In this document: positions 1 to 32,915 of the stretch, piece after piece
Layout: every line of letters starts with the position of its first letter
Numbering within the stretch: position 1 is the stretch's first letter
Source of the DNA: a virus
Lineage: Duplodnaviria > Heunggongvirae > Uroviricota > Caudoviricetes
Reading direction: 5' to 3' (one strand)
IMG/VR virus record: IMGVR_UViG_2526164631_000025
Span: 1 to 32,915 of that record
DNA: 32,915 nt
Notes under the pieces: model-generated
The model's input: the letters and a program-made list of their open reading frames with translations, nothing else
Database searches by the model: none
Told to the model about the DNA's origin: nothing
Translations under genes and position numbers: made by a program

Positions 1-8
1 AATCCAGG

Positions 9-2164
<2,156 letters not shown>

Positions 2165-2170
2165 TTTAAC

Positions 2171-2947
2171 GTGGAAAATACTAAAGCAATTCAATACCGC
2201 TTGCGTAATGGCCTGCTGGTGGCTGTTAACGCCGACATGTCACTGCCGTTTGACACGATTGAACGCACTATCATGACGTATCTCGGCTTTAATGAAGGGC
2301 TGAATGAAGAGCATGGCGTAGCTATATGGAGTGATGCAGAAAGCGGCGTTCATCGTTACATAACCGCCAGGGGCAAAGACTACTCTCTGGAAGAACTGTT
2401 TACCCTTGCACAGTCTTTCGAATGTGTAGCATTAGACATGTTTAATGATCCTGCTATAGCGCAACGACTTATACGCGAGCTTGGGCTATCCGTTACACCA
2501 ATTATCTTTAAGAATGGCAGCCTGACTGGCACATGGCGCGTAGAACGCATCTCAAACTACCTTCCATATAACCGACAGTTAAATGGAGTAATCTCCGGCG
2601 TTAATCAGCCCGTAGCGTGTGAAAATGTAAACCTGGTTGTCGCTGTTTTGGCAACCGCATGTCGTGTTATCGGTTTGGCTAAACAGGCATTTATTCATTT
2701 CCCAAATGGTGCAGAAGGTAGCGCAGAGATTATCGCGTGTGATTTCGAATTTACCTGGATGCTACGCGAATATCTGGACCAAACAGTATTCCGTGCCGAA
2801 GAACTGGATATGTATATAACGTCAACGATTCCAGACGATGTACGAGCAGAAGCAATCGCTACAGCCAGGGCGAAATGCCGTGCGGCGATTGCAGAACGGG
2901 CCAAAGAAGAACAGGCCAATGATACAGCGGCAGAAGAGGTGAAATAA
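2171..2947 (+). CDS. hypothetical protein (258 aa)
   Basis: GTG start with GGAG about 10 nt upstream; followed by a strong terminator; no recognisable motif. Confidence 0.6.
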   Translation: MENTKAIQYRLRNGLLVAVNADMSLPFDTIERTIMTYLGFNEGLNEEHGVAIWSDAESGVHRYITARGKDYSLEELFTLAQSFECVALDMFNDPAIAQRLIRELGLSVTPIIFKNGSLTGTWRVERISNYLPYNRQLNGVISGVNQPVACENVNLVVAVLATACRVIGLAKQAFIHFPNGAEGSAEIIACDFEFTWMLREYLDQTVFRAEELDMYITSTIPDDVRAEAIATARAKCRAAIAERAKEEQANDTAAEEVK

Positions 2948-2952
2948 CAAAA

Positions 2953-2980
2953 AGCCCGCTTGGTATGGCGGGCTTCTTTT
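2953..2980. terminator. bidirectional rho-independent terminator
   Basis: AGCCCGC-loop-GCGGGCT hairpin flanked by an A-run and TCTTTT between convergent genes. Confidence 0.6.
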
Positions 2981-3177
2981 CAAATACTGGAAGCACTTTG
3001 TCTGCTACCAAGCATTCTCTGTTTAAGCACAACCATTTCCTGACGGCATAACACAGCAATAGCGGTCCTGGCACCAATTTGCTTACCAACCAGGTATTGC
3101 TTTACCTCGCGGCGACTCACGCCATCAAGAAGCATCTTTAACGCTTCACGGGACAACTTGTTGTATTTACGTGCCAT
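2980..3177 (-). CDS. small basic protein (65 aa), translationally coupled downstream of doc
   Basis: ATG 4 nt after the doc stop with GGAG inside the doc 3' end; sequence MARKYNKLSREALKMLLDGVSRREVKQYLVGKQIGARTAIAVL suggests a possible HTH. Confidence 0.45.
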   Translation of the reverse strand: MARKYNKLSREALKMLLDGVSRREVKQYLVGKQIGARTAIAVLCRQEMVVLKQRMLGSRQSASSI

Positions 3178-3181
3178 TAAT

Positions 3182-3562
3182 CTACTCCGCAGAACCATAC
3201 AATCTACGTAACGTGTCGGCGACAGAAGATACAGATATCTCGCCAGTCGCAGCGCCTACAGTAAGGTCTGCCAGTTCAGGTGAATCAAATACCTGCACCC
3301 CGTTACGGCGTAGAAATAGCAGCGCACTGTTTAACGCGGTACGCTTATTGGCATCATTGAATATATGCCCTCTCGCTGTAGCCACCAGGTAGGTGGCGGA
3401 GACTTCGAAAAGGTCGGTGATCTCTTCGTAGGCAACTCTGGCCTGAACTCTCCCGATAATGGCCTCTGCCCTACCCGGATCAGACATTCCCGGCAGGCCG
3501 CCGTAGCGGTTTATATTCGCATCATGAAGCGCAATAAGTTCTTCCGGTGATATATGCCTCAT
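3182..3562 (-). CDS. doc: Doc toxin (Fic-fold kinase family), P1 Doc-like
   Basis: 126 aa, [17 protein letters not shown]...[23 protein letters not shown], near-identical over its length to my recollection of phage P1 Doc; start overlaps the phd stop (TAATG). Confidence 0.9.
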
Positions 3563-3783
3563 TATCGGTTAACCAGTTCCTTGTTGGTGGAGTCCAGGGT
3601 GTCAAACAGGGATGCAAATTCAGCATCCAGCGCCGCTTTTTTGTAGGCTTCGAAAGTAGCCTTGCTGACAATTACTGCTGGCTCACGGCCTCTGCGGGTG
3701 ATTTCAACCTCTTCCCCGGCCTCAACATTGTTGAGCACTTCAGAAAGTTTGCCGCGCGCGGTACGGAAGTTAATGGATTGCAT
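3562..3783 (-). CDS. phd: Phd antitoxin
   Basis: 73 aa from [32 protein letters not shown]..., matching P1 Phd as recalled; the ORF track start is a GTG two codons upstream. Confidence 0.9.
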
Positions 3784-3790
3784 AAACACC

Positions 3791-3830
3791 TCGTGTGCTC
3801 GTTATGTGTACGCAATTATAGGTTTTAATG
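3791..3830 (-). promoter_or_regulatory. putative phd-doc promoter/operator
   Basis: Minus-strand TATAAT (plus 3815-3820) followed by GTACAC/GCACAC half-palindromes and a GAGG SD; Phd/Doc autoregulation via operator palindromes is established for P1. Confidence 0.4.
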
Positions 3831-3891
3831 ATGCTGAATACCACTTCTTGGTGCCTTAAATCCTCGAGATGCAGTCTTGCAATTGCTGGGA

Positions 3892-4314
3892 TTAAGCAGA
3901 ATAAGTGGTTGGGATTCTGAGCAGTAATCCAATCTTGGCTATGTGCTCATATGGCAGCTCTCCGGTTTTACCATCATGTATCGAGGCTATCAGATTCAAT
4001 TCTTGCGCCGCTTTACGAATTTCAGTTTCTGATGGAACAAGGCGAAAACCGATGTGTAACATTTTGATATAGAAAGGTAATAGTTCGTACTTCACCCGTA
4101 ACTGTGCTGCCGCATCTTTCAAATCATGGATGATTTCTTGTTTTAAGTCAGAGCGGGGATTCGATAGCTTTGCTTGGTTAGACAATAACAGATGCGATAT
4201 TTCCCCCAACTGTTCCTTGAATGAAATGTAAGACTCAACCCCCTTGATGATGAGTCGACCTAGGACAAAAACGCTTACTCCAGTGACAACAGTGACAAAA
4301 GCAGACGAACTCAT
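3892..4314 (-). CDS. hypothetical membrane-anchored protein (140 aa), AT-rich gene between humD and phd
   Basis: N-terminal hydrophobic helix SSSAFVTVVTGVSVFVLGRLII; lower GC than flanks (rough estimate about 42%); minus-strand TATAAT about 20 nt upstream of the ATG. Confidence 0.55.
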   Translation of the reverse strand: MSSSAFVTVVTGVSVFVLGRLIIKGVESYISFKEQLGEISHLLLSNQAKLSNPRSDLKQEIIHDLKDAAAQLRVKYELLPFYIKMLHIGFRLVPSETEIRKAAQELNLIASIHDGKTGELPYEHIAKIGLLLRIPTTYSA

Positions 4315-4448
4315 TCGCGTACCTAAAAAGAGAATTATAACCTCATCTTATCTTCAAGTGAGTAACCGCGTCTAATGGGAGGAATCATTTAAATGGCCAG
4401 GGCGATATAGATCCAGTCATGCCTCTCTATGGTTTCTCTGAAAACAAA

Positions 4449-4838
4449 TCATATAGCAGGACTATCATCAAATTCACCGCCCCTGGCGTCATTGATAATG
4501 TGGGTGATCACACCAAAAACAGCATTACTGCCCGTGTATCCATCGTCATCTACTGGTAACGCCTCTTTCTTCCCGGTGCTTAAATCCTCCAGGTGCTGGC
4601 GCGGATACTTCCTGTATCTCTTTATGCGATATTCACCCTCCATAGCGCACACAAGCAGAGAACCATCAACCGGAGTAAGCGAGGAATCAACCACCAGCAA
4701 AGCACCCTGCAATATTCCCTCACGGTGATGGCTATCAGCTGCCCGCATGAAGTAGGTTGCTGATGGATGTCTAATTAGTTGCTGATCAAGAGAAATTCGG
4801 CTTTCAACATAATCCGCCGCAGGAGAAGGGAAGCCCAT
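4449..4838 (-). CDS. humD: UmuD'-like SOS mutagenesis protein (P1 HumD-like)
   Basis: 129 aa starting MGFPSPAADYVE, i.e. aligned to the post-cleavage N-terminus of UmuD; LexA box immediately upstream. Confidence 0.85.
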   Translation of the reverse strand: MGFPSPAADYVESRISLDQQLIRHPSATYFMRAADSHHREGILQGALLVVDSSLTPVDGSLLVCAMEGEYRIKRYRKYPRQHLEDLSTGKKEALPVDDDGYTGSNAVFGVITHIINDARGGEFDDSPAI

Positions 4839-4856
4839 AGCGTTTTACCTCAATGA

Positions 4857-4876
4857 TACTGTTTATTCATACAGTA
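4857..4876. promoter_or_regulatory. LexA (SOS) box overlapping the humD -10
   Basis: TACTGTTTATTCATACAGTA has CTGT-N8-ACAG; on the minus strand TTCACA-N18-TATACT promoter hexamers overlap it. Confidence 0.75.
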
Positions 4877-5028
4877 TACATTGAAAAGGCATAGTTTGTG
4901 AAAGCGGGGTTTGTAAGCAACACCGCTGGCGGCAAGGTCTACGTTCACCTTGTCTCGCTCTTCCTGGCTTTTAGCTGCTATATTTCGATCTGACACAAGA
5001 AACCTCCAGGAGTTAGTGGATCAGGCAC

Positions 5029-5379
5029 ATGCACAATAACGTTCTCAATGTTAGCCGTTCAATTCAGACAATCAGAGACTGCACCAGTGTGGTGGCATCA
5101 ATCCCATTGCGAAACAGCATAGACGAACTGCAAATTCGTGTATTGAATCTGAATCAGGCTAATAAGCAATTGCGCTTTATTTTGACGCTGAAAAGTGAAA
5201 CAGAGGGGATAAAGCACAGCGTAAAAGTGTTTTCTGAGGCCATTCTGCTTAATGGGAAGCTCCGGCATCTGGTAAGGCCAGAACGTCAATATCCTGACGT
5301 CCTGGCGCGTGAAAAAGACCTTCTTTCTGAAGTTCAGGATAGGGTGATCGATTTCGTCAAATGCTATCCCCTGCATTGA
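5029..5379 (+). CDS. hypothetical protein (116 aa), divergent from humD
   Basis: Single long ORF but no convincing SD at the proper distance; AT-rich. Confidence 0.35.
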   Translation: MHNNVLNVSRSIQTIRDCTSVVASIPLRNSIDELQIRVLNLNQANKQLRFILTLKSETEGIKHSVKVFSEAILLNGKLRHLVRPERQYPDVLAREKDLLSEVQDRVIDFVKCYPLH

Positions 5380-5648
5380 GGGCAGGTGTTCCCTTCCGCA
5401 AAGTAGGGAAAACTGCTATCAAGTTCATCACACCATCTGCGATGGTCGTAGCACCAAAACGCCTCCCACGGTGCACGGAAATACTTCATCCACCAGGACA
5501 CCCGATCAGGTATATCTGCTGGTGGCAGTTCTTCTGGCAATAATTTGCCTGATAATTCCCTTTCCGCCCGCGACAGCATTTTTTTGAGGCTCGCGTTCTC
5601 TTTTTCAAGCTCATCTACGCGCACCTGTAATTCAGCTTTCGTTGGCAT
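5364..5648 (-). CDS. hypothetical protein (about 94 aa), coiled-coil N-terminus and Cys/Trp-rich C-terminus
   Basis: ATG at 5648 preceded by GAGG; the ORF track start at 5729 is a TTG; ends ...GNTCPQCRG. Confidence 0.4.
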   Translation of the reverse strand: MPTKAELQVRVDELEKENASLKKMLSRAERELSGKLLPEELPPADIPDRVSWWMKYFRAPWEAFWCYDHRRWCDELDSSFPYFAEGNTCPQCRG

Positions 5649-5796
5649 GGTCCGCCTCATGCTTTTCAGCCACCAGCGGCAATAAAGCCTTGGCCATCCT
5701 ATGAACCAATAGTGCATCAATAATGCCAAGCGTATGCCCCGGCTTAATGTTTAATGCCGCCTCAAGGTGACACCTTTCCAAGCCACTTTTCTCGGC

Positions 5797-7161
5797 TTAT
5801 TTATGATGATCTGGTGTAATAACGTCGCCCAAAACACGGCTAATTCTTTCTCGTAATTGCTGGGTGCCAGCACTCTTGATCGCTGTATCGTGGAGACGGT
5901 TAACCAGTTCGCGATAAACATGCGGCTTAATTCGGATACGTTCACCGGTGACGCCCTTTCCTGGCGCTGGCACCGAACTATCCGGAATATCCGGATAGTT
6001 GCCAGCCAGTCTACGCAAAACGGCCTTAACAGCCTCAATACGGTCATCATCGCAATTTTCCAGCGTATCTATGCGATCGAGCATGATGATGGCGTTATCA
6101 ATATCAGGATTGCCGGTCCACTCATTACCGCGATTGGATTCGGCAGCCTGGTTGCCGCGTACTGGTTGATTATCGGCTTTACCCAGTCTGTCGTTGCTGC
6201 ATGAATGCCCTTCCAGCAAGGCCAATGCTTGTCGCATGAAATACGCAATATGTTTGCCGTGGTAATCGTCTTCATCGATGTGAAAAGCGATACTGCGGAT
6301 GTATTCAATTGCGTTTTCAATGGCCTCCGGCGTTATCGGCGCTGACATATTTTGATTTTGGAGTGCCAAGACGCGGCTGGCATCCTCAACACCTTTAACG
6401 GCATCTGCGCAGTAGTTATAGCGATTGCATTCCACTAACTTCTGCTTGAGATTTTCAATTGCTTGCGCGACATCAGCCTGTATTTCTGGAACTGGCGGAA
6501 CGGCTGTTTGCTCTCGAACGTCATTAGTCGCTATCGGTTCTGCTGCCAACTGACTGGCATATTTGTTAATGGTAACGATAAGCTCTTGCTCAGCCTCATC
6601 CAGACAATCACCGATACCTCGCCTGTCACCGTCAAAATCATCGAAATCGGCACGAATCTTGGCAACCTTCTGGATTGCGGACAACACCTCACTAGGAATT
6701 ACCGGATAGTTGGTTGACGTTTCCGCGATTTCCCGAAAATTATTGGTTGACGAATTCTTGTTTTCCCGAAAGTTTCCGGACTGAAGCATGGCGGCGCGGC
6801 AGGCGTTCCATATTTCGGCAGCAATATCGCGCTCGCTATCGGTTAATTTGTACGTGGAAACATAGCCAGAGAGCATTTCTACGTTTTCCGGAGTTGCTTC
6901 TTCCGGCACTACCGGCGCTGGCGGGGCGATGCGTCCAAGCAACTTATTTACCTCTTTCGCCATCGCGTCATATTTATCTAAATGGCGATTAGCTTCTAAG
7001 CAGACTCGGCGCATCTGATCTGAGTTAACTCGTTTAACTGGATCTGCTTCCAGCGATGCCAGCGCAATCCGTGCCAGTTCCATTTGTTCACCACGGGTAA
7101 GCCCGTTTTCAAGCGGATTTTTAATGAACAATTCAATACGTTCTTTGGTAATAGTGGTCAT
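5797..7161 (-). CDS. hypothetical protein (454 aa)
   Basis: ATG with AAGGA SD; C-terminal 37 aa (KPHVYRELVNRLHDTAIKSAGTQQLRERISRVLGDVI) are homologous to an internal segment of the DUF4406-like protein. Confidence 0.7.
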   Translation of the reverse strand: MTTITKERIELFIKNPLENGLTRGEQMELARIALASLEADPVKRVNSDQMRRVCLEANRHLDKYDAMAKEVNKLLGRIAPPAPVVPEEATPENVEMLSGYVSTYKLTDSERDIAAEIWNACRAAMLQSGNFRENKNSSTNNFREIAETSTNYPVIPSEVLSAIQKVAKIRADFDDFDGDRRGIGDCLDEAEQELIVTINKYASQLAAEPIATNDVREQTAVPPVPEIQADVAQAIENLKQKLVECNRYNYCADAVKGVEDASRVLALQNQNMSAPITPEAIENAIEYIRSIAFHIDEDDYHGKHIAYFMRQALALLEGHSCSNDRLGKADNQPVRGNQAAESNRGNEWTGNPDIDNAIIMLDRIDTLENCDDDRIEAVKAVLRRLAGNYPDIPDSSVPAPGKGVTGERIRIKPHVYRELVNRLHDTAIKSAGTQQLRERISRVLGDVITPDHHK

Positions 7162-7171
7162 TTGTTAGTCC

Positions 7172-7927
7172 TTAAACTGCTAGTTGCAATTGCATTTCAA
7201 AGCGGTCGCGTTGTTCACAATACGCAAGAGAACCAGGGCTATTGTGTGCCTCAATCCGTTCTACCATTAATGCTGCGCGTGTCTCTTTACTTGCAGGTGC
7301 ATAAGCCCCAGACCAGGCTTTATCAATACCGATGTTTCGAGCGACGTTCGTACTATCTGCGCTGGCTAAGGGTAATTTTGTGAATATCAGCGGATTTAAC
7401 ATGCGCAATCCATGTAGTTTCGTAACCGGCTGACCATGCCCATCAACAATGTGACGAATCAGGTCTTTCATTCTGGCTACCGCAAGAGTTGGGCGCTTTA
7501 CGTCATAGTCGCCACAACTACCGATAGCCACTCGCGGAAGCTCATTGCACAAATGAATAAATCGCTCGTCACTTTCATTCATGTGCCACACTGGAACGCC
7601 AGCTAGTTTTCCGTGAGGCCACTCATTCAGAAGCGCATCATTTTCCTCCTCTCCGCCATCAATAACATCCGGGATAATGGCAAAATCGAATCCTGGGTGA
7701 TTCTTCCAGCGAGCAACAAACTCGTAGTAATCGCTCCAGTCGATTTTGTTTTTGCCAGCTGCTTTCCAGGCGGTGAATGCACCGTTGTCCAGCGCGAACG
7801 ACTGACAGTATTCAGCCGCGAGATTGATCTGGCCTGAATGCGCAAAACTGATAAACGCATGTCGCCCTTTCCATGCTCTCATTGCGCACGTATCAGGAGT
7901 AATAGGCCCACCGTGGTAGTGAATCAT
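7172..7927 (-). CDS. hypothetical protein (about 251 aa)
   Basis: ATG at 7927 one nt after the upstream stop, preceded by a perfect AAGGAG; N-terminus MIHYHGGPITPD. Confidence 0.6.
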   Translation of the reverse strand: MIHYHGGPITPDTCAMRAWKGRHAFISFAHSGQINLAAEYCQSFALDNGAFTAWKAAGKNKIDWSDYYEFVARWKNHPGFDFAIIPDVIDGGEEENDALLNEWPHGKLAGVPVWHMNESDERFIHLCNELPRVAIGSCGDYDVKRPTLAVARMKDLIRHIVDGHGQPVTKLHGLRMLNPLIFTKLPLASADSTNVARNIGIDKAWSGAYAPASKETRAALMVERIEAHNSPGSLAYCEQRDRFEMQLQLAV

Positions 7928-7928
7928 C

Positions 7929-8444
7929 TCACTCTCCTTTGATGCGAATGCCAGTAGCGCGGATTGCATCGATGACTTCAGAAACTTTGTATGCCATTAC
8001 CGTTTGGTAATCATCGTGAAAATCTGTTCGATGAAGCATGCTGCTACGTTCCGGGAGCAGTATTTCCCGCTCCTCCAGTTCAGCAATACGCTTGCTCCCA
8101 TCAGAGATAACGCCTTCGTAATATTCACGCTGCTCGTTGAGTTTTGATTTTGCTGCTTCAAGCTCAACACGCAGTTTCCCTACCGTTAGCGCAATATCCT
8201 CGTTCTCCTGGTCGCGGCGTTTGATGTATTGCTGGTTTCTTTCCCGTTCATCCAGCAGCGCCAGCACGGTTTCTGGTCCGGTCAGAAATTTGAAGGCGTT
8301 GAGCGCATCAATATCCACACCGTAATCTTTAAGTTCCTGTTCACTTAACAAATCATCATCAACTGGCAACATTAACAGGCGTTCCATTGCTGGAGTTGCA
8401 CGTTCTGCCGCCTCACGCAGTGCCTGGTAATTAATTTTGCTCAC
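7929..8444 (-). CDS. Ead/Ea22-like coiled-coil protein
   Basis: N-terminus MSKINYQALREAAERATP and a coiled-coil block LTVGKLRVELEAAKSKL shared with paralogs in this window. Confidence 0.6.
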   Translation of the reverse strand: MSKINYQALREAAERATPAMERLLMLPVDDDLLSEQELKDYGVDIDALNAFKFLTGPETVLALLDERERNQQYIKRRDQENEDIALTVGKLRVELEAAKSKLNEQREYYEGVISDGSKRIAELEEREILLPERSSMLHRTDFHDDYQTVMAYKVSEVIDAIRATGIRIKGE

Positions 8445-8781
8445 TGACTGCCTCCTTCTTAATCAGTTTACACAGGTGCTCCACAGCCACAGAGAGTGCA
8501 TCCACCGCTCGTTTATCCAGACGCGGGGCCAGAGCAAGCAGTTCATTTATTGCAATCTGAATACCATGCTCCGCCGCCAGCGCCGCGCGATTGCTCTCCA
8601 GCTCTGCAATTTGGCACATGGCATCAATATTTTTGTCCTCCAGGCGCTTAATTTCGCCTAGGAGTGCCAGTGCCACCGATGGCGTGAACGCCATACGAAA
8701 CGCCACAAAATTTTGATGCATAGGTTCTGTTTCTACTGCAACTGCCGCATCTCGCAGTGCCTGATAGTCAATTTCGCTCAC
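8431..8781 (-). CDS. Ea22-like coiled-coil paralog (about 116 aa)
   Basis: GTG start with GGAGA SD; SEIDYQALRDAAV and IAELESNRAALAAEHG modules. Confidence 0.5.
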   Translation of the reverse strand: MSEIDYQALRDAAVAVETEPMHQNFVAFRMAFTPSVALALLGEIKRLEDKNIDAMCQIAELESNRAALAAEHGIQIAINELLALAPRLDKRAVDALSVAVEHLCKLIKKEAVSEQN

Positions 8782-9529
8782 TGGTTGTCTCCACAAAATT
8801 CAATGCTGCATGCTCCTGTTTAATTCCCATACGCTCTAATGCGATACGAAAAATTTCTGGATCTTTTTCTATTCCTGTAAATCGGCGCCCTGATTGTTGG
8901 CACGCAACGCCAGTAGTTCCGCTACCCATAGTGAAATCCAACACTGTGTCGCCAATATTGCTATATGTCTCAATCAGATATCTCACCAGAGCCAGTGGCT
9001 TTTGTGTTGAATGAAGTGCCTGCTTTTGCTTGTCGCTGGAGAATTTCTGCACGTCTCTCGGATAGCGACTTGTTGAATCGTAAACGACCTTTTTCAGCGC
9101 ATCGCCATATACATCAGTATTCAGCCTACCTCTTGTTGAGGTTTTTCTGGCGTGCCCATACGTCATCTGTGGGTTGTATGTCGGTTGCTTTCTGTAAAAA
9201 ACTTCAATATTTTCATGCGCTCTTAAAGGTTGTTTTTTTGCGTTCAAAAATCCTGTCGCGTGTGGCTTTTCCCAAATCCATTCTGTTTTCCAGTCACGAA
9301 GATTGCTGTTGACCAGCACGCTGGTAAAAGGCTGAGCGGAAAACAGAACAATTGCAGCGTTCGGTTTGGAAATACGGTAAATCTGCTTCCACATCAACTG
9401 CAGGTCGAGAACAGAATCCCAGCGACACCGAGTTGTTCCATATGGAATATCGGCACATACAAGATCTACGGAGTTGCTGGCGATTTGCGGAAAGATGTCA
9501 AAGCAATCTGCGTTGTGAAGGCAAATCAT
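8768..9529 (-). CDS. orphan DNA methyltransferase, beta-class N6-adenine/N4-cytosine type
   Basis: Motif IV-like DIPYG near the N-terminus and motif I DFTMGSGTTGVA near the C-terminus (beta-class order); no adjacent restriction endonuclease. Confidence 0.8.
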   Translation of the reverse strand: MICLHNADCFDIFPQIASNSVDLVCADIPYGTTRCRWDSVLDLQLMWKQIYRISKPNAAIVLFSAQPFTSVLVNSNLRDWKTEWIWEKPHATGFLNAKKQPLRAHENIEVFYRKQPTYNPQMTYGHARKTSTRGRLNTDVYGDALKKVVYDSTSRYPRDVQKFSSDKQKQALHSTQKPLALVRYLIETYSNIGDTVLDFTMGSGTTGVACQQSGRRFTGIEKDPEIFRIALERMGIKQEHAALNFVETTSERN

Positions 9530-9718
9530 TCACCCACCCCACTCATCACAATATACTTCGACAGGCGTTTTCCCTGCTTCATAGCCATCTCGCCATGCTT
9601 CTGCATCATAAAAGCTTCCGCCGCGCCCAGAACTGTAACCATTGCCGTTATGGCAATGGAATGAGACGTTATTACCCACAGTTTCACGCAAGCACATCAT
9701 GTAAAAGCGGTTATTCAC
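9530..9718 (-). CDS. hypothetical small protein (62 aa)
   Basis: Tightly packed in the operon; no motif. Confidence 0.4.
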   Translation of the reverse strand: MNNRFYMMCLRETVGNNVSFHCHNGNGYSSGRGGSFYDAEAWRDGYEAGKTPVEVYCDEWGG

Positions 9719-10004
9719 TAGTTACCTCCGCTTCCCACGTTTTCAGACTTTCACCACAGAACGGGCAAAATGAAACTCGAATAGGCGATTTAGAAAATTC
9801 ACCAGACCGCAGCATGATCAGGTCTTGTGAATGAATTAATTCATGGTTATAGATTTTGTATTTCAGCAGACCTTTTCGCGTCGTGTATTCAGCATCCTGC
9901 TCCAGAGATTGTGCCAGCGCCGCGCACGGTTCTATTTTTCTGTCATTAATCAAACAAGTGGAGATTCTGCACTTTGCAGCTCCGTCACCGTTACCTTGAC
10001 TCAT
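9711..10004 (-). CDS. hypothetical protein (97 aa) with C-terminal CPFCG zinc-ribbon-like motif
   Basis: ORF in operon context; Cys pairs. Confidence 0.45.
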   Translation of the reverse strand: MSQGNGDGAAKCRISTCLINDRKIEPCAALAQSLEQDAEYTTRKGLLKYKIYNHELIHSQDLIMLRSGEFSKSPIRVSFCPFCGESLKTWEAEVTSE

Positions 10005-10017
10005 TGTGTTGTTCCCA

Positions 10018-11013
10018 TCAGTTATTGAACGTGATCACTCCGCGCTCGATGGCGAAGTCGAAAAGCTGGTTAGCGGCTACGTAAAGGCGTATGCCATGTG
10101 CTTTTTCCCATGCCCGGACATCGTTTTCTGCGCTTCTGGCGCAGTCATCGCAAAGAGGAACAGCCCAGCGGTCGTGTTCGTTTAACGAGCGGGCGCGGTA
10201 CATGAATGGGTGATTAACCTTGCCGCCGCAGCCTACACACGGGCGAGACACCACAAACCGGAGATAAGCCGGGCTTTTTCCGAGTAAGGTTTTTGGACGG
10301 CGCATATATAGGAGGCCAGAATCTTCATCGACGGACAGATTGACGATCTGCTCTGCGGAAATATCCACCAGCTCGCGGGTACTATGCTCCCAGGTAATAT
10401 CCGACTCTTTCAGAGTGCCGGTAGGGATTTCAGTTTTTGGCTGACAAAATGCAATGCGACCAGCTTCATCAGGCAGTTCGTCTTTAAGATTCCGGCGAAT
10501 GGCCCAAAAGGTGAGTTCAACCATGCTCAGATCGCGATCTGGCGGAAGTTTTAACTCGCTGGCAGCCCAGTTCATAATCCAGTTGGCGCGATTCAGTGAC
10601 AGTTGGTCTTCCAGCTTGCCGTATCCCTTCATCATGTATTCCGCATCATGCTTCCAGCACAGGCGAACGGCAGAACCGTTATAGAAATGGGTGGTTAGCT
10701 GGTGGCTGCAATCGCGCTTATCATGCGCCTGGCAATCGTGAATGTTGGTGCTAACCCAGTGAACGAGAGAATCCTCACCACCTAACGCGTTAAATACACG
10801 CTCACTTTGAAAAAAGGGTGCCAGTGACTGGTTGGCAACCAGTGAATAATTCAGGTCAACGACACCATCAGGGGTGTTTTCAGCCTGTTCACGCGGCAAT
10901 GGGGATATAAGAAAACGGCGTCCTGCGCCGATGTAATTGCTGGTGGGCTTATCTACAGGAAAGACAGCCACACCAGTTTCATTTACGACATATGGGGTGA
11001 TTATTGCACTCAT
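10018..11013 (-). CDS. hypothetical protein (331 aa) with C-terminal Cys cluster
   Basis: CVGCGG...H...PLCDDCAR motif near the C-terminus; preceded by an intergenic region carrying the GTTAGAAAACTAAAATCAATG motif. Confidence 0.55.
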   Translation of the reverse strand: MSAIITPYVVNETGVAVFPVDKPTSNYIGAGRRFLISPLPREQAENTPDGVVDLNYSLVANQSLAPFFQSERVFNALGGEDSLVHWVSTNIHDCQAHDKRDCSHQLTTHFYNGSAVRLCWKHDAEYMMKGYGKLEDQLSLNRANWIMNWAASELKLPPDRDLSMVELTFWAIRRNLKDELPDEAGRIAFCQPKTEIPTGTLKESDITWEHSTRELVDISAEQIVNLSVDEDSGLLYMRRPKTLLGKSPAYLRFVVSRPCVGCGGKVNHPFMYRARSLNEHDRWAVPLCDDCARSAENDVRAWEKAHGIRLYVAANQLFDFAIERGVITFNN

Positions 11014-11111
11014 AATGCATACCGACTCTGTTTTGTTCCGAGCGGTAAAATAATATGTTAGAAAACTAAAATCAATGTTCTAACGCAATTTTGAGTGCGT
11101 AAATGATTTGA

Positions 11112-11804
11112 TCAGACTTTAAGCTGCCCTCCCTTCACCTGCATTAGCGTCAGATTTCCGCAAAAAACCGCGCCCGTGTCTATGTAGTGCTGATTCCAGT
11201 ATGCTTTTGGTCTTCGTACCGATGTGTGCCCAAAGATAAAGCGATCTGCGCCTGTGATTTCTCCACCAATGCCATCTATCGAATCACCGACGCGACTGCG
11301 CGACCAGACAACATCAAAAAGCGACACATCCTTACCGAACTGGTACTCTCCACCTGGATAGTCGGCATGGGCTATAACGATAGTTTCATGCCCGGTGTTC
11401 AACTCAATGATATATGGCAGACGCTTTACCAGCTCCACCAGCGCCTTGGCTAATATTTCCTGATCAGTGTCCAGCATGAAGAACCATTGTCCGCCATTCA
11501 TTAGCCAGTTATTCACGTTGCCATCAGGACTTAACGCATCAAGCATCAACCGCTCATGGTTCCCCATTACTGCCCTGAACCAGGGCATCTGCAATAGTTC
11601 CAGACATTCGACATTTTCAGTACCGCGATCGATAAGGTCGCCAACCGATATCAGTAAATCCTGCGCCGGGTCAAAATCCACACGATGGAGTTCGGACATC
11701 AGTCTGGTGTAGCAACCATGCAGATCACCAACAACCCATATGTTTCTATAGCCAGAACCATCAATACGGCTATATAAATTCACTTCATGCAGAGCCTGGG
11801 TCAT
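11112..11804 (-). CDS. Ser/Thr protein phosphatase (lambda PPase / PrpA-like metallophosphoesterase)
   Basis: GDLHGC, GDLIDRG and GNHE metallophosphatase motifs. Confidence 0.85.
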
Positions 11805-12112
11805 GCAGCAACCTTCTCACGCAGCCAGATACAAACCGGACCATCTTCAGTGTCATGAATAGAGCCAACAAACCAGCCTTCACCCTCTGGTCGCTCCGGT
11901 TCCCAGGCGGCAATATCGGGACCAGCTGCGTCCAGATCAAAATCATCTTCATCCATACTGCGAATAGTCCACTGAAGATTATTTTCCTTCATCCAGGCGT
12001 CAAATTCCTCAGTAGAAATATATTCACGACCTGCGCAAAACTTCTCATACTCCGGATGTGTCCAGCAGCCATATTCATCACGTTCTACCGGCATTTCTTT
12101 AATGATGCTCAC
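11801..12112 (-). CDS. hypothetical acidic protein (103 aa)
   Basis: Overlapping stop/start coupling in the operon. Confidence 0.45.
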
Positions 12113-12333
12113 TCTTCATCCTCCAAGTCGGCAACGGCCTCCATCACATCAGAACCGCGAATAACCTCAAAAGCACGGCAGGCCATTTCAAACACCTGTT
12201 GTTCTTGCGGATGCGGTGACTCCCAATACTTAAAACCAGGTCGATGCTCGTAACCCATCATGGAATAAAAATCGCCAGCAAGTTCAATCGCGGCATCAAC
12301 AAGTTCGCGATTTGTCATCGTCTGTTCTGTCAT
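12109..12333 (-). CDS. hypothetical protein (74 aa)
   Basis: Coupled ORF. Confidence 0.4.
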   Translation of the reverse strand: MTEQTMTNRELVDAAIELAGDFYSMMGYEHRPGFKYWESPHPQEQQVFEMACRAFEVIRGSDVMEAVADLEDEE

Positions 12334-12605
12334 TTGGTTTTCTCCTGTCTGAACATCACTATCATCAGGTCGCCTTTTGTCGCTATTCTGGCTGTTGTGC
12401 CTGGTTCAATGCGGCTAAGCTCAAATGCGTCATAGAACGCTTCTAATGCCTTCTGGCGTAGTTCCTGTTTGCGCCGTTTTTTCCACTCTTTTAGGAAAAT
12501 GGAACCCAGCCATCCCCATGTACGGGACATGATGTAAAGCCAACCGAGAAGTGCCAGACCGGTATTTAGGGCCGTATCGATCGTTATCGTGGTGTCGATA
12601 TTCAC
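12330..12605 (-). CDS. hypothetical protein (91 aa) with a hydrophobic segment
   Basis: Coupled ORF; LALLGWLYIMSRTWGWLGSIF. Confidence 0.4.
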   Translation of the reverse strand: MNIDTTITIDTALNTGLALLGWLYIMSRTWGWLGSIFLKEWKKRRKQELRQKALEAFYDAFELSRIEPGTTARIATKGDLMIVMFRQEKTK

Positions 12606-12850
12606 TGTGGTGGCTCCTGCTTTTCTGCCTTTAATACCATGCGAGAACCATCATCCAGCTCCCAATTAATTTCACCGCCTTCAGCCATGACTAGATGCCA
12701 AACGAGTTGTGCGGCCTCGTTGGTTACATCACGACCGCGATCATTGCCGACACGACGTTTTGTTCCATCCCCTAAGTCACGCATTTTTGCCAACACGATG
12801 GTTTTTGATAGCGGTGAAAAACCAAGCTGTAGTCGTGCGGTATTACTCAC
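12602..12850 (-). CDS. hypothetical protein (82 aa)
   Basis: Coupled ORF. Confidence 0.4.
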   Translation of the reverse strand: MSNTARLQLGFSPLSKTIVLAKMRDLGDGTKRRVGNDRGRDVTNEAAQLVWHLVMAEGGEINWELDDGSRMVLKAEKQEPPQ

Positions 12851-13488
12851 TGTTTGCCTCCTTTTCGAAGCTGGGCAGCGAACCTATCAGCTGCATCCGC
12901 GCAAGCAGAAGCAACGGAATCAAAAAATGGATCATCTCCGGTATCGCGCATCGTCAAAGCGAATGCCTCCACCCCTTGTGCCTGTATTTCTACAAGGTAT
13001 GCCTTAGATGTAGTGCTTTTCGCCTCGCCTAATTCGTTATGAGCGATGTTCGCTATACATGCGATGTCTATATCTGGATGATTAATTGGGCAATGGCTAA
13101 GAATTGCCTCAAGTGCTGCTTTTTTGCTTTGGCATTCCGCCACCATCGCCCCGCAATTGCTTTCATATTCGGCAATACGCTGTTTAGCAGCCTCCAGCTC
13201 AACACGCAGCTTCTCAAGCGTTAGAGCCATCTCCATGTTCTCGTCCAGCAGTTCAATCACATCAGGATCGCTATCATCAACTACTGTTATGCGCGATTTT
13301 TTGTAATGCTCGTCAGCATAAGTTCGTCCAGTTTTGAAGCATCCGTCGTCCTCCATGCCGGAACAGGCATAAACAACATGTGATCCAGATATGCGCTGCA
13401 TTGACATTTCCTCGCCACAAACAGAGCATTTAGGCGCTGGTTTCGGTGAAAAACGTTCACGTAACGTATGATAGTAAAGCTCGCTCAC
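12847..13488 (-). CDS. Ea22-like coiled-coil paralog with N-terminal Cys-rich region
   Basis: LEKLRVELEAAKQRIAEYE module and C-terminal ...AAQLRKGGKQ shared with neighbours. Confidence 0.5.
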   Translation of the reverse strand: MSELYYHTLRERFSPKPAPKCSVCGEEMSMQRISGSHVVYACSGMEDDGCFKTGRTYADEHYKKSRITVVDDSDPDVIELLDENMEMALTLEKLRVELEAAKQRIAEYESNCGAMVAECQSKKAALEAILSHCPINHPDIDIACIANIAHNELGEAKSTTSKAYLVEIQAQGVEAFALTMRDTGDDPFFDSVASACADAADRFAAQLRKGGKQ

Positions 13489-14282
13489 TGGCTGCCTCCT
13501 TTGCGAAGCTGTTCAGCGATATCTTCGAGAACGCCATCAGAGAATGAGCGGTCAAAATCGCCTTCCCGCGCATTAGCCATAAACTCAGTAGAGGTAAGAA
13601 TCATCCGGGCAATATCCGCGGCGTTCTTCGCAGTATCATCAATAAAACCAGCTTCCCAAGCAGCCAGCATTCTGTTCGCCACAAAGTAAGCGCCCTCCTT
13701 GCGTGCTTCAGTCTTCACTTCATCCAGGAAAGTGTCGGTCGCAGGAGTGGTTTTTTGTGGTGATAGGGCGATACGAATTGTTTCAAGAGCTGGATCTATT
13801 TCCACTGTTGGCACTTTGATAAAACCAAGCTGCACGCCATTCATAATGAACGTGCGGCGATCCTCACATATCGCCTTCAGTCTCGCATTCTCCGCAGCCA
13901 GCGCCGCGCGATTACCCTCCAGCTCTGCAATGCGCTGTTTTGCGGTATCAAGTTCAATCGATAATTTTTCCAACTGCTCTTTATGCTTCTTATATTCCTG
14001 ATATGCGTGCCAGGACTGACCTTTGCGCACACTATCAGTAATATCAGTAATCTGTTCTGGTGTTAGCGTGGTCAGTGGCTGTGCTGGGAAAATCAGCACT
14101 TTCCCGGAATCCCAATCAAAACCAGCGTGAATTGACTGAACCTCAACTGAGGGTGTTGAACCAATGCTGCCAGGCGAATGAATAACGATTGTTACATCCA
14201 TATCGCGACGATGGCTGTGGTTGTTGGACAAAATACGATTCACCAACTCAGAAAATTTGGAGAATTTCATGCGGAGCCTCAA
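13485..14282 (-). CDS. Ea22-like coiled-coil paralog (265 aa)
   Basis: IELDTAKQRIAELEGNRAALAAENARLK and C-terminal ...EQLRKGGSQ modules. Confidence 0.5.
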   Translation of the reverse strand: MRLRMKFSKFSELVNRILSNNHSHRRDMDVTIVIHSPGSIGSTPSVEVQSIHAGFDWDSGKVLIFPAQPLTTLTPEQITDITDSVRKGQSWHAYQEYKKHKEQLEKLSIELDTAKQRIAELEGNRAALAAENARLKAICEDRRTFIMNGVQLGFIKVPTVEIDPALETIRIALSPQKTTPATDTFLDEVKTEARKEGAYFVANRMLAAWEAGFIDDTAKNAADIARMILTSTEFMANAREGDFDRSFSDGVLEDIAEQLRKGGSQ

Positions 14283-14689
14283 TATGCAAAATAGACCGTT
14301 GCCACGCCGTTATAGTGATCAAACGATACGGCGTTTACTTCATAACTGGCCGGGAGCTTCGAGCCAAGAACGTATCCGGGCCACGTTTTCCATGGAATTT
14401 CTCTATTCTCACTACCCCCATATACCGTACATCCAAGTGAACCTACAGCTTCATTAGAACGCGTGCCGCACGTTATGAATCCCAGATTTTGCTTACTGCT
14501 CTTAATGGTGATTGAGTGAACGCTGGCTGATGCATTAGCAGCACGCTGTGCCTGTTGGTTTGCGATATTCGCAGAGTTCGCAGCAGCTACAGCAGCCGTA
14601 GTCGCGGCGGTAGAGGCTACAATAGCTGCTGAAGCATGCACTTGTTGGATATTCACCAACAATGCCGCGACAAAAATCATCTTCTTCAC
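14279..14689 (-). CDS. small secreted protein (136 aa) with signal peptide
   Basis: MKKMIFVAALLVNIQQVHA signal-like N-terminus followed by an Ala/Ser/Thr-rich region. Confidence 0.5.
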   Translation of the reverse strand: MKKMIFVAALLVNIQQVHASAAIVASTAATTAAVAAANSANIANQQAQRAANASASVHSITIKSSKQNLGFITCGTRSNEAVGSLGCTVYGGSENREIPWKTWPGYVLGSKLPASYEVNAVSFDHYNGVATVYFAY

Positions 14690-15174
14690 TTGTCAGCTCC
14701 TTTGCGAATCTGTTCCGCCCATTCTTCAAGGGATTTCTCCGCATATTCACCGGACAGGCCATCAATCGGGTGCGGTTCATTAGCCAACTCTTCTTTCGCT
14801 GACAGAATCATGCGTGTAACGTCGAAAACTTCACGTAAAGACTTATTGATAAATCCGTGGTTGAAAGCAGCAGCAAGACGGCTTGCGGTATAGTTAATCC
14901 CCTCGTTGCGAGCCTCCGCACGAATTTCAGCCAGAAAAGCATCGGTGGCTGGAGTTTCGCTGTGGTGCAGGGCATCGTTGATAATCATTGCAGCAACTCC
15001 GGCCTGCCCTGCATCCGTGACCGACACATGCTCAAGAGTTACAGCCATTGCATGTTTCAGCCCAGCATTCTCCGCCGCCAGCGCCGAGCGTTCTTTCTCA
15101 AGTCGGGAAATTTCCGTTACATACTCAGCGTTACGCTCTGCCAGTTGTGCTGGCGTTAAACCTTCAGACTTCAT
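14686..15174 (-). CDS. Ea22-like coiled-coil paralog (162 aa)
   Basis: ISRLEKERSALAAENAGLK module and C-terminal ...EQIRKGADK. Confidence 0.5.
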   Translation of the reverse strand: MKSEGLTPAQLAERNAEYVTEISRLEKERSALAAENAGLKHAMAVTLEHVSVTDAGQAGVAAMIINDALHHSETPATDAFLAEIRAEARNEGINYTASRLAAAFNHGFINKSLREVFDVTRMILSAKEELANEPHPIDGLSGEYAEKSLEEWAEQIRKGADK

Positions 15175-15481
15175 GTACTCTCCTTTCGAAATAAACGTAC
15201 TGATTAATCATGCTCAAGGGCATTTCGAGTTTTTCTGCGATCTCACGGCGGGGAACACCACACCGATGAAGCTGCCGTGCCAGTTCTATATCGCCCTGCC
15301 GGTATTTGGCTGACGGGTGAAAGTCTCCTTTCAGAATCATGCAGATCCGCAGTTGCCGCGCTTTGGTTCTGACAGCACTACCGGTACGCCCGATCAGCCT
15401 CCCAATACTCACGACTGTCATAGTCCCGGCGCACTGGCGGAGTATCATGATTTCCGCCCTTCCCCATCCCCGCCAGCTCAC
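15164..15481 (-). CDS. hypothetical protein (105 aa or shorter), possible HTH
   Basis: Start overlaps the upstream stop; REIAEKLEMPLSMINQYV HTH-like segment; true start uncertain. Confidence 0.4.
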   Translation of the reverse strand: MSWRGWGRAEIMILRQCAGTMTVVSIGRLIGRTGSAVRTKARQLRICMILKGDFHPSAKYRQGDIELARQLHRCGVPRREIAEKLEMPLSMINQYVYFERRVHEV

Positions 15482-16101
15482 GCTGACATCCTCTGAGACA
15501 TAAACTCCACAAAACGAACTGCATCTTCAGAAACAACGCCGCATGACTTCAGATAATTCATTGCGTCATTAGGTAGCGGATTAGTTGGTTCGGCATTTGC
15601 CAGGGATTGAGATAAACGCGTGATTAATTTGACCATTCTCCGCTGCCGGAGGTTGTATCCTTCAGCCAAAGACAGGTAACTGGAAAGGGTTTTGCTTAAG
15701 CGGGCGCGAAGCTGATCCGTGCCGTGACATTCAATAGCAACATCACGTAACGCATTTACCAGTTCACGGTAAATATGCGGAGCAACCTGGCATTCAATGT
15801 TGGTTTGTGACTCATAAATTACAGTCAGCCCCAGCTTTTCAGCCAGCGCGTGCTCTGCGCGAGCACCAACCGATTCTTCCCATTGATTGAGCAGATAGAT
15901 CGCATCAGCAGAACGCACCATTGCCAGGCAAATATCCATGTATTCACTCTGGCAAAGGCCACCAGGTAACACAGCTGGATTCAGAACGATATGCCCTTCA
16001 GACATCAGCTCGCTCGCTTTCGCATTAAACGCAGCACGGTTGTAATCTGGATAACCAGTCATCGGCCCCGCGATGTAAATTTTCAAAACACGTTTCACCA
16101 T
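15478..16101 (-). CDS. DUF4406-like (nucleoside 2-deoxyribosyltransferase-like fold) protein with C-terminal shared module
   Basis: N-terminus MVKRVLKIYIAGPMTGYPDYNRAAF...LNPA typical of DUF4406; residues about 105-141 match the C-terminus of the 454-aa protein. Confidence 0.55.
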   Translation of the reverse strand: MVKRVLKIYIAGPMTGYPDYNRAAFNAKASELMSEGHIVLNPAVLPGGLCQSEYMDICLAMVRSADAIYLLNQWEESVGARAEHALAEKLGLTVIYESQTNIECQVAPHIYRELVNALRDVAIECHGTDQLRARLSKTLSSYLSLAEGYNLRQRRMVKLITRLSQSLANAEPTNPLPNDAMNYLKSCGVVSEDAVRFVEFMSQRMSA

Positions 16102-16256
16102 CAAAATTTCCCCAAAATCGTGACGCAAAACATAAGCACTGCGAAAAGCTCAATACCAAGCTCAAGTAGCGCCAACGCCCCGAAAAACAACACATAGAAC
16201 AGGCCAATCTCATTCACAGATGGCTGGTGGATCGCACTTAAAGCTATAAGCATCAT
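16101..16256 (-). CDS. small hydrophobic membrane peptide (51 aa), first gene of the leftward operon
   Basis: Not in the ORF track (below 60 aa); ATGATG start preceded by GGAGGA; stop TGA overlaps the DUF4406 ATG (ATGA); sequence MMLIALSAIHQPSVNEIGLFYVLFFGALALLELGIELFAVLMFCVTILGKF. Confidence 0.45.
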   Translation of the reverse strand: MMLIALSAIHQPSVNEIGLFYVLFFGALALLELGIELFAVLMFCVTILGKF

Positions 16257-16373
16257 GTCCTCCAAACAGTTATCAGGAATGATATTAATGTTTTGTGTTA
16301 GAAAATCAATTTTGAATATCTAATCATTTTGATCAATCATAGAAAAATCGCTGAAAAGTAAGAGGCAGCCATC

Positions 16374-16951
16374 ATGCAGAAACAGAGCTATTGGGAGAAA
16401 CAGAGACAAAAAGCCATGCAAAAATTGGCTGACCCAGCCTGGCGAGAGGAACAAAGGGCAAAGCGCCTTCAACAAGCTCAACGCCAGCAGCAGCGAGCGA
16501 GAGAAAAAGCCGCATCGCCTGAATATCGGCAAAAGAAAATTGAAAAAGCAAAGCAATATGAACAGCGGAGAAAAGATAAAGCTGTATCCGCTCCGTCCAA
16601 AAAACACGCACGTCACGCGGCCTGAAAGGCAGATCACTCACAGCCGATGAACGCCGGATACAGACCGCTATCGGTGCTCTCCCCTGCATTGCCTGCCATA
16701 TTCACGGGCAACATAGCCCAGTGGTATCCCTGCACCATATCTTCGGGAGAACGGCAGAGAACGCACATAGATATGTCCTCCCTTTGTGTAAATGGCACCA
16801 CCAGTACGCAGCGCCAGCCGAGGTCCGAGAACAATATCCCTGGCTGGTCCCTGTTCATGCTGACGGAAAAATAGGCGGAAAAGCAGATTTCATGCGGCAC
16901 AATGCCGATGAAATGACGTTGTATCAGATGGCGATTGAATTGATAAATTAG
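16374..16951 (+). pseudogene. HNH endonuclease, apparently split by a 1-nt frameshift in an A6 run (16599-16604)
   Basis: Frame 1 (16374-16625) encodes a basic K/R/Q-rich 83-aa peptide; the next frame is open from 16580 with no canonical start and encodes CIAC...HHIFGRTAENAHRYVLPLCKWHH (complete HNH signature); one extra A would fuse them. Confidence 0.5.
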
Positions 16952-17196
16952 TTTTCTAACATTTTAAGTTGAATTGTAAATTTCTCCGATGTACATTCAC
17001 TACCGATTGGCACACCGGTCAACTTTTTGAGACAAACTGTTTAGTTTTTCGTATTATTGCCGCCGCTATACCTATGGCGGTGCAATATAGGTGGCTGAAA
17101 AGCCCCCGTTGACTCACGGTGTTCCAGCCTTTATTGCGCCGCCACCAGACCGTGGAACAGTCGATGGCGGCTCCGAAAGCAAGGAGTCACCACACT

Positions 17197-17286
17197 ATGA
17201 ACAGCTACTGTCTTTTCCCATCACTCGTTGTCCGCCACTCACGCGATAATCTGCATTCTTTACTCGCGCTGGGGGTGTCAAAATGA
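17197..17286 (+). CDS. mini-ORF (29 aa) with strong SD, coupled to the downstream ORF
   Basis: AAGGAG 9 nt upstream of ATG; stop overlaps the next ATG (ATGA); below the ORF track cutoff. Confidence 0.3.
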   Translation: MNSYCLFPSLVVRHSRDNLHSLLALGVSK

Positions 17287-17450
17287 CCGTTCGCTACCTC
17301 AACTTTCAAATCCAGAACATCACTGGCGGTTGCTATGACTGGTTTGTCACTCTCGGAAAAGAAGTGATCACCGGGAAGCTGGATGAAGTGAAAGCTAAAG
17401 CAATGGCCTACGCCTGCAAGCAAGCCCGGAAGAAATCCGCCAAAGCATAA
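17283..17450 (+). CDS. small basic protein (55 aa)
   Basis: MTVRYLNFQIQNITGGCYDWFVTLGKEVITGKLDEVKAKAMAYACKQARKKSAKA; GGGGG SD-like element upstream; below the ORF track cutoff. Confidence 0.4.
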   Translation: MTVRYLNFQIQNITGGCYDWFVTLGKEVITGKLDEVKAKAMAYACKQARKKSAKA

Positions 17451-17499
17451 AATACTGACTGTTGCGCCCTGGCATTATCGTGGGGTATATTTCTACGGC

Positions 17500-17740
17500 A
17501 CCTTAGAAAAACGGGTGCCGGGATTGGAACCCCGGATAATGCAAAAGGCGACACAGACGCCGAAAGCGTCTTTTTTTGTGTCATGCCATCGCACAGCCAT
17601 ACGTAGCGTTTAGCTCAGAGATCAATGGTAGTGCTGGCTGGGCTGCCGAAAGGCAGGCCGGTTCCCTTTTGCGCCGGTAGTTCCAACCCAGTCAGTGCTA
17701 CCGCCATTGAGATTGGAACCTCACGCGGTAGCTCCTTAAA
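17500..17740 (+). ncRNA. putative c4-type antisense RNA / structured leader upstream of icd-like gene
   Basis: ORF-free stretch with hairpins, an internal terminator, GATTGGAACC repeats at 17521-17530 and 17711-17720 and complementary GGTTCC/GTTCCAA between them; sits directly upstream of icd-like and antirepressor-like genes as in P1 immI. Confidence 0.3.
17556..17577 (+). terminator. rho-independent terminator
   Basis: GACGC-CGAAA-GCGTC hairpin followed by T7. Confidence 0.55.
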
Positions 17741-17762
17741 TTAGCAAAAGGAGGCTGCCAAT

Positions 17763-17978
17763 ATGGCTACTATCCCTACCCCAACTCATTCTGAATTTAT
17801 CTGGCGTTTCTATTCCTGCCAAAAACACCTGTATATCTGCGTCATGGCTGCTACCGAAGCAGAAGCTCGTTCATACCTTCCTGAAGAACCCTGCATTTTT
17901 GCCGCACGCTTCACTCTTGATGCGATGGAGATCCTAAATTACTGGAATCTGCCAATGAACTGCGTGGAGGTGCACTGA
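17763..17978 (+). CDS. Icd-like small protein (host cell division inhibitor Icd-like family)
   Basis: 71 aa with FIWRF...ATEAEAR...FAAR pattern recalled from Icd-like proteins; AAAGGAGG SD; stop overlaps the next start. Confidence 0.5.
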   Translation: MATIPTPTHSEFIWRFYSCQKHLYICVMAATEAEARSYLPEEPCIFAARFTLDAMEILNYWNLPMNCVEVH

Positions 17979-18919
17979 TGAATCTGTCCATCTCTCAAAA
18001 AGCGACAATGACCAGTATTGAGATCGCGGAACTGGTAGGTAAGCGTCATGATAATGTGAAGCGTACCATTGAAGTATTAACTAAAGGTGGTGTCATTCAA
18101 TTTCCTCAAATTGAGGAAATTGAAAATAAACAATCAGTTGGCCCTCGTCGATTTTCCAAGGCTTACATATTTGAAGGCGAACAAGGAAAACGAGACAGCA
18201 TCATTGTCGTCGCGCAGCTCTCTCCGGAATTCACCGCCCGGCTGGTGGACCGCTGGCGCGAACTGGAGAATGCCCGGGTACAGTTAAAATCAAAAGCCGA
18301 AATTCTGGCTGAAATGGCGCAAATGCATCTTGAGCATGAACGCCGGATCAACGCCGTAAATGCCCAGGTAGCCGAGGTATCAGCACAAGTATCGATGGTC
18401 GCTGAAACACTCGAGCAAATCAAGAAAGGCAATATTCCGGAAGGCTACATTGGCTACCGCCAGCTGGCGGCGAAATGTGGCCTGACTGAAGCCAAATGTC
18501 GCAACCTGGTTAACGCTTTCCGGATTCCCACCGATACACATGAGTTTTTAACTCCAGATGGTTTGCTTGCGCGACGCTCCATTGTGGCCCTGGTCCCCTT
18601 CCGGAAAGCCTTTAAGCAGGTGATGTCGGAGGCAGAACCACGCAATAAACGCTGGTATCATCCAAAGATGGGGATGTTTCAGGCAATCCACCATCCTGTG
18701 CCTGAAAGCCCAAAGGATAATCTGTCACTACATACCGTCAGAGAGAAGATCAGGACTGGATACGCAACAGTGTGTCGTCGTTCTTCCTGGCCTGAAGGTA
18801 TATGGGTGTGGCCCGAAGGTGGATCACGAAAGCACTGGCGCACCATCCGTGACGGGAAAATCCATGCTATTGATTTAGCTCCAGAGGATGTTATTGCTAT
18901 GGACTGGATTGTTAGTTAA
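17978..18919 (+). CDS. Rha-family phage regulatory / antirepressor-like protein
   Basis: N-terminal TSIEIAELVGKRHDNVKRTIEVL matches the Rha N-terminal signature; 313 aa. Confidence 0.6.
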   Translation: MNLSISQKATMTSIEIAELVGKRHDNVKRTIEVLTKGGVIQFPQIEEIENKQSVGPRRFSKAYIFEGEQGKRDSIIVVAQLSPEFTARLVDRWRELENARVQLKSKAEILAEMAQMHLEHERRINAVNAQVAEVSAQVSMVAETLEQIKKGNIPEGYIGYRQLAAKCGLTEAKCRNLVNAFRIPTDTHEFLTPDGLLARRSIVALVPFRKAFKQVMSEAEPRNKRWYHPKMGMFQAIHHPVPESPKDNLSLHTVREKIRTGYATVCRRSSWPEGIWVWPEGGSRKHWRTIRDGKIHAIDLAPEDVIAMDWIVS

Positions 18920-18928
18920 ATGCTGCAT

Positions 18929-18950
18929 CCCCGGCGACGCCGGGGATTTA
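18929..18950 (+). terminator. putative terminator hairpin
   Basis: CCCCGGCG/CGCCGGGG inverted repeat right after the stop; weak T-tract. Confidence 0.4.
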
Positions 18951-18978
18951 ACTGCCAAATAATCGGATTATCCGCACG

Positions 18979-19290
18979 ATGAAAAAAATAGATTTCACTT
19001 ATTCTGCCGCCACACTTGAGCGGCGCTTCACCCTCATTAGAGAGTTGGAACTGTCAAAAGTCTGGTATCAAATCCTACTGGATGAAGAGTTTTCACTGAT
19101 GGTTATAGCAGAAAAATTGGCTATGCCTAATGATCGGCACAAGGTCATAGCCAGCCTCGATCTGGTGACAAACAGATACTGGGAAACAGAGGAACTACAT
19201 GAGGCGGGAGTAATTCGTGACCTGATGGAGAATTCCGTTCCCCGCCGCTATCGTGCAGGGAACGGCATCTCCGTGGTTAAAGGTGTTTAA
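18979..19290 (+). CDS. hypothetical protein (103 aa)
   Basis: ORF only; weak SD. Confidence 0.4.
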   Translation: MKKIDFTYSAATLERRFTLIRELELSKVWYQILLDEEFSLMVIAEKLAMPNDRHKVIASLDLVTNRYWETEELHEAGVIRDLMENSVPRRYRAGNGISVVKGV

Positions 19291-19679
19291 AGCTCACCTG
19301 CGCGCTGTTTTTCAAGCACAGATTTAACATTTGGCGCTTTCCCTTTAAAAGAATGGAAAGTGCCACATTTTTCTGTTTTAACCTCGCGCAGAGCTTCGCC
19401 ATCGGCGTTCTGCCATTGATGGGATAATGTCATATCACCGCGAGAAGGAACATCCAGCGAGTACAGCGTGTAAGTTCCCCCCATCTCCGCATACTCCTGG
19501 AACACATAGCTCATTACGTCAGATTCAGTTTTTCGGTGTGCGTTATCAACCTTATTCCCATTCAGAAATATGGCATCTGGATAGATTTTTATATCAAACC
19601 TACCGCACTTAACTTGTAAATTTCCGGCGCTCGCGATCAAAGGGAAAGACGCCAGTAAAGCAATAGCCAATCTTTTCAA
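19287..19679 (-). CDS. secreted protein (130 aa) with signal peptide
   Basis: MKRLAIALLASFPLIASA signal peptide. Confidence 0.55.
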   Translation of the reverse strand: MKRLAIALLASFPLIASAGNLQVKCGRFDIKIYPDAIFLNGNKVDNAHRKTESDVMSYVFQEYAEMGGTYTLYSLDVPSRGDMTLSHQWQNADGEALREVKTEKCGTFHSFKGKAPNVKSVLEKQRAGEL

Positions 19680-19699
19680 TTCTGCCTCCGCTGCGTAAC

Positions 19700-20323
19700 T
19701 TATTGCCCGTATTTTTTACACCATTGCTCTGCCATTTGTTTGGCTAAAGGCCCGGCTACTGCACTGTATTCTGCTGTTTTACTTTGCACACATGAAGCAG
19801 ATGGTTTTTTATTTCGCTGCTCGGTTAGTTTGCGCTCATAAGCCATCATGCTATCGAACCCGGCAATATCACTTTGGCGAAGCATTCCCTTTTTAACCAA
19901 AAATTGCTGCCCCTCGGGCACCAGCGCAAGCATAAAAAGTGGTTGTAATAACTCACCTAATCCTTGCTGGCGATACACTTCGAATTGCTGCCATCCCTGA
20001 CTTAATCTGGAAAGAGTATCTTTGGTTGAATAACCTGTTTTTGTTATAGCTTTGTCCGTCAGATATGCTGTATATGCAAAAACGCAAAAGTCAGTTTTAC
20101 CAATAAACTGAGTTCCAACAGGCCGTAATGGAATGCCCTCTCTCTTGCAAAAGTCCATAATTGCCGCTTGTGAATGATCCCCACCAGCGTTATTCATAAC
20201 CTGCTGCCCTGCCCTGTATTGTGCAGGTAACGCAGTTGCATTGGCTGTATTAACAGATACGCATCCCAACATAGCCGCGAGCGCGGTCCCTAAAACCCTT
20301 AACTTCACTACACCGTCCTTCAT
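19700..20323 (-). CDS. secreted protein (207 aa) with signal peptide
   Basis: N-terminal hydrophobic signal-like region ...TALAAMLGCVSVNTANA; upstream gene of a two-gene minus-strand unit. Confidence 0.55.
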   Translation of the reverse strand: MKDGVVKLRVLGTALAAMLGCVSVNTANATALPAQYRAGQQVMNNAGGDHSQAAIMDFCKREGIPLRPVGTQFIGKTDFCVFAYTAYLTDKAITKTGYSTKDTLSRLSQGWQQFEVYRQQGLGELLQPLFMLALVPEGQQFLVKKGMLRQSDIAGFDSMMAYERKLTEQRNKKPSASCVQSKTAEYSAVAGPLAKQMAEQWCKKYGQ

Positions 20324-20540
20324 GTAAACAAAATGAAGTTTTATGTTACAAAAACAATCAACTACATCAACATGATTTAGGCCAAATTTCGGTCAAAAAA
20401 TAAAATCCACAAAAAGTGGTTGACACTATTTTGGAAATCACAAACTGCACATAATCCATCGCGCTAACGGCTCCCGTTGAAGGTTCTTTTGACGATTAAC
20501 TTTCAGCCGAAGCGCGGTAGGGAGTCATAACGCCAAAGCA

Positions 20541-20564
20541 GGCCGCCATGTGCGGCCTTTTTTT
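20541..20564 (+). terminator. rho-independent terminator/attenuator directly upstream of the 20592 gene
   Basis: GGCCGC-CATGT-GCGGCC hairpin followed by T7, 27 nt before the ATG. Confidence 0.55.
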
Positions 20565-20591
20565 GTATCCGTCATCCGTGGAGGAAGGACA

Positions 20592-21245
20592 ATGGAAAAG
20601 ATCGCAATATTCAGCCTGACCACCAGCAAGCCTCAAATGCTCACTGCAATACTGAAAGACGGTGCTCTCATTATTAACGAAGTAAAACCCCTTCCCGCGT
20701 CAGCATTGGAGCAAAAGCAAAAAATTCCTCCAGCCATAGCAGCCCTGCGGAAAAGCAAATTTAAGGTACTGGTAGACGAAATTACGCCAACGATCTCCGC
20801 TGGCACCGGAGCAAGCCAGGTGACTCTCAAGACCCGTCATGCCGATGGCAGAGCAGCAATCATCGTCGGGATGGAAAGATACAGAGAGTTAAAACTCCAG
20901 AAGCTATTATCCCTGCCGCAAAATAACAAAGGTGCTTTCGAAATCCCCGACTCTATCGTTGATACCGAATACAACGGTAACGGAGAAGAAGTCTACAGGG
21001 TGAACTGGCAGGATATCAGGCCGGAGCATATTCTGATGATCCTGTGTTGCTACGCGACCGTATACCACAACGTTGCCAGTGCGGATTACGTAGAGCAGAT
21101 GACCGGTACAGTCGAGAAAGAGCAAAAAACAGGCATACTCGCTTCGTTCCTTTCCATTATTGGGCATGAAAAAGTTAAAGCAGGCACCTCCCAGCCAAAG
21201 TCACTGGCTGGGAAAGAAGTTGATGAAGATACCGTGATACTTTGA
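20592..21245 (+). CDS. hypothetical protein (217 aa)
   Basis: GGAGGAAGG SD 5 nt before ATG; the ORF track start at 20550 lies inside the terminator. Confidence 0.6.
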   Translation: MEKIAIFSLTTSKPQMLTAILKDGALIINEVKPLPASALEQKQKIPPAIAALRKSKFKVLVDEITPTISAGTGASQVTLKTRHADGRAAIIVGMERYRELKLQKLLSLPQNNKGAFEIPDSIVDTEYNGNGEEVYRVNWQDIRPEHILMILCCYATVYHNVASADYVEQMTGTVEKEQKTGILASFLSIIGHEKVKAGTSQPKSLAGKEVDEDTVIL

Positions 21246-21374
21246 TCACATTAGTAGCTTTGTTAACTCCCTCAACACCAGGTAGAAGAGTAACAAAAAT
21301 ATTGATGCCAGTATTTGAGTGGTCAATGAGGCGTTCATAAACAGATCAATAAGCTTTAACAATTCTAGAATAAC

Positions 21375-21379
21375 ATCCA
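21375..21379. repeat. IS2 5-bp target site duplication ATCCA (left copy; right copy at 22711-22715)
   Basis: Identical ATCCA directly flanking both IS2 termini. Confidence 0.7.
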
Positions 21380-21470
21380 TAGACTGGCCCCCTGAATCTC
21401 CAGACAACCAGTATCACTTAAATAAGTGATAGTCTTAATACTAGTTTTTAGACTAGTCATTGGAGAACAG

Positions 21471-21836
21471 ATGATTGATGTCTTAGGGCCGGAGAAACGC
21501 AGACGGCGTACCACACAGGAAAAGATCGCAATTGTTCAGCAGAGCTTTGAACCGGGGATGACGGTCTCTCTCGTTGCCCGGCAACATGGTGTAGCAGCCA
21601 GCCAGTTATTTCTCTGGCGTAAGCAATACCAGGAAGGAAGTCTTACCGCTGTCGCCGCCGGAGAACAGGTTGTTCCTGCCTCTGAACTTGTTGCCGCCAT
21701 GAAGCAGATTAAAGAACTCCAGCGCCTGCTCGGCAAGAAAACGATGGAAAATGAACTCCTCAAAGAAGCCGTTGAATATGGACGGGCAAAAAAGTGGATA
21801 GCGCACGCGCCCTTATTGCCCGGGGATGGGGAGTAA
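21471..21836 (+). CDS. insC: IS2 transposase OrfA (InsC)
   Basis: 121 aa [41 protein letters not shown]... Confidence 0.95.
21788..21794 (+). promoter_or_regulatory. IS2 programmed -1 ribosomal frameshift heptamer A_AAA_AAG
   Basis: Heptamer in the insC frame at the insC/insD overlap. Confidence 0.8.
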
Positions 21837-22699
21837 GCTTAGTCAGCCGTTGTCTCCGGGTGTCGCGTGCGCAGTTGCACGTCATTCTCAGACGAACCGA
21901 TGACTGGATGGATAGCCGCCGCAGTCGTCACACTGATGATACGGATGTGCTTCTCCGTATACACCATGTTATCGGAGAGCTGCCCACGTATGGTTATCGT
22001 CGGGTATGGGCGCTGCTTCGCAGACAGGCAGAACTTGATGGTATGCCTGCGATCAATGCCAAACGTGTTTACCGGATCATGCGCCAGAATGCGCTGTTGC
22101 TTGAGCGAAAACCTGCTGTACCGCCATCGAAACGGGCACATACAGGCAGAGTGGCCGTGAAAGAAAGCAATCAGCGATGGTGCTCTGACGGGTTCGAGTT
22201 CTGCTGTGATAACGGAGAGAGACTGCGTGTCACGTTCGCGCTGGACTGCTGTGATCGTGAGGCACTGCACTGGGCGGTGACTACCGGCGGCTTCAACAGT
22301 GAAACAGTACAGGACGTCATGCTGGGAGCGGTGGAACGCCGCTTCGGCAACGATCTTCCGTCGTCTCCAGTGGAGTGGCTGACGGATAATGGTTCATGCT
22401 ACCGGGCTAATGAAACACGCCAGTTCGCCCGGATGTTGGGACTTGAACCGAAGAACACGGCGGTGCGGAGTCCGGAGAGTAACGGAATAGCAGAGAGCTT
22501 CGTGAAAACGATAAAGCGTGACTACATCAGTATCATGCCCAAACCAGACGGGTTAACGGCAGCAAAGAACCTTGCAGAGGCGTTCGAGCATTATAACGAA
22601 TGGCATCCGCATAGTGCGCTGGGTTATCGCTCGCCACGGGAATATCTGCGGCAGCGGGCTTGTAATGGGTTAAGTGATAACAGATGTCTGGAAATATAG
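21794..22699 (+). CDS. insD: IS2 transposase OrfB (InsD, DDE integrase core; expressed as an InsCD fusion)
   Basis: 301-aa frame matching IS2 InsD as recalled. Confidence 0.9.
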
Positions 22700-22909
22700 G
22701 GGCAAATCCAATCCATGTCATTCACTCCGTTTAATTTTTAATCTAATTCCAGCAAATGAAGCTGGCCCTCGCATAAAGATTAATGAAAGTCACTTGTCAC
22801 CAGTGAGGGGATTTATGAACCACATCCCCCTGAACTGGTGGCCTGTCTGTTTCTCGCATTTCACACCCTGCATACAGTTTCCCCCAGGTTATGACTGAGG
22901 GGCTTTGTT

Positions 22910-23239
22910 ATGGGCTATAGCAGACTCGACGATAGGTACATTGAAGACGATATTTTTCGTGCGCTGTTTCACCAGGAAATGATTAAGCGGGTATCGGAGT
23001 ATCACTCTGATAATTTCCAGTACACGATAAAGATTGATGAAGTATATCGTTCAGACCTTGCAGCCTACCGGGCGTATGGCAATGCAGATTTGCGCTGGGT
23101 ATTCCGGGTGCTGGTGGGCCATGAGTCAGAAATGGAAGAAATGCCCGCCGGGACCACGTTAACTCTTCCTGATGTGGCATGGCTGAGGAACAAGATCCGT
23201 GATTACGCGAGCGCGGAACCGGAGATAGAAAATGCCTGA
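22910..23239 (+). CDS. hypothetical protein (109 aa)
   Basis: GAGGGG SD; overlaps the start of the downstream gene. Confidence 0.5.
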   Translation: MGYSRLDDRYIEDDIFRALFHQEMIKRVSEYHSDNFQYTIKIDEVYRSDLAAYRAYGNADLRWVFRVLVGHESEMEEMPAGTTLTLPDVAWLRNKIRDYASAEPEIENA

Positions 23240-24428
23240 TTTCCTGAAAAACCAGGACGGGCGCTATATCACTGACGGCCTGTCCTCTAAGGACTTCACG
23301 CGTTTATTCGACCTTATCAGGAAAGAACAAACCCGTAAGCGCCGACAAGCTCACCGGACGCTGACGCCAGGTAGACTGAGGAACAAATCCGCCGAAGATA
23401 TTCTCAAGTTAGGGAAGAAAAAAGGCGGCACGTTCTTCACGCGAGACGACCTGAAAGGTTTCGAAAAGCTACGGAGTAAAACACGCGAAAAATATGACAG
23501 CAAGACGGCTGGCATCACATACGCCCAGCTGGTGGCATCCAGCCAGGCAATCGATATTAAGCGTGCAAATAACGCCGTGGATGACGGATCTGGTATCAAA
23601 AGAGCTACACCCGTATCTCTTCGCCACAACGTGATTAATATCCGCGTAGAAGCATCGGATATATCCGTCCACCAGCACCATATCGTCCGGATACGCTTTG
23701 AAGAATGGGATCAGATGGTCGATGACATCGCAGAAGACGATAAATCAGCTCTGAAAATCACTAAATCACTGTGCGCTGGGCGGGTGTCTTTCGATTGTGA
23801 CTGTGGTCGTCATCAATACTGGTATCGTTACATCGCTACTGCAGGTAACTTTGCCCTGGCCCCGCCAAAAGAATACGCCTATCCAAAAGTTCGTAACCCT
23901 AAGCTACAAGGCGTCGCCTGTAAACACGTGATCCACTCAATGACGCGGTTACAGTCCGCCAGTTGGCAAATGAGTATTGCTCGTGCGTTACAAAAGGCCG
24001 CAACGCAAATTGCATTTGGTGACGATCGCCGCCGTACAACCAAACACTTCTCAAAAGAAGACGAGAGGGAGTTTAATCGCAATCGCAACAGTAAAACAAA
24101 CGTTGACGCTGCCAAGCGCGAATGGAGGCTCTATCAGAAGCGCCAGGCCGCTTTAAGCACAAAACTGGCAAAGGACAACGGCAAAATTGACAAGCTACGT
24201 GACCAATTGACCAAAGCCAGAAAGTTGTCAGACGCACAGAAAAAACGGGCGGCAGCAAAAGAAGCGGCCTTGCAACGTGAGAAACAGAAAAACAAGGAGC
24301 TTCAGCAACGCCTTGCCGATCAGTTCGCACTGAAGAAGCAGGCGTTCATTGATGCGCTTGTCATGGCAGGAACGTCACCTGAGCAGGCTGAAAAAATGTT
24401 CATGGAGTATGTGAAGAAAGGTTCTTGA
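23232..24428 (+). CDS. hypothetical protein (398 aa) with SWIM-type zinc-finger-like motif and K/R-rich coiled-coil tail
   Basis: CDCGRHQY...GVACKHV (CxC...CxH) motif; C-terminal 130 aa Lys/Ala/Gln-rich. Confidence 0.55.
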   Translation: MPDFLKNQDGRYITDGLSSKDFTRLFDLIRKEQTRKRRQAHRTLTPGRLRNKSAEDILKLGKKKGGTFFTRDDLKGFEKLRSKTREKYDSKTAGITYAQLVASSQAIDIKRANNAVDDGSGIKRATPVSLRHNVINIRVEASDISVHQHHIVRIRFEEWDQMVDDIAEDDKSALKITKSLCAGRVSFDCDCGRHQYWYRYIATAGNFALAPPKEYAYPKVRNPKLQGVACKHVIHSMTRLQSASWQMSIARALQKAATQIAFGDDRRRTTKHFSKEDEREFNRNRNSKTNVDAAKREWRLYQKRQAALSTKLAKDNGKIDKLRDQLTKARKLSDAQKKRAAAKEAALQREKQKNKELQQRLADQFALKKQAFIDALVMAGTSPEQAEKMFMEYVKKGS

Positions 24429-24434
24429 TTGATA

Positions 24435-24460
24435 ACATAGGCGGTTATCCCGCCTATGTT
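24435..24460. terminator. bidirectional terminator hairpin
   Basis: ACATAGGCGG-TTATC-CCGCCTATGT inverted repeat between convergent genes. Confidence 0.5.
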
Positions 24461-24461
24461 A

Positions 24462-25192
24462 TTACTTATCATTTAAGATAGATTGATGTTCGTATATTCT
24501 TTTTACATCATCTACCAATTTATTAATACCGTATAAACCTGTATCTTTATAAAAATCAGTTTGTTCGACTGCCTTTAGTAAATCAGCAAAATCCTCTTGG
24601 GTGGAAATGCTTTCGCCTTTGGTTTCATATATATCAACTATTGCCTTTATCCCATAAAACAGGGATATTCTAGCGTCCTCAACTTCTTTCTTTTCACCTT
24701 CAATTTTAGCCAATGATTTACGTTGATCTTCTATTTTCTTTTCTAGACTTAAACGCTCATCTTTTTTTGTTCTATTTCTTTCTGTAACTCATCTAATCTT
24801 GCTTGCTCTTTTGAGTCAAATTCACGGTCAATATGTCTTATTTGCGCATAATTTCTACCAGTTAGTTTTGATATACGCATAGTAATATAAGGCATTACTA
24901 TGGACGCAACAGTGCCATATATAAACGGCATAACAAAGTGAGCTAAAAACGGAGGTACAATGAAGGTTCCCAAATAAGGGACTTGATATTTGTCACCAAT
25001 CCATACTATAGATAGTGTTGTGTATATATCATATTTTGATTTAAACAAAATCAATATTTCTTGCCAGTTAGAAATTAAAAATGAAATAAAAATATAGGCA
25101 AAAACCTTATTAAACAACTTATCTTTTACAGCGTCTTCTAACAGATTTTTGGTAGAGGGGTTTTCCTTTTCTATTGATGAATCAGCGCTCAT
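24462..25192 (-). pseudogene. AT-rich membrane/coiled-coil protein in two frames joined at an A_AAA_AAG heptamer (T7 on plus strand 24762-24768)
   Basis: Upstream frame (24749-25192, 147 aa) has 2-3 hydrophobic helices and stops 3 codons after the heptamer; the -1 frame continues into 24462-24713; one extra A or a -1 slip gives about 243 aa; rough GC estimate about 33%. Confidence 0.5.
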
Positions 25193-25224
25193 ATAATTAC
25201 CAAATATTTAAACATTGATTTTAT

Positions 25225-25247
25225 GTAAAAGCGGTCATCCAGACCGC
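25225..25247 (-). terminator. terminator after higA
   Basis: GCGGTC-loop-GACCGC hairpin followed by TTTT on the minus strand. Confidence 0.5.
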
Positions 25248-25252
25248 AAAAC

Positions 25253-25612
25253 TTAAACACCAACCAGACTTTCCAGTGGAATACCAAACTGGGCATGTAA
25301 ACGACGAATCATAGGTAACGTCAAATTTCGTGTCCCATTAAGCACTTCGTAAACACGGTTTGACTTACCAATTGCCGGTTCCAGATCCTTCACGGTCAGC
25401 CCTTGCTGTTCCATGCGGAATTTAATGGCTTCAATAGGTGATGGTGGCTCAATTGGGTAATGTTTTTTCTCGTACTCCTCAATGAGAAGACACATGACCT
25501 CAAAGAAATCACCTTCCGGGGTGTTCATTTCCGGTTCGTTATCGAACATCGGTTCGACCGCACGCAGTGCGGCCTCATAATCTTGTTCTGTACGGATAGG
25601 TTTAATGTTCAT
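25253..25612 (-). CDS. higA: HigA-family antitoxin (HTH)
   Basis: 119 aa with C-terminal HTH; 3 nt downstream of the higB-like toxin gene (toxin-first order typical of higBA). Confidence 0.7.
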   Translation of the reverse strand: MNIKPIRTEQDYEAALRAVEPMFDNEPEMNTPEGDFFEVMCLLIEEYEKKHYPIEPPSPIEAIKFRMEQQGLTVKDLEPAIGKSNRVYEVLNGTRNLTLPMIRRLHAQFGIPLESLVGV

Positions 25613-25615
25613 GAT

Positions 25616-25918
25616 TTACTCCAGTTCTATTGTATCCGCGTCAATGGCATCGTATTCCTTGTGTGTTCCAATAAACTTAACGAACATCCATCCTCGCTGA
25701 TAAGCAATTGCGACAATTAACCTGTAATCATTTCCCTTAATATTGAACACCACGCGCCTGTTTTTAAGGATGCTGGCTGTCCGGTACTGTTCTTTGATCT
25801 CAGCCGGATTTTTCCAGTCAGCCTTTGTTGCTTCATCAACCCATGCCTTTAAAGGCTGTTCTGCATCGGGATTCTTCGCCCAAAAATCCCTTAGTGTTTT
25901 TACCGAAATTATTTTCAT
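25616..25918 (-). CDS. higB: HigB-family toxin (RelE/ParE superfamily mRNA interferase)
   Basis: About 100 aa from MKIISVKTL with GAAGGA SD; VFNIKGNDYRL and C-terminal THKEYD motifs resemble E. coli HigB as recalled. Confidence 0.75.
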   Translation of the reverse strand: MKIISVKTLRDFWAKNPDAEQPLKAWVDEATKADWKNPAEIKEQYRTASILKNRRVVFNIKGNDYRLIVAIAYQRGWMFVKFIGTHKEYDAIDADTIELE

Positions 25919-26063
25919 CACAGATTCCTTCTCACTGAAAGTATAGTAGTCCCAATATGGGACAATGTAAAGCACTTTAGTCCCATGCTGGGATATGAAT
26001 TGAAATCACAATCTCCAGACAATGCACCCTCGATACCTGATAAATCGACCTTTGAGGATGCTT

Positions 26064-26855
26064 ATGGGCCGTTTTGACGAATGGTTTGCTGACGATGCAA
26101 ACCTGGCAAGTAAGGAGTCAGAACATGACAGCACGCAGAGAGAAACGCCAGCGACGGTTGAAGCGGATGCAGGAAGCGCGCCGGAACATGGCAATGCCGG
26201 ACCGGATTCATTCAGCATTCTGGAAGAGCAATCCACCGCCGAAGCTGATAGCCATGATAATTTTGCTGATAGCAACGGTGGCCTTACTCCGGACGCTGGC
26301 GAATCAGATATAGCCATACTTCCACCTTCCTTGGCTGGCAGAGAACCGACGCCACAGCTAAAAGCACGCTATAACGGGCATAAAGCCTTTAACGACCAAA
26401 TCCGCGCAGACTGGATGCTGATTATTGAATCCAGCCCAGACGCGTTTCAGGCTCTCTTATATCGACCAGATGTTGGCACATATGGGGTAGTCAGCGACGA
26501 AACAGGAGAAGAGTCATTCACTGAACTGGATAACAACCAACGCGAACTGACTTACCAGGAACCTGAAATCGTTTATGTGCTGGATAACCCTGACGGGCGT
26601 GACTCTTTCCATGCGATTGACGCAGACGGTGAGCAGGATGGCTTAACCGATGATGTTCTGATTCTGCGTATTGCAGCAAATAACGTCCCCGTCGGATCAA
26701 TTCTTGAATGGAATGAAGAGATGGTAAACGGCGTAGCCCGCCGCTGGTGGTACGTGCACCGTATTTTTAGCTACGGCACACAACATGTTGGTTCGCTTTA
26801 CTACTGCATACCTGCCAGAAATTTTGATACGACTCAAAACGGAGTGATCGAATGA
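26064..26855 (+). CDS. hypothetical protein (263 aa) with strongly acidic low-complexity N-terminal half
   Basis: GAGGA SD 5 nt before ATG; first of four overlap-coupled genes. Confidence 0.6.
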   Translation: MGRFDEWFADDANLASKESEHDSTQRETPATVEADAGSAPEHGNAGPDSFSILEEQSTAEADSHDNFADSNGGLTPDAGESDIAILPPSLAGREPTPQLKARYNGHKAFNDQIRADWMLIIESSPDAFQALLYRPDVGTYGVVSDETGEESFTELDNNQRELTYQEPEIVYVLDNPDGRDSFHAIDADGEQDGLTDDVLILRIAANNVPVGSILEWNEEMVNGVARRWWYVHRIFSYGTQHVGSLYYCIPARNFDTTQNGVIE

Positions 26856-27619
26856 CTTCAAATAAAACCCTCCTGGCGCGAACAGGTGAATGGCAAACCT
26901 CACGCACAGGGAAATTCCAGACCACGGGCTTTGAAAACGTGGATAACGCGTTTGCTACGCTAATCAGCAATATCTTTTCTGATATCTTACTGGTGGCCCC
27001 CGCGCCGGAAGAAAAACGCTTTGCGTCATTCCTGAATCGTCCACCAGCAGAGCGTGTCTATGTGGCCCGTTTCGACAATGCGATCGAGTTTCTTAAAGCA
27101 GTTCGTCGCGCAAATGCCGGGCAAGGGAGAAAACCTGAAAACCAGAACATTAACCGGGATGCTCTCCCCCTGGTCAATATCTCACGCACTATGGATATCA
27201 ATTATATCAACGATGATCAGCAGATTGACCGCAAAAAAGTAGCCAGTTTTTGCGAACCGGATACCGGAATGCCTTTAGCAGAACTGGAATACACCCAGGC
27301 CATTCTGACGTATGACGTTACGTTAATGGCAACTGATAAAGCGACCATGAGTCTGATGTGTAATTCGCTGGGCGCACGGCTTCGCCTGATGACAGGTACA
27401 CAATTTGAAGCAACCACTCACCTTGTTCGTGTCCCGGTCCCGCTGATTTGCTCGATACAGGATGCCAAAGAAGTCGGCTTTACGGATGTTTCAGCACCAA
27501 TTGGAGAAGAGCGTATTTATGCCACACAAGCGCCGATAAGTGTGATTACAGACGTGATCACAGCATGGGAGTTGGACGCAAAACGTATTATTACCGAAAC
27601 CTCGATATCTATGGGGTGA
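26852..27619 (+). CDS. hypothetical protein (255 aa)
   Basis: ATGA overlap with the upstream stop; GGAG SD. Confidence 0.6.
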   Translation: MTSNKTLLARTGEWQTSRTGKFQTTGFENVDNAFATLISNIFSDILLVAPAPEEKRFASFLNRPPAERVYVARFDNAIEFLKAVRRANAGQGRKPENQNINRDALPLVNISRTMDINYINDDQQIDRKKVASFCEPDTGMPLAELEYTQAILTYDVTLMATDKATMSLMCNSLGARLRLMTGTQFEATTHLVRVPVPLICSIQDAKEVGFTDVSAPIGEERIYATQAPISVITDVITAWELDAKRIITETSISMG

Positions 27620-27622
27620 TAA

Positions 27623-28603
27623 GTGGCCCAGGAGTTACAACAATATTTTCTACAGTCAGTGCTCATTAACGATAACAAAGTGCCTCGAGACTGGATTTTT
27701 ACCGCAGTATATGTAGAAAAAACCAGCCTCAAAGCCCCTTTGCTAAAACTGGAAATTCATGACGCTACCGGCACCGTAATTGATGACTGGAAAGCCAAAT
27801 ACGGTGCATCGCTGGTGGCTGAAATGGGCGATCCAAACGGTAATGCAGGCACTTTTAAAACAGATTTCTTTGTTACGTCTGCAATGCTGGCTGGTGATGT
27901 TGTTACCGTTATTGCTGTCAGTGAAGACGTGCGCAGGTTTAAGATCCCCTCCCCGCGCACAAATTTACATACCAACAAAACACCAGACGCTATATTCAAG
28001 GCATATTCCGGCAAGCTTAAAATTACCAGCAGCGTGCTAAAACGCGCAGTTACATATCATCTGAATGCCGGTGACAAACCGTCAAAAATGCTTTCGGAGA
28101 TAGCGCGAGACAAAGGTGCATTATGTTGGGTATGCCGGGGGGAATTTAACTTTTACACCCTGGCTGATCTGATGAAGCAAACGCCATCATTTACCTACGA
28201 GGGGAATAACCCTAAAGCAGAATACACTTTGTCCAAAATGCGCCTACTCCAACAGGAACATGCGACAACAGCAAAGAATCAATATCGTTTTGTTGGGTAT
28301 TCCATGACCGATGGCTACGTCGAATATGGCGATAGCTCACTCCCAGTGCGTTATATATCCGACTCTGATATGGAAACTCTTCGCAATATGCAGCTGTCTC
28401 TCGTCCCCAAAATGGATATAGAAGTCGCAGGCAATCCTGATATAAAACCGGGGATGGTAATAGAGATTATCGTATACCGCTATGACCAGGAAAACCGCAT
28501 TGATGAATCAATGCCCCGTAAGCTGATAGTAAAAAATGTTGCGCACTTTGAGGACCGCGTAGGCTACACAACACGAATGATATTAGGAGTGCCGAACAAA
28601 TGA
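27623..28603 (+). CDS. hypothetical protein (326 aa), possibly baseplate-hub-like
   Basis: GTG start 3 nt after the upstream stop; size and position before the spike-like gene suggest, but do not establish, a hub role. Confidence 0.5.
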   Translation: MAQELQQYFLQSVLINDNKVPRDWIFTAVYVEKTSLKAPLLKLEIHDATGTVIDDWKAKYGASLVAEMGDPNGNAGTFKTDFFVTSAMLAGDVVTVIAVSEDVRRFKIPSPRTNLHTNKTPDAIFKAYSGKLKITSSVLKRAVTYHLNAGDKPSKMLSEIARDKGALCWVCRGEFNFYTLADLMKQTPSFTYEGNNPKAEYTLSKMRLLQQEHATTAKNQYRFVGYSMTDGYVEYGDSSLPVRYISDSDMETLRNMQLSLVPKMDIEVAGNPDIKPGMVIEIIVYRYDQENRIDESMPRKLIVKNVAHFEDRVGYTTRMILGVPNK

Positions 28604-29253
28604 AGCGTAGAGCGCAAATTGTTGGAACTGTGCACCCGGCAGGGCTTATGCGTGCTCAAGTCCGTGTTTTACCTGACTGGAATGGCGTTCCTGATGACGA
28701 TCTACCCTGGGCGGAATACCTGTTACCCATCGGAAACGCTTTTGTACCCACAGTCAAAGGTGACCTGGTCTGGGTAGAGTTTCCTTATTTAGATGTTAAC
28801 GGTCGAATAGACACCAGACGCCCAATGATAGTTGGTGCCGCTCAGGATGCACCGGGAGGAATTCCAAACGTTGCACCAGAAGCATCTGGCAAAGGCAACG
28901 GCTGGACGCCGCCGGAAGTAGATGGAGCACCTCCCCGCCCCCAAATCTCAGCAACGAAAGACTTCGTTATTCACCGCAACAATATTCTTGAAGTACGAAC
29001 TGCTGGTGGCGGCTATGAAATTGCCAATACGGCAGCAGGCTCAAGGATTGGCATGAATGAGTCCGGGCAGATATATATCATTGGTCCGGCTGATGTAATC
29101 GTGAATGCAGGAGGGAGTGTTAACGTCAAATCAGCCAACAACATCAATGTTAATGGGGAAAATATTGCTGTCACCGCTAACGGGGACATAGCTTTCAAGG
29201 CAGGGGGAACCTTTCAGGCCACTGCTGGCAACTTCGATTTCAAGAAAGGATAG
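28600..29253 (+). CDS. gpV/gp5-type OB-fold baseplate spike-like protein (217 aa)
   Basis: N-terminal pattern G.V...G...V.V...DWNG...LPWAEYLLP.G...VP.VGDLVWVEF resembles the P2 gpV OB domain; C-terminal Gly/Asn/Val-rich repeats suggest a beta-helix. Confidence 0.5.
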   Translation: MKRRAQIVGTVHPAGLMRAQVRVLPDWNGVPDDDLPWAEYLLPIGNAFVPTVKGDLVWVEFPYLDVNGRIDTRRPMIVGAAQDAPGGIPNVAPEASGKGNGWTPPEVDGAPPRPQISATKDFVIHRNNILEVRTAGGGYEIANTAAGSRIGMNESGQIYIIGPADVIVNAGGSVNVKSANNINVNGENIAVTANGDIAFKAGGTFQATAGNFDFKKG

Positions 29254-29262
29254 AAAATGCAC

Positions 29263-29306
29263 CCATTTGTGTTAGATAATTAACGCGTATTTTCTAACAC
29301 AAATGG
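29263..29306. promoter_or_regulatory. perfect 14-bp inverted repeat overlapping the rdgC-like RBS
   Basis: CCATTTGTGTTAGA (29263-29276) and TCTAACACAAATGG (29293-29306) separated by a 16-bp AT-rich spacer; the right arm abuts the SD/ATG of the 29313 gene. Confidence 0.6.
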
Positions 29307-29312
29307 TGAGAA

Positions 29313-30218
29313 ATGAGATCAGTCGCTTTCAAAAATATCTTCATCTATCGTCTTTCACGCGAAGTTAGCTGGGATACTGCAGAAGTAAATGCAGCCCTTA
29401 GCAAGTTTGTGTTTACCCCATGCGGTTCTCAGGATATGGCTAAAGCTGGTTGGACCTCCGTTCTTGGTGACAACCTCACACATGAATACCAGGGTTTTCT
29501 GCTAATACAGCATAAGCGAGAAGAAAAAATTCTCCCCTCGCAGGTGCTCAAGGAAGAGTTGCAGAAAAAAGTCCTGAAACTCGAAGAAGAGCAAGCCCGC
29601 AAGCTGAAGAAAACGGAAAGAGACAGTCTTAAAGATGAAGTCCTGCATTCACTTTTGCCTCGCGCGTTCACGAGAAAATCACTTGCCAAAATCCTGATCG
29701 ACCGCAGCAACCATCTGGTATTCGTTGAGGCAAGCAGCGCCAAAAAGGCAGGGGACCAGCTGGCTTTATTGCGAAAATCGCTCGGCAGCCTGCCTGTCAT
29801 TCCATTCACACCACGCGAACCGCTGGAAATTACAATGACCGAGTGGTTTAAAAGCGGCTTCCCTGCCGGATTTACAGCAGGTGAAGACGCCACATTAAAG
29901 GGTCTGCTCGATAATGGTGGTGCCGTTCGCTGCAACAAAGTTGATCTACAGTCCGACGAGATTATGTCTCACATTGAGGCGGGGAAAGTAGCTACGACCG
30001 TTGCAATTAACTGGATGGAACGCGCGTCGTTCAGAGTCAACGATGATATGAGTATCAAAGCCCTGACATTCTGTGATGATCTCTATGACCAGAATGACGA
30101 TATCGACCGGGAGGATGTAGCACAACGATTTGATGCTGATTTCGTGCTCTTTACGGGCGAATTATCTGCACTGTTTAACGCGCTGGTGGAGGCCATTGGC
30201 GGTGAAGCAGAACGTTAA
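29313..30218 (+). CDS. rdgC: RdgC-like recombination-associated protein
   Basis: 301 aa with [42 protein letters not shown] and [15 protein letters not shown] blocks matching E. coli RdgC as recalled. Confidence 0.85.
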
Positions 30219-32358
30219 CCTTCGATATGGTTCAGTTTGCAGTGGAATTGAAGCCGCGAGCATTGCCTGGGAACCGTTGGGTATGCGTCCGGCGTGGTTT
30301 GCTGAAATTGAGCCTTTTCCATCTGCCGTTCTTGCGCACCGCTGGCCTCATATCGCCAACCTTGGCGATATGACAAAACTTGCCAAAAAAGTCCTGGCTG
30401 GGGAAATCGAATCCCCTGATGTGCTCGTCGGGGGAACACCTTGTCAGGCATTCAGTATCGCGGGATTACGTGGTGGGCTTGATGATGAGCGCGGCGCGCT
30501 AACTTTGAAGTATGTGGAGCTTGCAAATGCAATTGACGACAAACGGTCTGAGTCCTTCCTCAAACCGACAGTTATCGTCTGGGAAAATGTCCCAGGAGTC
30601 CTGTCATCGGCAGATAACGCCTTCGGATGTTTCCTTGCCGGATTGGCTGGAGAAGATGCACCATTTGAACCAGGTGATCGACCTGAATCAGGAAAAAGTA
30701 ACGCGTTCTGGCGGTGGGATGGCAAAACCGGTTGCCATGCTCCAAAGTGGCCGCAGTGTGGTTGTATTTATGGACCGCAGCGAAAGGTGGCCTGGAGAAT
30801 ACTTGATGCCCAATACTTCGGAGTGGCACAACGACGCCGACGCGTGTTTGTTGTCGCAAGTGCTCGAACAGACCTCGATCCCGCAACGGTACTTTTTGAG
30901 TTCGAAGGCGTGCGCCGGGATATTGCGCCGAGCAGAGGCGAGGGGAAGGAAGTTGCCGGAAATGTTGGAAATGGCATTAAAAGCGGGAGCCATTGGGATA
31001 ACCCTGTAAATCCTCACCCGACACTTGCCCGATCGCACAATACCGGCGGGACGGGTGCAAGCAACCAGGAGATTTTTTCACAGCGCGGAAGTGGGCTTGT
31101 CGGTGCTTACCGGATGGTAGCATTTGGTGAGTATGCGGATGATGAGGCGGCTTCCACGGTCAAGGCCAGAGATTTTAAGGATGCAACCGACCTGGCTGTT
31201 TTTGACAGTGCGAACGTCGGAGTGGCAGTACGTCGCTTAACGCCTGTCGAGTGCGAACGCCTGCAGGGCTTTCCTGACGGGCACACGTTGATCCCTACGG
31301 AAAAGCGTAAAAAAGTTTCTTCAGATGAACTGGCATACCTTCGCAATCACTATCCAGATTTAAGCGAAGAAGAGGCCGCGATGCTTGCAGCTGACGGACC
31401 GCGTTACAAAGCGATCGGCAACAGCATGGCAGTTCCTGTTATGCAATGGATAGGGTGTCGCATTCTTGCGACCGTAGCGGATAAACAGCAAAAAACAATA
31501 AATACCATTACCTACACAAGAAAACTCCGGACTCCGGATGAATATGAACGCCCAATATTCAAATGGGTAGGCGGTAAATTCTCAGAGTTGCCTACAGTGC
31601 TTGAGCATCTACCACACGGCAAGCGGTTAATAGAACCATTCGTTGGTGGCGGTTCCGTATTTACGAATGCAGGATTTCGCCACAACCTGCTTAATGATAT
31701 TAACGGTGACCTGATTAACTTCTATCAGACATTGCAGCGAGAGGGACATTCGCTCGTCACGCTGGCATATAGTTTTTTCAAAAATTACAACAACGCTGAC
31801 GCTTACCTCGAAGTGCGCGAGGCATTTAACAGAGGAAAGTATGACCAGCTACATCATGCTGCCGCCTTTTTGTACCTTAATCGGCACTGTTTTAATGGCG
31901 TAACGCGGTACAACCAAAATGGCGAGTTCAACGTGGGGTATGGCAAATACAAAGCGCCCTACTTCCCACATGCAGAGATGGAGGCATTTTTGGCTGATGA
32001 CGTACTCAAAAACACGTCCTTTGTATCAGGTGACTTTGCTGGCGTCATCGAGGCGGCTGGTGAAGGCGATGTGATTTTTTGCGATCCGCCGTATGAACCG
32101 CTGCCGGATACAGAAGGGTTTACCAGTTATTCAGGAAATAGCTTCCGTTTCGACGAACAGAAACGGCTGGTATCTCTATTGGTGGAAGCCCACCAGCGCG
32201 GCGCTAAGGTAGTGATAACAAATAGTGGTGCGCCAAACATCCGTGAACTATATGAACGAAACGGGTTTAAAGTACATCATATGGCAGCCAGACGGTCGGT
32301 GTCCTGCAAGGCGTCAACACGTGTAGTTGCTAACGATATAATTGCAATAATGAAGTAA
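30202..32358 (+). CDS. bifunctional DNA methyltransferase: N-terminal C5-cytosine domain fused to C-terminal Dam-like N6-adenine domain
   Basis: C5 motifs [47 protein letters not shown]; Dam-like KWVGGK and CDPPYEP; proposed GTG start at 30202 with GGAGG 9 nt upstream (the ORF track start at 30130 would overlap rdgC by 89 nt). Confidence 0.8.
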
Positions 32359-32360
32359 AA

Positions 32361-32390
32361 AACGCCGCAGTAGCGGCGTTTACTTTTTTA
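32361..32390. terminator. bidirectional rho-independent terminator between the methyltransferase gene and glnS
   Basis: CGCCGC-AGTA-GCGGCG hairpin with T-run on the plus strand and A-run upstream. Confidence 0.65.
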
Positions 32391-32406
32391 TGTGGCGAAA
32401 TACCTA

Positions 32407-32915
32407 TTAACCTAACTTCGCCCAGGTATCACGCAGCCCAACGGTGCGGTTAAATACCGGTTTTTCCGCCGTAGAATGGCGGCTGTCGAGGCAGAAATAA
32501 CCTTCACGCTCAAACTGGAATGCTTTACCCGCTACCGCTTCTTTCAGCGACGGTTCAGCAAAACCCTGTTTGATCACCAGCGATTCCGGGTTAATCACCG
32601 ACAGGAAATCATCCGCAGCACCTGGGTTCGGCACGCTGAACAGACGATCGTACAGGCGGATTTCAACCGGCAGCGCATGTGCCGCGCTCACCCAGTGAAT
32701 AACGCCTTTCACTTTACGACCATCTGCCGGATCTTTGCTTAAGGTGTCGGCGTCATAAGTACAGAAGATGGTGGTGATATTGCCTTCGGCATCTTTCTCC
32801 ACGCGTTCAGCCTTAATGACGTAAGCATTACGCAGACGCACTTCTTTACCCAGCACCAGACGTTTGTACTGCTTGTTAGCTTCTTCGCGGAAATCGGCGC
32901 GATCGATCCAAATCT
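32407..32915 (-). CDS. glnS: glutaminyl-tRNA synthetase, C-terminal part (5'-partial; continues beyond the window)
   Basis: Translation ...[38 protein letters not shown]...[31 protein letters not shown] matches E. coli GlnS C-terminus as recalled; frame is open to the window edge. Confidence 0.95.

Follow-up and report, generated by a model that had tools for sequence, protein, structure and literature searches.

A predicted LexA-controlled, pre-truncated UmuD′ homologue (humD) in a D6-like plasmid prophage of the P1 family

The closest described counterpart of the locus analysed here is humD of phage P1, a LexA-regulated SOS gene (PMC9603915) whose product has been characterised as an already-activated, shorter UmuD (PMC7092418) and which is not essential for P1 lytic growth (PMC10695390). 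In the title of their paper, McLenigan et al. (1999, J Bacteriol 181:7005) call HumD a functional homologue of UmuD′ and credit it with facilitating SOS mutagenesis. The P1 protein (AAQ14073; P1 genome, Lobocka et al. 2004) is 129 residues long and starts at the equivalent of UmuD G25, which in UmuD is the residue following the RecA-mediated Cys24/Gly25 cleavage site (PMC13076628); it has no umuC, and its gene is adjacent to phd-doc. Related stand-alone genes are found in N15 (gp26), phiKO2 (gp23), HK639 (gp28) and Hafnia phage yong1, where they encode proteins with the same truncated start (M/V-GFPSPA) and an EFDDxPxx tail, have a LexA box just upstream and lie next to tail-fibre, sop or int genes. 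Several of these orphan homologues have exchanged the catalytic Ser for Thr or Tyr and the catalytic Lys for Met or Arg. Shared LexA control of a divergent neighbour has been annotated twice in this group: in the P1 and P7 GenBank records the LexA binding site is placed "in the regulatory region of lxr and humD", and in the phiKO2 record the site (1455-1475) is common to gp23 and the divergent, dinI-like gp22. SOS control is thus bidirectional in some humD modules, such as that of phiKO2, in contrast to the module described below.

The stretch of DNA analysed here (the window, 32.9 kb) carries a locus of this kind. In a megablast search with positions 4300-5500, phage D6 (MF356679), in which humD is orf108, was 98.9% identical over the full region and RCS47 was 97.5% identical with one indel, while P1, P7 and SJ46 aligned over the humD ORF only, at 94-96%. 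The window as a whole is a mosaic relative of D6, and apart from IS positions it is 99.97-100% identical to NZ_CP066033.1, a 97,453-bp E. coli plasmid that constitutes a non-mobilisable D6-like plasmid prophage; over positions 1962-14313 of the window, the two are 100% identical, including the deletion allele of hot discussed below. We assign the locus to a D6-like plasmid prophage of the P1 family, as its humD gene. The gene order in the D6 record is cre-like ... pdcA-doc-phd-orf109-humD-hot(48 aa)-orf106, and the corresponding features of the window are:

4449-4838, minus strand: humD, 129 aa, ATG start; predicted HumD-family protein, equivalent to UmuD′ without the N-terminal arm
4857-4876, no strand assigned: predicted LexA (SOS) box, TACTGTTTATTCATACAGTA, 17 of 20 matches to the 20-mer consensus
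4873-4902, minus strand: sigma-70-like predicted promoter, TTCACA (-35, 4902-4897), 18-nt spacer, TATACT (-10, 4878-4873)
4850-4996, minus strand: truncated hot (Pol III theta homologue), 48-aa ORF of which only residues ~5-33 are theta-like
4910-4915, minus strand: site of the deletion, marked by one TACAAA hexamer in place of the two that RCS47 carries 217 bp apart
5029-5379, plus strand: divergent ORF, 116 aa; D6 orf106 / RCS47 p0100, phrog_2594

The window protein and P1 HumD are identical at 124 of 129 positions (96%), with all five differences in the C-terminal third; two (C126S and V128A) fall in the tail, which reads EFDDCPVI in P1 and EFDDSPAI in the window. On the NCBIfam equivalog NF051876 ("HumD family translesion DNA polymerase"), which has a curated whole-protein cut-off of 120 bits, the window protein scored 213.8 bits over positions 1-128 of 129, and E. 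coli UmuD stayed below the cut-off with 98.7 bits. The UmuD model NF007621, in turn, gave the window protein 87.3 bits, under its cut-off of 110. Compared with E. coli UmuD, the protein shows 42% identity over UmuD residues 25-139, a common fold and the same LexA operator geometry, but it lacks the 24-residue arm, is not encoded in an operon with umuC and carries a 10-residue acidic C-terminal extension. The AlphaFold2 model built from a shallow alignment was poor (pLDDT 53), whereas a more diverse alignment yielded a usable model (pLDDT 73), for which the first Foldseek matches were 8GMT, 1UMU and 1AY9. The equivalents of the UmuD catalytic residues Ser60 and Lys97 are kept as Ser36 and Lys73, and the GDSM motif of UmuD is reduced to D-SH.

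The N-terminus of the protein reads M-GFPSPAADYVE (the ORF begins MGFPSPAADYVE). When searched against PDB sequences with phmmer (E about 3e-23), G2 paired both with the first residue of 1UMU, a UmuD′ crystal chain to which the protein aligned over residues 1-114, and with G25 of full-length UmuD (8GMT_B). The match to PHROG 811 spanned profile positions 21-140 of 140, with the arm region missing. The in-frame sequence 5′ of humD reads ...E*TVSLR*NA-MGFPS, in which stop codons occur 3 and 9 codons before the ATG, and it offers no other in-frame start. Because of the stop three codons upstream and the lack of another start, an N-terminal extension is impossible, and the predicted product cannot carry an N-terminal arm. 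The original prediction had described a pre-truncated UmuD′ analogue starting at the post-cleavage residue, and this description is borne out by the pairing of G2 with UmuD G25, the NF051876 score and the upstream stops; a longer upstream start with a cleavable arm, the condition under which it would have failed, is ruled out by those same stops.

It had further been proposed that humD has no umuC partner and would need the UmuC of the host. A tblastn search with E. coli UmuC (translated from MG1655) detected no homologue in the 32.9-kb window (best E = 0.45), which agrees with this proposal, and the same held when the search for a polymerase V catalytic subunit was extended to the rest of the element, as represented by the whole D6 genome and the whole plasmid NZ_CP066033.1 (best E = 0.45); nor is any umuC-like gene annotated in D6. 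With no cognate umuC, HumD would therefore depend on host UmuC.

The predicted LexA box, which on the humD strand reads TACTGTATGAATAAACAGTA, ends 18 nt before the ATG. This geometry matches that in E. coli, where the umuDC operator stops 19 nt short of the umuD ATG. The P1 box, a homologous 20-mer with two substitutions compared to that of the window, lies as far from its start codon as the window box does. The site at 4857-4876 is the sole one in the window with three or fewer mismatches from the 20-mer LexA consensus, and 0 of 100 shuffled controls yielded any such site. The 16-mer core CTGT-N8-ACAG was found in two copies (0.35 expected), the second of which (1433-1448) lies inside a copy of IS100, has no consensus flanking bases and was taken as a chance occurrence. 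We infer that LexA binds the predicted operator at 4857-4876. The box was expected to lie over the -10 of a TTCACA-N18-TATACT promoter, and the same hexamers were recovered, with an overlap of 4 nt between box and -10. This predicted promoter has 10 of 12 matches and was the sole promoter-like site in a promoter scan of 4300-5500, although by itself the match is no better than chance (1.6 expected). What gives it weight is its position, with the -10 overlapping the box, and its conservation: the promoter is identical in D6 and RCS47, and P1 has a counterpart at the same position (TTGCAC-N18-TGTACT). Since the match is not above chance and the P1 record puts its predicted PhumD much further upstream, the assignment of the humD start to this promoter is tentative. 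A Shine-Dalgarno sequence (GAGG, 4848-4851, minus strand) lies 9 nt 5′ of the humD ATG and is kept in P1, RCS47 and D6.

Upstream of humD the window departs from P1. Where P1 has the divergent lxr followed by hot, the window has no lxr, a 48-aa remnant of hot that abuts the promoter, and an unrelated divergent ORF of 116 aa. The stretch between humD and the latter is not simply intergenic: it holds the truncated hot, an ORF that had been overlooked and that is annotated as hot-like in D6. This ORF matches PF06440 at profile positions 3-31 of 70 and reaches 40.3 bits on the NCBIfam theta model, against a cut-off of 97, indicating that a full-length theta domain (about 70-76 residues) is absent; the database label "Pol III theta subunit" is therefore misleading. 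In RCS47, hot encodes 83 aa, and alignment with it shows a clean 217-bp deletion in the window that took the 3′ two-thirds of hot, its stop codon and the hot-humD spacer and that ends 7 nt upstream of the humD -35. As a consequence, the last ~16 codons of the 48-aa ORF consist of humD promoter and operator DNA, and transcripts from the truncated hot could run into humD past the operator. Deleted and intact hot alleles are both present among PLSDB plasmids, and such 48-mers form a family of their own, PHROG 27764. Upstream of the hot remnant, the search for a P1-type late promoter gave no convincing match to the annotated LPhot and LPpac -22 elements.

The 116-aa ORF is present at 5029-5379 on the plus strand, as had been described. 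It has no Pfam or NCBIfam match, and its equation with P1 lxr was rejected, the ORF corresponding instead to D6 orf106 and RCS47 p0100. The suggestion that it might share SOS control with humD fared less well: no plus-strand promoter-like site was found near the box in the scan of 4300-5500, the hot remnant intervenes, and the ORF is not lxr. Moreover, in RCS47, which has the ancestral arrangement, a full-length hot lies between the box and the ORF, leaving the box about 370 bp from the ORF, beyond the hot 3′ end. Shared SOS control of the 116-aa ORF is thus not supported by the sequence.

The arrangement of humD was further compared among nine phage homologues, namely those of the window, P1, RCS47, N15 (gp26), phiKO2 (gp23), HK639, Cyrano and Hafnia phage yong1, as well as a frameshifted copy from BTP1. 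The start M/V-[GE]FPSPA was found in all nine, down to 44% identity, with the N15, phiKO2, HK639 and yong1 proteins at 43-67%. A LexA box with 2-4 mismatches was likewise found in 9 of 9; its end lies 14-19 nt ahead of the start codon, except in phiKO2, where the distance is 44 nt. Calculated against P1, RCS47 and Cyrano, the dN/dS of humD was 0.07-0.11, by which measure the gene is under purifying selection. Given this conservation in nine homologues and the low dN/dS, the truncated start and the LexA operator form a selected unit, one that has spread over several unrelated temperate phage groups.

We consider it highly probable that humD of the window encodes a LexA-controlled, pre-truncated UmuD′ of a D6-like, P1-family prophage that partners host UmuC in a polymerase-V-like enzyme. 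In the undamaged cell, host LexA would occupy the operator over the humD -10 and keep expression low. Upon DNA damage, RecA* would trigger LexA self-cleavage and humD would be transcribed. As the 24-residue arm is absent, HumD should require no RecA*-dependent activation and would skip the slow RecA*-dependent cleavage that delays UmuD activation. Because the element is without umuC, HumD is expected to pair with the UmuC of the host, and a HumD dimer together with host SOS-induced UmuC and RecA-ATP would form a hybrid, polymerase-V-like translesion enzyme, the outcome being more damage tolerance and mutagenesis in the lysogen. P1 HumD is reported to complement UmuD′ in vivo, to form dimers and to bind both UmuC and RecA filaments; it is also reported to be poorly expressed from its native context, with good complementation only at high copy number. 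By analogy, we infer that the window allele would behave like P1 HumD. This main reading restates the published picture of P1 HumD and is in that sense already known.

At the level of the family, a search of 1.84 billion cluster representatives returned 3,511 relatives, and 44 full-length relatives aligned with the window protein fell into two classes:

N-truncated (24 sequences): Ser60 equivalent kept in 5, Lys97 equivalent kept in 7; 9-11 residues past the UmuD C-terminus in 15
With N-arm (20 sequences): Ser60 equivalent kept in 18, Lys97 equivalent kept in 18; acidic-tail motif in 0

The decay of the Ser/Lys dyad in the truncated forms is consistent with relaxed selection on self-cleavage after loss of the arm. 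The C-terminus of the protein differs along the same line. The tail of window HumD, GGEFDDSPAI, extends 10 residues past the UmuD end (residues 120-129, window about 4449-4481), and its acidic motif, [ED][FW]D[DE]xP..-COOH, was present in about 13 of the 24 N-truncated representatives and in none of the 20 with an arm; a regular-expression count over 66 arm-bearing representatives also gave 0. The motif ends 107 of the 120 closest relatives, most commonly as EFDDCPVM, and is kept at 44% overall identity although the loop before it is hypervariable. In the AlphaFold2 model the tail is of low confidence, with residues 126-129 below a pLDDT of 50. It resembles the tip of E. coli SSB (...MDFDDDIPF), the Pro-Phe end of which is matched exactly in few representatives (P0124, ...DDTPF, and P0167, ...NLPF). 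A search for a description of the HumD tail or of SSB-Ct mimics in the searchable literature found none. The acidic C-terminal tail of RecA has been found to clash with bound UmuD′ (2026 paper, PMC13076628), which offers no more than suggestive context. Speculatively, and with a low probability in our estimation, the HumD tail ([ED]F-D-[DE]-x-P-x-[IMLF]-COOH), which is probably disordered, may be an SSB-Ct-like docking peptide or a RecA-directed acidic tail. If so, phage HumD would bring its own recruitment signal, by which host UmuC could be guided either to RecA filaments or to places where SSB interacts with its partners, or the tail could instead compete with SSB for those partners; in each case phages would have a new level at which to control translesion synthesis.

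The tail also bears on a different view of the protein, according to which HumD chiefly modulates host replication or the SOS response via protein contacts, with RecA*, SSB-interacting proteins, Pol III subunits or heterodimers with host UmuD/UmuD′, to the benefit of the prophage during induction, mutagenesis being a by-product of over-expression. An acidic tail that continues past the UmuD fold in truncated but not in arm-bearing forms, that is retained next to a hypervariable loop, that recalls the SSB tip and that is modelled with low confidence would suit such a role. So would the position of humD in P1 and RCS47 beside hot, another replisome-subunit mimic, and its dispensability for lytic growth (PMC10695390). 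The likeness to SSB is nevertheless one of a short motif, in which the exact Pro-Phe end is rare, and the title of McLenigan et al. (1999), by naming HumD a functional UmuD′ homologue, indicates that a role in polymerase V is at any rate open to it. We regard a chiefly modulatory function as unlikely, and the pol-V-like partnership with host UmuC as the preferred reading.

That humD might instead be a decaying passenger, a moron remnant with no current function in the element, could be suspected from the truncation of the neighbouring hot by a deletion in the same lineage, from the frameshifted humD pseudogene of the P22-like BTP1 and from the high variability of the hot-lxr-humD region among P1-like plasmid prophages (PMC9603915). 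Yet the humD ORF of the window is intact and retains its ribosome-binding site, predicted promoter and operator, the deletion in hot stopped 7 nt short of the -35, the dN/dS of 0.07-0.11 points to constraint, and temperate phage groups that are unrelated to one another share the module. Decay is accordingly a very improbable account of this gene. The match to PF00717 (Pfam), the kept Ser36 and Lys73 and the database names "LexA family transcriptional regulator" and "S24 family peptidase" would suggest a repressor of the LexA type or an S24 peptidase still active in self-cleavage. This is the least credible identity and is refuted as regards the repressor by domain content, since the protein has no DNA-binding domain (28.3 bits on the LexA model TIGR00498 against a cut-off of 110.95, matching only profile positions 90-168, the C-terminal domain), and it has no substrate arm to cleave and belongs to a truncated family in which the dyad is not conserved.

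A translesion accessory factor that comes already activated and is placed under the SOS switch of the host is a textbook curiosity of phage P1, and the locus itself holds no new principle but mainly confirms a D6/P1-type plasmid prophage. As E. coli and Salmonella commonly carry D6/P1-type elements, a constitutively "cleaved" UmuD′ under LexA would be a widespread prophage route to increased damage-induced host mutagenesis. Potential novelty is limited to the family level, that is, to the C-terminal tail and the dyad decay in truncated forms.

Several further observations concern the architecture of the element. Between humD and phd-doc the window carries a 140-aa ORF (3892-4314, minus strand; D6 orf109, phrog_7512) with a hydrophobic N-terminus; this insertion is missing from P1, and in both P1 and RCS47 the phd promoter directly follows humD. 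Compared with NZ_CP066033.1, the window differs in IS100 and IS2 positions only. The IS100 copy (IS21-family) at 9-1962 is 99.6% identical to the IS100 located elsewhere in NZ_CP066033.1, and it abuts plasmid position 12352, inside the DUF2829 gene; given this different insertion site, the window derives from a sibling plasmid. The IS2 copy at 21380-22710 (region about 20942-22710) lies ~440 bp off the IS2 of NZ_CP066033.1 and in the opposite orientation, while the flanks of the region are otherwise 99.97-100% identical. Finally, positions 6500-9714, including a 454-aa ORF (5797-7161, minus strand), gave no megablast match to D6 and are identical to NZ_CP066033.1, representing a mosaic replacement of the pmgU-like region in a part of the genome reported as hypervariable in P1-like plasmid prophages.

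Follow-up and report, generated by a model that had tools for sequence, protein, structure and literature searches.

Dispersed asymmetric 16-bp intergenic sites in a D6-like plasmid prophage as probable operators of a C1-family repressor

The AT-rich motifs that recur between genes in the 32,915-nucleotide stretch of viral DNA analysed here (the window) reduce to a single asymmetric 16-bp element, TRTGTTAGAAAAYTAA. By analogy with phage P1, these elements are probably the operators through which the C1-type master immunity repressor of a D6-like plasmid prophage acts. At 99.985% identity, the window matches E. coli plasmid pDEC12A-1. This replicon of 97 kb is related to the plasmid prophage D6, itself a remote relative of P1, and has a P1/D6-like gene content. 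Judged by its sequence, the replicon is a D6-like plasmid prophage and not, as the initial annotation had it, an E. coli island or integrated prophage. pDEC12A-1 differs from D6 by insertions of IS100 and IS2 and by the exchange of several accessory modules. Parts of an 8-kb query (window 10000-18000) were matched in 1,696 of 5,426 complete E. coli genomes, while at least 80% of it was present in only 38 of them.

The 16-bp element and its copies

The window holds seven copies of the TRTGTTAGAAAAYTAA-type element at five loci. In a scan with a 16-mer matrix, these seven sites score at least 16 bits, with all other positions at 8.5 bits or below. Single and inverted-pair forms both occur: 34-bp inverted pairs (16 + 2 + 16 bp) were found at 11054-11087 and 29268-29301, and the copies at the remaining loci are monovalent. 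The sites and the C4 RNA gene discussed below are as follows.

11054-11069, plus strand: site a, TATGTTAGAAAACTAA, 27.0 bits; left half of a 34-bp inverted pair
11072-11087, minus strand: site b, TGCGTTAGAACATTGA, 16.3 bits; right half of the bivalent pair at 11054-11087
16294-16309, plus strand: site c, TGTGTTAGAAAATCAA, 25.3 bits; monovalent
16948-16963, minus strand: site f, AATGTTAGAAAACTAA, 24.2 bits
17621-17708, plus strand: C4 antisense RNA gene, immI-type module (Rfam RF01695, 76.7 bits, E = 1.6e-13)
20342-20357, plus strand: site g, TATGTTACAAAAACAA, 19.6 bits; weaker copy, core G to C
29268-29283, plus strand: site d, TGTGTTAGATAATTAA, 23.6 bits; left half of a 34-bp inverted pair
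29286-29301, minus strand: site e, TGTGTTAGAAAATACG, 17.6 bits; right half of the rdgC bivalent pair

The family was originally proposed from short exact repeats. The GTTAGAAAACTAA pair at 11057-11069 (plus strand) and 16948-16960 (minus strand) was found as claimed, as were the inverted repeat GTTAGAA...TTCTAAC (11057-11084) and, at 20342, the looser copy. For TGTGTTAGAAAAT, the copy at 16294-16306 (plus strand) is in place and its partner lies at 29289-29301 (minus strand), one base away from the 29288-29300 given before; a further copy with one mismatch is located at 29268-29280 (plus strand). The TAAAATCAATGTT repeat also exists, at 11067-11079 rather than 11065-11077, and its partner at 25211-25223 (minus strand) is real, but the latter's membership of the family had to be withdrawn because TTTAA stands where the TTAGA core should be and D6 has not kept the 13-mer, though the region is 78% identical. 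This exact pair is probably a chance match.

Chance recurrence in AT-rich intergenic DNA would account for such a pair, given that shuffled versions of the window are expected to contain about 20 exact 13-mer repeats; exact 13-mer repeats alone are therefore not significant. As an explanation of the recurrences in general, however, chance has a negligible probability. All 17 motif copies on pDEC12A-1 are intergenic, against an intergenic share of the plasmid of 11.6% (binomial P ~1e-16). The count of intergenic sites was 16 versus 0.29 in shuffled intergenic DNA, rather than the similar frequency in random AT-rich intergenic DNA that the initial annotation had considered. A matrix trained on six window sites only was scanned over the rest of pDEC12A-1 and recovered 10 further independent copies outside the window versus 1.08 expected. 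The sites are also conserved in D6 and in two more distant relatives, L010 and L011. A chance origin of the core family is refuted by the intergenic placement and the out-of-sample counts, and taken together the motif family greatly exceeds what chance would produce.

Position of the sites relative to genes, promoters and homology blocks

At each window locus, a weak sigma70-like promoter is predicted that is overlapped by a site; these predictions are mostly 8/12 hexamer matches and only one passes the strict threshold of the tool. The bivalent pair at 11054-11087 lies upstream of a pdcB-like DUF968 gene (10018-11013, minus strand). Site a, of which D6 has an identical copy and which is kept in L011 within unalignable surroundings, occupies the spacer of a predicted weak leftward promoter (TTGATT-17-TATTTT). 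Site b, differing from its D6 copy by one change, overlaps a candidate -35 hexamer. Site c is found in the 108 bp that separate ref (rightward) from the divergently oriented orf88-like/DUF4406...ppp operon (leftward), where it is overlapped by weak candidate promoters in both directions. Its identical D6 copy is upstream of ref as well, and P1 has Oref at the equivalent position.

Site f overlaps the ref stop codon (TAG 16949-16951), contains the -10 of a candidate rightward promoter (TTGAAT-16-TAACAT) and is identical in D6. In both phages the end of ref is overlapped by one site, which is Omat in P1 and site f in the D6 type. Downstream of site f follow a small ORF, an isrK-like RNA and the C4 RNA/icd/ant module, with Icd-like and Rha/anti-repressor genes 3' of the C4 RNA gene. 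The C4 RNA module is presumed to be the target operon of site f, although the distance to the isrK-like and C4 RNAs is about 540-660 bp, while P1 Oc4 is only about 200 bp from c4.

Site g is situated between a divergent simB-like gene (leftward) and a mat-like gene (rightward, 20593-21246); P1 mat is controlled through Omat. The D6 sequence at this position is TATGTTATAAAAATAA. The pair at 29268-29301, with the same 16 + 2 + 16 geometry as the one at 11054-11087, precedes the rdgC-dmt operon, as Odmt precedes uhr-hrdC-dmt in P1, and leaves 12 bp to the start codon of rdgC(hrdC) at 29313. Its left half, site d (identical in D6), overlaps the -10 (GATAAT) of 29251-29280, the only strict-consensus promoter found. 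All window sites are thus present at orthologous positions in D6 (MF356679 / AY753669), the GenBank records of which annotate c1, rox/dre and gene homologies; operators are absent from the annotation.

Over the whole replicon, the 16-bp site occurs in about 17-19 dispersed copies in both pDEC12A-1 and D6. The genes downstream of these D6-type sites are c1, lpa, repL, both c4/icd/ant modules, ref, rdgC(hrdC)-dmt, pmgS, mat, pdcB and the tRNA/tci cluster. The c1 promoter region has a site on either side. As a point against the C1-operator reading, several sites are very near a start codon, with 12 bp to rdgC and about 15 bp to c1. According to PMC6799933, the D6-like plasmid pYU39_89 also has two immI-like c4/icd/ant regions, as does pDEC12A-1.

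The frequent overlap with predicted promoters raises the question of whether the motif is itself a promoter element, be it a -10/-35 module common to early promoters or the sequence recognised by an activator that the phage encodes. A -10-like TAACAT is present in ATG-variant sites when read as the reverse complement, and GAAAAT or GATAAT on the forward strand; the candidate promoters use these hexamers. Nevertheless, we regard this reading as improbable. The sites lie in both orientations relative to the downstream gene, as expected of an operator and not of a promoter element, and between pDEC12A-1 and L010 the orientation of the pmgS site has even been reversed. Inverted pairs with a fixed 34-bp geometry are typical of operators, and lpa itself is preceded by a site, like Olpa in P1. 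The P1-type late promoter, which is Lpa-dependent, has AAGTGACT at about -22 relative to the start in addition to a TAnnnT -10; this box is a different sequence and absent from the motif. When P1 late-promoter sequences were extracted and used for a search, a single good AAGTGACT match was found in the window, elsewhere, at 22777 on the minus strand.

The initial annotation had also considered conserved linker or boundary sequences at the recombination joints of mosaic modules. Some sites are indeed kept between distant relatives while their flanks are unalignable, and site g is 76 bp from a homology breakpoint with D6. The other six of the seven window sites, however, lie within blocks collinear with D6 (93-98% identity, blastn), at least 900 bp (900-1400 bp) from the nearest edge. 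The positions of the sites, moreover, correspond to orthologous promoters in the P1 C1 regulon, which a purely recombinational role does not predict. Joint sequences are therefore a very unlikely explanation.

The C1-family repressor and comparison with P1

A gene for a C1-family repressor is located at pDEC12A-1 1881-2918, outside the window and about 3.3 kb to the left of it. Its product is 99.4% identical to D6 C1, annotated in GenBank as similar to P1 C1. The D6-type and P1 proteins (345 and 283 aa, respectively) share phrog_1678 (E = 2e-169 and 3e-140) and are 21% identical over 240 aa (BLASTP, E = 2e-8); the precomputed Pfam assignment of D6-type C1 is PF27008, Phage_P7_repressor_C1. The synteny is in line with this, pacB-c1-rox/dre corresponding to pacB-c1-lox/cre of P1.

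By this analogy, the C1-family repressor appears to be the best regulator candidate for the sites, better than the in-window proteins put forward earlier (the 15164-15481 protein and the small protein after doc). From the analogy and from co-occurrence, we infer that C1 is the protein binding the TRTGTTAGAAAAYTAA-type sites. In a lysogen, C1 would occupy the sites and block the overlapping weak sigma70 promoters. This would silence the late-gene activator Lpa, RepL for lytic replication, the anti-repressor, and the accessory recombination and methylation genes, and C1 would autoregulate its own gene. Loss or inactivation of C1 would then lead to simultaneous derepression of all units.

The proposal that a single DNA-binding regulator serves several transcription units has fared well: the site is dispersed, intergenic and orientation-independent, the operons behind it are orthologous to the P1 C1 regulon, and between P1 and D6 the type of motif changes together with the type of C1. 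That this regulator is not C1 but a host nucleoid or global factor, or a small DNA-binding protein of the window (for example the 15164-15448 product or the HigA-like HTH protein of 25255-25614), has a low probability. In its favour, other DNA-binding proteins are encoded in the window. However, the two sites around the c1 promoter region favour C1, and in P1, which has the same host but a different C1, the motif set is wholly replaced by P1-type operators. Moreover, the motif is kept in L010 and L011, the C1 proteins of which are 51% and 44% identical; over roughly 10 kb to each side of c1, the genes they have in common with the D6 type are the c1-pacAB-lpa-recombinase core. In these relatives, sites with the GTTAGAAAA core are kept at orthologous intergenic positions with diverged flanks, and L011 has the same 34-bp bivalent geometry upstream of lpa. 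On inspection, the motif fits neither the LexA consensus (CTGT-N8-ACAG) nor the IHF consensus (WATCAANNNNTTR).

P1 has 22 dispersed asymmetric 17-bp operators with the consensus ATTGCTCTAATAAATTT (PMC8546580). Those annotated as C1 operators are Oc1a-e, Oref, Omat, Ossb, Oc4, OrepL, Orlf, Odmt, Obanab, O26, Oppp, OpmgRa/b, OpmgT and Olpa. Based on the D6 and P1 annotations, from which orthology to the C1-controlled units of P1 was taken, Oc1, Olpa, OrepL, Oc4, Oref, Omat, Odmt, OpmgR and Oban precede orthologues of genes behind D6-type sites. The D6-type system resembles P1/P7 in having some 20 asymmetric AT-rich sites of 16-17 bp dispersed over a plasmid prophage of about 90-97 kb, intergenic and in both orientations, in monovalent and bivalent (inverted) forms. 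The operons behind the sites are orthologous (c1, lpa, repL, c4/icd/ant, ref, mat, hrdC-dmt, pmgR/S and the tRNA/tci part of the ban operon), and the repressors belong to one protein family (phrog_1678 / PF27008).

The sites themselves differ. D6-type TRTGTTAGAAAAYTAA and P1 ATTGCTCTAATAAATTT have only a TCTAA/TTAGA core in common. Since the comparison of their matrices was not significant (P = 0.35), operator homology with P1 cannot be claimed. At a cut-off of at least 16 bits, pDEC12A-1 has 18 D6-type and 0 P1-type sites, D6 has 19 and 0, and P1 has 0 and 20. Bivalent sites consist of two 16-mers 2 bp apart (34 bp) in the D6 type, versus two 17-mers overlapping by 6 bp (28 bp) in P1, and the D6-type half-sites are oriented opposite to those of P1 if the by-eye alignment is correct. 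In view of the lack of cross-matching sites at this cut-off and the matrix P value, the D6-type sites therefore appear to work like the P1 system but to form a different specificity class.

The circuit also appears not to be a copy of that of P1, because a Coi homologue was not found and Lxc is reported as not detected in the D6-like plasmid pYU39_89 (PMC6799933). With P1 Coi as a short query (69 aa), tblastn gave no match below E = 2, and between the recombination site and c1 of the D6-type plasmid no Coi homologue was detected, unlike in P1. Compared to lambdoid CI/Cro control at OL/OR, the likeness lies in promoter-overlapping repressor sites that maintain lysogeny and in autoregulation of the repressor gene. 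However, in lambdoid phages the operators are symmetric dimer sites gathered next to the repressor gene at two divergent promoters, whereas D6-type sites are asymmetric and spread genome-wide over a dozen or more transcription units.

Meaning for D6-like plasmid prophages

The motif finding is sound but unsurprising: most likely, it reflects a control network in the manner of P1 that uses another operator sequence. As such, it adds a heteroimmune relative to the textbook P1 immC network and reveals no new mechanism. A bolder reading, which we put forward tentatively and consider somewhat doubtful, is that the D6-type operator TRTGTTAGAAAAYTAA is a second, so far undescribed C1-family specificity class. 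It would have stayed unchanged while C1 diverged to 44%, would use separated outward-facing 16-mers versus the overlapping 17-mers of P1, and would apparently operate without Coi and Lxc. If true, D6-like plasmids of different hosts would be one large cross-immune group, and C1(D6) with its operator would be a ready-made repressor/operator pair orthogonal to that of P1.

Both E. coli and Salmonella commonly contain D6-like and P1-like phage-plasmids, which can carry resistance genes. With the operator sequence known, their immunity (superinfection-exclusion) group may be read from sequence alone. The same sequence would delimit the C1 regulon, including the accessory ref, rdgC-dmt and anti-repressor modules, and may provide targets for induction or curing experiments.

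Replicon and C1 repressor

In a megablast search, positions 10000–18000 of the window showed a 100% match to the E. coli O111:H2 plasmid pDEC12A-1 (NZ_CP077480.1, 97,453 bp, circular). Over the whole window, the identity is 99.985%, with two mismatches and three single-base gaps. pDEC12A-1 is annotated as a P1-like plasmid prophage, encoding a Cre-like recombinase, a DarB-like SNF2 protein, a tRNA cluster, a Cin invertase with invertible tail-fibre genes, portal, sheath and baseplate genes, RepL, Phd/Doc, Ref, RdgC, a large Dam-type methyltransferase and two Icd/anti-repressor modules. The ORF adjoining the recombinase (pDEC12A-1 1881–2918) matches C1, the repressor of D6 (a plasmid prophage distantly related to P1), at 99.4% identity. 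Therefore, the window belongs to a D6-like plasmid prophage and not to a chromosomal island, the setting given in the initial annotation.

The C1 gene is located about 3.3 kb past the left end of the window. The P1 synteny is kept here, with pacA-pacB-c1 followed by a recombination site and the recombinase. D6-type C1 (WP_000039383.1, 345 aa) and P1 C1 (283 aa) share only 21% identity (BLASTP, E = 2e-8). Both are placed in phrog_1678 (PHROGs, E = 2e-169 and 3e-140), which settles their membership of the C1 family, and homologues of D6-type C1 have a precomputed Pfam match to PF27008 (Phage_P7_repressor_C1). A tblastn search with P1 Coi, a protein of just 69 aa, found no homologue (no hit below E = 2), and a D6-like plasmid has been reported to lack Lxc (PMC6799933).

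Several further features were observed. The second immI-like module carries an isrK-like Hfq-binding sRNA (17498–17576; Rfam RF01394, 62.5 bits) directly upstream of a C4 antisense RNA (17621–17708; RF01695, 76.7 bits), while the other icd/anti-repressor module of pDEC12A-1 adjoins repL; PGAP flags the window's Rha-family anti-repressor gene as truncated. Two insertions are absent in D6: an IS100 (IS21-family) element splitting a DUF2829/Tad2-like gene (~70–1880) and an IS2 element between a mat-like gene and baseplate gene 26 (~21470–22700). A full-length glutaminyl-tRNA synthetase gene, glnS (pDEC12A-1 61972–63633; partial at the right end of the window, from 32407 onward), and Thoeris anti-defence Tad2-family genes (pDEC12A-1 6708–7283; window ~1955–2164) are accessory cargo without relation to the motif. 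Compared to pDEC12A-1, one A is missing from an A-run at 16599 in ref (16374–16951), causing a frameshift after residue 77, while the plasmid copy encodes an uninterrupted Ref of 192 aa. Either a sequencing error or a genuine pseudogene could account for this. Further single-base indels are located at 969 and 24762. P1 is rich in Chi sites; in the window, 21 copies of GCTGGTGG (e.g. 2215, 10698, 16223, 23110 and 29002) are spread over the whole length, versus 0.88 expected, and Chi is also among the commonest 9-mer cores of the distant relatives L010 and L011.

A 16-bp motif in intergenic DNA

The consensus of all aligned copies is an asymmetric 16-bp sequence, TRTGTTAGAAAAYTAA. Of its 16 positions, 15 exceed 0.8 bit in information content and the Y position has 0.5 bit, while the flanks contribute little. 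A scan with the 16-mer matrix yields seven sites in the window, scoring 16–27 bits, with the remainder all at or below 8.5 bits.

Putative C1 operator sites in the window
11054–11069, plus strand, site a
11072–11087, minus strand, site b
16294–16309, plus strand, site c
16948–16963, minus strand, site f
20342–20357, plus strand, site g
29268–29283, plus strand, site d
29286–29301, minus strand, site e

At two loci (a+b and d+e) the sites form inverted, bivalent pairs of the same geometry, 16 + 2 + 16 = 34 bp. The exact repeats reported in the initial annotation are present, two of them displaced by 1–2 bases. Its third motif, TAAAATCAATGTT, is partly flank of site a/b; the copy at 25211–25223 does not contain the TTAGA core, nor has D6 conserved it, and it is thus treated as a coincidence.

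Since shuffles of the window yield around 20 repeated exact 13-mers, such repeats are weak evidence alone. Next, a matrix built from six window sites only was used for a plasmid-wide scan. At a threshold of at least 14 bits, 17 sites were found on pDEC12A-1, ten of them outside the window versus 1.08 expected from shuffles. All 17 are intergenic, while intergenic DNA makes up 11.6% of the plasmid (binomial P ~1e-16). When only intergenic DNA was shuffled, 0.29 sites were obtained, versus 16 observed. The initial annotation had named a similar motif frequency in random AT-rich E. coli intergenic DNA as evidence against a shared operator; as regards composition, the shuffled intergenic DNA of the plasmid shows no such frequency. 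In an exact-pattern scan of IMG/VR with TRTGTTAGAAAAYTAA, the matches listed are mostly single and scattered.

The initial annotation had also proposed that these are conserved sequences at mosaic joints. This idea was rejected, as the D6 homology breakpoints are 900–1400 bp away for six of the seven sites. Neither the IHF nor the LexA consensus fits the motif by eye. P1-type late promoters were likewise dismissed, as the late box AAGTGACT differs; the one good match in the window to the late-promoter pattern, ACAAGTGACTTTCATTAATCT, which combines the -22 box with a -10, is at 22777 on the minus strand, directly adjoining the IS2 insertion and pointing into it.

Co-variation with C1 type

Operators of each type were counted at ≥16 bits with D6-type and P1-type matrices. 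pDEC12A-1 has 18 D6-type and 0 P1-type sites, D6 has 19 and 0, and P1 has 0 and 20; as each genome supplied the training sites for its own matrix, the self-counts follow by construction and the zeros are the informative part. None of the three genomes carries both operator types.

Two metagenome-derived relatives, L010 and L011, encode a C1 of only 51% and 44% identity, respectively. Both keep sites with the GTTAGAAAA core upstream of c1, lpa, pmgS and pdcB as well as of the gene following the recombinase, and GTTAGAAAA is among their commonest 9-mers. In the intergenic alignments, the sites are conserved islands while the rest has diverged. L011 also has the 34-bp bivalent arrangement upstream of lpa, and in L010 the pmgS site is inverted in orientation. 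Such orientation independence favours an operator over a directional promoter element. Promoter elements, or binding sites of a protein other than C1, both fit poorly with the co-variation and orientation data. As a separate observation, the rox recombination site (TAACTTTAAATAAT..ATTATTTAAAGTTA; L002 1640–1670, alignment A1 columns 180–225) is almost perfectly conserved between pDEC12A-1 and the relatives with 44–51% identical C1, while the neighbouring DNA has diverged.

Operator networks such as that of C1 in P1 are a textbook kind of system. The D6 GenBank records contain no annotated operators, and searchable full text, which did not include the two likeliest D6 papers, returned nothing relevant on a D6-type operator sequence or the D6 repressor/operator; the putative D6-type operator may already have been described.

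Adjoining genes and proposed mechanism

In the D6 genome (MF356679), the sites recur in the same places, and each adjoining gene is annotated there with its P1 homologue. Two D6-type sites lie in the rox-c1 interval. Others are located upstream of lpa, pmgS, repL, ref, orf52 and both c4/icd/ant modules, downstream of pmgS facing the tRNA/tciAB cluster, across the ref stop codon, in the simB/mat divergent region and just downstream of dre. Bivalent sites are found upstream of hrdC(rdgC)-dmt and pdcB.

The annotated C1 operators of P1 are Oc1a-e, Olpa, OpmgRa/b, Obanab, OrepL, Oc4, Odmt, Oref and Omat. Obanab heads the tRNA-tci-ban operon, Odmt serves uhr-hrdC-dmt and Omat overlaps the end of ref. 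Based on this comparison, most D6-type loci correspond to units whose P1 orthologues belong to the C1 regulon. P1 C1 has 22 dispersed asymmetric 17-bp operators with the consensus ATTGCTCTAATAAATTT, and by binding them it represses, among other functions, RepL and Lpa (PMC8546580). The operator sequences differ: the best register, the same by eye as computed, has only A-T--TCTAA-A-A in common. This similarity is not significant versus column-permuted controls (P = 0.35), so no homology between the operators is claimed. Bivalent operators consist of separated 16-mers (34 bp) in the D6 type, whereas those of P1 are overlapping 17-mers (28 bp).

Under strict settings, a promoter scan detected a consensus promoter at just one operator locus, and a relaxed scan gave weak candidates only. 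At every window locus, the site(s) overlap such a weak sigma70-like candidate, mostly with 8/12 matches. The rdgC pair covers the -10 (GATAAT) and predicted start, and the pdcB pair the -35 and spacer of its candidate promoter. Site c, in a 108-bp divergent region, overlaps candidate hexamers in both directions, for ref on one side and the orf88-to-ppp operon on the other, while sites f and g each supply the TAACAT -10 of a candidate promoter. If the P1 system is taken as a guide, binding of C1 here would block RNA polymerase in the lysogen, and C1 would also autoregulate c1.

Follow-up and report, generated by a model that had tools for sequence, protein, structure and literature searches.

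In a D6-type, P1-like phage-plasmid, an accessory early operon opens with two cistrons that encode a small membrane-type peptide and a DUF4406 protein, and comparison of alleles indicates that the smaller of the two is a genuine, conserved gene under purifying selection. The stretch of DNA analysed (32,915 nucleotides, hereafter the window) is a phage-plasmid of this kind, a member of the P1 family. Both genes are already on record in phage D6 as orf88 and orf89 (PHROG 8890 and PHROG 5781), where each is annotated as a hypothetical protein with no function assigned; the D6 pair occupies the same place beside ref, has the same 1-base overlap and shows no substantive difference from the pair in the window. 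We hold with high confidence, taken together, the reality of the gene, the purifying selection, the conserved overlap of the pair, the domain identity of the second product, the homology of a module that it carries and the conservation of an operator-like motif upstream. The fuller explanation, in which operon cistrons controlled by a repressor and coupled in translation specify a membrane peptide and an enzyme of the nucleoside 2-deoxyribosyltransferase (NDT) fold, is held with moderate confidence. None of these results overturns current understanding. Their value lies partly in annotation, as the RefSeq records of the closest D6-type plasmids pass over a real, selected gene of 50 codons; these plasmids are frequent in human and livestock isolates of E. 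coli, Salmonella and Shigella.

A conserved gene of 50 codons beside ref

The small ORF is the first cistron past an intergenic region divergent from ref, and it is flanked by ref on one side and by the DUF4406 gene on the other (Table 1). Its GGAGGA Shine-Dalgarno sequence, correctly called by the original prediction, is followed by ATG codons at 16256 and 16253, and the frame closes with a TGA at 16103-16101. Of these two ATGs the second is the conserved start, giving a product of 50 rather than 51 residues: the first is absent from the most divergent clade, and the 5-nt spacing between GGAGG and ATG suits the second. The peptide matches phrog_8890 (E = 2.5e-35; peptide residues 2-51 align with the full profile of 50 positions) and is 100% identical to D6 orf88 (ASR76402.1) over the 50 residues of the latter, with tblastn covering all 51 query residues. 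The description of the ORF as unannotated is thus true of the RefSeq annotation of the closest plasmids, which skips it, but not of phage D6, of PHROG, or of PGAP, which calls the gene in divergent alleles.

Table 1. Features of the window discussed in the text (positions are those of the window; a dot marks features without strand)
Feature	Position	Strand	Remarks
Operator-like palindrome TTAGATATTCAA-AA-TTGATTTTCTAA	16298..16323	.	ref/small-ORF divergent intergenic region
Putative sigma-70 promoter of small-ORF operon	16282..16309	-	hand-read, 8/12 consensus positions
Shine-Dalgarno GGAGGA	16258..16263	-	GGAGG/GGGAG kept in 3/3 clades
Gene for small, predicted membrane-type protein	16101..16253	-	50 aa + stop (51 aa from 16256); D6 orf88 family, PHROG 8890
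DUF4406 protein gene	15478..16101	-	207 aa; D6 orf89 family; ATG shares base 16101
DUF4406/nucleoside 2-deoxyribosyltransferase-like catalytic domain (predicted), aa 7-96	15814..16083	-	PF14359, phrog_355
Module copy 1, aa 105-144 of DUF4406 protein	15670..15789	-	helix 101-124, loop, helix 131-148 (model)
Variable C-terminal tail of DUF4406 protein, aa 145-207	15481..15669	-	weak phrog_660 match
Second operator-like copy	11058..11083	.	gap between phosphatase gene and DUF968 (pdcB-like) gene
Module copy 2, aa 410-449 of 454-aa PmgT/PmgU-EaA-like protein (5797-7161)	5815..5934	-	

Nineteen nucleotide alleles of the ORF were found. Every one of the 41 main-scan loci has an intact frame, as has an additional plasmid (L049), so that 42 of the 43 related loci of good quality that were read keep it; plasmid pF719-4 carries a frameshift in a G-run, which could be either a sequencing error or a tolerated loss. 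Plasmid pSa1423-90k (L007), being full of frameshifts, was left out. The main-scan loci span three clades whose nucleotide identity falls to 60-70%, and the differences between alleles are concentrated at third codon positions. The ORF's own frame has a pN/pS of 0.17-0.46 and ranks below the other five frames in each of the five pairs tested (Fisher p from 9e-11 to 3.5e-3), and between clades pS reaches 0.62-0.76, with synonymous sites near saturation, versus a pN of 0.15-0.31. Length is kept at 50-51 codons, and a core of 12 residues, LALxELGIELFA, is invariant. The orf88 family is narrow: a search of 5.8 billion proteins with the peptide returned nothing but close relatives, all of them 83% identical or more, and DNA and pattern searches for the ORF found nothing beyond further clades of D6-like plasmids. 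Comparative power therefore comes from the three clades. A scan of genome contigs gave a single locus, on a contig that bears an Actinomycetes MAG label, and this was rejected as almost certainly contamination.

The DUF4406 protein and its shared module

The product of the second cistron is indeed DUF4406-like, matching Pfam PF14359 with an E-value of 8.9e-34 and 116.2 bits, where the gathering threshold is 22 (positions 2-91 of the 91-position profile), and it is 83% identical to D6 orf89 (ASR76425.1) over 96% of its length (207 versus 203 residues). The AF2 model, with pLDDT mostly 84-97 in the DUF4406 domain, has an NDT-like fold: the top Foldseek matches in the PDB were nucleoside 2-deoxyribosyltransferases (best 2a0k_A, E = 1.9e-4, probability 1.00), and the MilB/BcmB CMP N-glycosidases and Rcl stood lower down the list. 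A search of the PDB by sequence gave nothing significant, and the literature searched holds passing mentions of DUF4406 only. The modelled N-terminal 100 residues share with the NDT/Rcl (DNPH1)/MilB-BcmB superfamily the fold (about 100 residues aligned), and they have a glycine-rich N-terminal strand-loop (YIAGPMTG) and a conserved S-x-G-A-x-x-E motif; they differ in size, the domain having about 95 residues versus 130-160 in the solved enzymes at 15-24% identity, and the protein as a whole, unlike those enzymes, has an extra helical C-terminal extension. Within the domain G12, P13 and S77 are invariant and G79, A80 and E83 nearly so; E83 lies in the motif at the point where, in an equivalence judged by eye, NDT enzymes carry their catalytic glutamate. 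The variable tail has low pLDDT, weakly matches the C-terminal end of phrog_660 and is missing from a 97-aa Shigella allele.

Between domain and tail lies a segment of about 40 residues for which homology to the C-terminus of the 454-aa protein had been proposed. This homology is clear at the protein level, with 20 of 40 residues identical (E = 3e-11), an ungapped BLOSUM62 score of 110 versus a maximum of 39 among shuffles, and a composition (3.8 bits) that is not of low complexity; the two copies are the sole such pair in the window. At the DNA level similarity is weak: 58 of 120 bases agree (48%), and third codon positions match in 11 of 40 cases, about the random level. Because the copies share just 48% of their bases, their sequences identify them as anciently diverged homologues and not as the outcome of recent exchange.

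The wider spread of the module emerged from an exhaustive profile search, whereas the DUF4406 protein's C-terminal half, used in a word-indexed protein search, recovered same-family fragments only. A profile built from the two copies matched 929 protein cluster representatives at E-values up to 1e-3 and 151 at E-values up to 1e-10, and tblastn found the module in P1, P7, SJ46, RCS47 and EaA genes, lying inside the pmgU frame of P1 and Upf89.5 of P7. P1 PmgU, P7 Upf89.5 and the P22-type EaA proteins carry it as PH-YRELVN-L-D-A---G-QLR, at 42-60% identity and usually near the C-terminus, behind their usual EaA/PmgT-type N-terminal regions, whereas copy 1 of the window stands on a DUF4406 enzyme domain. 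The module is also joined to DUF551, Ead_Ea22, ASCH/DUF3850, dATP/dGTP pyrophosphohydrolase and HNH domains; DUF4406 domains, in turn, occur in fusions with tails of Ea22-like, EaA-like and other kinds. The Ea22-like paralogs that the original prediction named in the operon are present as well (PF13935 at 12847-13488; phrog_250/368 at 7929-8444 and 8431-8796). Domain shuffling thus stands as an evolutionary pattern of these proteins, but the proposal of active exchange between the two genes of this genome does not. None of 116 scanned carriers has a Pfam match over the module, and its occurrence in more than 900 protein clusters makes it a candidate for a new domain definition. It may act as a portable protein-protein or targeting adaptor, which may explain the targeting of phage accessory proteins.

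The operator-like palindrome and the stop/start overlap

The intergenic region between ref and the small ORF contains a palindrome of which 24-26 of 26 bases are kept across the three clades, in spite of their near-saturated synonymous sites. The full 26-bp sequence has no other match in the window within three mismatches. It belongs to a dispersed motif: the site at 11058 has TTTTCTAACA in common with that at 16298, and the inverted pair TTAGAAA-N12-TTTCTAA, allowing up to two mismatches, occurs three times in the window, at 16298-16323, 11058-11083 and 29272-29297, versus 0.16 expected, and five times in the 70 kb of D6 versus about 0.5 expected. All eight of these copies lie between annotated genes or listed ORFs, in line with an operator repeated at several promoters of the element. 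That the palindrome is one of these dispersed copies suggests that the prophage repressor acts there. A putative sigma-70 promoter can be read by hand, with a -35 of TTGATT (16309-16304) in the right arm of the palindrome, a 16-nt spacer and a -10 of TAATAT (16287-16282). Nothing reached threshold in a sigma-70 scan of 15900-16700, from which the hand-read promoter is missing because its match to consensus falls below the cut-off.

The arrangement resembles that of P1, in which C1 operators are annotated at ref, overlapping the promoter, and at pmgT, and copies are dispersed before several operons. The two differ in that the P1 operator is a 17-bp asymmetric consensus, ATTGCTCTAATAAATTT, rather than an inverted pair, and P1 is without an orf88 homologue. 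The P1 C1 consensus was tried as a candidate and rejected, having no match in the window within three mismatches. If TTAGAAA-N12-TTTCTAA is the operator of the D6 repressor, it would map the immunity regulon of this group of phage-plasmids. The palindromes also bear on the claim that the ORF heads a long leftward operon. It is the first cistron, but the genes behind it probably do not form a single unit; at least two transcription units are probable because the second operator-like site falls in a 98-bp gap (11014-11111). PADLOC found no credible match for the first genes of the operon. An Rfam gathering scan of the window had as its sole matches C4 and isrK RNAs at 17.5-17.7 kb.

The overlap between the TGA of the small ORF and the ATG of the DUF4406 gene had been noticed at the outset, and it is fixed: the A of the stop at 16101 is the A of the start, a 1-base overlap of the form TGATG and not ATGA, and this is found in 41 of 41 main-scan loci, as is characteristic of coupled pairs. 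A GGRGA Shine-Dalgarno-like element lies 7 nt upstream of the DUF4406 start, the downstream start of the pair, and the overlap is present in every allele. Predicted mRNA structures at the coupling site and at the start of the small ORF had z-scores of -1.0 to +2.3 and none was conserved; among them was no conserved occluding structure that would enforce coupling. A programmed frameshift fusing the peptide to DUF4406 was considered and rejected: at the site, AAA-UUU-UGA-UGG, DUF4406 occupies the -1 frame, yet an in-frame X-XXY-YYZ slippery heptamer is missing, and a +1 slip on UUU-U gives the wrong frame.

Possible roles of the peptide

The peptide is as strongly hydrophobic as first described (GRAVY 1.64), and every 19-residue window in residues 12-50 scores at least 1.5. 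Its AF2 model, built from five near-identical sequences, is a single long helix (residues 13-49, pLDDT 85), and the product of orf88 is thus predicted to be a membrane-type peptide with one long hydrophobic helix. On the predicted helix the invariant core places two glutamates, E31 and E35, on the same face, beside a stripe of small or polar residues read from the sequence (G17, G25, A28 and T45). The peptide is net acidic, without a basic N-terminus or a charged C-terminal tail, and ends in ...CVTILGKF with a single lysine.

A working model can be inferred that takes in insertion into the membrane, re-initiation as the mode of coupling, the repressor's identity and each biochemical activity. 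A repressor, probably the C1-type prophage repressor, would bind the palindrome, which would overlap the -35 of both divergent promoters, and derepression would allow the operon to be transcribed. Ribosomes ending the peptide at the UGA would restart at the overlapping AUG, and both products would therefore be made together. Once in the inner membrane, the peptide would work by way of its conserved acidic helix face; self-association or attachment to a membrane protein is the likeliest mode, and its role would not be that of the phage's lysis or addiction toxin. The second product would be a cytoplasmic enzyme with the NDT or nucleotide N-glycosidase fold. A non-toxic, membrane-modulating role of the peptide is proposed tentatively. 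The combination of an invariant, predicted transmembrane acidic core with a fixed overlap to an enzyme of nucleoside-transferase fold makes the pair a compact target for small-protein research.

The original prediction raised a Kil-, holin- or Hok-like effector as a possibility, and such an activity would take the form of a viroporin-, Hok- or holin-like oligomer whose glutamate-lined pore depolarises the inner membrane after induction, resulting in host shut-off, exclusion or early killing. Hydrophobicity and the one long modelled helix speak for membrane damage, as do the acidic i/i+4 pair beside the small/polar stripe and the position of the gene behind a probably repressor-controlled promoter, as a toxic gene would need. 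Holins, Hok/Gef, lambda Kil and P1 Icd are likewise small phage or plasmid products, some of them single-pass membrane peptides; lambda Kil is not known to be hydrophobic. The peptide differs from these in family, charge and setting. It has no Pfam, NCBIfam or PADLOC match, no Pfam match at all, Hok_Gef included, even at E-values up to 10 with three alleles, and no family match to holins, Kil, Icd or other toxins, and among the known Rfam families scanned for there is no Sok-type antisense RNA at the locus. Of the features of a holin it has at least one transmembrane segment, as predicted from hydropathy and the helix model, but it lacks the charged hydrophilic C-terminal tail, and it stands between ref and DUF4406 rather than in a lysis cassette with an endolysin or antiholin. 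The holin and antiholin genes of D6, lydA and lydB, map to 30.7-31.5 kb of its record, both D6 and the closest plasmid have a separately annotated Icd-like gene downstream of ref, and the partner cistron encodes a metabolic-type enzyme, not an endolysin or antitoxin. We therefore find the assignment to these families unsupported and consider membrane damage unlikely.

Less likely again is a peptide that serves as membrane partner of the DUF4406 enzyme, recruiting or activating it, with the fixed stoichiometry given by coupling as the purpose of the overlap. The linkage itself is firm: 119 plasmid records match a probe running from the start of ref through the intergenic region and the ORF to the start of DUF4406, all 119 covering at least 80% of it, the ORF lies directly upstream of DUF4406 with TGATG in every main-scan locus, and the pairing survives loss of the enzyme's C-terminal tail. 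Such linkage inside one phage lineage may, however, reflect common descent only, and the model of DUF4406 has no hydrophobic element on its surface. DUF4406 also stands alone elsewhere. In YDC107_1, phiARM81mr and Vibrio phage Cla no small ORF is annotated directly before DUF4406, and the genes in that position have 80-237 codons. The functional tie between peptide and enzyme is unproven because the DUF4406 genes of these other phages are without such a peptide. More speculative still, and with a low probability, orf88 would be the first of a new class of single-pass membrane effectors encoded by phage-plasmids, in which the glutamate pair forms a cation- or nucleobase-conducting oligomer or clamps a host transporter, in obligate pairing with the NDT-fold DUF4406 protein, for example as a membrane-linked unit for nucleoside/nucleotide salvage or anti-defence on prophage induction.

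A peptide without function, translated merely as a leader that opens the DUF4406 start or delivers ribosomes to it, is very unlikely. The conserved overlap and internal Shine-Dalgarno-like element would fit a leader, and in the window allele the predicted fold pairs the Shine-Dalgarno element with the AUG of DUF4406; but the mRNA structure is neither conserved nor stabler than shuffles, and purifying selection acts at the amino-acid level along the whole ORF, with its length held and its core invariant. Finally, it is hardly credible that the ORF arose by chance in a 5' leader and goes unexpressed, for although it is short, skipped by RefSeq in the closest plasmids and frameshifted in one record, it has stayed intact in nearly every good-quality locus despite 30-40% nucleotide divergence, with a frame-specific signal of selection and a conserved Shine-Dalgarno sequence and start.

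Conservation and coupling of the small ORF

The 1.4 kb around the small ORF matches 99 complete E. coli genomes at 80-99.9% identity, and these matches are plasmid-borne every time, on plasmids of about 90 kb. The best-matching plasmid encodes a terminase, a Cre-like recombinase, Phd/Doc, Ref, an Icd-like protein, a Rha-type antirepressor and tail genes. Among 50,697 phage records, the only tblastn match to the small ORF (100% identity) is in Escherichia phage D6, a P1-like plasmid prophage in which the small ORF is orf88 and the following gene orf89, both labelled hypothetical proteins. On the basis of gene content and the D6 match, we assign the window to a D6-type phage-plasmid and the small ORF and DUF4406 gene to orf88 and orf89. 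Both genes are thus already on record, in D6 and as PHROGs, with no function assigned. The description of the small ORF as unannotated applies to the RefSeq annotation of the closest plasmids; the gene is annotated in D6 and in divergent plasmids.

Coordinates of features in the window (<=2 mismatches allowed for the operator-like motif)
Feature	Position	Strand	Location or basis
Small ORF, 5' end	GGAGGA 16263-16258, C, ATG 16256, ATG 16253	-	sequence
Small ORF, stop	TGA 16103-16101	-	frame open from ATGs to TGA
DUF4406 gene (207 codons)	15478-16101	-	directly downstream of small ORF
454-residue protein gene	5797-7161		second module copy
TTAGAAA-N12-TTTCTAA	16298-16323		ref/small-ORF intergenic
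TTAGAAA-N12-TTTCTAA	11058-11083		between phosphatase and DUF968 genes
TTAGAAA-N12-TTTCTAA	29272-29297		just upstream of rdgC
ref	16374-16951	+	
isrK Hfq-binding RNA	17498-17576	+	Rfam, 62.5 bits
C4 antisense RNA	17621-17708	+	Rfam, 76.7 bits
265-residue protein gene	7172-7969	-	phrog_887
136-residue protein gene	14279-14689	-	same operon as small ORF
Perfect inverted repeats, arms >=11 bases	5976-6000, 18097-18123, 24434-24460, 30348-30373		

Related loci were gathered from IMG/VR (32), PLSDB, RefSeq plasmids and D6, and one low-quality record riddled with frameshifts was left out of the comparison. All 41 loci containing the conserved core have an open frame; they represent 19 different nucleotide alleles and fall into three clades, between which nucleotide identity drops to 60-70%. 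Between clades, 0.62-0.76 of synonymous sites are changed versus 0.15-0.31 of non-synonymous sites, and differences cluster at third codon positions (e.g. 14/7/24). In each of five pairs tested, none of the other five frames has a pN/pS as low as the ORF's own (0.17-0.46; Fisher p 9e-11 to 3.5e-3), and twelve consecutive residues, LALxELGIELFA, are invariant except at x. Beyond the original prediction, whose observations were confirmed with small corrections, the comparison brings evidence that the peptide is under purifying selection, and it identifies an invariant acidic core and a conserved overlap with the next gene. One of the corrections concerns length: the ORF and its GGAGGA Shine-Dalgarno sequence are present as described, but the most divergent clade has no first ATG, and the distance from GGAGG suits the second. 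The product is thus 50 residues long rather than 51, in agreement with the D6 annotation and the PHROG 8890 profile (50 positions).

Three records deserve separate mention. In plasmid pF719-4 (NZ_OY754396.1), an extra G in a GGGG run cuts the small ORF to 30 residues, a product that matches database protein P0004; the cause is either a sequencing error or a natural loss. The ORF is intact in a further plasmid, L049. The peptide also appears, with 100% identity to the E. coli plasmid version, on a contig of 3.2 kb (JAFAFN010000164.1) that bears the label 'MAG: Actinomycetes bacterium'; mis-binning or contamination by enterobacterial DNA is the almost certain explanation.

The reported overlap with the DUF4406 gene amounts to one base, the A of the small-ORF TGA being the A of the downstream ATG. 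This TGATG junction is found in 41 of 41 loci, also in alleles with differing flanking codons, and a GGRGA element lies 7 nt upstream of the DUF4406 start. No mRNA structure around the junction is conserved or unusually stable, so it is the overlap alone that suggests coupling of the two products by termination and re-initiation. The pairing is a trait of the D6 lineage and not of DUF4406 generally: three other phages carry DUF4406 as a stand-alone gene of about 100 codons, and their annotation places no small ORF directly before it. In a Shigella dysenteriae plasmid (NZ_CP026808.1, 1744-2037), the DUF4406 protein consists of the 97-residue domain alone, lacking the C-terminal extension and module, and is followed by a separate gene; the small ORF and overlap are retained.

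Predicted structures of the two products

The peptide is strongly hydrophobic (GRAVY 1.64), with every 19-residue window over residues 12 to 50 at 1.5 or above, and its only charged residues are E15, E31, E35 and K49. An AlphaFold2 model from a shallow alignment (mean pLDDT 85) has residues 2-8 as a short helix and residues 13-49 as one uninterrupted helix, which argues for a single span over a hairpin. Among the charged residues, the invariant glutamates E31 and E35 have a spacing of four and would therefore occupy one helix face. Only sequences at least 83% identical were retrieved from 5.8 billion proteins, which makes this a narrow family, and neither Pfam (even at E up to 10), NCBIfam nor PADLOC gave a family match.

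The proposed Kil-, holin- or Hok-like identity is not supported; judged by sequence, the peptide belongs to none of these families. It shares a predicted transmembrane helix with holins, but it lacks their charged C-terminal tail and its gene lies outside the lysis cassette, the D6 lydA/lydB genes being located elsewhere. Unlike Hok, it has no basic N-terminus, and an Rfam scan of the window found no antisense RNA at the small-ORF locus, only C4 and isrK at 17.5-17.7 kb. It has no similarity to Kil or Icd, and the Icd-like gene is on the opposite side of ref.

The assignment of the downstream protein to DUF4406 is sound (Pfam E 8.9e-34). AlphaFold2 on 61 sequences gave a confident alpha/beta domain at residues 7-96 (pLDDT mostly 84-97), followed by five lower-confidence helices. 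Foldseek against the PDB placed nucleoside 2-deoxyribosyltransferases on top (2a0k_A, E 1.9e-4, about 100 aligned residues), with MilB/BcmB CMP N-glycosidases and Rcl lower down. Three residues (G12, P13 and S77) never vary and three more (G79, A80 and E83) hardly do, a pattern that fits the glycine-rich loop and catalytic-glutamate motif of that superfamily. From these fold matches and residues, our best guess is an enzyme working on the N-glycosidic bond of nucleosides or nucleotides, either as a transferase or as a hydrolase.

The 265-residue protein matches phrog_887, 'queuine tRNA-ribosyltransferase' (E 3e-103, profile positions 7-267 of 509), with no match in a Pfam scan; a DpdA-like enzyme exchanging DNA bases is one possibility, and another is that it corresponds only to the non-catalytic part of phrog_887. 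The 136-residue protein has a signal-peptide-like start (MKKMIFVAALLVNIQQVHASA) followed by an alanine-rich stretch, and family searches gave no match.

An old, widely shuffled module

The segment said to be shared with the C-terminus of the 454-residue protein aligns without gaps between residues 105-144 of the DUF4406 protein and 410-449 of its partner (20/40 identities, E 3e-11), and was found in no other ORF of the window. Its composition is ordinary rather than low-complexity, and its ungapped BLOSUM62 score of 110 exceeds those of 200 shuffles (mean 23.6, maximum 39). The module is modelled as helix 101-124, a short loop and helix 131-148. Support at the DNA level is weak: 58 of 120 bases are identical (19, 28 and 11 of 40 by codon position), and because third positions match at chance level, the copies reflect old protein-level homology and not recent exchange within this genome.

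The analysis also revealed the breadth of the module. Of 1.84 billion cluster representatives, 929 match a profile built from the two copies at E up to 1e-3, and 151 of them do so at E up to 1e-10. The carriers are typically about 200 residues long, with the module close to their C-terminal end. It occurs in the P1 pmgU reading frame and P7 Upf89.5 (tblastn), in SJ46 and RCS47, in EaA proteins of P22-like phages, and in Klebsiella T7-like, T5-like and Serratia phages. In 116 carriers, no Pfam family covers it; its partners are DUF551, Ead_Ea22, DUF3850/ASCH, dATP/dGTP pyrophosphohydrolase and HNH domains. Conversely, unrelated tails follow DUF4406 domains elsewhere, among them an Ea22-like C-terminus and a WNACRAA segment of EaA type. 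These varied partners and tails indicate that domain shuffling correctly describes the family history, over the long term and across many phages. Overall, the interpretation in the original prediction is partly supported.

In three proteins (P0071, P0080 and P0081), DUF4406 is fused to the C-terminal part of the 14686-15174 protein, to an Ea22-like C-terminus (…GIRIKGE) or to EaA-like WNACRAA, pieces that also occur in the window and belong to the same shuffling network.

A candidate repressor operator upstream of the small ORF

Across clades, the 117 bp between the ref ATG and the first small-ORF ATG show little conservation outside a single block, TATGRTTGATCRA followed by TTAGAWAWTCAAAATTGAWTTTCTAACACA. 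The latter forms a 12+12 inverted repeat. Its arms pair perfectly in the most divergent clade, and the window copy at 16298-16323 has two mismatches. Each arm holds a TTGAAT/TTGATT hexamer that could be the putative -35 element of one of two divergent promoters; a promoter scan found none in this region at the tool's threshold. With up to two mismatches, TTAGAAA-N12-TTTCTAA occurs three times in the window versus 0.16 expected, all three sites having TTTTCTAACA in common, and five times in 70 kb of D6 versus about 0.5 expected. Placed by position against the D6 annotation, the latter sites lie next to lpa, next to pmgS, and at icd/repL, ref/orf88 and ppp/pdcB, all between annotated genes.

C1 operators are annotated at the P1 ref and pmgT promoters, although the P1 C1 operator consensus itself is absent from the window. 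We infer that the motif is a candidate operator of a D6-type prophage repressor, a further addition of this analysis, and its dispersed copies in the window and D6 may constitute a regulon. If the motif is such an operator, the peptide/DUF4406 operon would be repressed while the element is a plasmid prophage and expressed upon induction. The long leftward operon originally described probably comprises at least two transcription units, since one motif site falls in a 98-bp gap inside the cluster, at 11058.

The ref gene of the window carries A6 at 16593-16599 versus A7 in the nearly identical plasmid NZ_CP122828.1, so that the reading frame changes beyond codon 77 and closes at 83 codons versus 192. 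Either the gene is a pseudogene or the homopolymer was misread in sequencing. The adjacent isrK and C4 RNAs lie upstream of the icd/antirepressor genes and represent the immI-type region of the element. The perfect inverted repeats include AACTATCCGGAATATCCGGATAGTT, within the 454-residue gene, and TCAATTTCCTCAAATTGAGGAAATTGA at 18097.

Follow-up and report, generated by a model that had tools for sequence, protein, structure and literature searches.

Related systems and the host element

The immI region of phages P1 and P7 consists of the sites a1 and b1, the antisense RNA C4, the sites a2 and b2, icd, and an antirepressor gene, in that order. P1 C4 is cut from the operon transcript by RNase P and is a stable RNA of ~77 nt. 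In P1, the a' site (CUGUCAA) lies in the C4 junction and the b' site (UCACUAAC) in the loop of hairpin 2, the a helix is 7 bp and the b helix 8 bp long, b2 overlaps the icd ribosome-binding site (RBS), and the icd stop codon overlaps the antirepressor start (alignment A1). The difference in specificity between P1 and P7 comes from only a few bases of these sites.

Related RNAs have been described in other temperate elements. The isrK-orf45(STnc1160)-anrP locus of Gifsy-1, an integrated lambdoid prophage whose antirepressor output feeds the AntQ antiterminator, was explained by a structural switch in cis together with translation of orf45, which overlaps C4, and no trans-acting C4 was invoked (PMC4825925). 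An RNA of ~80 nt (STnc1160) was found to be processed from the read-through transcript, and Hfq binding and trans-activation of the antirepressor by IsrK were demonstrated, in Gifsy-1 only (PMC4825925). Stx-converting and other lambdoid phages, such as F004 (LC710661) and phiP27, carry an isrK and C4 pair upstream of Rha/antirepressor-like genes, and in the F004 record both RNAs are already annotated side by side. The CI RNA of P4 is likewise a small RNA processed from the leader of the operon that it controls, with complementary sites upstream and downstream (seqA and seqC), but it acts by premature transcription termination on replication genes rather than on an icd-antirepressor pair (PMC4825925).

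The window analysed here (the whole 32.9-kb stretch of DNA) is a D6-like, P1-related phage-plasmid. Of 5426 complete E. coli genomes, 429 contained similar DNA, which was almost always plasmid-borne. In DNA searches against plasmid records, the second place matched in each record was outside the window. Within this D6-like plasmid prophage, the module described below is the immI switch of phage P1 in an ordinary and intact form. It has the same order of parts as P1, the same a' and b' locations within C4, helices of 7 and 8 bp, a2 in the corresponding relative position, b2 over the icd RBS, and the same overlap of icd with the antirepressor gene. The module differs from P1 in its surroundings, with ref and small ORFs upstream in place of simABC, and in its a and b site sequences, which match neither P1 nor P7. 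The F004/phiP27-type loci, in contrast, are in integrated lambdoid genomes, have no icd between C4 and the regulator, and carry different b alleles. Gifsy-1 resembles the window in having an isrK-family leader followed by a C4-family RNA, all six sites in corresponding places and an antirepressor gene downstream; unlike the window it lacks icd, has b2 immediately on the anrP RBS and an orf45 whose end falls in the anrP start, and its site sequences are UUGGCGU and AUCACCG.

C4 and the IsrK-type leader

All features below are on the plus strand unless stated otherwise. The original prediction proposed that a structured region upstream of an icd-like gene follows the pairing logic of P1 c4, and that a search with the Rfam C4 model would be informative. 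That model (RF01695) matched 17621-17708 over positions 1-87 of 87, with 76.7 bits (gathering score 45; E 1.6e-13), compared to 68.8 bits for P1 C4. The region from 17480 to 17780 was much more stable when folded than shuffled sequence (z = -5.5). C4 itself had a minimum free energy of -46.6 kcal/mol (z = -5.3), and the fold was the same as the family structure, with a closing stem, two hairpins and an unpaired junction. The 27 internal pairs of C4 were 99.7-100% paired in 39 leaders, and 13 of them were changed on both sides. By mapping the annotated P1 c4 (L003:744-820) through the covariance model, the mature RNA was predicted to span 17627-17705 (79 nt). The next base is A, which would give a tRNA-like 3' GCCA after the closing stem.

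The 5' half of the structured region of the original prediction belongs to a separate family. The Rfam isrK model (RF01394) matched 17498-17576 at full length with 62.5 bits (gathering 50; E 2.8e-11), and this leader RNA is equivalent to the a1b1 element of P1. It contains two 5' hairpins, a single-stranded linker and its own intrinsic terminator, with a stem at 17555-17571 followed by a run of 7 T, so the internal terminator that had been proposed was confirmed. As expected of an IsrK-type RNA, it carries a copy of a1 in a hairpin loop and of b1 in the linker, ends at the terminator, and both sites covary with C4. The c4-a1b1 model (RF03163) stayed below threshold on the window leader (22.4 bits vs gathering 46.7). 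Thus the window leader, unlike that of P1, scores as isrK and not as c4-a1b1. The two models describe similar RNAs: both passed at one place in Gifsy-1, where the C4 model also matches downstream of isrK (69 bits), and the isrK model gave 35-44 bits on the a1b1 region of P1 and P7.

A putative operon promoter was read from the sequence at 17462-17491, with a -35 element TTGCGC (17462-17467), an 18-nt spacer and a -10 element TATATT (17486-17491), and the predicted transcription start is G17498. The hexamers and their spacing were conserved in diverged relatives (TTGCGC-18-TATGCT; alignment A2), and the layout of promoter and start is like that of Gifsy-1 (TTGACA-18-TATATT, start 7 nt downstream). 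A consensus promoter scan did not report 17462-17491 because of the weak -35 element. Unlike P1, the window has no C1 operator at this promoter: no match to the P1-type operator ATTGCTCTAATAAATTT with up to 3 mismatches was found anywhere in the window. D6 has no C1 homologue, as a tblastn search with P1 C1 matched 21 phage records and D6 was not among them. At the other end, a G+C-rich hairpin (CCCCGGC-GAC-GCCGGGG, then AUUU) at 18929-18949 is likely the operon end; it was absent from the terminator scan because its T run is short. The leader region had been called ORF-free. This is loosely true, but the 312-bp gap between the stop codon at 17450 and the icd ATG at 17763 contains several ORFs of 30-58 aa.

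Pairing sites and their covariation

The window has exactly two copies of the 10-mer GATTGGAACC, one at 17522-17531 and one at 17711-17720, as had been noticed earlier with the first coordinate off by one base. The chance expectation was 0.09 copies, and two or more copies were seen in 0 of 100 shuffles. The cores of the two copies, UUGGAAC, are the sites a1 (17524-17530, in the loop of IsrK hairpin 2) and a2 (17713-17719, starting 8 nt past the predicted 3' end of C4). Both are complementary over 7 bp to a' (GUUCCAA, 17680-17686), which lies in the unpaired multiloop junction of C4, and in the predicted fold a1 and a' are both unpaired. The second 10-mer copy was originally placed just upstream of the RBS, but 27 nt separate its end from the Shine-Dalgarno sequence. 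The RBS is instead covered by another repeat, GCAAAAGG, a second pair of sites that had been overlooked. One copy, b1 (17541-17548), is in the single-stranded linker of IsrK, and the other, b2 (17744-17751), overlaps the icd Shine-Dalgarno AAGGAGG (17748-17754), so that the two together occupy 17744-17754 ahead of the ATG at 17763. Both are complementary to b' (CCUUUUGC, 17665-17672) in the loop of C4 hairpin 2. The window contains no copies of GCAAAAGG other than these two, and a single copy of its reverse complement, the one in the C4 loop.

Complementary GGTTCC/GTTCCAA elements had also been proposed. GTTCCAA is a', the partner of GATTGGAACC; the GGTTCC at 17660-17665 is not its partner. 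The idea of GGTTCC loops pairing with GGAACC was rejected, since this copy lies partly in the stem and partly in the loop of hairpin 2 and is unchanged in D6 and in relatives with GAGAC or other a sites. Nor is the hexamer over-represented in the window, with 17 occurrences vs 12 expected.

Covariation between the sites was counted by alignment column in 39 distinct leaders. A search for the longest complementary run with G-U pairs allowed gave tied, misleading matches (e.g. GGGAUUG) and was replaced by the column-based counting. The a1-a' helix was 99.6% paired with 5 of 7 pairs changed on both sides, and the b1-b' helix was 100% paired with 6 of 8 changed, for 11 pairs in total. On the mRNA side, the a'-a2 helix was 100% paired (5/7 changed on both sides) and the b'-b2 helix 98.7% paired (4/8), a total of nine pairs. 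These values were reached in 0 of 500 shuffles, each of which scored the whole structure, pairing helices and internal C4 stems together, and slid controls were only 26-50% paired. Thus a' covaries with a1 and a2, and b' with b1 and b2. In every leader examined b2 lies on the Shine-Dalgarno sequence, and its 3' part, AAGGAGG, is invariant. This strong compensatory covariation between C4 and its targets supports the proposed P1-like pairing logic at icd and the antirepressor gene.

Natural variants of both sites were found. D6 has a' GUCUCAA (site GAGAC) where the window has GUUCCAA, and locus L008 has b' CCUUUGAC (allele GUCAAAGG) where the window has CCUUUUGC. With two a alleles and two b alleles, all four combinations were present on near-identical backbones. 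The cognate a'-a2 duplex was calculated at -9.4 kcal/mol vs -3.2 kcal/mol for the window a' on the D6 a2, and the cognate b'-b2 duplex at -12.7 kcal/mol vs -6.5 to -7.0 kcal/mol for non-cognate alleles. Cognate duplexes were therefore more stable by ~6 kcal/mol, with the exception of the D6 a' on the window a2, which reached -9.0 kcal/mol in an alternative register. At locus L039, a1 does not match its own a' and a2, suggesting that a1 may be dispensable.

The switch itself is a known kind of system, textbook P1-type, and adds little alone. The comparative result is more useful: the specificity helices behave as interchangeable alleles, each compensated at three places. Alleles of a and b are common to otherwise different phage-plasmids and lambdoid prophages; for example, the a allele of phiP27 is that of the window (UUGGAAC). 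A match of alleles predicts which co-resident elements silence each other's antirepressors.

icd and the antirepressor gene

The first cistron after C4, as in P1 immI, is an icd homologue. This gene (17763-17978) encodes a 71-aa homologue of the cell-division inhibitor and serves as the leader cistron. Its product is 63% identical to P1 Icd over 59 aa (E 6e-28), matches NCBIfam NF033153 (phage_ICD_like) with 49.4 bits (cut-off 25) and matches phrog_1426 at 3.7e-41, so the gene that had been called Icd-like is a true homologue of P1 Icd. Its stop codon shares one base with the start of the next gene (TGATG), the overlap that had been reported.

The downstream gene (17978-18919; 313 aa) was correctly identified as a Rha-type antirepressor. 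Residues 11-98 match Pfam PF09669 (Phage_pRha) with 37.3 bits (cut-off 29.9) as an N-terminal domain, the protein matches phrog_63, 'anti-repressor Ant', at 2e-61, and the DNA is 90.6% identical to the 'anti-repressor Ant' region of D6, where Ant was described as similar to a phiP27 protein. The full-length NCBIfam model TIGR02681 stayed below its cut-off (18.8 bits vs 45.95). Since PF09669 passed and TIGR02681 failed, the protein shares the Rha domain and not the whole family architecture. This is a difference from P1: a BLASTP comparison with P1 Ant1 gave no similarity (E 0.2), and the gene is unrelated to Ant1/2 and lacks an in-frame second start like that of ant2. By analogy with P1 and Gifsy-1, the Rha-type protein would inactivate the primary repressor of the element. 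Among 80 related loci, the effector was of the P1 Ant1 type in 30, the Rha type in 25 and the Roi type in 19. A match to Rfam 'SL1' on the minus strand at 18017-18126 (32.4 bits vs gathering 75) was dismissed as chance; it lies over a 29-nt palindrome inside ant.

Proposed mechanism and alternative explanations

Very probably, the small antisense RNA C4, made on the same transcript as its targets, blocks the RBS of icd and thereby silences the downstream antirepressor. A single promoter (about 17462-17491) would drive the leader, C4, icd and ant. Some transcripts would end at the leader terminator, giving a 79-nt IsrK-type sRNA with the decoys a1 (UUGGAAC) and b1 (GCAAAAGG), while the read-through transcript would hold C4, to be excised as a stable tRNA-like RNA of ~79 nt, by RNase P in P1. 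The a' (GUUCCAA) and b' (CCUUUUGC) sites of C4 would then pair with a2 and b2 on the mRNA, and icd would not be translated because b2 overlaps its Shine-Dalgarno sequence. Silencing of ant along with icd would follow from its start within the icd stop codon (TGATG), likely through lost translational coupling and Rho-dependent polarity as in P1. Free IsrK/a1b1 RNA is expected to compete for both C4 sites, and thus repression could be relieved. Since specificity would be set by two short helices, elements with other a and b alleles should escape this C4. The RNase P processing and Rho polarity are known from P1 and are carried over to this element, and the translational block and decoy role are likewise modelled on P1 and Gifsy-1. 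We consider it highly probable that the whole immI-type mechanism works here like P1 c4-icd-ant.

A different explanation is the model published for Gifsy-1, in which pairing of a1 with a' within one mRNA locks an inactive fold and a processed trans-acting C4 is not the main repressor. Two conformers were seen on native gels, IsrK supplied in trans activated anrP translation 140-fold, and expression depended on the start codons of orf45 (PMC4825925). The reading frame orf45 is a 45-aa ORF that begins at the conserved AUGG of C4. The complementarity and covariation of a1 with a' are equally compatible with pairing in cis. Also, cis a1 mutants of Gifsy-1 had increased basal expression (PMC4825925), a result not expected from a decoy role alone. 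In the window, though, the C4-spanning ORF stops at 17744. This leaves 19 nt to the icd ATG and precludes the kind of coupling that orf45 has with anrP. This ORF is not conserved, since it has 14 codons in P1 and at L084, 30 in P7, and is fused to icd in other loci. The cis model also makes no use of a2 and b2. The covariation of these two sites with C4 is as tight as that of a1 and b1, and b2 sits on the Shine-Dalgarno sequence. The Gifsy-1 mutants C159U and C162U, which raised anrP translation from 4 to 926 and 484 units (PMC4825925), map into a', and IsrK G28A and G31A, which abolished trans-activation (PMC4825925), map into a1. Double mutants that restore a1-a' pairing stayed derepressed, at 224 and 327 units vs 4 (PMC4825925). 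This failed rescue is expected if a' must pair with a2. A cis switch as the principal form of control is thus rather unlikely here, and the cis-switch and trans-C4 models are mutually compatible. The Gifsy-1 data can be re-read simply, with IsrK as the a1b1 decoy of a C4 RNA.

Repression by C4 could also resemble that of P4, with pairing at the flanking sites leading mainly to premature transcription termination and not to a translation block. The P4 immunity region has detectable DNA similarity, 70% over 187 nt. Translational repression in P1, too, ends in transcription termination, as Biere et al. are said to have reported in 1992. The IsrK paper itself drew the analogy to P4 seqA/CI (PMC4825925). 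The position of b2 on the Shine-Dalgarno sequence in all leaders examined and the invariant AAGGAGG point to the ribosome as the primary target, and in Gifsy-1 the translational fusion responded ~17x more than the transcriptional one (139-fold vs 8-fold; PMC4825925). Termination as the main effect is therefore improbable. We give still less credence, very little indeed, to the possibility that the region codes for small proteins ('ash family protein', ORF 17625-17744; the minus-strand orf84 of D6) or is an inert 5' UTR. In near-identical plasmids the PGAP annotation has an 'ash family protein' of 39 aa at this place, the D6 record has orf84 across the region, and several PHROG 'transcriptional regulator' profiles are matched in their middle part by the translated ORF. 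The PHROG matches can be traced to CDSs that were called across the RNAs, phiP27 L16 among them, and the 39-aa peptide has no NCBIfam or Pfam match. The ORF ranges from 14 to >51 codons without a conserved frame, the minus-strand ORF is split into pieces of 58 and 30 aa in the window, and the both-sided changes at 13 C4 stem pairs keep the pairing yet scramble the encoded peptide. On these grounds of length, frame and scrambling, we rejected the view that the C4 region codes for protein. Correct annotation of the C4 and IsrK-type RNAs has value in itself, since the RefSeq and D6 records lack both, and the RNAs are overlain by spurious CDS calls ('ash family protein', orf84, phiP27 L16).

A second C4-like element

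Upstream of the immI-type module, a second, diverged C4-like RNA was found at 17070-17149, with a sub-threshold Rfam C4 score (40.2 bits vs gathering 45; E 2.4e-5) and a fold of -36.2 kcal/mol (z = -5.0). It is followed by an a2-like site, UGGAACA (17153-17159), and a b2-like site, GAGUCA (17184-17189), on a Shine-Dalgarno sequence AAGGAG. Two ORFs lie downstream, of 29 aa (17197-17286) and 55 aa (17283-17450).

One possible reading, which we offer tentatively and regard as somewhat doubtful, is that D6-like phage-plasmids carry two tandem C4-type switches. The upstream one would control a truncated icd-like ORF and the conserved 55-aa protein (phrog_7786), a possible second anti-immunity effector. 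The downstream one would use a two-site RNA 'barcode': in P1-like and D6-like elements alike, its a and b alleles would reassort independently of one another and of the effector gene, and one a allele is also present in phiP27. If true, such a barcode would define cross-lineage immunity groups that are invisible to protein-based typing. The second element was nearly invariant in 27 D6-like loci, while its flanks diverged by ~24%, and its target-like sites were invariant in all copies found. In the plasmid pHX138.33gt_1, the same element comes immediately before a gene annotated as Icd-like, together with the same small ORF.

Two RNAs and their pairing sites upstream of icd

The + strand of the window, which belongs to a D6-like phage-plasmid, carries an antisense immunity switch of the C4/IsrK kind whose effector is Rha-type. 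A covariance-model search of the region upstream of icd gave two full-length Rfam matches above gathering level: isrK at 17498-17576 (RF01394, 62.5 bits against a gathering score of 50) and C4 antisense RNA at 17621-17708 (RF01695, 76.7 bits against 45). The original prediction of one structured region therefore resolves into two RNAs, a leader sRNA ending at the internal terminator and C4. The predicted fold of the region 17480-17780 is far more stable than that of shuffled sequence (z = -5.5). The window contains exactly two copies of the decamer GATTGGAACC, at 17522-17531 (one base from the coordinate first proposed) and 17711-17720, against a chance expectation of 0.09. Between them, as anticipated, is a terminator-like hairpin (17555-17571) with seven T after it. 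A gap of 312 bp does precede the 71-aa ORF, but it is not ORF-free, since several ORFs of 30-58 aa lie inside it. The 71-aa ORF (17763-17978) and the 313-aa ORF (17978-18919) overlap as expected, sharing one base (TGATG).

Pairing sites were mapped by reading the a1, b1, c4, a2, and b2 annotations of the P1 record in the P1 sequence and aligning P1, P7, D6, a Punavirus, a Stx phage, phiP27, and the window. In this alignment, a' falls in the unpaired junction between C4 hairpin 2 and the closing stem (GUUCCAA, 17680-17686), and b' falls in the loop of hairpin 2 (CCUUUUGC, 17665-17672). The leader site a1 (17524-17530) is the core of the first GATTGGAACC copy, in the IsrK hairpin-2 loop, and a2 (17713-17719) is the core of the second, beginning 8 nt past the predicted C4 3' end. 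Both b1 (17541-17548) and b2 (17744-17751) read GCAAAAGG, and b2 overlaps the icd Shine-Dalgarno AAGGAGG (17748-17754; ATG at 17763). GCAAAAGG has no other occurrence in the window, and its reverse complement occurs once, in the C4 loop. This second pair of sites was missed originally. The helices are 7 and 8 bp long, as in P1. The GGTTCC at 17660, one of the elements first proposed to pair, lies half in a stem and half in a loop and is ruled out because it is constant in relatives whose a-sites differ.

Covariation and specificity alleles

Eighty loci encoding Icd relatives were taken from viral contigs and yielded 37 distinct leaders. Pairs were counted in one alignment of 39 leaders, made up of these 37 and two lambdoid phages. 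For the 7-pair helices, 100% of cells were paired in a'-a2 and 99.6% in a1-a', with 5 pairs changed on both sides in each. For the 8-pair helices, 98.7% were paired in b'-b2 (4 pairs changed on both sides) and 100% in b1-b' (6 pairs). When the whole structure was tested, including the internal stems of C4, 0 of 500 shuffles per test matched what was observed, and displacing the partner by 1-3 columns reduced pairing to 26-50%. This covariation excludes both a protein-coding region and an inert UTR, and with it the alternative of a plain 5' UTR without pairing-dependent regulation is set aside.

Ten combinations of alleles were observed. On near-identical backbones, GGAAC and GAGAC at the a sites occur with GCAAAAGG and GUCAAAGG at the b sites in all four possible ways, and every allele shows matching changes at its three places, with one exception. 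In the leader of locus L039 (IMGVR_UViG_2778261639_000014), a1 (UUGAGAC) mismatches its own a' (GUUCCAA) and a2 (UUGGAAC), the only such case in the panel. The isrK and C4 parts of this leader appear to have been joined by recombination, and the mismatch suggests a weaker constraint on a1 than on a2. The pairing sites of D6 differ from those of the window in the a allele only. Short cognate duplexes were computed to exceed non-cognate ones in stability by about 6 kcal/mol, except for D6 a' on the window a2 site, which reaches -9.0 kcal/mol in an alternative register with flanking bases.

Comparison with Gifsy-1, P1, and P7

In Gifsy-1, the type locus of IsrK, a 69-bit C4 match lies 25 nt downstream of isrK, and the c4-a1b1 model (RF03163) also scores above threshold on top of isrK. 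When position 1 is set to the base at which the isrK match begins, G28 and G31 of IsrK fall in a1 (UUGGCGU), and C159 and C162 of "orf45" fall in a' (ACGCCAA). With C159U and C162U, anrP translation increases from 4 units to 926 and 484, respectively; with G28A and G31A, IsrK can no longer activate in trans; and the read-through transcript is processed to STnc1160, an RNA of about 80 nt (PMC4825925). Gifsy-1 "orf45" is exactly the 45-aa ORF that starts at the conserved AUGG of C4. In the window the corresponding ORF has 39 aa, in P7 it has 30 aa, and in both P1 and comparison locus L084 it has 14 aa; in other loci it is fused to icd. It therefore does not encode a conserved protein.

Both this type of system and the link between IsrK and C4 were known before, since c4 antisense RNA and c4-a1b1 were named as motifs in 2010 (Weinberg et al.), the isrK model matches the a1b1 region of P1 and P7 (35-44 bits), and one GenBank Stx-phage record annotates isrK and C4 side by side.

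Proposed mechanism and alternative explanations

The original observation holds, and its interpretation as a P1 c4-like antisense system is supported by the C4 model match and the covariation, with corrections to which bases pair. Transcription would start at G17498 from a putative promoter at about 17462-17491 (TTGCGC-18-TATATT), which is conserved in relatives and laid out as in Gifsy-1, and is weak by consensus. Part of the transcripts would stop at the terminator as an IsrK-type sRNA, and the rest would read through. By analogy with P1 and Gifsy-1, C4 would be excised as a stable RNA, predicted at 17627-17705; its tRNA-like 3' GCCA is in keeping with RNase P recognition. Complementarity and covariation of a'/b' with a2/b2 are shown here; by extension from P1 and Gifsy-1, this pairing would hide the icd ribosome-binding site. 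With icd untranslated, the overlapping ant would go unexpressed, presumably through lost translational coupling and Rho polarity. The Gifsy-1 trans-activation data suggest that IsrK/a1b1 RNA, which has the same two sites, could titrate C4. P1/P7 heteroimmunity and the allele pattern suggest that elements with other a or b alleles would escape repression.

The published cis-switch, in which orf45 is translated, may operate alongside C4. It leaves unused a2 and b2, which covary just as tightly, and the ORF over C4 cannot couple to icd in the window. Another explanation is termination control like that of P4, whose seqA and CI RNA were noted as analogous by the IsrK authors (PMC4825925). This is less likely, given that b2 sits on the Shine-Dalgarno in every case and that, in Gifsy-1, the transcriptional fusion shows a far weaker response than the translational fusion.

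The analysis also had useful by-products, namely annotation fixes, modular specificity alleles, and an apparent tandem second module. CDSs are annotated over the isrK/C4 RNAs, with the RNAs themselves unannotated: the PGAP "ash family protein" of a near-identical plasmid (17625-17744, + strand), D6 orf84 (L002, the D6 record, 5959-6258, - strand), and phiP27 L16 "transcriptional regulator" (L006, the phiP27 record, 1448-2107). When translated, the C4 region also matches several PHROG "transcriptional regulator" profiles, probably from the same cause.

Icd, the antirepressor, and effector types

The predicted Icd-like protein of 71 aa is 63% identical to P1 Icd (E 6e-28) and scores above the NCBIfam phage_ICD_like cut-off; it is a true homologue of Icd. 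The 313-aa protein, as predicted, is Rha-type, with a Pfam Phage_pRha N-terminal domain and a match to phrog_63 "anti-repressor Ant" (2e-61); similarity to P1 Ant1 was not found (E 0.2). Among the 80 loci (L008-L087), icd is followed by a P1 Ant1-type gene in 30, by a Rha-type gene in 25, and by a Roi-type gene in 19, and these are mutually unrelated genes. Wherever a complete copy of this downstream gene exists, its start and the icd stop overlap, with a single locus as the exception. The RNA allele of the window is found with all three effector types, and identical specificity alleles are common to elements with differing effectors and Icd types (71 aa or 73 aa), a pattern that implies frequent recombination within immI.

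No P1-type C1 operator was found in the whole window, and tblastn detected no P1 C1 repressor homologue in the D6 genome (NC_050154). A near-perfect 29-nt inverted repeat, caatttcctcaaattgaggaaattg, lies inside ant (18096-18124) and accounts for a spurious sub-threshold match to Rfam "SL1".

Origin of the window

Over 1.5 kb, the region shows 100% identity to E. coli plasmid NZ_CP066033 (97 kb) and 90.6% identity to phage D6, a plasmid prophage related to P1. Among 5426 complete E. coli genomes, 429 contain similar DNA, at 575 places in all, of which 564 are on plasmids. The neighbors ref, dam, rdgC, phd/doc, higBA, and a metallophosphoesterase gene are a typical D6/P1 set. Compared from end to end, the window is closely related to NZ_CP066033 and yet a distinct molecule, since IS2 (20942-22710) is in the opposite orientation and bases 1-1961 have no counterpart in the NZ_CP066033 segments compared. 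The ref-like recombination-enhancement nuclease gene (16374-16951) is in two frames owing to a one-base deletion in an A-run (about 16599-16605) relative to that plasmid; the frameshift is either genuine or an artifact of sequencing the homopolymer.

A second C4-like element

A second C4-like RNA, also present in D6, lies at 17070-17149 (40.2 bits, under the gathering score of 45; E 2.4e-5) and has a C4-like fold (-36.2 kcal/mol, z = -5.0). It is accompanied by a promoter-like TTGAAT-17-TACATT (16969-16997) and a decayed a1b1-like leader. Downstream are an a2-like UGGAACA (17153-17159), complementary to junction UGUUCCA, and a b2-like GAGUCA (17184-17189) on the Shine-Dalgarno AAGGAG, complementary to loop UGACUC, in places homologous to those of the C4 module. 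A 29-aa ORF (17197-17286) follows and overlaps by ATGA a 55-aa ORF (17283-17450) of the function-unassigned family phrog_7786. In pHX138.33gt_1 and similar plasmids, the element lies directly before a gene annotated as Icd-like (61 aa), which is followed by the same small ORF, so the window seems to hold a tandem second immI-type module with a truncated icd-like gene. The element likewise precedes a full Icd-like gene in a Shigella plasmid. It is near-invariant in 27 D6-like loci, with flanks differing by about 24%; its target-like sites are constant in the copies compared, and one stem position changes from U:U to U:G to C:G.

Follow-up and report, generated by a model that had tools for sequence, protein, structure and literature searches.

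The C1 repressor of phage P1 binds 22 dispersed asymmetric 17-bp operators (PMC8546580). The GenBank record of P1 annotates C1 operators as Oc1a-e, Olpa, OpmgT, Odmt, Obanab, Oref, Oc4, OrepL, and Orlf. Two arrangements among these invite comparison with the locus described here: (i) Odmt (Op68) at the sigma-70 promoter Pdmt, a single (monovalent) site over the −35 that serves the operon uhr-hrdC-dmt, and (ii) Oc1ab (Op99ab) and Obanab (Op72ab), where two inverted asymmetric copies form an imperfect palindrome over a promoter, a geometry that recurs at several loci. In the latter, the two copies overlap by 6 bp and span 28 bp in total (ATTGCTCTAATAAATTTATTAGAGCAAT). Also comparable are the 5′ untranslated region (5′-UTR) hairpins that hide a ribosome-binding site only in a longer transcript isoform. 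D6-like phage-plasmids are common in Escherichia coli, Shigella, and Salmonella; to our knowledge, their immunity circuit has not been mapped as that of P1 has been, and a full-text literature search returned no paper joining D6-like elements with C1 operators.

The stretch of viral DNA analyzed here (the window; all 32,915 nucleotides of IMG/VR record IMGVR_UViG_2526164631_000025) matched the E. coli plasmid pDEC12A-1 at 100% identity and phage D6 at 97%, and is that of a D6-like, P1-related phage-plasmid. D6 and the window share the same gene order: the tail/baseplate genes 7-24-6-5, a 59-bp gap that holds an inverted repeat, hrdC/rdgC, a dmt-type methyltransferase gene, and, on the other strand, a copy of glnS. 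The rdgC open reading frame (ORF) encodes a full-length RdgC-family protein of 301 amino acids; because the Pfam RdgC alignment begins at residue 6, the ATG at 29313 is credible as its start codon. The dmt-like gene overlaps the end of rdgC and therefore probably belongs to the same operon. This operon is homologous to that of P1, with an RdgC-family gene followed by a Dam/Dcm methyltransferase gene, yet the P1 operon carries the extra gene uhr and has a separate location, whereas the rdgC operon directly follows the tail-gene block, 59 bp past its stop codon.

Several features of the operon's surroundings were also observed. A mosaic joint was found at the rdgC/dmt boundary (window positions 30218-30226), where similarity to D6 ends with rdgC and similarity to P1 dmt (96%) starts 8 bp on. 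Dcm and Dam form one fused ORF in the window (coordinates in Table 1), compared with two separate methylase genes in D6. Of glnS (glutaminyl-tRNA synthetase), the window holds the 3′ part (32407-32915, minus strand); the gene is full-length in D6 (orf62) and in pDEC12A-1.

The gap upstream of rdgC contains a perfect 14-bp inverted repeat, as a preliminary description of the window had noted. Its left arm (CCATTTGTGTTAGA, 29263-29276) and right arm (TCTAACACAAATGG, 29293-29306) flank an AT-rich spacer of 16 nt (TAATTAACGCGTATTT), and the right arm is followed by TGAGAA and then by the rdgC ATG, which places its end 6 nt from the start codon, as had also been described. A repeat finder extended the arms to 18 nt with 94% complementarity and an 8-nt loop (CCATTTGTGTTAGATAAT and ATTTTCTAACACAAATGG), the single mismatch in the 18-bp stem being a T·T. 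The overlap with the rdgC ribosome-binding site that the description had claimed is marginal, as only the GG of the likely GGTGAG lies in the arm.

Two checks proposed along with that description, the folding energy of the leader and the conservation of the palindrome upstream of rdgC, both came out in its favor. Folded as RNA, the 65-nt intergenic region reached −21.3 kcal/mol, compared with −7.7 ± 2.4 kcal/mol in dinucleotide shuffles (z = −5.7; 0 of 200 shuffles). The repeat was kept in every D6-like relative examined, with coding flanks ranging from 100% to ~68% identity; the 17 distinct variants, drawn from plasmids and viral contigs, group into about four lineages, so that independent events are few. 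Identity of RdgC was 77 to 80% in the divergent lineages from Escherichia and Shigella; that of C1 in the Escherichia marmotae plasmid was 81%. The repeat at the rdgC site is more than chance; it is real, conserved, and functional looking. At ~1420-1540 of the Salmonella plasmid pSa1423-160k (L013; NZ_MK356558.1), the left arm was degenerate, the right arm was one base short, and rdgC was unannotated; because of homopolymer runs, these defects suggest assembly errors rather than true loss of the repeat.

Table 1. Coordinates of the features discussed, numbered from the first nucleotide of the window
Feature	Position	Strand	Remarks
Inverted repeat	29263..29306		Perfect 14-bp arms, 18 bp with one T·T; proposed bivalent operator and extended stem
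Probable Shine-Dalgarno sequence GGTGAG of rdgC	29305..29310	+	Read from the sequence; first 2 bases (GG) inside the right arm
rdgC/hrdC homologue, first gene of the putatively controlled operon	29313..30218	+	Pfam RdgC E = 5e-102; 52% identical to P1 HrdC
dmt-like Dcm/Dam methyltransferase gene	30202..32358	+	pDEC12A-1 annotation mapped onto the window; P1 dmt similarity
Baseplate gene (P1 gene 5 homologue), last of the tail-gene block	28600..29253	+	Possible origin of read-through transcripts with both arms
Candidate −10 GATAAT, inside the left arm	29275..29280	+	Its T is the sole mismatch of the 18-bp stem; putative −10 function
Candidate −35 TAGAAA	29251..29256	+	18-nt spacer to GATAAT; part of conserved GATAG(A/C)AAA
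Left operator half-site (putative) CGCGTTAATTATCTAACAC	29269..29287	-	PWM 18.9 bits; core 29269-29277, 1 mismatch from TTCTAACAC
Right operator half-site (putative) AACGCGTATTTTCTAACAC	29282..29300	+	PWM 15.3 bits; core 29292-29300
Single motif site upstream of ref (ATG 16374)	16295..16313	-	PWM 25.7 bits; P1 Oref at the homologous gene
Motif site upstream of the C4 RNA/icd/antirepressor block	16944..16962	+	PWM 26.3 bits; P1 counterpart Oc4
Bivalent site, N14 geometry, upstream of the pdcB-like DUF968 gene	11055..11086		Without outer-arm extension

Each arm of the repeat contains one copy of an asymmetric motif of ~17 bp, (A)ATTnnTT-TTCTAACA(C/T), whose family emerged when the arm sequence was used as a query against D6 and the closest plasmid. 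The preliminary description had already related the palindrome to a motif family through a common core, GTGTTAGA, and the relation was borne out, with three exact copies in the window against 0.64 expected. Matches to a position-weight matrix (PWM) of the motif numbered 7 in the window and 0.6 in shuffles, and 13 of the 14 motif sites in D6 were intergenic. Bases 3′ of ...ACAC were almost uninformative in the information profile of the motif. A scan of species-representative genomes for the core pattern gave no matches.

Motif sites were located directly upstream of the C1 homologue, lpa (late activator), both C4/icd/antirepressor blocks, repL, ref, a pdcB-like gene, orf52, orf117, and rdgC. 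All six of the units c1, lpa, c4-icd-ant, repL, ref, and hrdC-dmt are preceded by sites in D6-like genomes, and operators are annotated in P1 at the same units. The link of the palindrome to the GTGTTAGA family is key, and of the three options first put forward, the comparative evidence supports the operator, the others being an mRNA hairpin that sequesters the ribosome-binding site and a processing or recombination site. A stretch resembling a weak third half-site, GATAGAAAAT (29249-29258; reverse complement ATTTTCTATC), shares the orientation of the left arm and is 22 bp away from it; it also provides the candidate −35 and is kept across lineages even where it is placed after the stop codon.

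In the whole-window Rfam scan, only C4 antisense RNA (17621-17708, plus strand, 76.7 bits) and isrK (17498-17576, plus strand, 62.5 bits) scored above the gathering score. The isrK/C4 region is an immI-like block downstream of ref, with one motif copy before the block (Table 1), and a second icd/antirepressor block is present elsewhere in the closest plasmid.

Inverted pairs of cores, sought in three genomes with 10 to 19 nt allowed between them, were separated by exactly 14 nt in 11 of 12 cases, counted between the 9-bp cores; the rdgC site is among these, its gap being that of the other bivalent sites. It thus resembles Oc1ab and Obanab of P1 in consisting of two inverted asymmetric copies in an imperfect palindrome over a promoter, here a predicted one. 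The dimensions differ, as D6-type cores lie 14 nt apart for a total of 32 bp and the P1 copies overlap. The rdgC site further differs in having 5 to 7 extra complementary, co-varying pairs outside the cores, which no other bivalent site examined has.

Across the 17 variants, TGTTAGATAATT and ATTTTCTAACA were invariant, as was the spacing between them, and 7 to 8 loop bases varied freely. Also invariant was the T·T mismatch of the stem: the motif consensus predicts GAAAAT at this point, as does the right arm, but every variant has GATAAT in the left arm. A promoter scan found TAGAAA-18-GATAAT, which matches sigma-70 at 9 of 12 hexamer positions. The −35 is weak, reading TAGAAA or TAGCAA at 17 to 18 nt from the −10 in all lineages, and the surrounding GATAG(A/C)AAA is kept even where the upstream stop codon is the preceding TGA (lineages L008 and L011). 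The conserved asymmetry of GATAAT would weaken a hairpin and improve a −10 toward rdgC, which favors a promoter here; the operator, and not a −10 function, might instead account for the conservation of GATAAT. Because GATAAT lies inside the left arm, the operon's own transcript is predicted to start in the loop, without the left arm. A start ~7 nt past the −10, near 29287 (range 29285-29290), would give a 26-nt leader, which is predicted to fold weakly (−4.8 kcal/mol).

With the sequence family, genomic distribution, geometry, and conservation observed directly, the palindrome probably corresponds in the D6 lineage to Pdmt/Odmt of P1, as a bivalent operator of C1 type that covers the promoter of rdgC-dmt. 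Each arm would be one asymmetric C1 site, the two facing each other, with the left covering the −10 and the right covering ~+1 to +14. In the plasmid-prophage state, RNA polymerase would be shut out by two repressor molecules, and rdgC-dmt would stay silent; upon inactivation of C1, the promoter would fire and yield a short, unstructured leader. Like Odmt, the rdgC site is a member of a dispersed, asymmetric ~17-bp set of probable master-repressor sites and overlaps a sigma-70 promoter, predicted in the case of rdgC; unlike Odmt, it comprises two inverted sites, over the −10 and the start region. The operator for a dimeric regulator suggested in the preliminary description is supported as an operator by motif family, regulon, and geometry, but a symmetric dimer is not demonstrable, and two asymmetric half-sites of a C1-type repressor are likely.

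We infer the identity of the binding protein, along with the promoter and start site, from sequence, and the C1 assignment of D6-type sites draws on their position and regulon rather than on site homology. D6 orf1 (345 amino acids) is annotated as a C1 homologue and is 99% identical in pDEC12A-1; it aligned with P1 C1 at 21% identity over 240 amino acids (E = 2e-8), and a Pfam scan of it returned no matching model. Given this distance from P1 C1, a differing site sequence is expected. The P1 consensus ATTGCTCTAATAAATTT gave no match in the window at up to 3 mismatches, and between the P1 (ATTGCTCTAATAAATAT) and D6-type (AATTnnTTTTCTAACAC) sites the common part is limited to a TCTAA core and an AT-rich flank. 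Judged by sequence, the D6-type sites are not the P1 operators themselves but an analogue of them or, at most, distantly related. Regulation at the palindrome is unsurprising to a P1 specialist and useful for defining the D6 immunity regulon: the sister sites yield an operator consensus and a predicted C1 regulon (c1, lpa, C4/icd/ant, repL, ref, rdgC-dmt, and others) that could be used to annotate immunity types in plasmid surveys.

A relative from an independent lineage also had a paired site before its rdgC, with a different operator family. The Pantoea plasmid pPSP-26e encodes an RdgC that is 51% identical and lacks the D6 motif. It has instead a family of its own, ATTCTAAAT, with 9 dispersed copies, including between cre and the c1-like gene; the family was found by k-mer count, as direct searching with the Pantoea arm sequence gave little. 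One bivalent copy, ATTCTAAAa-N5-ATTTAGAAT, which includes a TAGAAT −10, separates the baseplate gene from rdgC and shares its geometry with another bivalent copy at 76241/76255. This dispersed family looks like the C1-type operator of the Pantoea lineage, and repressor control of the rdgC operon thus appears conserved where operator sequence is not. Control of RdgC-Dam/Dcm by the master repressor would then be common to P1, the D6 type, and the Pantoea lineage despite unrelated operators, which suggests that silencing in the prophage state matters. Separately from the ATTCTAAAT family, the Pantoea plasmid CP009882.1 (L052/L053) contained, at 76.6-78.5 kb, an iteron-like array of the palindromic TGTTTATAAACA, numbering 8 copies or more and with conserved flanks, in a region without annotated genes.

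The putative operator model alone leaves the co-varying outer bases of the arms unexplained. At the rdgC site, the stem runs 5 to 7 bp past the conserved cores, into positions that are uninformative in the motif family. Complementarity of the outer arms was 6/8 to 8/8, compared with 1/8 to 4/8 at other bivalent sites, and contiguous outer pairs numbered 3 to 9, compared with 0 to 3 at other perfect-core bivalent sites. The outer bases are specific to lineages and mirror each other in the two arms (CCATTTG/CAAATGG, CCAATTG/CAATTGG, AAAACTG/CAGTTTT, and TTCAATG/CATTGGA). A whole-intergenic MAFFT alignment gapped the right arm, and an ungapped alignment anchored on the cores was used instead; here, the covariation score was 0.266 compared with 0.085 in shuffles (0 of 500), and 90% of cells paired. 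Five outer pairs showed 3 to 4 pair types each, and sliding the pairing partner abolished the covariation signal. In the test planned as decisive, the other operators of the E. marmotae plasmid were found without that lineage's outer-arm bases; repressor specificity therefore does not reside in the outer arms.

Because the stem is longer than an operator requires and its outer bases co-vary, an added role as a hairpin in read-through transcripts may exist. Every lineage forms a hairpin, with energies from −13 to −24 kcal/mol and a stem that ends 6 to 9 nt from the AUG. It is possible, if on balance doubtful, that the full hairpin (~−20 kcal/mol) on transcripts reading through from the tail genes blocks translation of rdgC or stabilizes the 3′ end of the tail mRNA. 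Somewhat less probable still is the broader proposal that one palindrome has two jobs, acting as C1 operator and promoter in DNA and, in read-through RNA, as a co-evolving hairpin that would insulate rdgC-dmt translation from late transcription. If true, the promoter from which a message came would decide whether the recombination and methylation genes are expressed, and the extension of the stem beyond the operator cores, maintained by compensatory change across lineages, would be the signature of hairpin function. The extended co-varying stem thus offers a small, clean case for asking whether a protein-binding palindrome can also be selected as a hairpin. The locus is like the 5′-UTR isoform hairpins mentioned above in that a stable stem adjoins the Shine-Dalgarno sequence and AUG and the leader from the predicted internal promoter would lack the 5′ arm; it differs in having very little Shine-Dalgarno overlap, which is not kept in other lineages, and a stem made of putative protein-binding sites.

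A reading that we regard as similarly unlikely is that the repeat acts mainly as an RNA hairpin, by burial of the ribosome-binding site or by processing or stabilization at the end of the tail mRNA, with its resemblance to the motif secondary. The strongly non-random fold reported above suits this reading, as does the maintenance of outer-stem pairing by covariation while the loop varies freely; but the invariant part of the arms is the dispersed operator motif, which occurs mostly as single copies unable to form hairpins, and the spacing of the cores is the same as at other bivalent sites. Several plus-strand G·U wobbles are tolerated, in keeping with selection on RNA, with ~5 to 6 events against 2 for A·C mismatches, numbers too few and not significant for a choice between RNA and DNA. 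The one conserved mismatch, on the other hand, weakens the stem yet improves the −10. The constant distance of the stem end from the AUG in all lineages and the full pairing of bases 29301-29306 in the read-through model are points in its favor, to be set against the 2 paired Shine-Dalgarno nucleotides in the window and the absence of any such overlap in lineages L008, L011, and L010, as well as against the predicted-promoter transcript, which would lack the left arm. Unrelated hairpins abut the rdgC AUG at the same place in Pantoea and Citrobacter relatives (modest z = −3.3 and −2.3), whereas Rfam 15 gave only sub-threshold generic hairpin matches over the repeat (E above 3), and the stem has no U-tract. 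Of the originally proposed mRNA hairpin that sequesters the ribosome-binding site, the stable, co-varying stem was observed, but such sequestration would be limited to transcripts initiated before the left arm.

The symmetry of the outer arms could also be functionless. Correction of quasi-palindromes by template switching is well established as a source of mutation in E. coli, and switching between the arms during replication might have homogenized a quasi-palindrome that arose from a pre-existing bivalent operator. That the changes are exact mirror images in different lineages would fit, and variants with a change in a single arm (L012, L017, and L037) are possible intermediates. Other perfect-core bivalent operators, some with fully palindromic spacers, however, lack any outer extension, and neither the loop nor the T·T mismatch is homogenized in any of the 17 variants; we consider this reading unlikely, and more so than either hairpin role.

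It is highly improbable that the repeat is an intrinsic terminator of the upstream tail-gene operon. A stable hairpin does stand 10 nt past the stop codon of the last tail/baseplate gene, and the stem of the E. marmotae lineage has UUUU at its end, but those U's are themselves paired with an A-run; in the window, the AU-rich stem has 4 G-C pairs among its 14 and leads into UGAGAAAUG, without a U-tract, and a terminator scan reported nothing at the site. With such a stem and tail and the negative scan, the repeat is not a canonical (Rho-independent) terminator. Least probable of all is that the motif family and the palindrome bind a regulator other than C1, such as Lpa, a host nucleoid protein, or a site-specific recombinase: the motif is AT-rich and a few copies lie near morphogenetic genes (pmgS/pmgM area, D6 8919-11375), but the sites precede c1 and early/immunity genes and not the main structural operons, the −22 boxes of P1 late promoters (AAGTTACTT, ATGTGACTT, and AAATGACTA) differ, and the annotated cix and rox sites of D6 are located elsewhere. 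A reading of the repeat as such a −22 box was separately rejected, the boxes being dissimilar and a search with a P1-style late-promoter pattern giving one unrelated match. Nothing was found to support the processing or recombination site that had also been suggested.

Other recurrent sequences were observed in these genomes. Chi sites (GCTGGTGG) are present in 21 copies in the window (12 on the plus strand and 9 on the minus strand; e.g., 2215-2222, 29002-29009, and 30182-30189) compared with ~1 expected, and the most enriched 9-mer, CCACCAGCA, is the same in phage D6 and in the Pantoea relative. Between the higB/higA-like toxin-antitoxin genes and the gene-7-like tail gene is a pair of similar palindromes, TAGTCCCA-N3/4-TGGGA, at a distance of 31 bp from each other (25947-25962 and 25978-25993); they may be antitoxin operators or part of a tail-operon promoter.

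Follow-up and report, generated by a model that had tools for sequence, protein, structure and literature searches.

We consider it very likely that the locus described here corresponds to hrdC(rdgC)-dmt, an operon belonging to the P1 phage family, and that it resides in a D6-like phage-plasmid with the roles proposed below. It lies in a viral sequence of 32,915 nt (IMG/VR record IMGVR_UViG_2526164631_000025), designated here the window; the positions of its features are collected in Table 1. For P1 and D6, earlier descriptions cover the rdgC-dmt pair as well as its architecture and phage-plasmid context, and RefSeq already contains the exact sequence.

Table 1. Position of the rdgC-dmt locus, its domains, motifs and putative signals, and of the second methyltransferase gene, in the window.
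Feature	Position	Strand	Description
Orphan beta-class methyltransferase (N6_N4_Mtase)	8768..9529	-	253 aa; in the ead/Ea22 accessory-gene region
Weak sigma-70-like promoter match	29251..29280	+	TAGAAA, 18 nt, GATAAT; 9/12 positions
Perfect 14-bp inverted repeat	29263..29306		CCATTTGTGTTAGA, 16 nt, TCTAACACAAATGG
rdgC (hrdC homolog)	29313..30218	+	301 aa; Pfam, NCBIfam, PHROG and PDB matches
dmt	30202..32358	+	718-aa predicted bifunctional DNA methyltransferase; GTG start
C5-cytosine methyltransferase domain	30202..31491	+	aa 1-430; motifs, Pfam, TIGR00675, AlphaFold2
C5 motif I, VCSGIE	30235-30252	+
C5 motif IV (PCQ)	30433-30456	+
C5 motif VI, ENV	30583-30591	+
C5 motif VIII, QRRRR	30829-30843	+
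Hypervariable target-recognition region	30919..31227	+	aa 240-342, 103 aa; between motifs VIII and IX
C5 motif IX	31231-31272	+
C5 motif X, GNS	31417-31425	+
Dam motif KWVGGK	31561-31578	+
Dam-type (D12 class) N6-adenine methyltransferase domain	31564..32298	+	aa 455-699; Pfam, TIGR00571, E. coli Dam
Dam motif FVGGG	31639-31653	+
Dam motif DPPY	32083-32094	+
Bidirectional intrinsic-terminator-like hairpin	32360..32381		9-bp stem, 6 GC pairs, T-runs on both strands

The rdgC-dmt pair and its phage-plasmid setting

The first gene of the pair had been predicted to be an rdgC homolog, and its product indeed covers the full Pfam profile PF04381 (E 5.2e-102; 341.6 bits, cut-off 25), surpasses the cut-off of the NCBIfam equivalog NF001462 (381.6 bits versus 330) and matches PHROG 724 (E 1.7e-123). 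It is closer to the host protein (59% identity to E. coli RdgC, PDB 2owl; E 4.7e-109) than to P1 HrdC (52% identity). The fusion methyltransferase is encoded directly downstream, as the original prediction stated, the two genes being translationally coupled, with the GTG start codon of dmt and the stop codon of rdgC overlapping by 17 nt. This arrangement is recurrent: rdgC precedes a methyltransferase cassette and Dam in all 29 IMG/VR loci encoding an RdgC with at least 68% identity, of which 25 are of the D6 type and four are fused.

The resemblance to the hrdC-dmt genes of P1, put forward at the outset, was corroborated by direct comparison. In P1 (YP_006536 and YP_006537), the RdgC-family gene also overlaps a downstream gene for a C5-then-Dam fusion, which has the same GTG-type start overlapping the upstream stop, and both elements share a phage-plasmid lifestyle. 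The two Dmt proteins are 69% identical overall (BLASTP, 1060 bits, aa 7-717 of the window protein), reaching around 99% in the first 245 aa and around 75% in the Dam half. A suspected swap of the domain order with respect to P1 proved wrong, as P1 Dmt contains PF00145 (aa 8-135 and onward) followed by PF02086 (aa 493-725). From the shared domain order and the 69% identity, the locus is taken as an ortholog of P1 hrdC-dmt. Nevertheless, the recognition region of the C5 domain comprises 103 aa in the window versus 147 aa in P1, with a different sequence, and the Dam half is of the D6 type, unlike that of P1. The window also lacks the uhr gene and the Op68 operator found upstream in P1, showing instead baseplate genes and a different inverted-repeat motif.

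Phage D6 contains orf65-orf64-orf63 (MF356679) in the same position, with the order baseplate genes, rdgC, methyltransferases and glnS, and its DNA is 95% identical to that of the window in rdgC and 98.7% in the Dam part. However, D6 carries a non-homologous 226-aa methyltransferase-like ORF (PHROG 757, without a Pfam match) in place of the C5 domain, and a separate 301-aa Dam, whereas Dam is fused in the window.

This stretch is 100% identical to three E. coli plasmids in RefSeq (NZ_CP035876.1, NZ_CP117014.1, and NZ_CP066033.1), and the window shares synteny with phage D6 and several circular plasmids (90-97 kb) and carries phage genes for tail and baseplate, the anti-repressor Ant, the c4 antisense RNA and a phage-borne glnS. 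By identity, synteny and gene content, it is a D6-like, P1-related phage-plasmid of E. coli, and not an island, as it had been called. The gene dmt has baseplate genes on one side and glnS, convergent with it, on the other. Since glnS is usually chromosomal, its proximity could suggest a chromosomal genomic island whose orphan methyltransferases serve the epigenetic control of host genes; however, D6-like phage-plasmids carry glnS as conserved cargo (D6 record; PMC6799933), and both the synteny and the tail, baseplate, Ant and c4 genes speak for a phage-plasmid, making an island barely conceivable. Elsewhere in the window, the PHROG label of "queuine tRNA-ribosyltransferase" for positions 7172-7969 was set aside, as it has no backing from Pfam, NCBIfam or PADLOC.

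Start codon, domains and catalytic motifs of Dmt

The list of open reading frames starts dmt at TTG 30130, but GTG 30202 is the reading homologous to the start of P1 dmt; it is preceded by GGAGG 9 nt 5′ of it. Identical 718-aa Dmt proteins occur in many contigs of about 90 kb.

The domain annotation agrees with the predicted fusion of a full set of C5 motifs to a Dam-like domain with KWVGGK and DPPY, with Pfam supporting two catalytic domains. DNA_methylase (PF00145) matches the N-terminal part in two stretches (E 5.4e-37), and all six diagnostic C5 motifs (I, IV, VI, VIII, IX, and X) are present. The description of this domain as Dcm-like stands for the C5 methyltransferase superfamily (TIGR00675, 116.4 bits, cut-off 100.65) and fails for the Dcm subfamily (NF007772, 23.7 bits versus a cut-off of 710). 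An AlphaFold2 model of the C5 domain from 46 diverse homologs had a mean pLDDT of 77, with most of the core above 90, and its best Foldseek matches were to M.HhaI (probability 1.00); a model of the full 718-aa protein from 13 close relatives was discarded (pLDDT 33).

The C-terminal part of Dmt matches MethyltransfD12 (PF02086, E 1e-55), TIGR00571 dam (246.7 bits, cut-off 114.85) and, over aa 450-718, E. coli Dam (2g1p, E 1.1e-58). It shares the D12-class fold and motifs with the Dam proteins of E. coli and T4, although in these Dam is not the C-terminal domain of a fusion, and it scores below the NCBIfam equivalog cut-off for the host Dam (239 bits versus 441). The positions contacting GATC in E. 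coli Dam are largely retained: the residues equivalent to K9, N120, R124, N126, and Y138 are conserved, and the position of Y119 is occupied by F in both P1 Dmt and the window Dmt.

We know of no demonstration of C5 methylation by P1 Dmt. It could be argued that function is limited to the Dam half, the C5 domain being a vestigial passenger and the protein, in effect, a phage Dam. In the P1 record, dmt figures as a bifunctional methyltransferase acting on GATC and "perhaps" on C5 cytosine, which leaves the second activity conjectural, and current papers call dmt an N6-adenine methyltransferase; phage D6 does without the C5 domain. Moreover, PGAP starts the gene at ATG 30283 in the identical plasmid copies, which would eliminate C5 motif I, and both sequenced laboratory strains of P1 have an unusual W in motif IV (VWGTPCQ). 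Against this, PGAP chose the GTG start in five related plasmids, and the window retains all six motifs intact, with the canonical GGTPCQ, and thus G and not W, in motif IV. The dN/dS values of the C5 core (0.05-0.17) are low, like those of Dam (0.07-0.09), so both catalytic cores are under purifying selection. Likewise, the catalytic residues are invariant across Dmt alleles, whose variation is confined to the recognition region, and some widespread alleles bear an intein exactly at the catalytic Cys. We therefore consider it unlikely that Dmt acts solely as a Dam, and favor a bifunctional enzyme.

Flanking signals, proposed roles and the apparent absence of a restriction partner

A perfect inverted repeat lies between the stop codon of the baseplate gene (29253) and the start of rdgC. 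It consists of two inverted copies of a dispersed motif, T(G/A)TGTTAGAAAAT. This motif has 14 sites in plasmid pB2C_96, versus 2.8 +/- 1.7 in shuffled sequences, and five in the window, two of them forming a second inverted pair at 11054/11075. The repeat is kept in D6 and in five plasmids, the outer stem showing compensatory changes, and folded as an RNA hairpin it reaches -21.3 kcal/mol (z -5.2). In P1, dmt is found downstream of hrdC under the C1 operator Odmt, according to its record, and has the C1-controlled promoter Pdmt, with operator Op68. A search for the P1 C1 operator sequence allowing up to three mismatches retrieved no match; in our own comparison, the motif coincides with the reverse complement of this operator in 10 of 14 positions. 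From the dispersion of the motif and this resemblance, the inverted repeat is a putative bivalent operator of the C1-type repressor of the phage. The -10 box of a weak sigma-70-like promoter falls within the left arm of the repeat; this is a consensus match only, and such matches are no more abundant in the region than in shuffled sequences. At the other end, the rdgC-dmt unit finishes at the terminator-like hairpin that separates dmt from the convergent glnS.

We propose that release of the C1-type repressor from the putative bivalent operator just upstream of rdgC probably turns the operon on. By homology, RdgC would form a ring-shaped dimer, bind double-stranded DNA and restrain RecA. The Dam domain would methylate GATC, as P1 Dmt does, and thereby free the phage from any need for host Dam in lytic replication. 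In P1, this methylation licenses both the cleavage of pac and packaging. According to a review (PMC12707154), P1 requires pac to be methylated at GATC and cannot do without dmt in dam- hosts. However, there is no P1-like pac cluster of GATC sites in the window, and the only cluster in the full plasmid, five GATC in 132 bp within a pacA-like gene, is not significant (30% of random placements). A methylation-gated pac like that of P1 is therefore only hypothetical for D6-like elements. The C5 domain, in turn, would add m5C at a short target, which its recognition cassette would determine, and this modification would shield phage DNA from methylation-sensitive restriction in new hosts.

The second methyltransferase of the window, unlinked to dmt, conforms to its prediction as a beta-class enzyme: it matches N6_N4_Mtase (PF01555, E 4.1e-29) and PHROG 67, and shows motif IV (DIPY, aa 27-30) before motif I (FTMGSGTTG, around aa 199-207), which is the beta-class order. 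It is 100% identical to AdsM from the P1-like phage JL22, and we propose that it is an independent orphan phage enzyme that, like Dmt, would serve anti-restriction or self-marking.

One or both methyltransferases could instead provide the modification function of a restriction-modification system, with the nuclease encoded elsewhere on the element. In PADLOC, both enzymes match the Type II methyltransferase models as well as they match the orphan models, a DUF968/HNH protein is encoded two genes away from the second methyltransferase, and P1 carries a Type III restriction system, although an unrelated one. However, Pfam, PHROG, NCBIfam, and PADLOC detected no restriction nuclease among the neighbors of either methyltransferase or the other ORFs of the window, nor was any listed for the whole identical plasmid pB2C_96 in its gene tables, which are incomplete in PLSDB; the lack of a visible cognate endonuclease for either enzyme, noted from the sequence at the outset, thus extends to both sources. 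In addition, dmt is enclosed by baseplate genes and glnS, the best PADLOC match of its Dam part is an orphan model, and DUF968 is common in lambdoid and P1-family phages, with or without a methyltransferase. A restriction-modification system is, in consequence, highly improbable, and we retain the interpretation of both enzymes as orphans.

Mosaic structure of dmt and variation in the recognition region

The C5 core of dmt shows 98% DNA identity to P1, and from position 31528 onward, in the Dam half, the sequence becomes of the D6 type. By these identities, dmt is a recombinant of a P1-type C5 core and a D6-type Dam half.

Dmt alleles range from 677 to 870 aa, a variation due to the segment between motifs VIII and IX. 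In the window, alignment and module dissection divide this recognition region into a module "a", a module "b" and a short tail; in the AlphaFold2 model of the C5 domain it has a pLDDT below 50. The region is 70% identical to its equivalent in the methylase of Vibrio phage CP-T1 but only 49% to that of P1, and the same cassette occurs in the P1-backbone allele P0091. As judged from these alignments, the C5 recognition segment is a swappable, cassette-like hypervariable region. We rejected the 718-aa allele as a recent deletion mutant: it shows only 95.8% DNA identity to the longest allele upstream of the junction, and it is found in many contigs and in both P1-type and D6-type backbones.

This variability recalls the Bacillus phage enzymes M.SPRI, M.Phi3TI, and M.Rho11sI, phage-borne orphan C5 methyltransferases with a constant core and interchangeable recognition modules, a likeness of design. 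The longer Dmt alleles contain several "TL"-type units, for which they can be compared to the multispecific Bacillus phage enzymes, a concept cited in PMC12707154; searching the literature for coliphage C5 enzymes with multiple specificities yielded nothing pertinent. Modules are present or absent among alleles, and the variable region of 103 aa in the window is of monospecific size. Similarity between modules is weak, with z above 3 in two of 54 pairs and a mean z of 0.6, and with the module repeats lacking statistical support, the idea of tandem recognition domains stays a hypothesis. We thus advance only tentatively, as a possibility that we do not favor, that the C5 half of Dmt is modular and cassette-exchanging, equivalent in enterobacteria to the SPR/phi3T enzymes of Bacillus phages. 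Long alleles would then be multispecific, P1-like and D6-like phage-plasmids would exchange recognition modules with each other in an arms race against the restriction systems of their hosts, and the window would hold a minimal allele with one or two modules. As a corollary, the fact that P1 Dmt has long gone without an assigned C5 activity could derive from a G-to-W change in motif IV peculiar to laboratory P1 strains.

Natural alleles with a canonical motif IV, including that of the window, offer better prospects of identifying the m5C target than laboratory P1 does, and it should be considered that some RefSeq copies are annotated from the start codon that deletes motif I. More broadly, the exchange of recognition cassettes across two phage-plasmid lineages would tie the host range of elements carrying resistance genes to the evasion of restriction.

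Architecture of the rdgC-dmt unit

The original prediction of an RdgC homolog followed by a 718-aa fusion of a C5-cytosine and a Dam-like methyltransferase was borne out. The rdgC product is a full-length RdgC of 301 aa (Pfam PF04381, E 5.2e-102; NCBIfam equivalog NF001462, 381.6 bits against a cut-off of 330), and its stop codon (TAA, 30216–30218) overlaps by 17 nt the start of dmt, a long ORF that encodes 718 aa if read from the GTG at 30202. This GTG lies 9 nt downstream of a GGAGG sequence, corresponds by homology to the GTG at which P1 dmt is annotated to begin, and is also the PGAP choice in five related plasmids. The start assigned by PGAP in three plasmids that are 100% identical to the locus (ATG 30283; 692 aa) leaves out C5 motif I and probably reflects a misannotated start codon.

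Domain searches, which had been proposed as the check for two catalytic domains, supported both of them: a C5 DNA_methylase domain (Pfam, E 5.4e-37; TIGR00675, 116 bits, cut-off 100.65) and a D12/Dam domain at aa 455–699 (Pfam, E 1e-55; TIGR00571, 246.7 bits, cut-off 114.85). The C5 motif set is complete (I, IV, VI, VIII, IX, and X), as are the Dam motifs KWVGGK, FVGGG, and DPPY; the glutamate in motif I is unusual, yet it is the norm in the subfamily. An AlphaFold2 model of aa 1–430 had a confident core, with M.HhaI as the best PDB matches (probability 1.00), and a low-confidence recognition region (pLDDT below 50). In an alignment with E. coli Dam, the window enzyme keeps the residues matching K9, N120, R124, N126, and Y138, which are known for their roles in Dam-DNA structures; where it departs from E. 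coli Dam at the remaining contact positions, P1 Dmt largely does the same. Purifying selection acts on both catalytic parts (dN/dS of 0.05–0.17 for the C5 core and 0.07–0.09 for Dam), and the low values for the C5 core count against a dead C5 domain.

Features of the window (nucleotide positions, or residues of Dmt for the C5 motifs)
Feature	Position	Strand	Remarks
Second methyltransferase	8768–9529	-	beta-class N6/N4
isrK	17498–17576	+	Rfam, 62.5 bits
c4 antisense RNA (P1-type)	17621–17708	+	Rfam, 76.7 bits
Ant anti-repressor	17978–18919		downstream of isrK and c4
Inverted repeat	29263–29306		perfect, 14 bp; upstream of rdgC
rdgC	29313–30218	+	301-aa ORF
dmt	30202–32358	+	718 aa from GTG 30202
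Terminator-like hairpin	32360–32381		bidirectional; closes the rdgC-dmt unit
C5 motif I	aa 12–17		VCSGIE
C5 motif IV	aa 78–85		GTPCQAFS
C5 motif VI	aa 128–130		ENV
C5 motif VIII	aa 210–214		QRRRR
C5 motif IX	aa 344–357		
C5 motif X	aa 406–408		GNS

Relationship to the P1 and D6 phage-plasmids

The likeness to the P1 hrdC-dmt arrangement was confirmed: the P1 and window Dmt proteins align end to end with 69% identity, and the P1 record places dmt downstream of uhr and hrdC, with a C1-controlled promoter, Pdmt. P1 Dmt (754 aa), scanned likewise, also has the C5 domain first and Dam second, so that the supposed swap in domain order does not exist. Identity is ca. 99% over residues 1–245 and ca. 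75% in the Dam half, with a divergent segment separating motif VIII from motif IX. In the P1 record, dmt is given as bifunctional, with GATC adenine methylation and “perhaps” C5 methylation. According to a recent review (PMC12707154), P1 depends on GATC methylation at pac and cannot do without dmt in dam- hosts.

Codon 77 of P1 dmt (positions 4214–4216 of the P1 sequence L001) is TGG (Trp) in both sequenced laboratory P1 strains, resulting in VWGTPCQ in motif IV, and the window has GGG (Gly) at this site (30430–30432). None of the 267 retrieved family proteins with a readable motif has Trp there (GG in 259, AG in seven, and GE in one), and this residue might be the reason why P1 Dmt has no assigned C5 activity. 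With respect to the neighboring gene, window RdgC is closer to chromosomal RdgC from E. coli (PDB 2owl; 59% identity, E 4.7e-109) than to P1 HrdC (52%), which hints at a separate capture or at fast divergence of RdgC in the two phage-plasmid lineages.

Although called an island in the original prediction, the window is a D6-like phage-plasmid rather than a chromosomal island. It shares synteny with phage D6, in which tail/baseplate genes (the homologs of P1 genes 7, 24, 6, and 5) are likewise followed by rdgC, the methyltransferase gene(s) and glnS, a known cargo gene of D6-like phage-plasmids (D6 record; PMC6799933) that lies here from 32407 onward; window positions 29313–32358 recur with 100% identity in three circular E. 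coli plasmids (96–97 kb), and the window carries a P1-type c4 RNA and Ant. Together with isrK, the latter two form a P1-type immI region. The phage-plasmid backbone is interrupted by an IS21-type insertion sequence (75–1875, minus strand; IstB and a transposase with an rve domain) and by a second one (21426–22699, plus strand; transposase pair, PHROG 157).

At this place D6 has a methyltransferase-like ORF of 226 aa, which is non-homologous but shares its first four codons with the window gene, plus a separate Dam. This ORF (orf64; positions 4890–5570 of the D6 sequence L002), present also in most D6-like viral contigs, replaces the P1-type C5 domain; its product shows C5-like motifs (DFTG, PPCTD, and ENP), but neither a Pfam match nor a recognition domain. 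In all 29 IMG/VR loci with an RdgC identity of 68% or more, rdgC is followed by the D6-type (25/29) or the fused (4/29) arrangement; where RdgC is more distant (ca. 55% identity), no methyltransferase gene comes directly after it. The rdgC-dmt locus represents the hrdC-dmt module already known from the P1/D6 family of phage-plasmids, and its exact sequence is already in RefSeq.

Restriction partners, regulation and predicted roles

The second methyltransferase gene does encode a beta-class enzyme; it is 100% identical to adsM from the P1-like phage JL22, is a member of a large orphan methyltransferase family found in phages and is surrounded by ead/Ea22 accessory genes. The claimed lack of a cognate nuclease also held: no restriction nuclease families appeared among the neighbors of either methyltransferase or the other window ORFs, nor in the (incomplete) gene tables of the whole identical plasmid NZ_CP035876.1, so both enzymes stand as orphans within these tables. 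A nearby DUF968/HNH protein was rejected as a candidate, being a common phage gene product and not a known restriction enzyme. Beside the Ead/Ea22 genes, a 265-aa ORF (7172–7969, minus strand) matched PHROG 887, “queuine tRNA-ribosyltransferase” (E 3e-103), a label that may be unreliable because Pfam, NCBIfam and PADLOC gave no match.

The inverted repeat preceding rdgC is kept in relatives, with compensatory changes in the outer stem, and each arm contains the 13-mer T(G/A)TGTTAGAAAAT (29268–29301). There are 14 sites for this 13-mer in NZ_CP035876.1, vs. 2.8 ± 1.7 in shuffled sequences, and five in the window (11054–11087, 16294–16306, and 29268–29301), including two inverted pairs spaced 21 bp, the second one at 11054/11075. 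The 13-mer is similar to the P1 C1 operator read in reverse complement, although the operator itself was absent in a search at up to three mismatches. The dispersed 13-mer may be the operator set of a D6-type master repressor; from its inverted disposition, over-representation and likeness to the C1 operator, we infer that rdgC-dmt would be an early operon under repressor control, like its P1 counterpart.

From its kept residues, the Dam domain is predicted to methylate GATC; the C5 domain is predicted to add m5C at a short target set by its recognition cassette. Together, the two methylations would tag phage DNA as it replicates, serving to control packaging and to shield the DNA from restriction, and RdgC would moderate RecA. 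A search of the window and the identical plasmid demonstrated no P1-like pac site in the D6-like lineage. NZ_CP035876.1 has a single GATC cluster (86291–86422; five in 132 bp), which is not significant alone. Several of its sites occur as ATGATCC, and it lies ca. 320–450 nt into a pacA-like gene (455 aa) upstream of a terminase-like gene, a position matching that of the methylation-controlled P1 pac site.

A mosaic gene with a variable recognition region

Window DNA matches D6 across rdgC up to 30218, then diverges, and is again 98.7% identical from 31528 through the Dam domain; the C5 core between these stretches shows 98% DNA identity to P1. Judging from these D6-like flanks and the P1-like core, dmt is a recombinant with a junction in the inter-domain linker.

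Fused Dmt proteins from P1-like and D6-like elements span 677–870 aa, or up to 1148 aa with an intein at the catalytic Cys, and differ in length solely in the segment that separates motif VIII from motif IX. This segment consists of modules that are present or absent depending on the allele, each with a TL-type motif ahead of a hydrophobic strand, and similarity among modules is weak. The window region comprises 103 aa (module a, module b, and a short tail) and was the shortest among the eight alleles first aligned, with alleles of 677 and 680 aa being shorter still. It occurs unchanged in an allele from a P1 backbone (P0091), and shows 70% identity to its counterpart in the Vibrio phage CP-T1 methylase vs. 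49% to that of P1. In the wider subfamily (94 cluster representatives), motifs VIII and IX lay 91 to 419 aa apart, excluding one regex artifact; in the window the distance is 129 aa. The inteins (Hint, with or without LAGLIDADG) reside inside motif IV in widespread alleles, such as P0118 (1148 aa) and P0120 (960 aa), with the catalytic Cys as the +1 extein residue (GGTP|C...HN|CQAFS).

The recognition region of the C5 half is cassette-like and possibly multispecific; some novelty resides only in this region and in the motif IV residue of laboratory P1.
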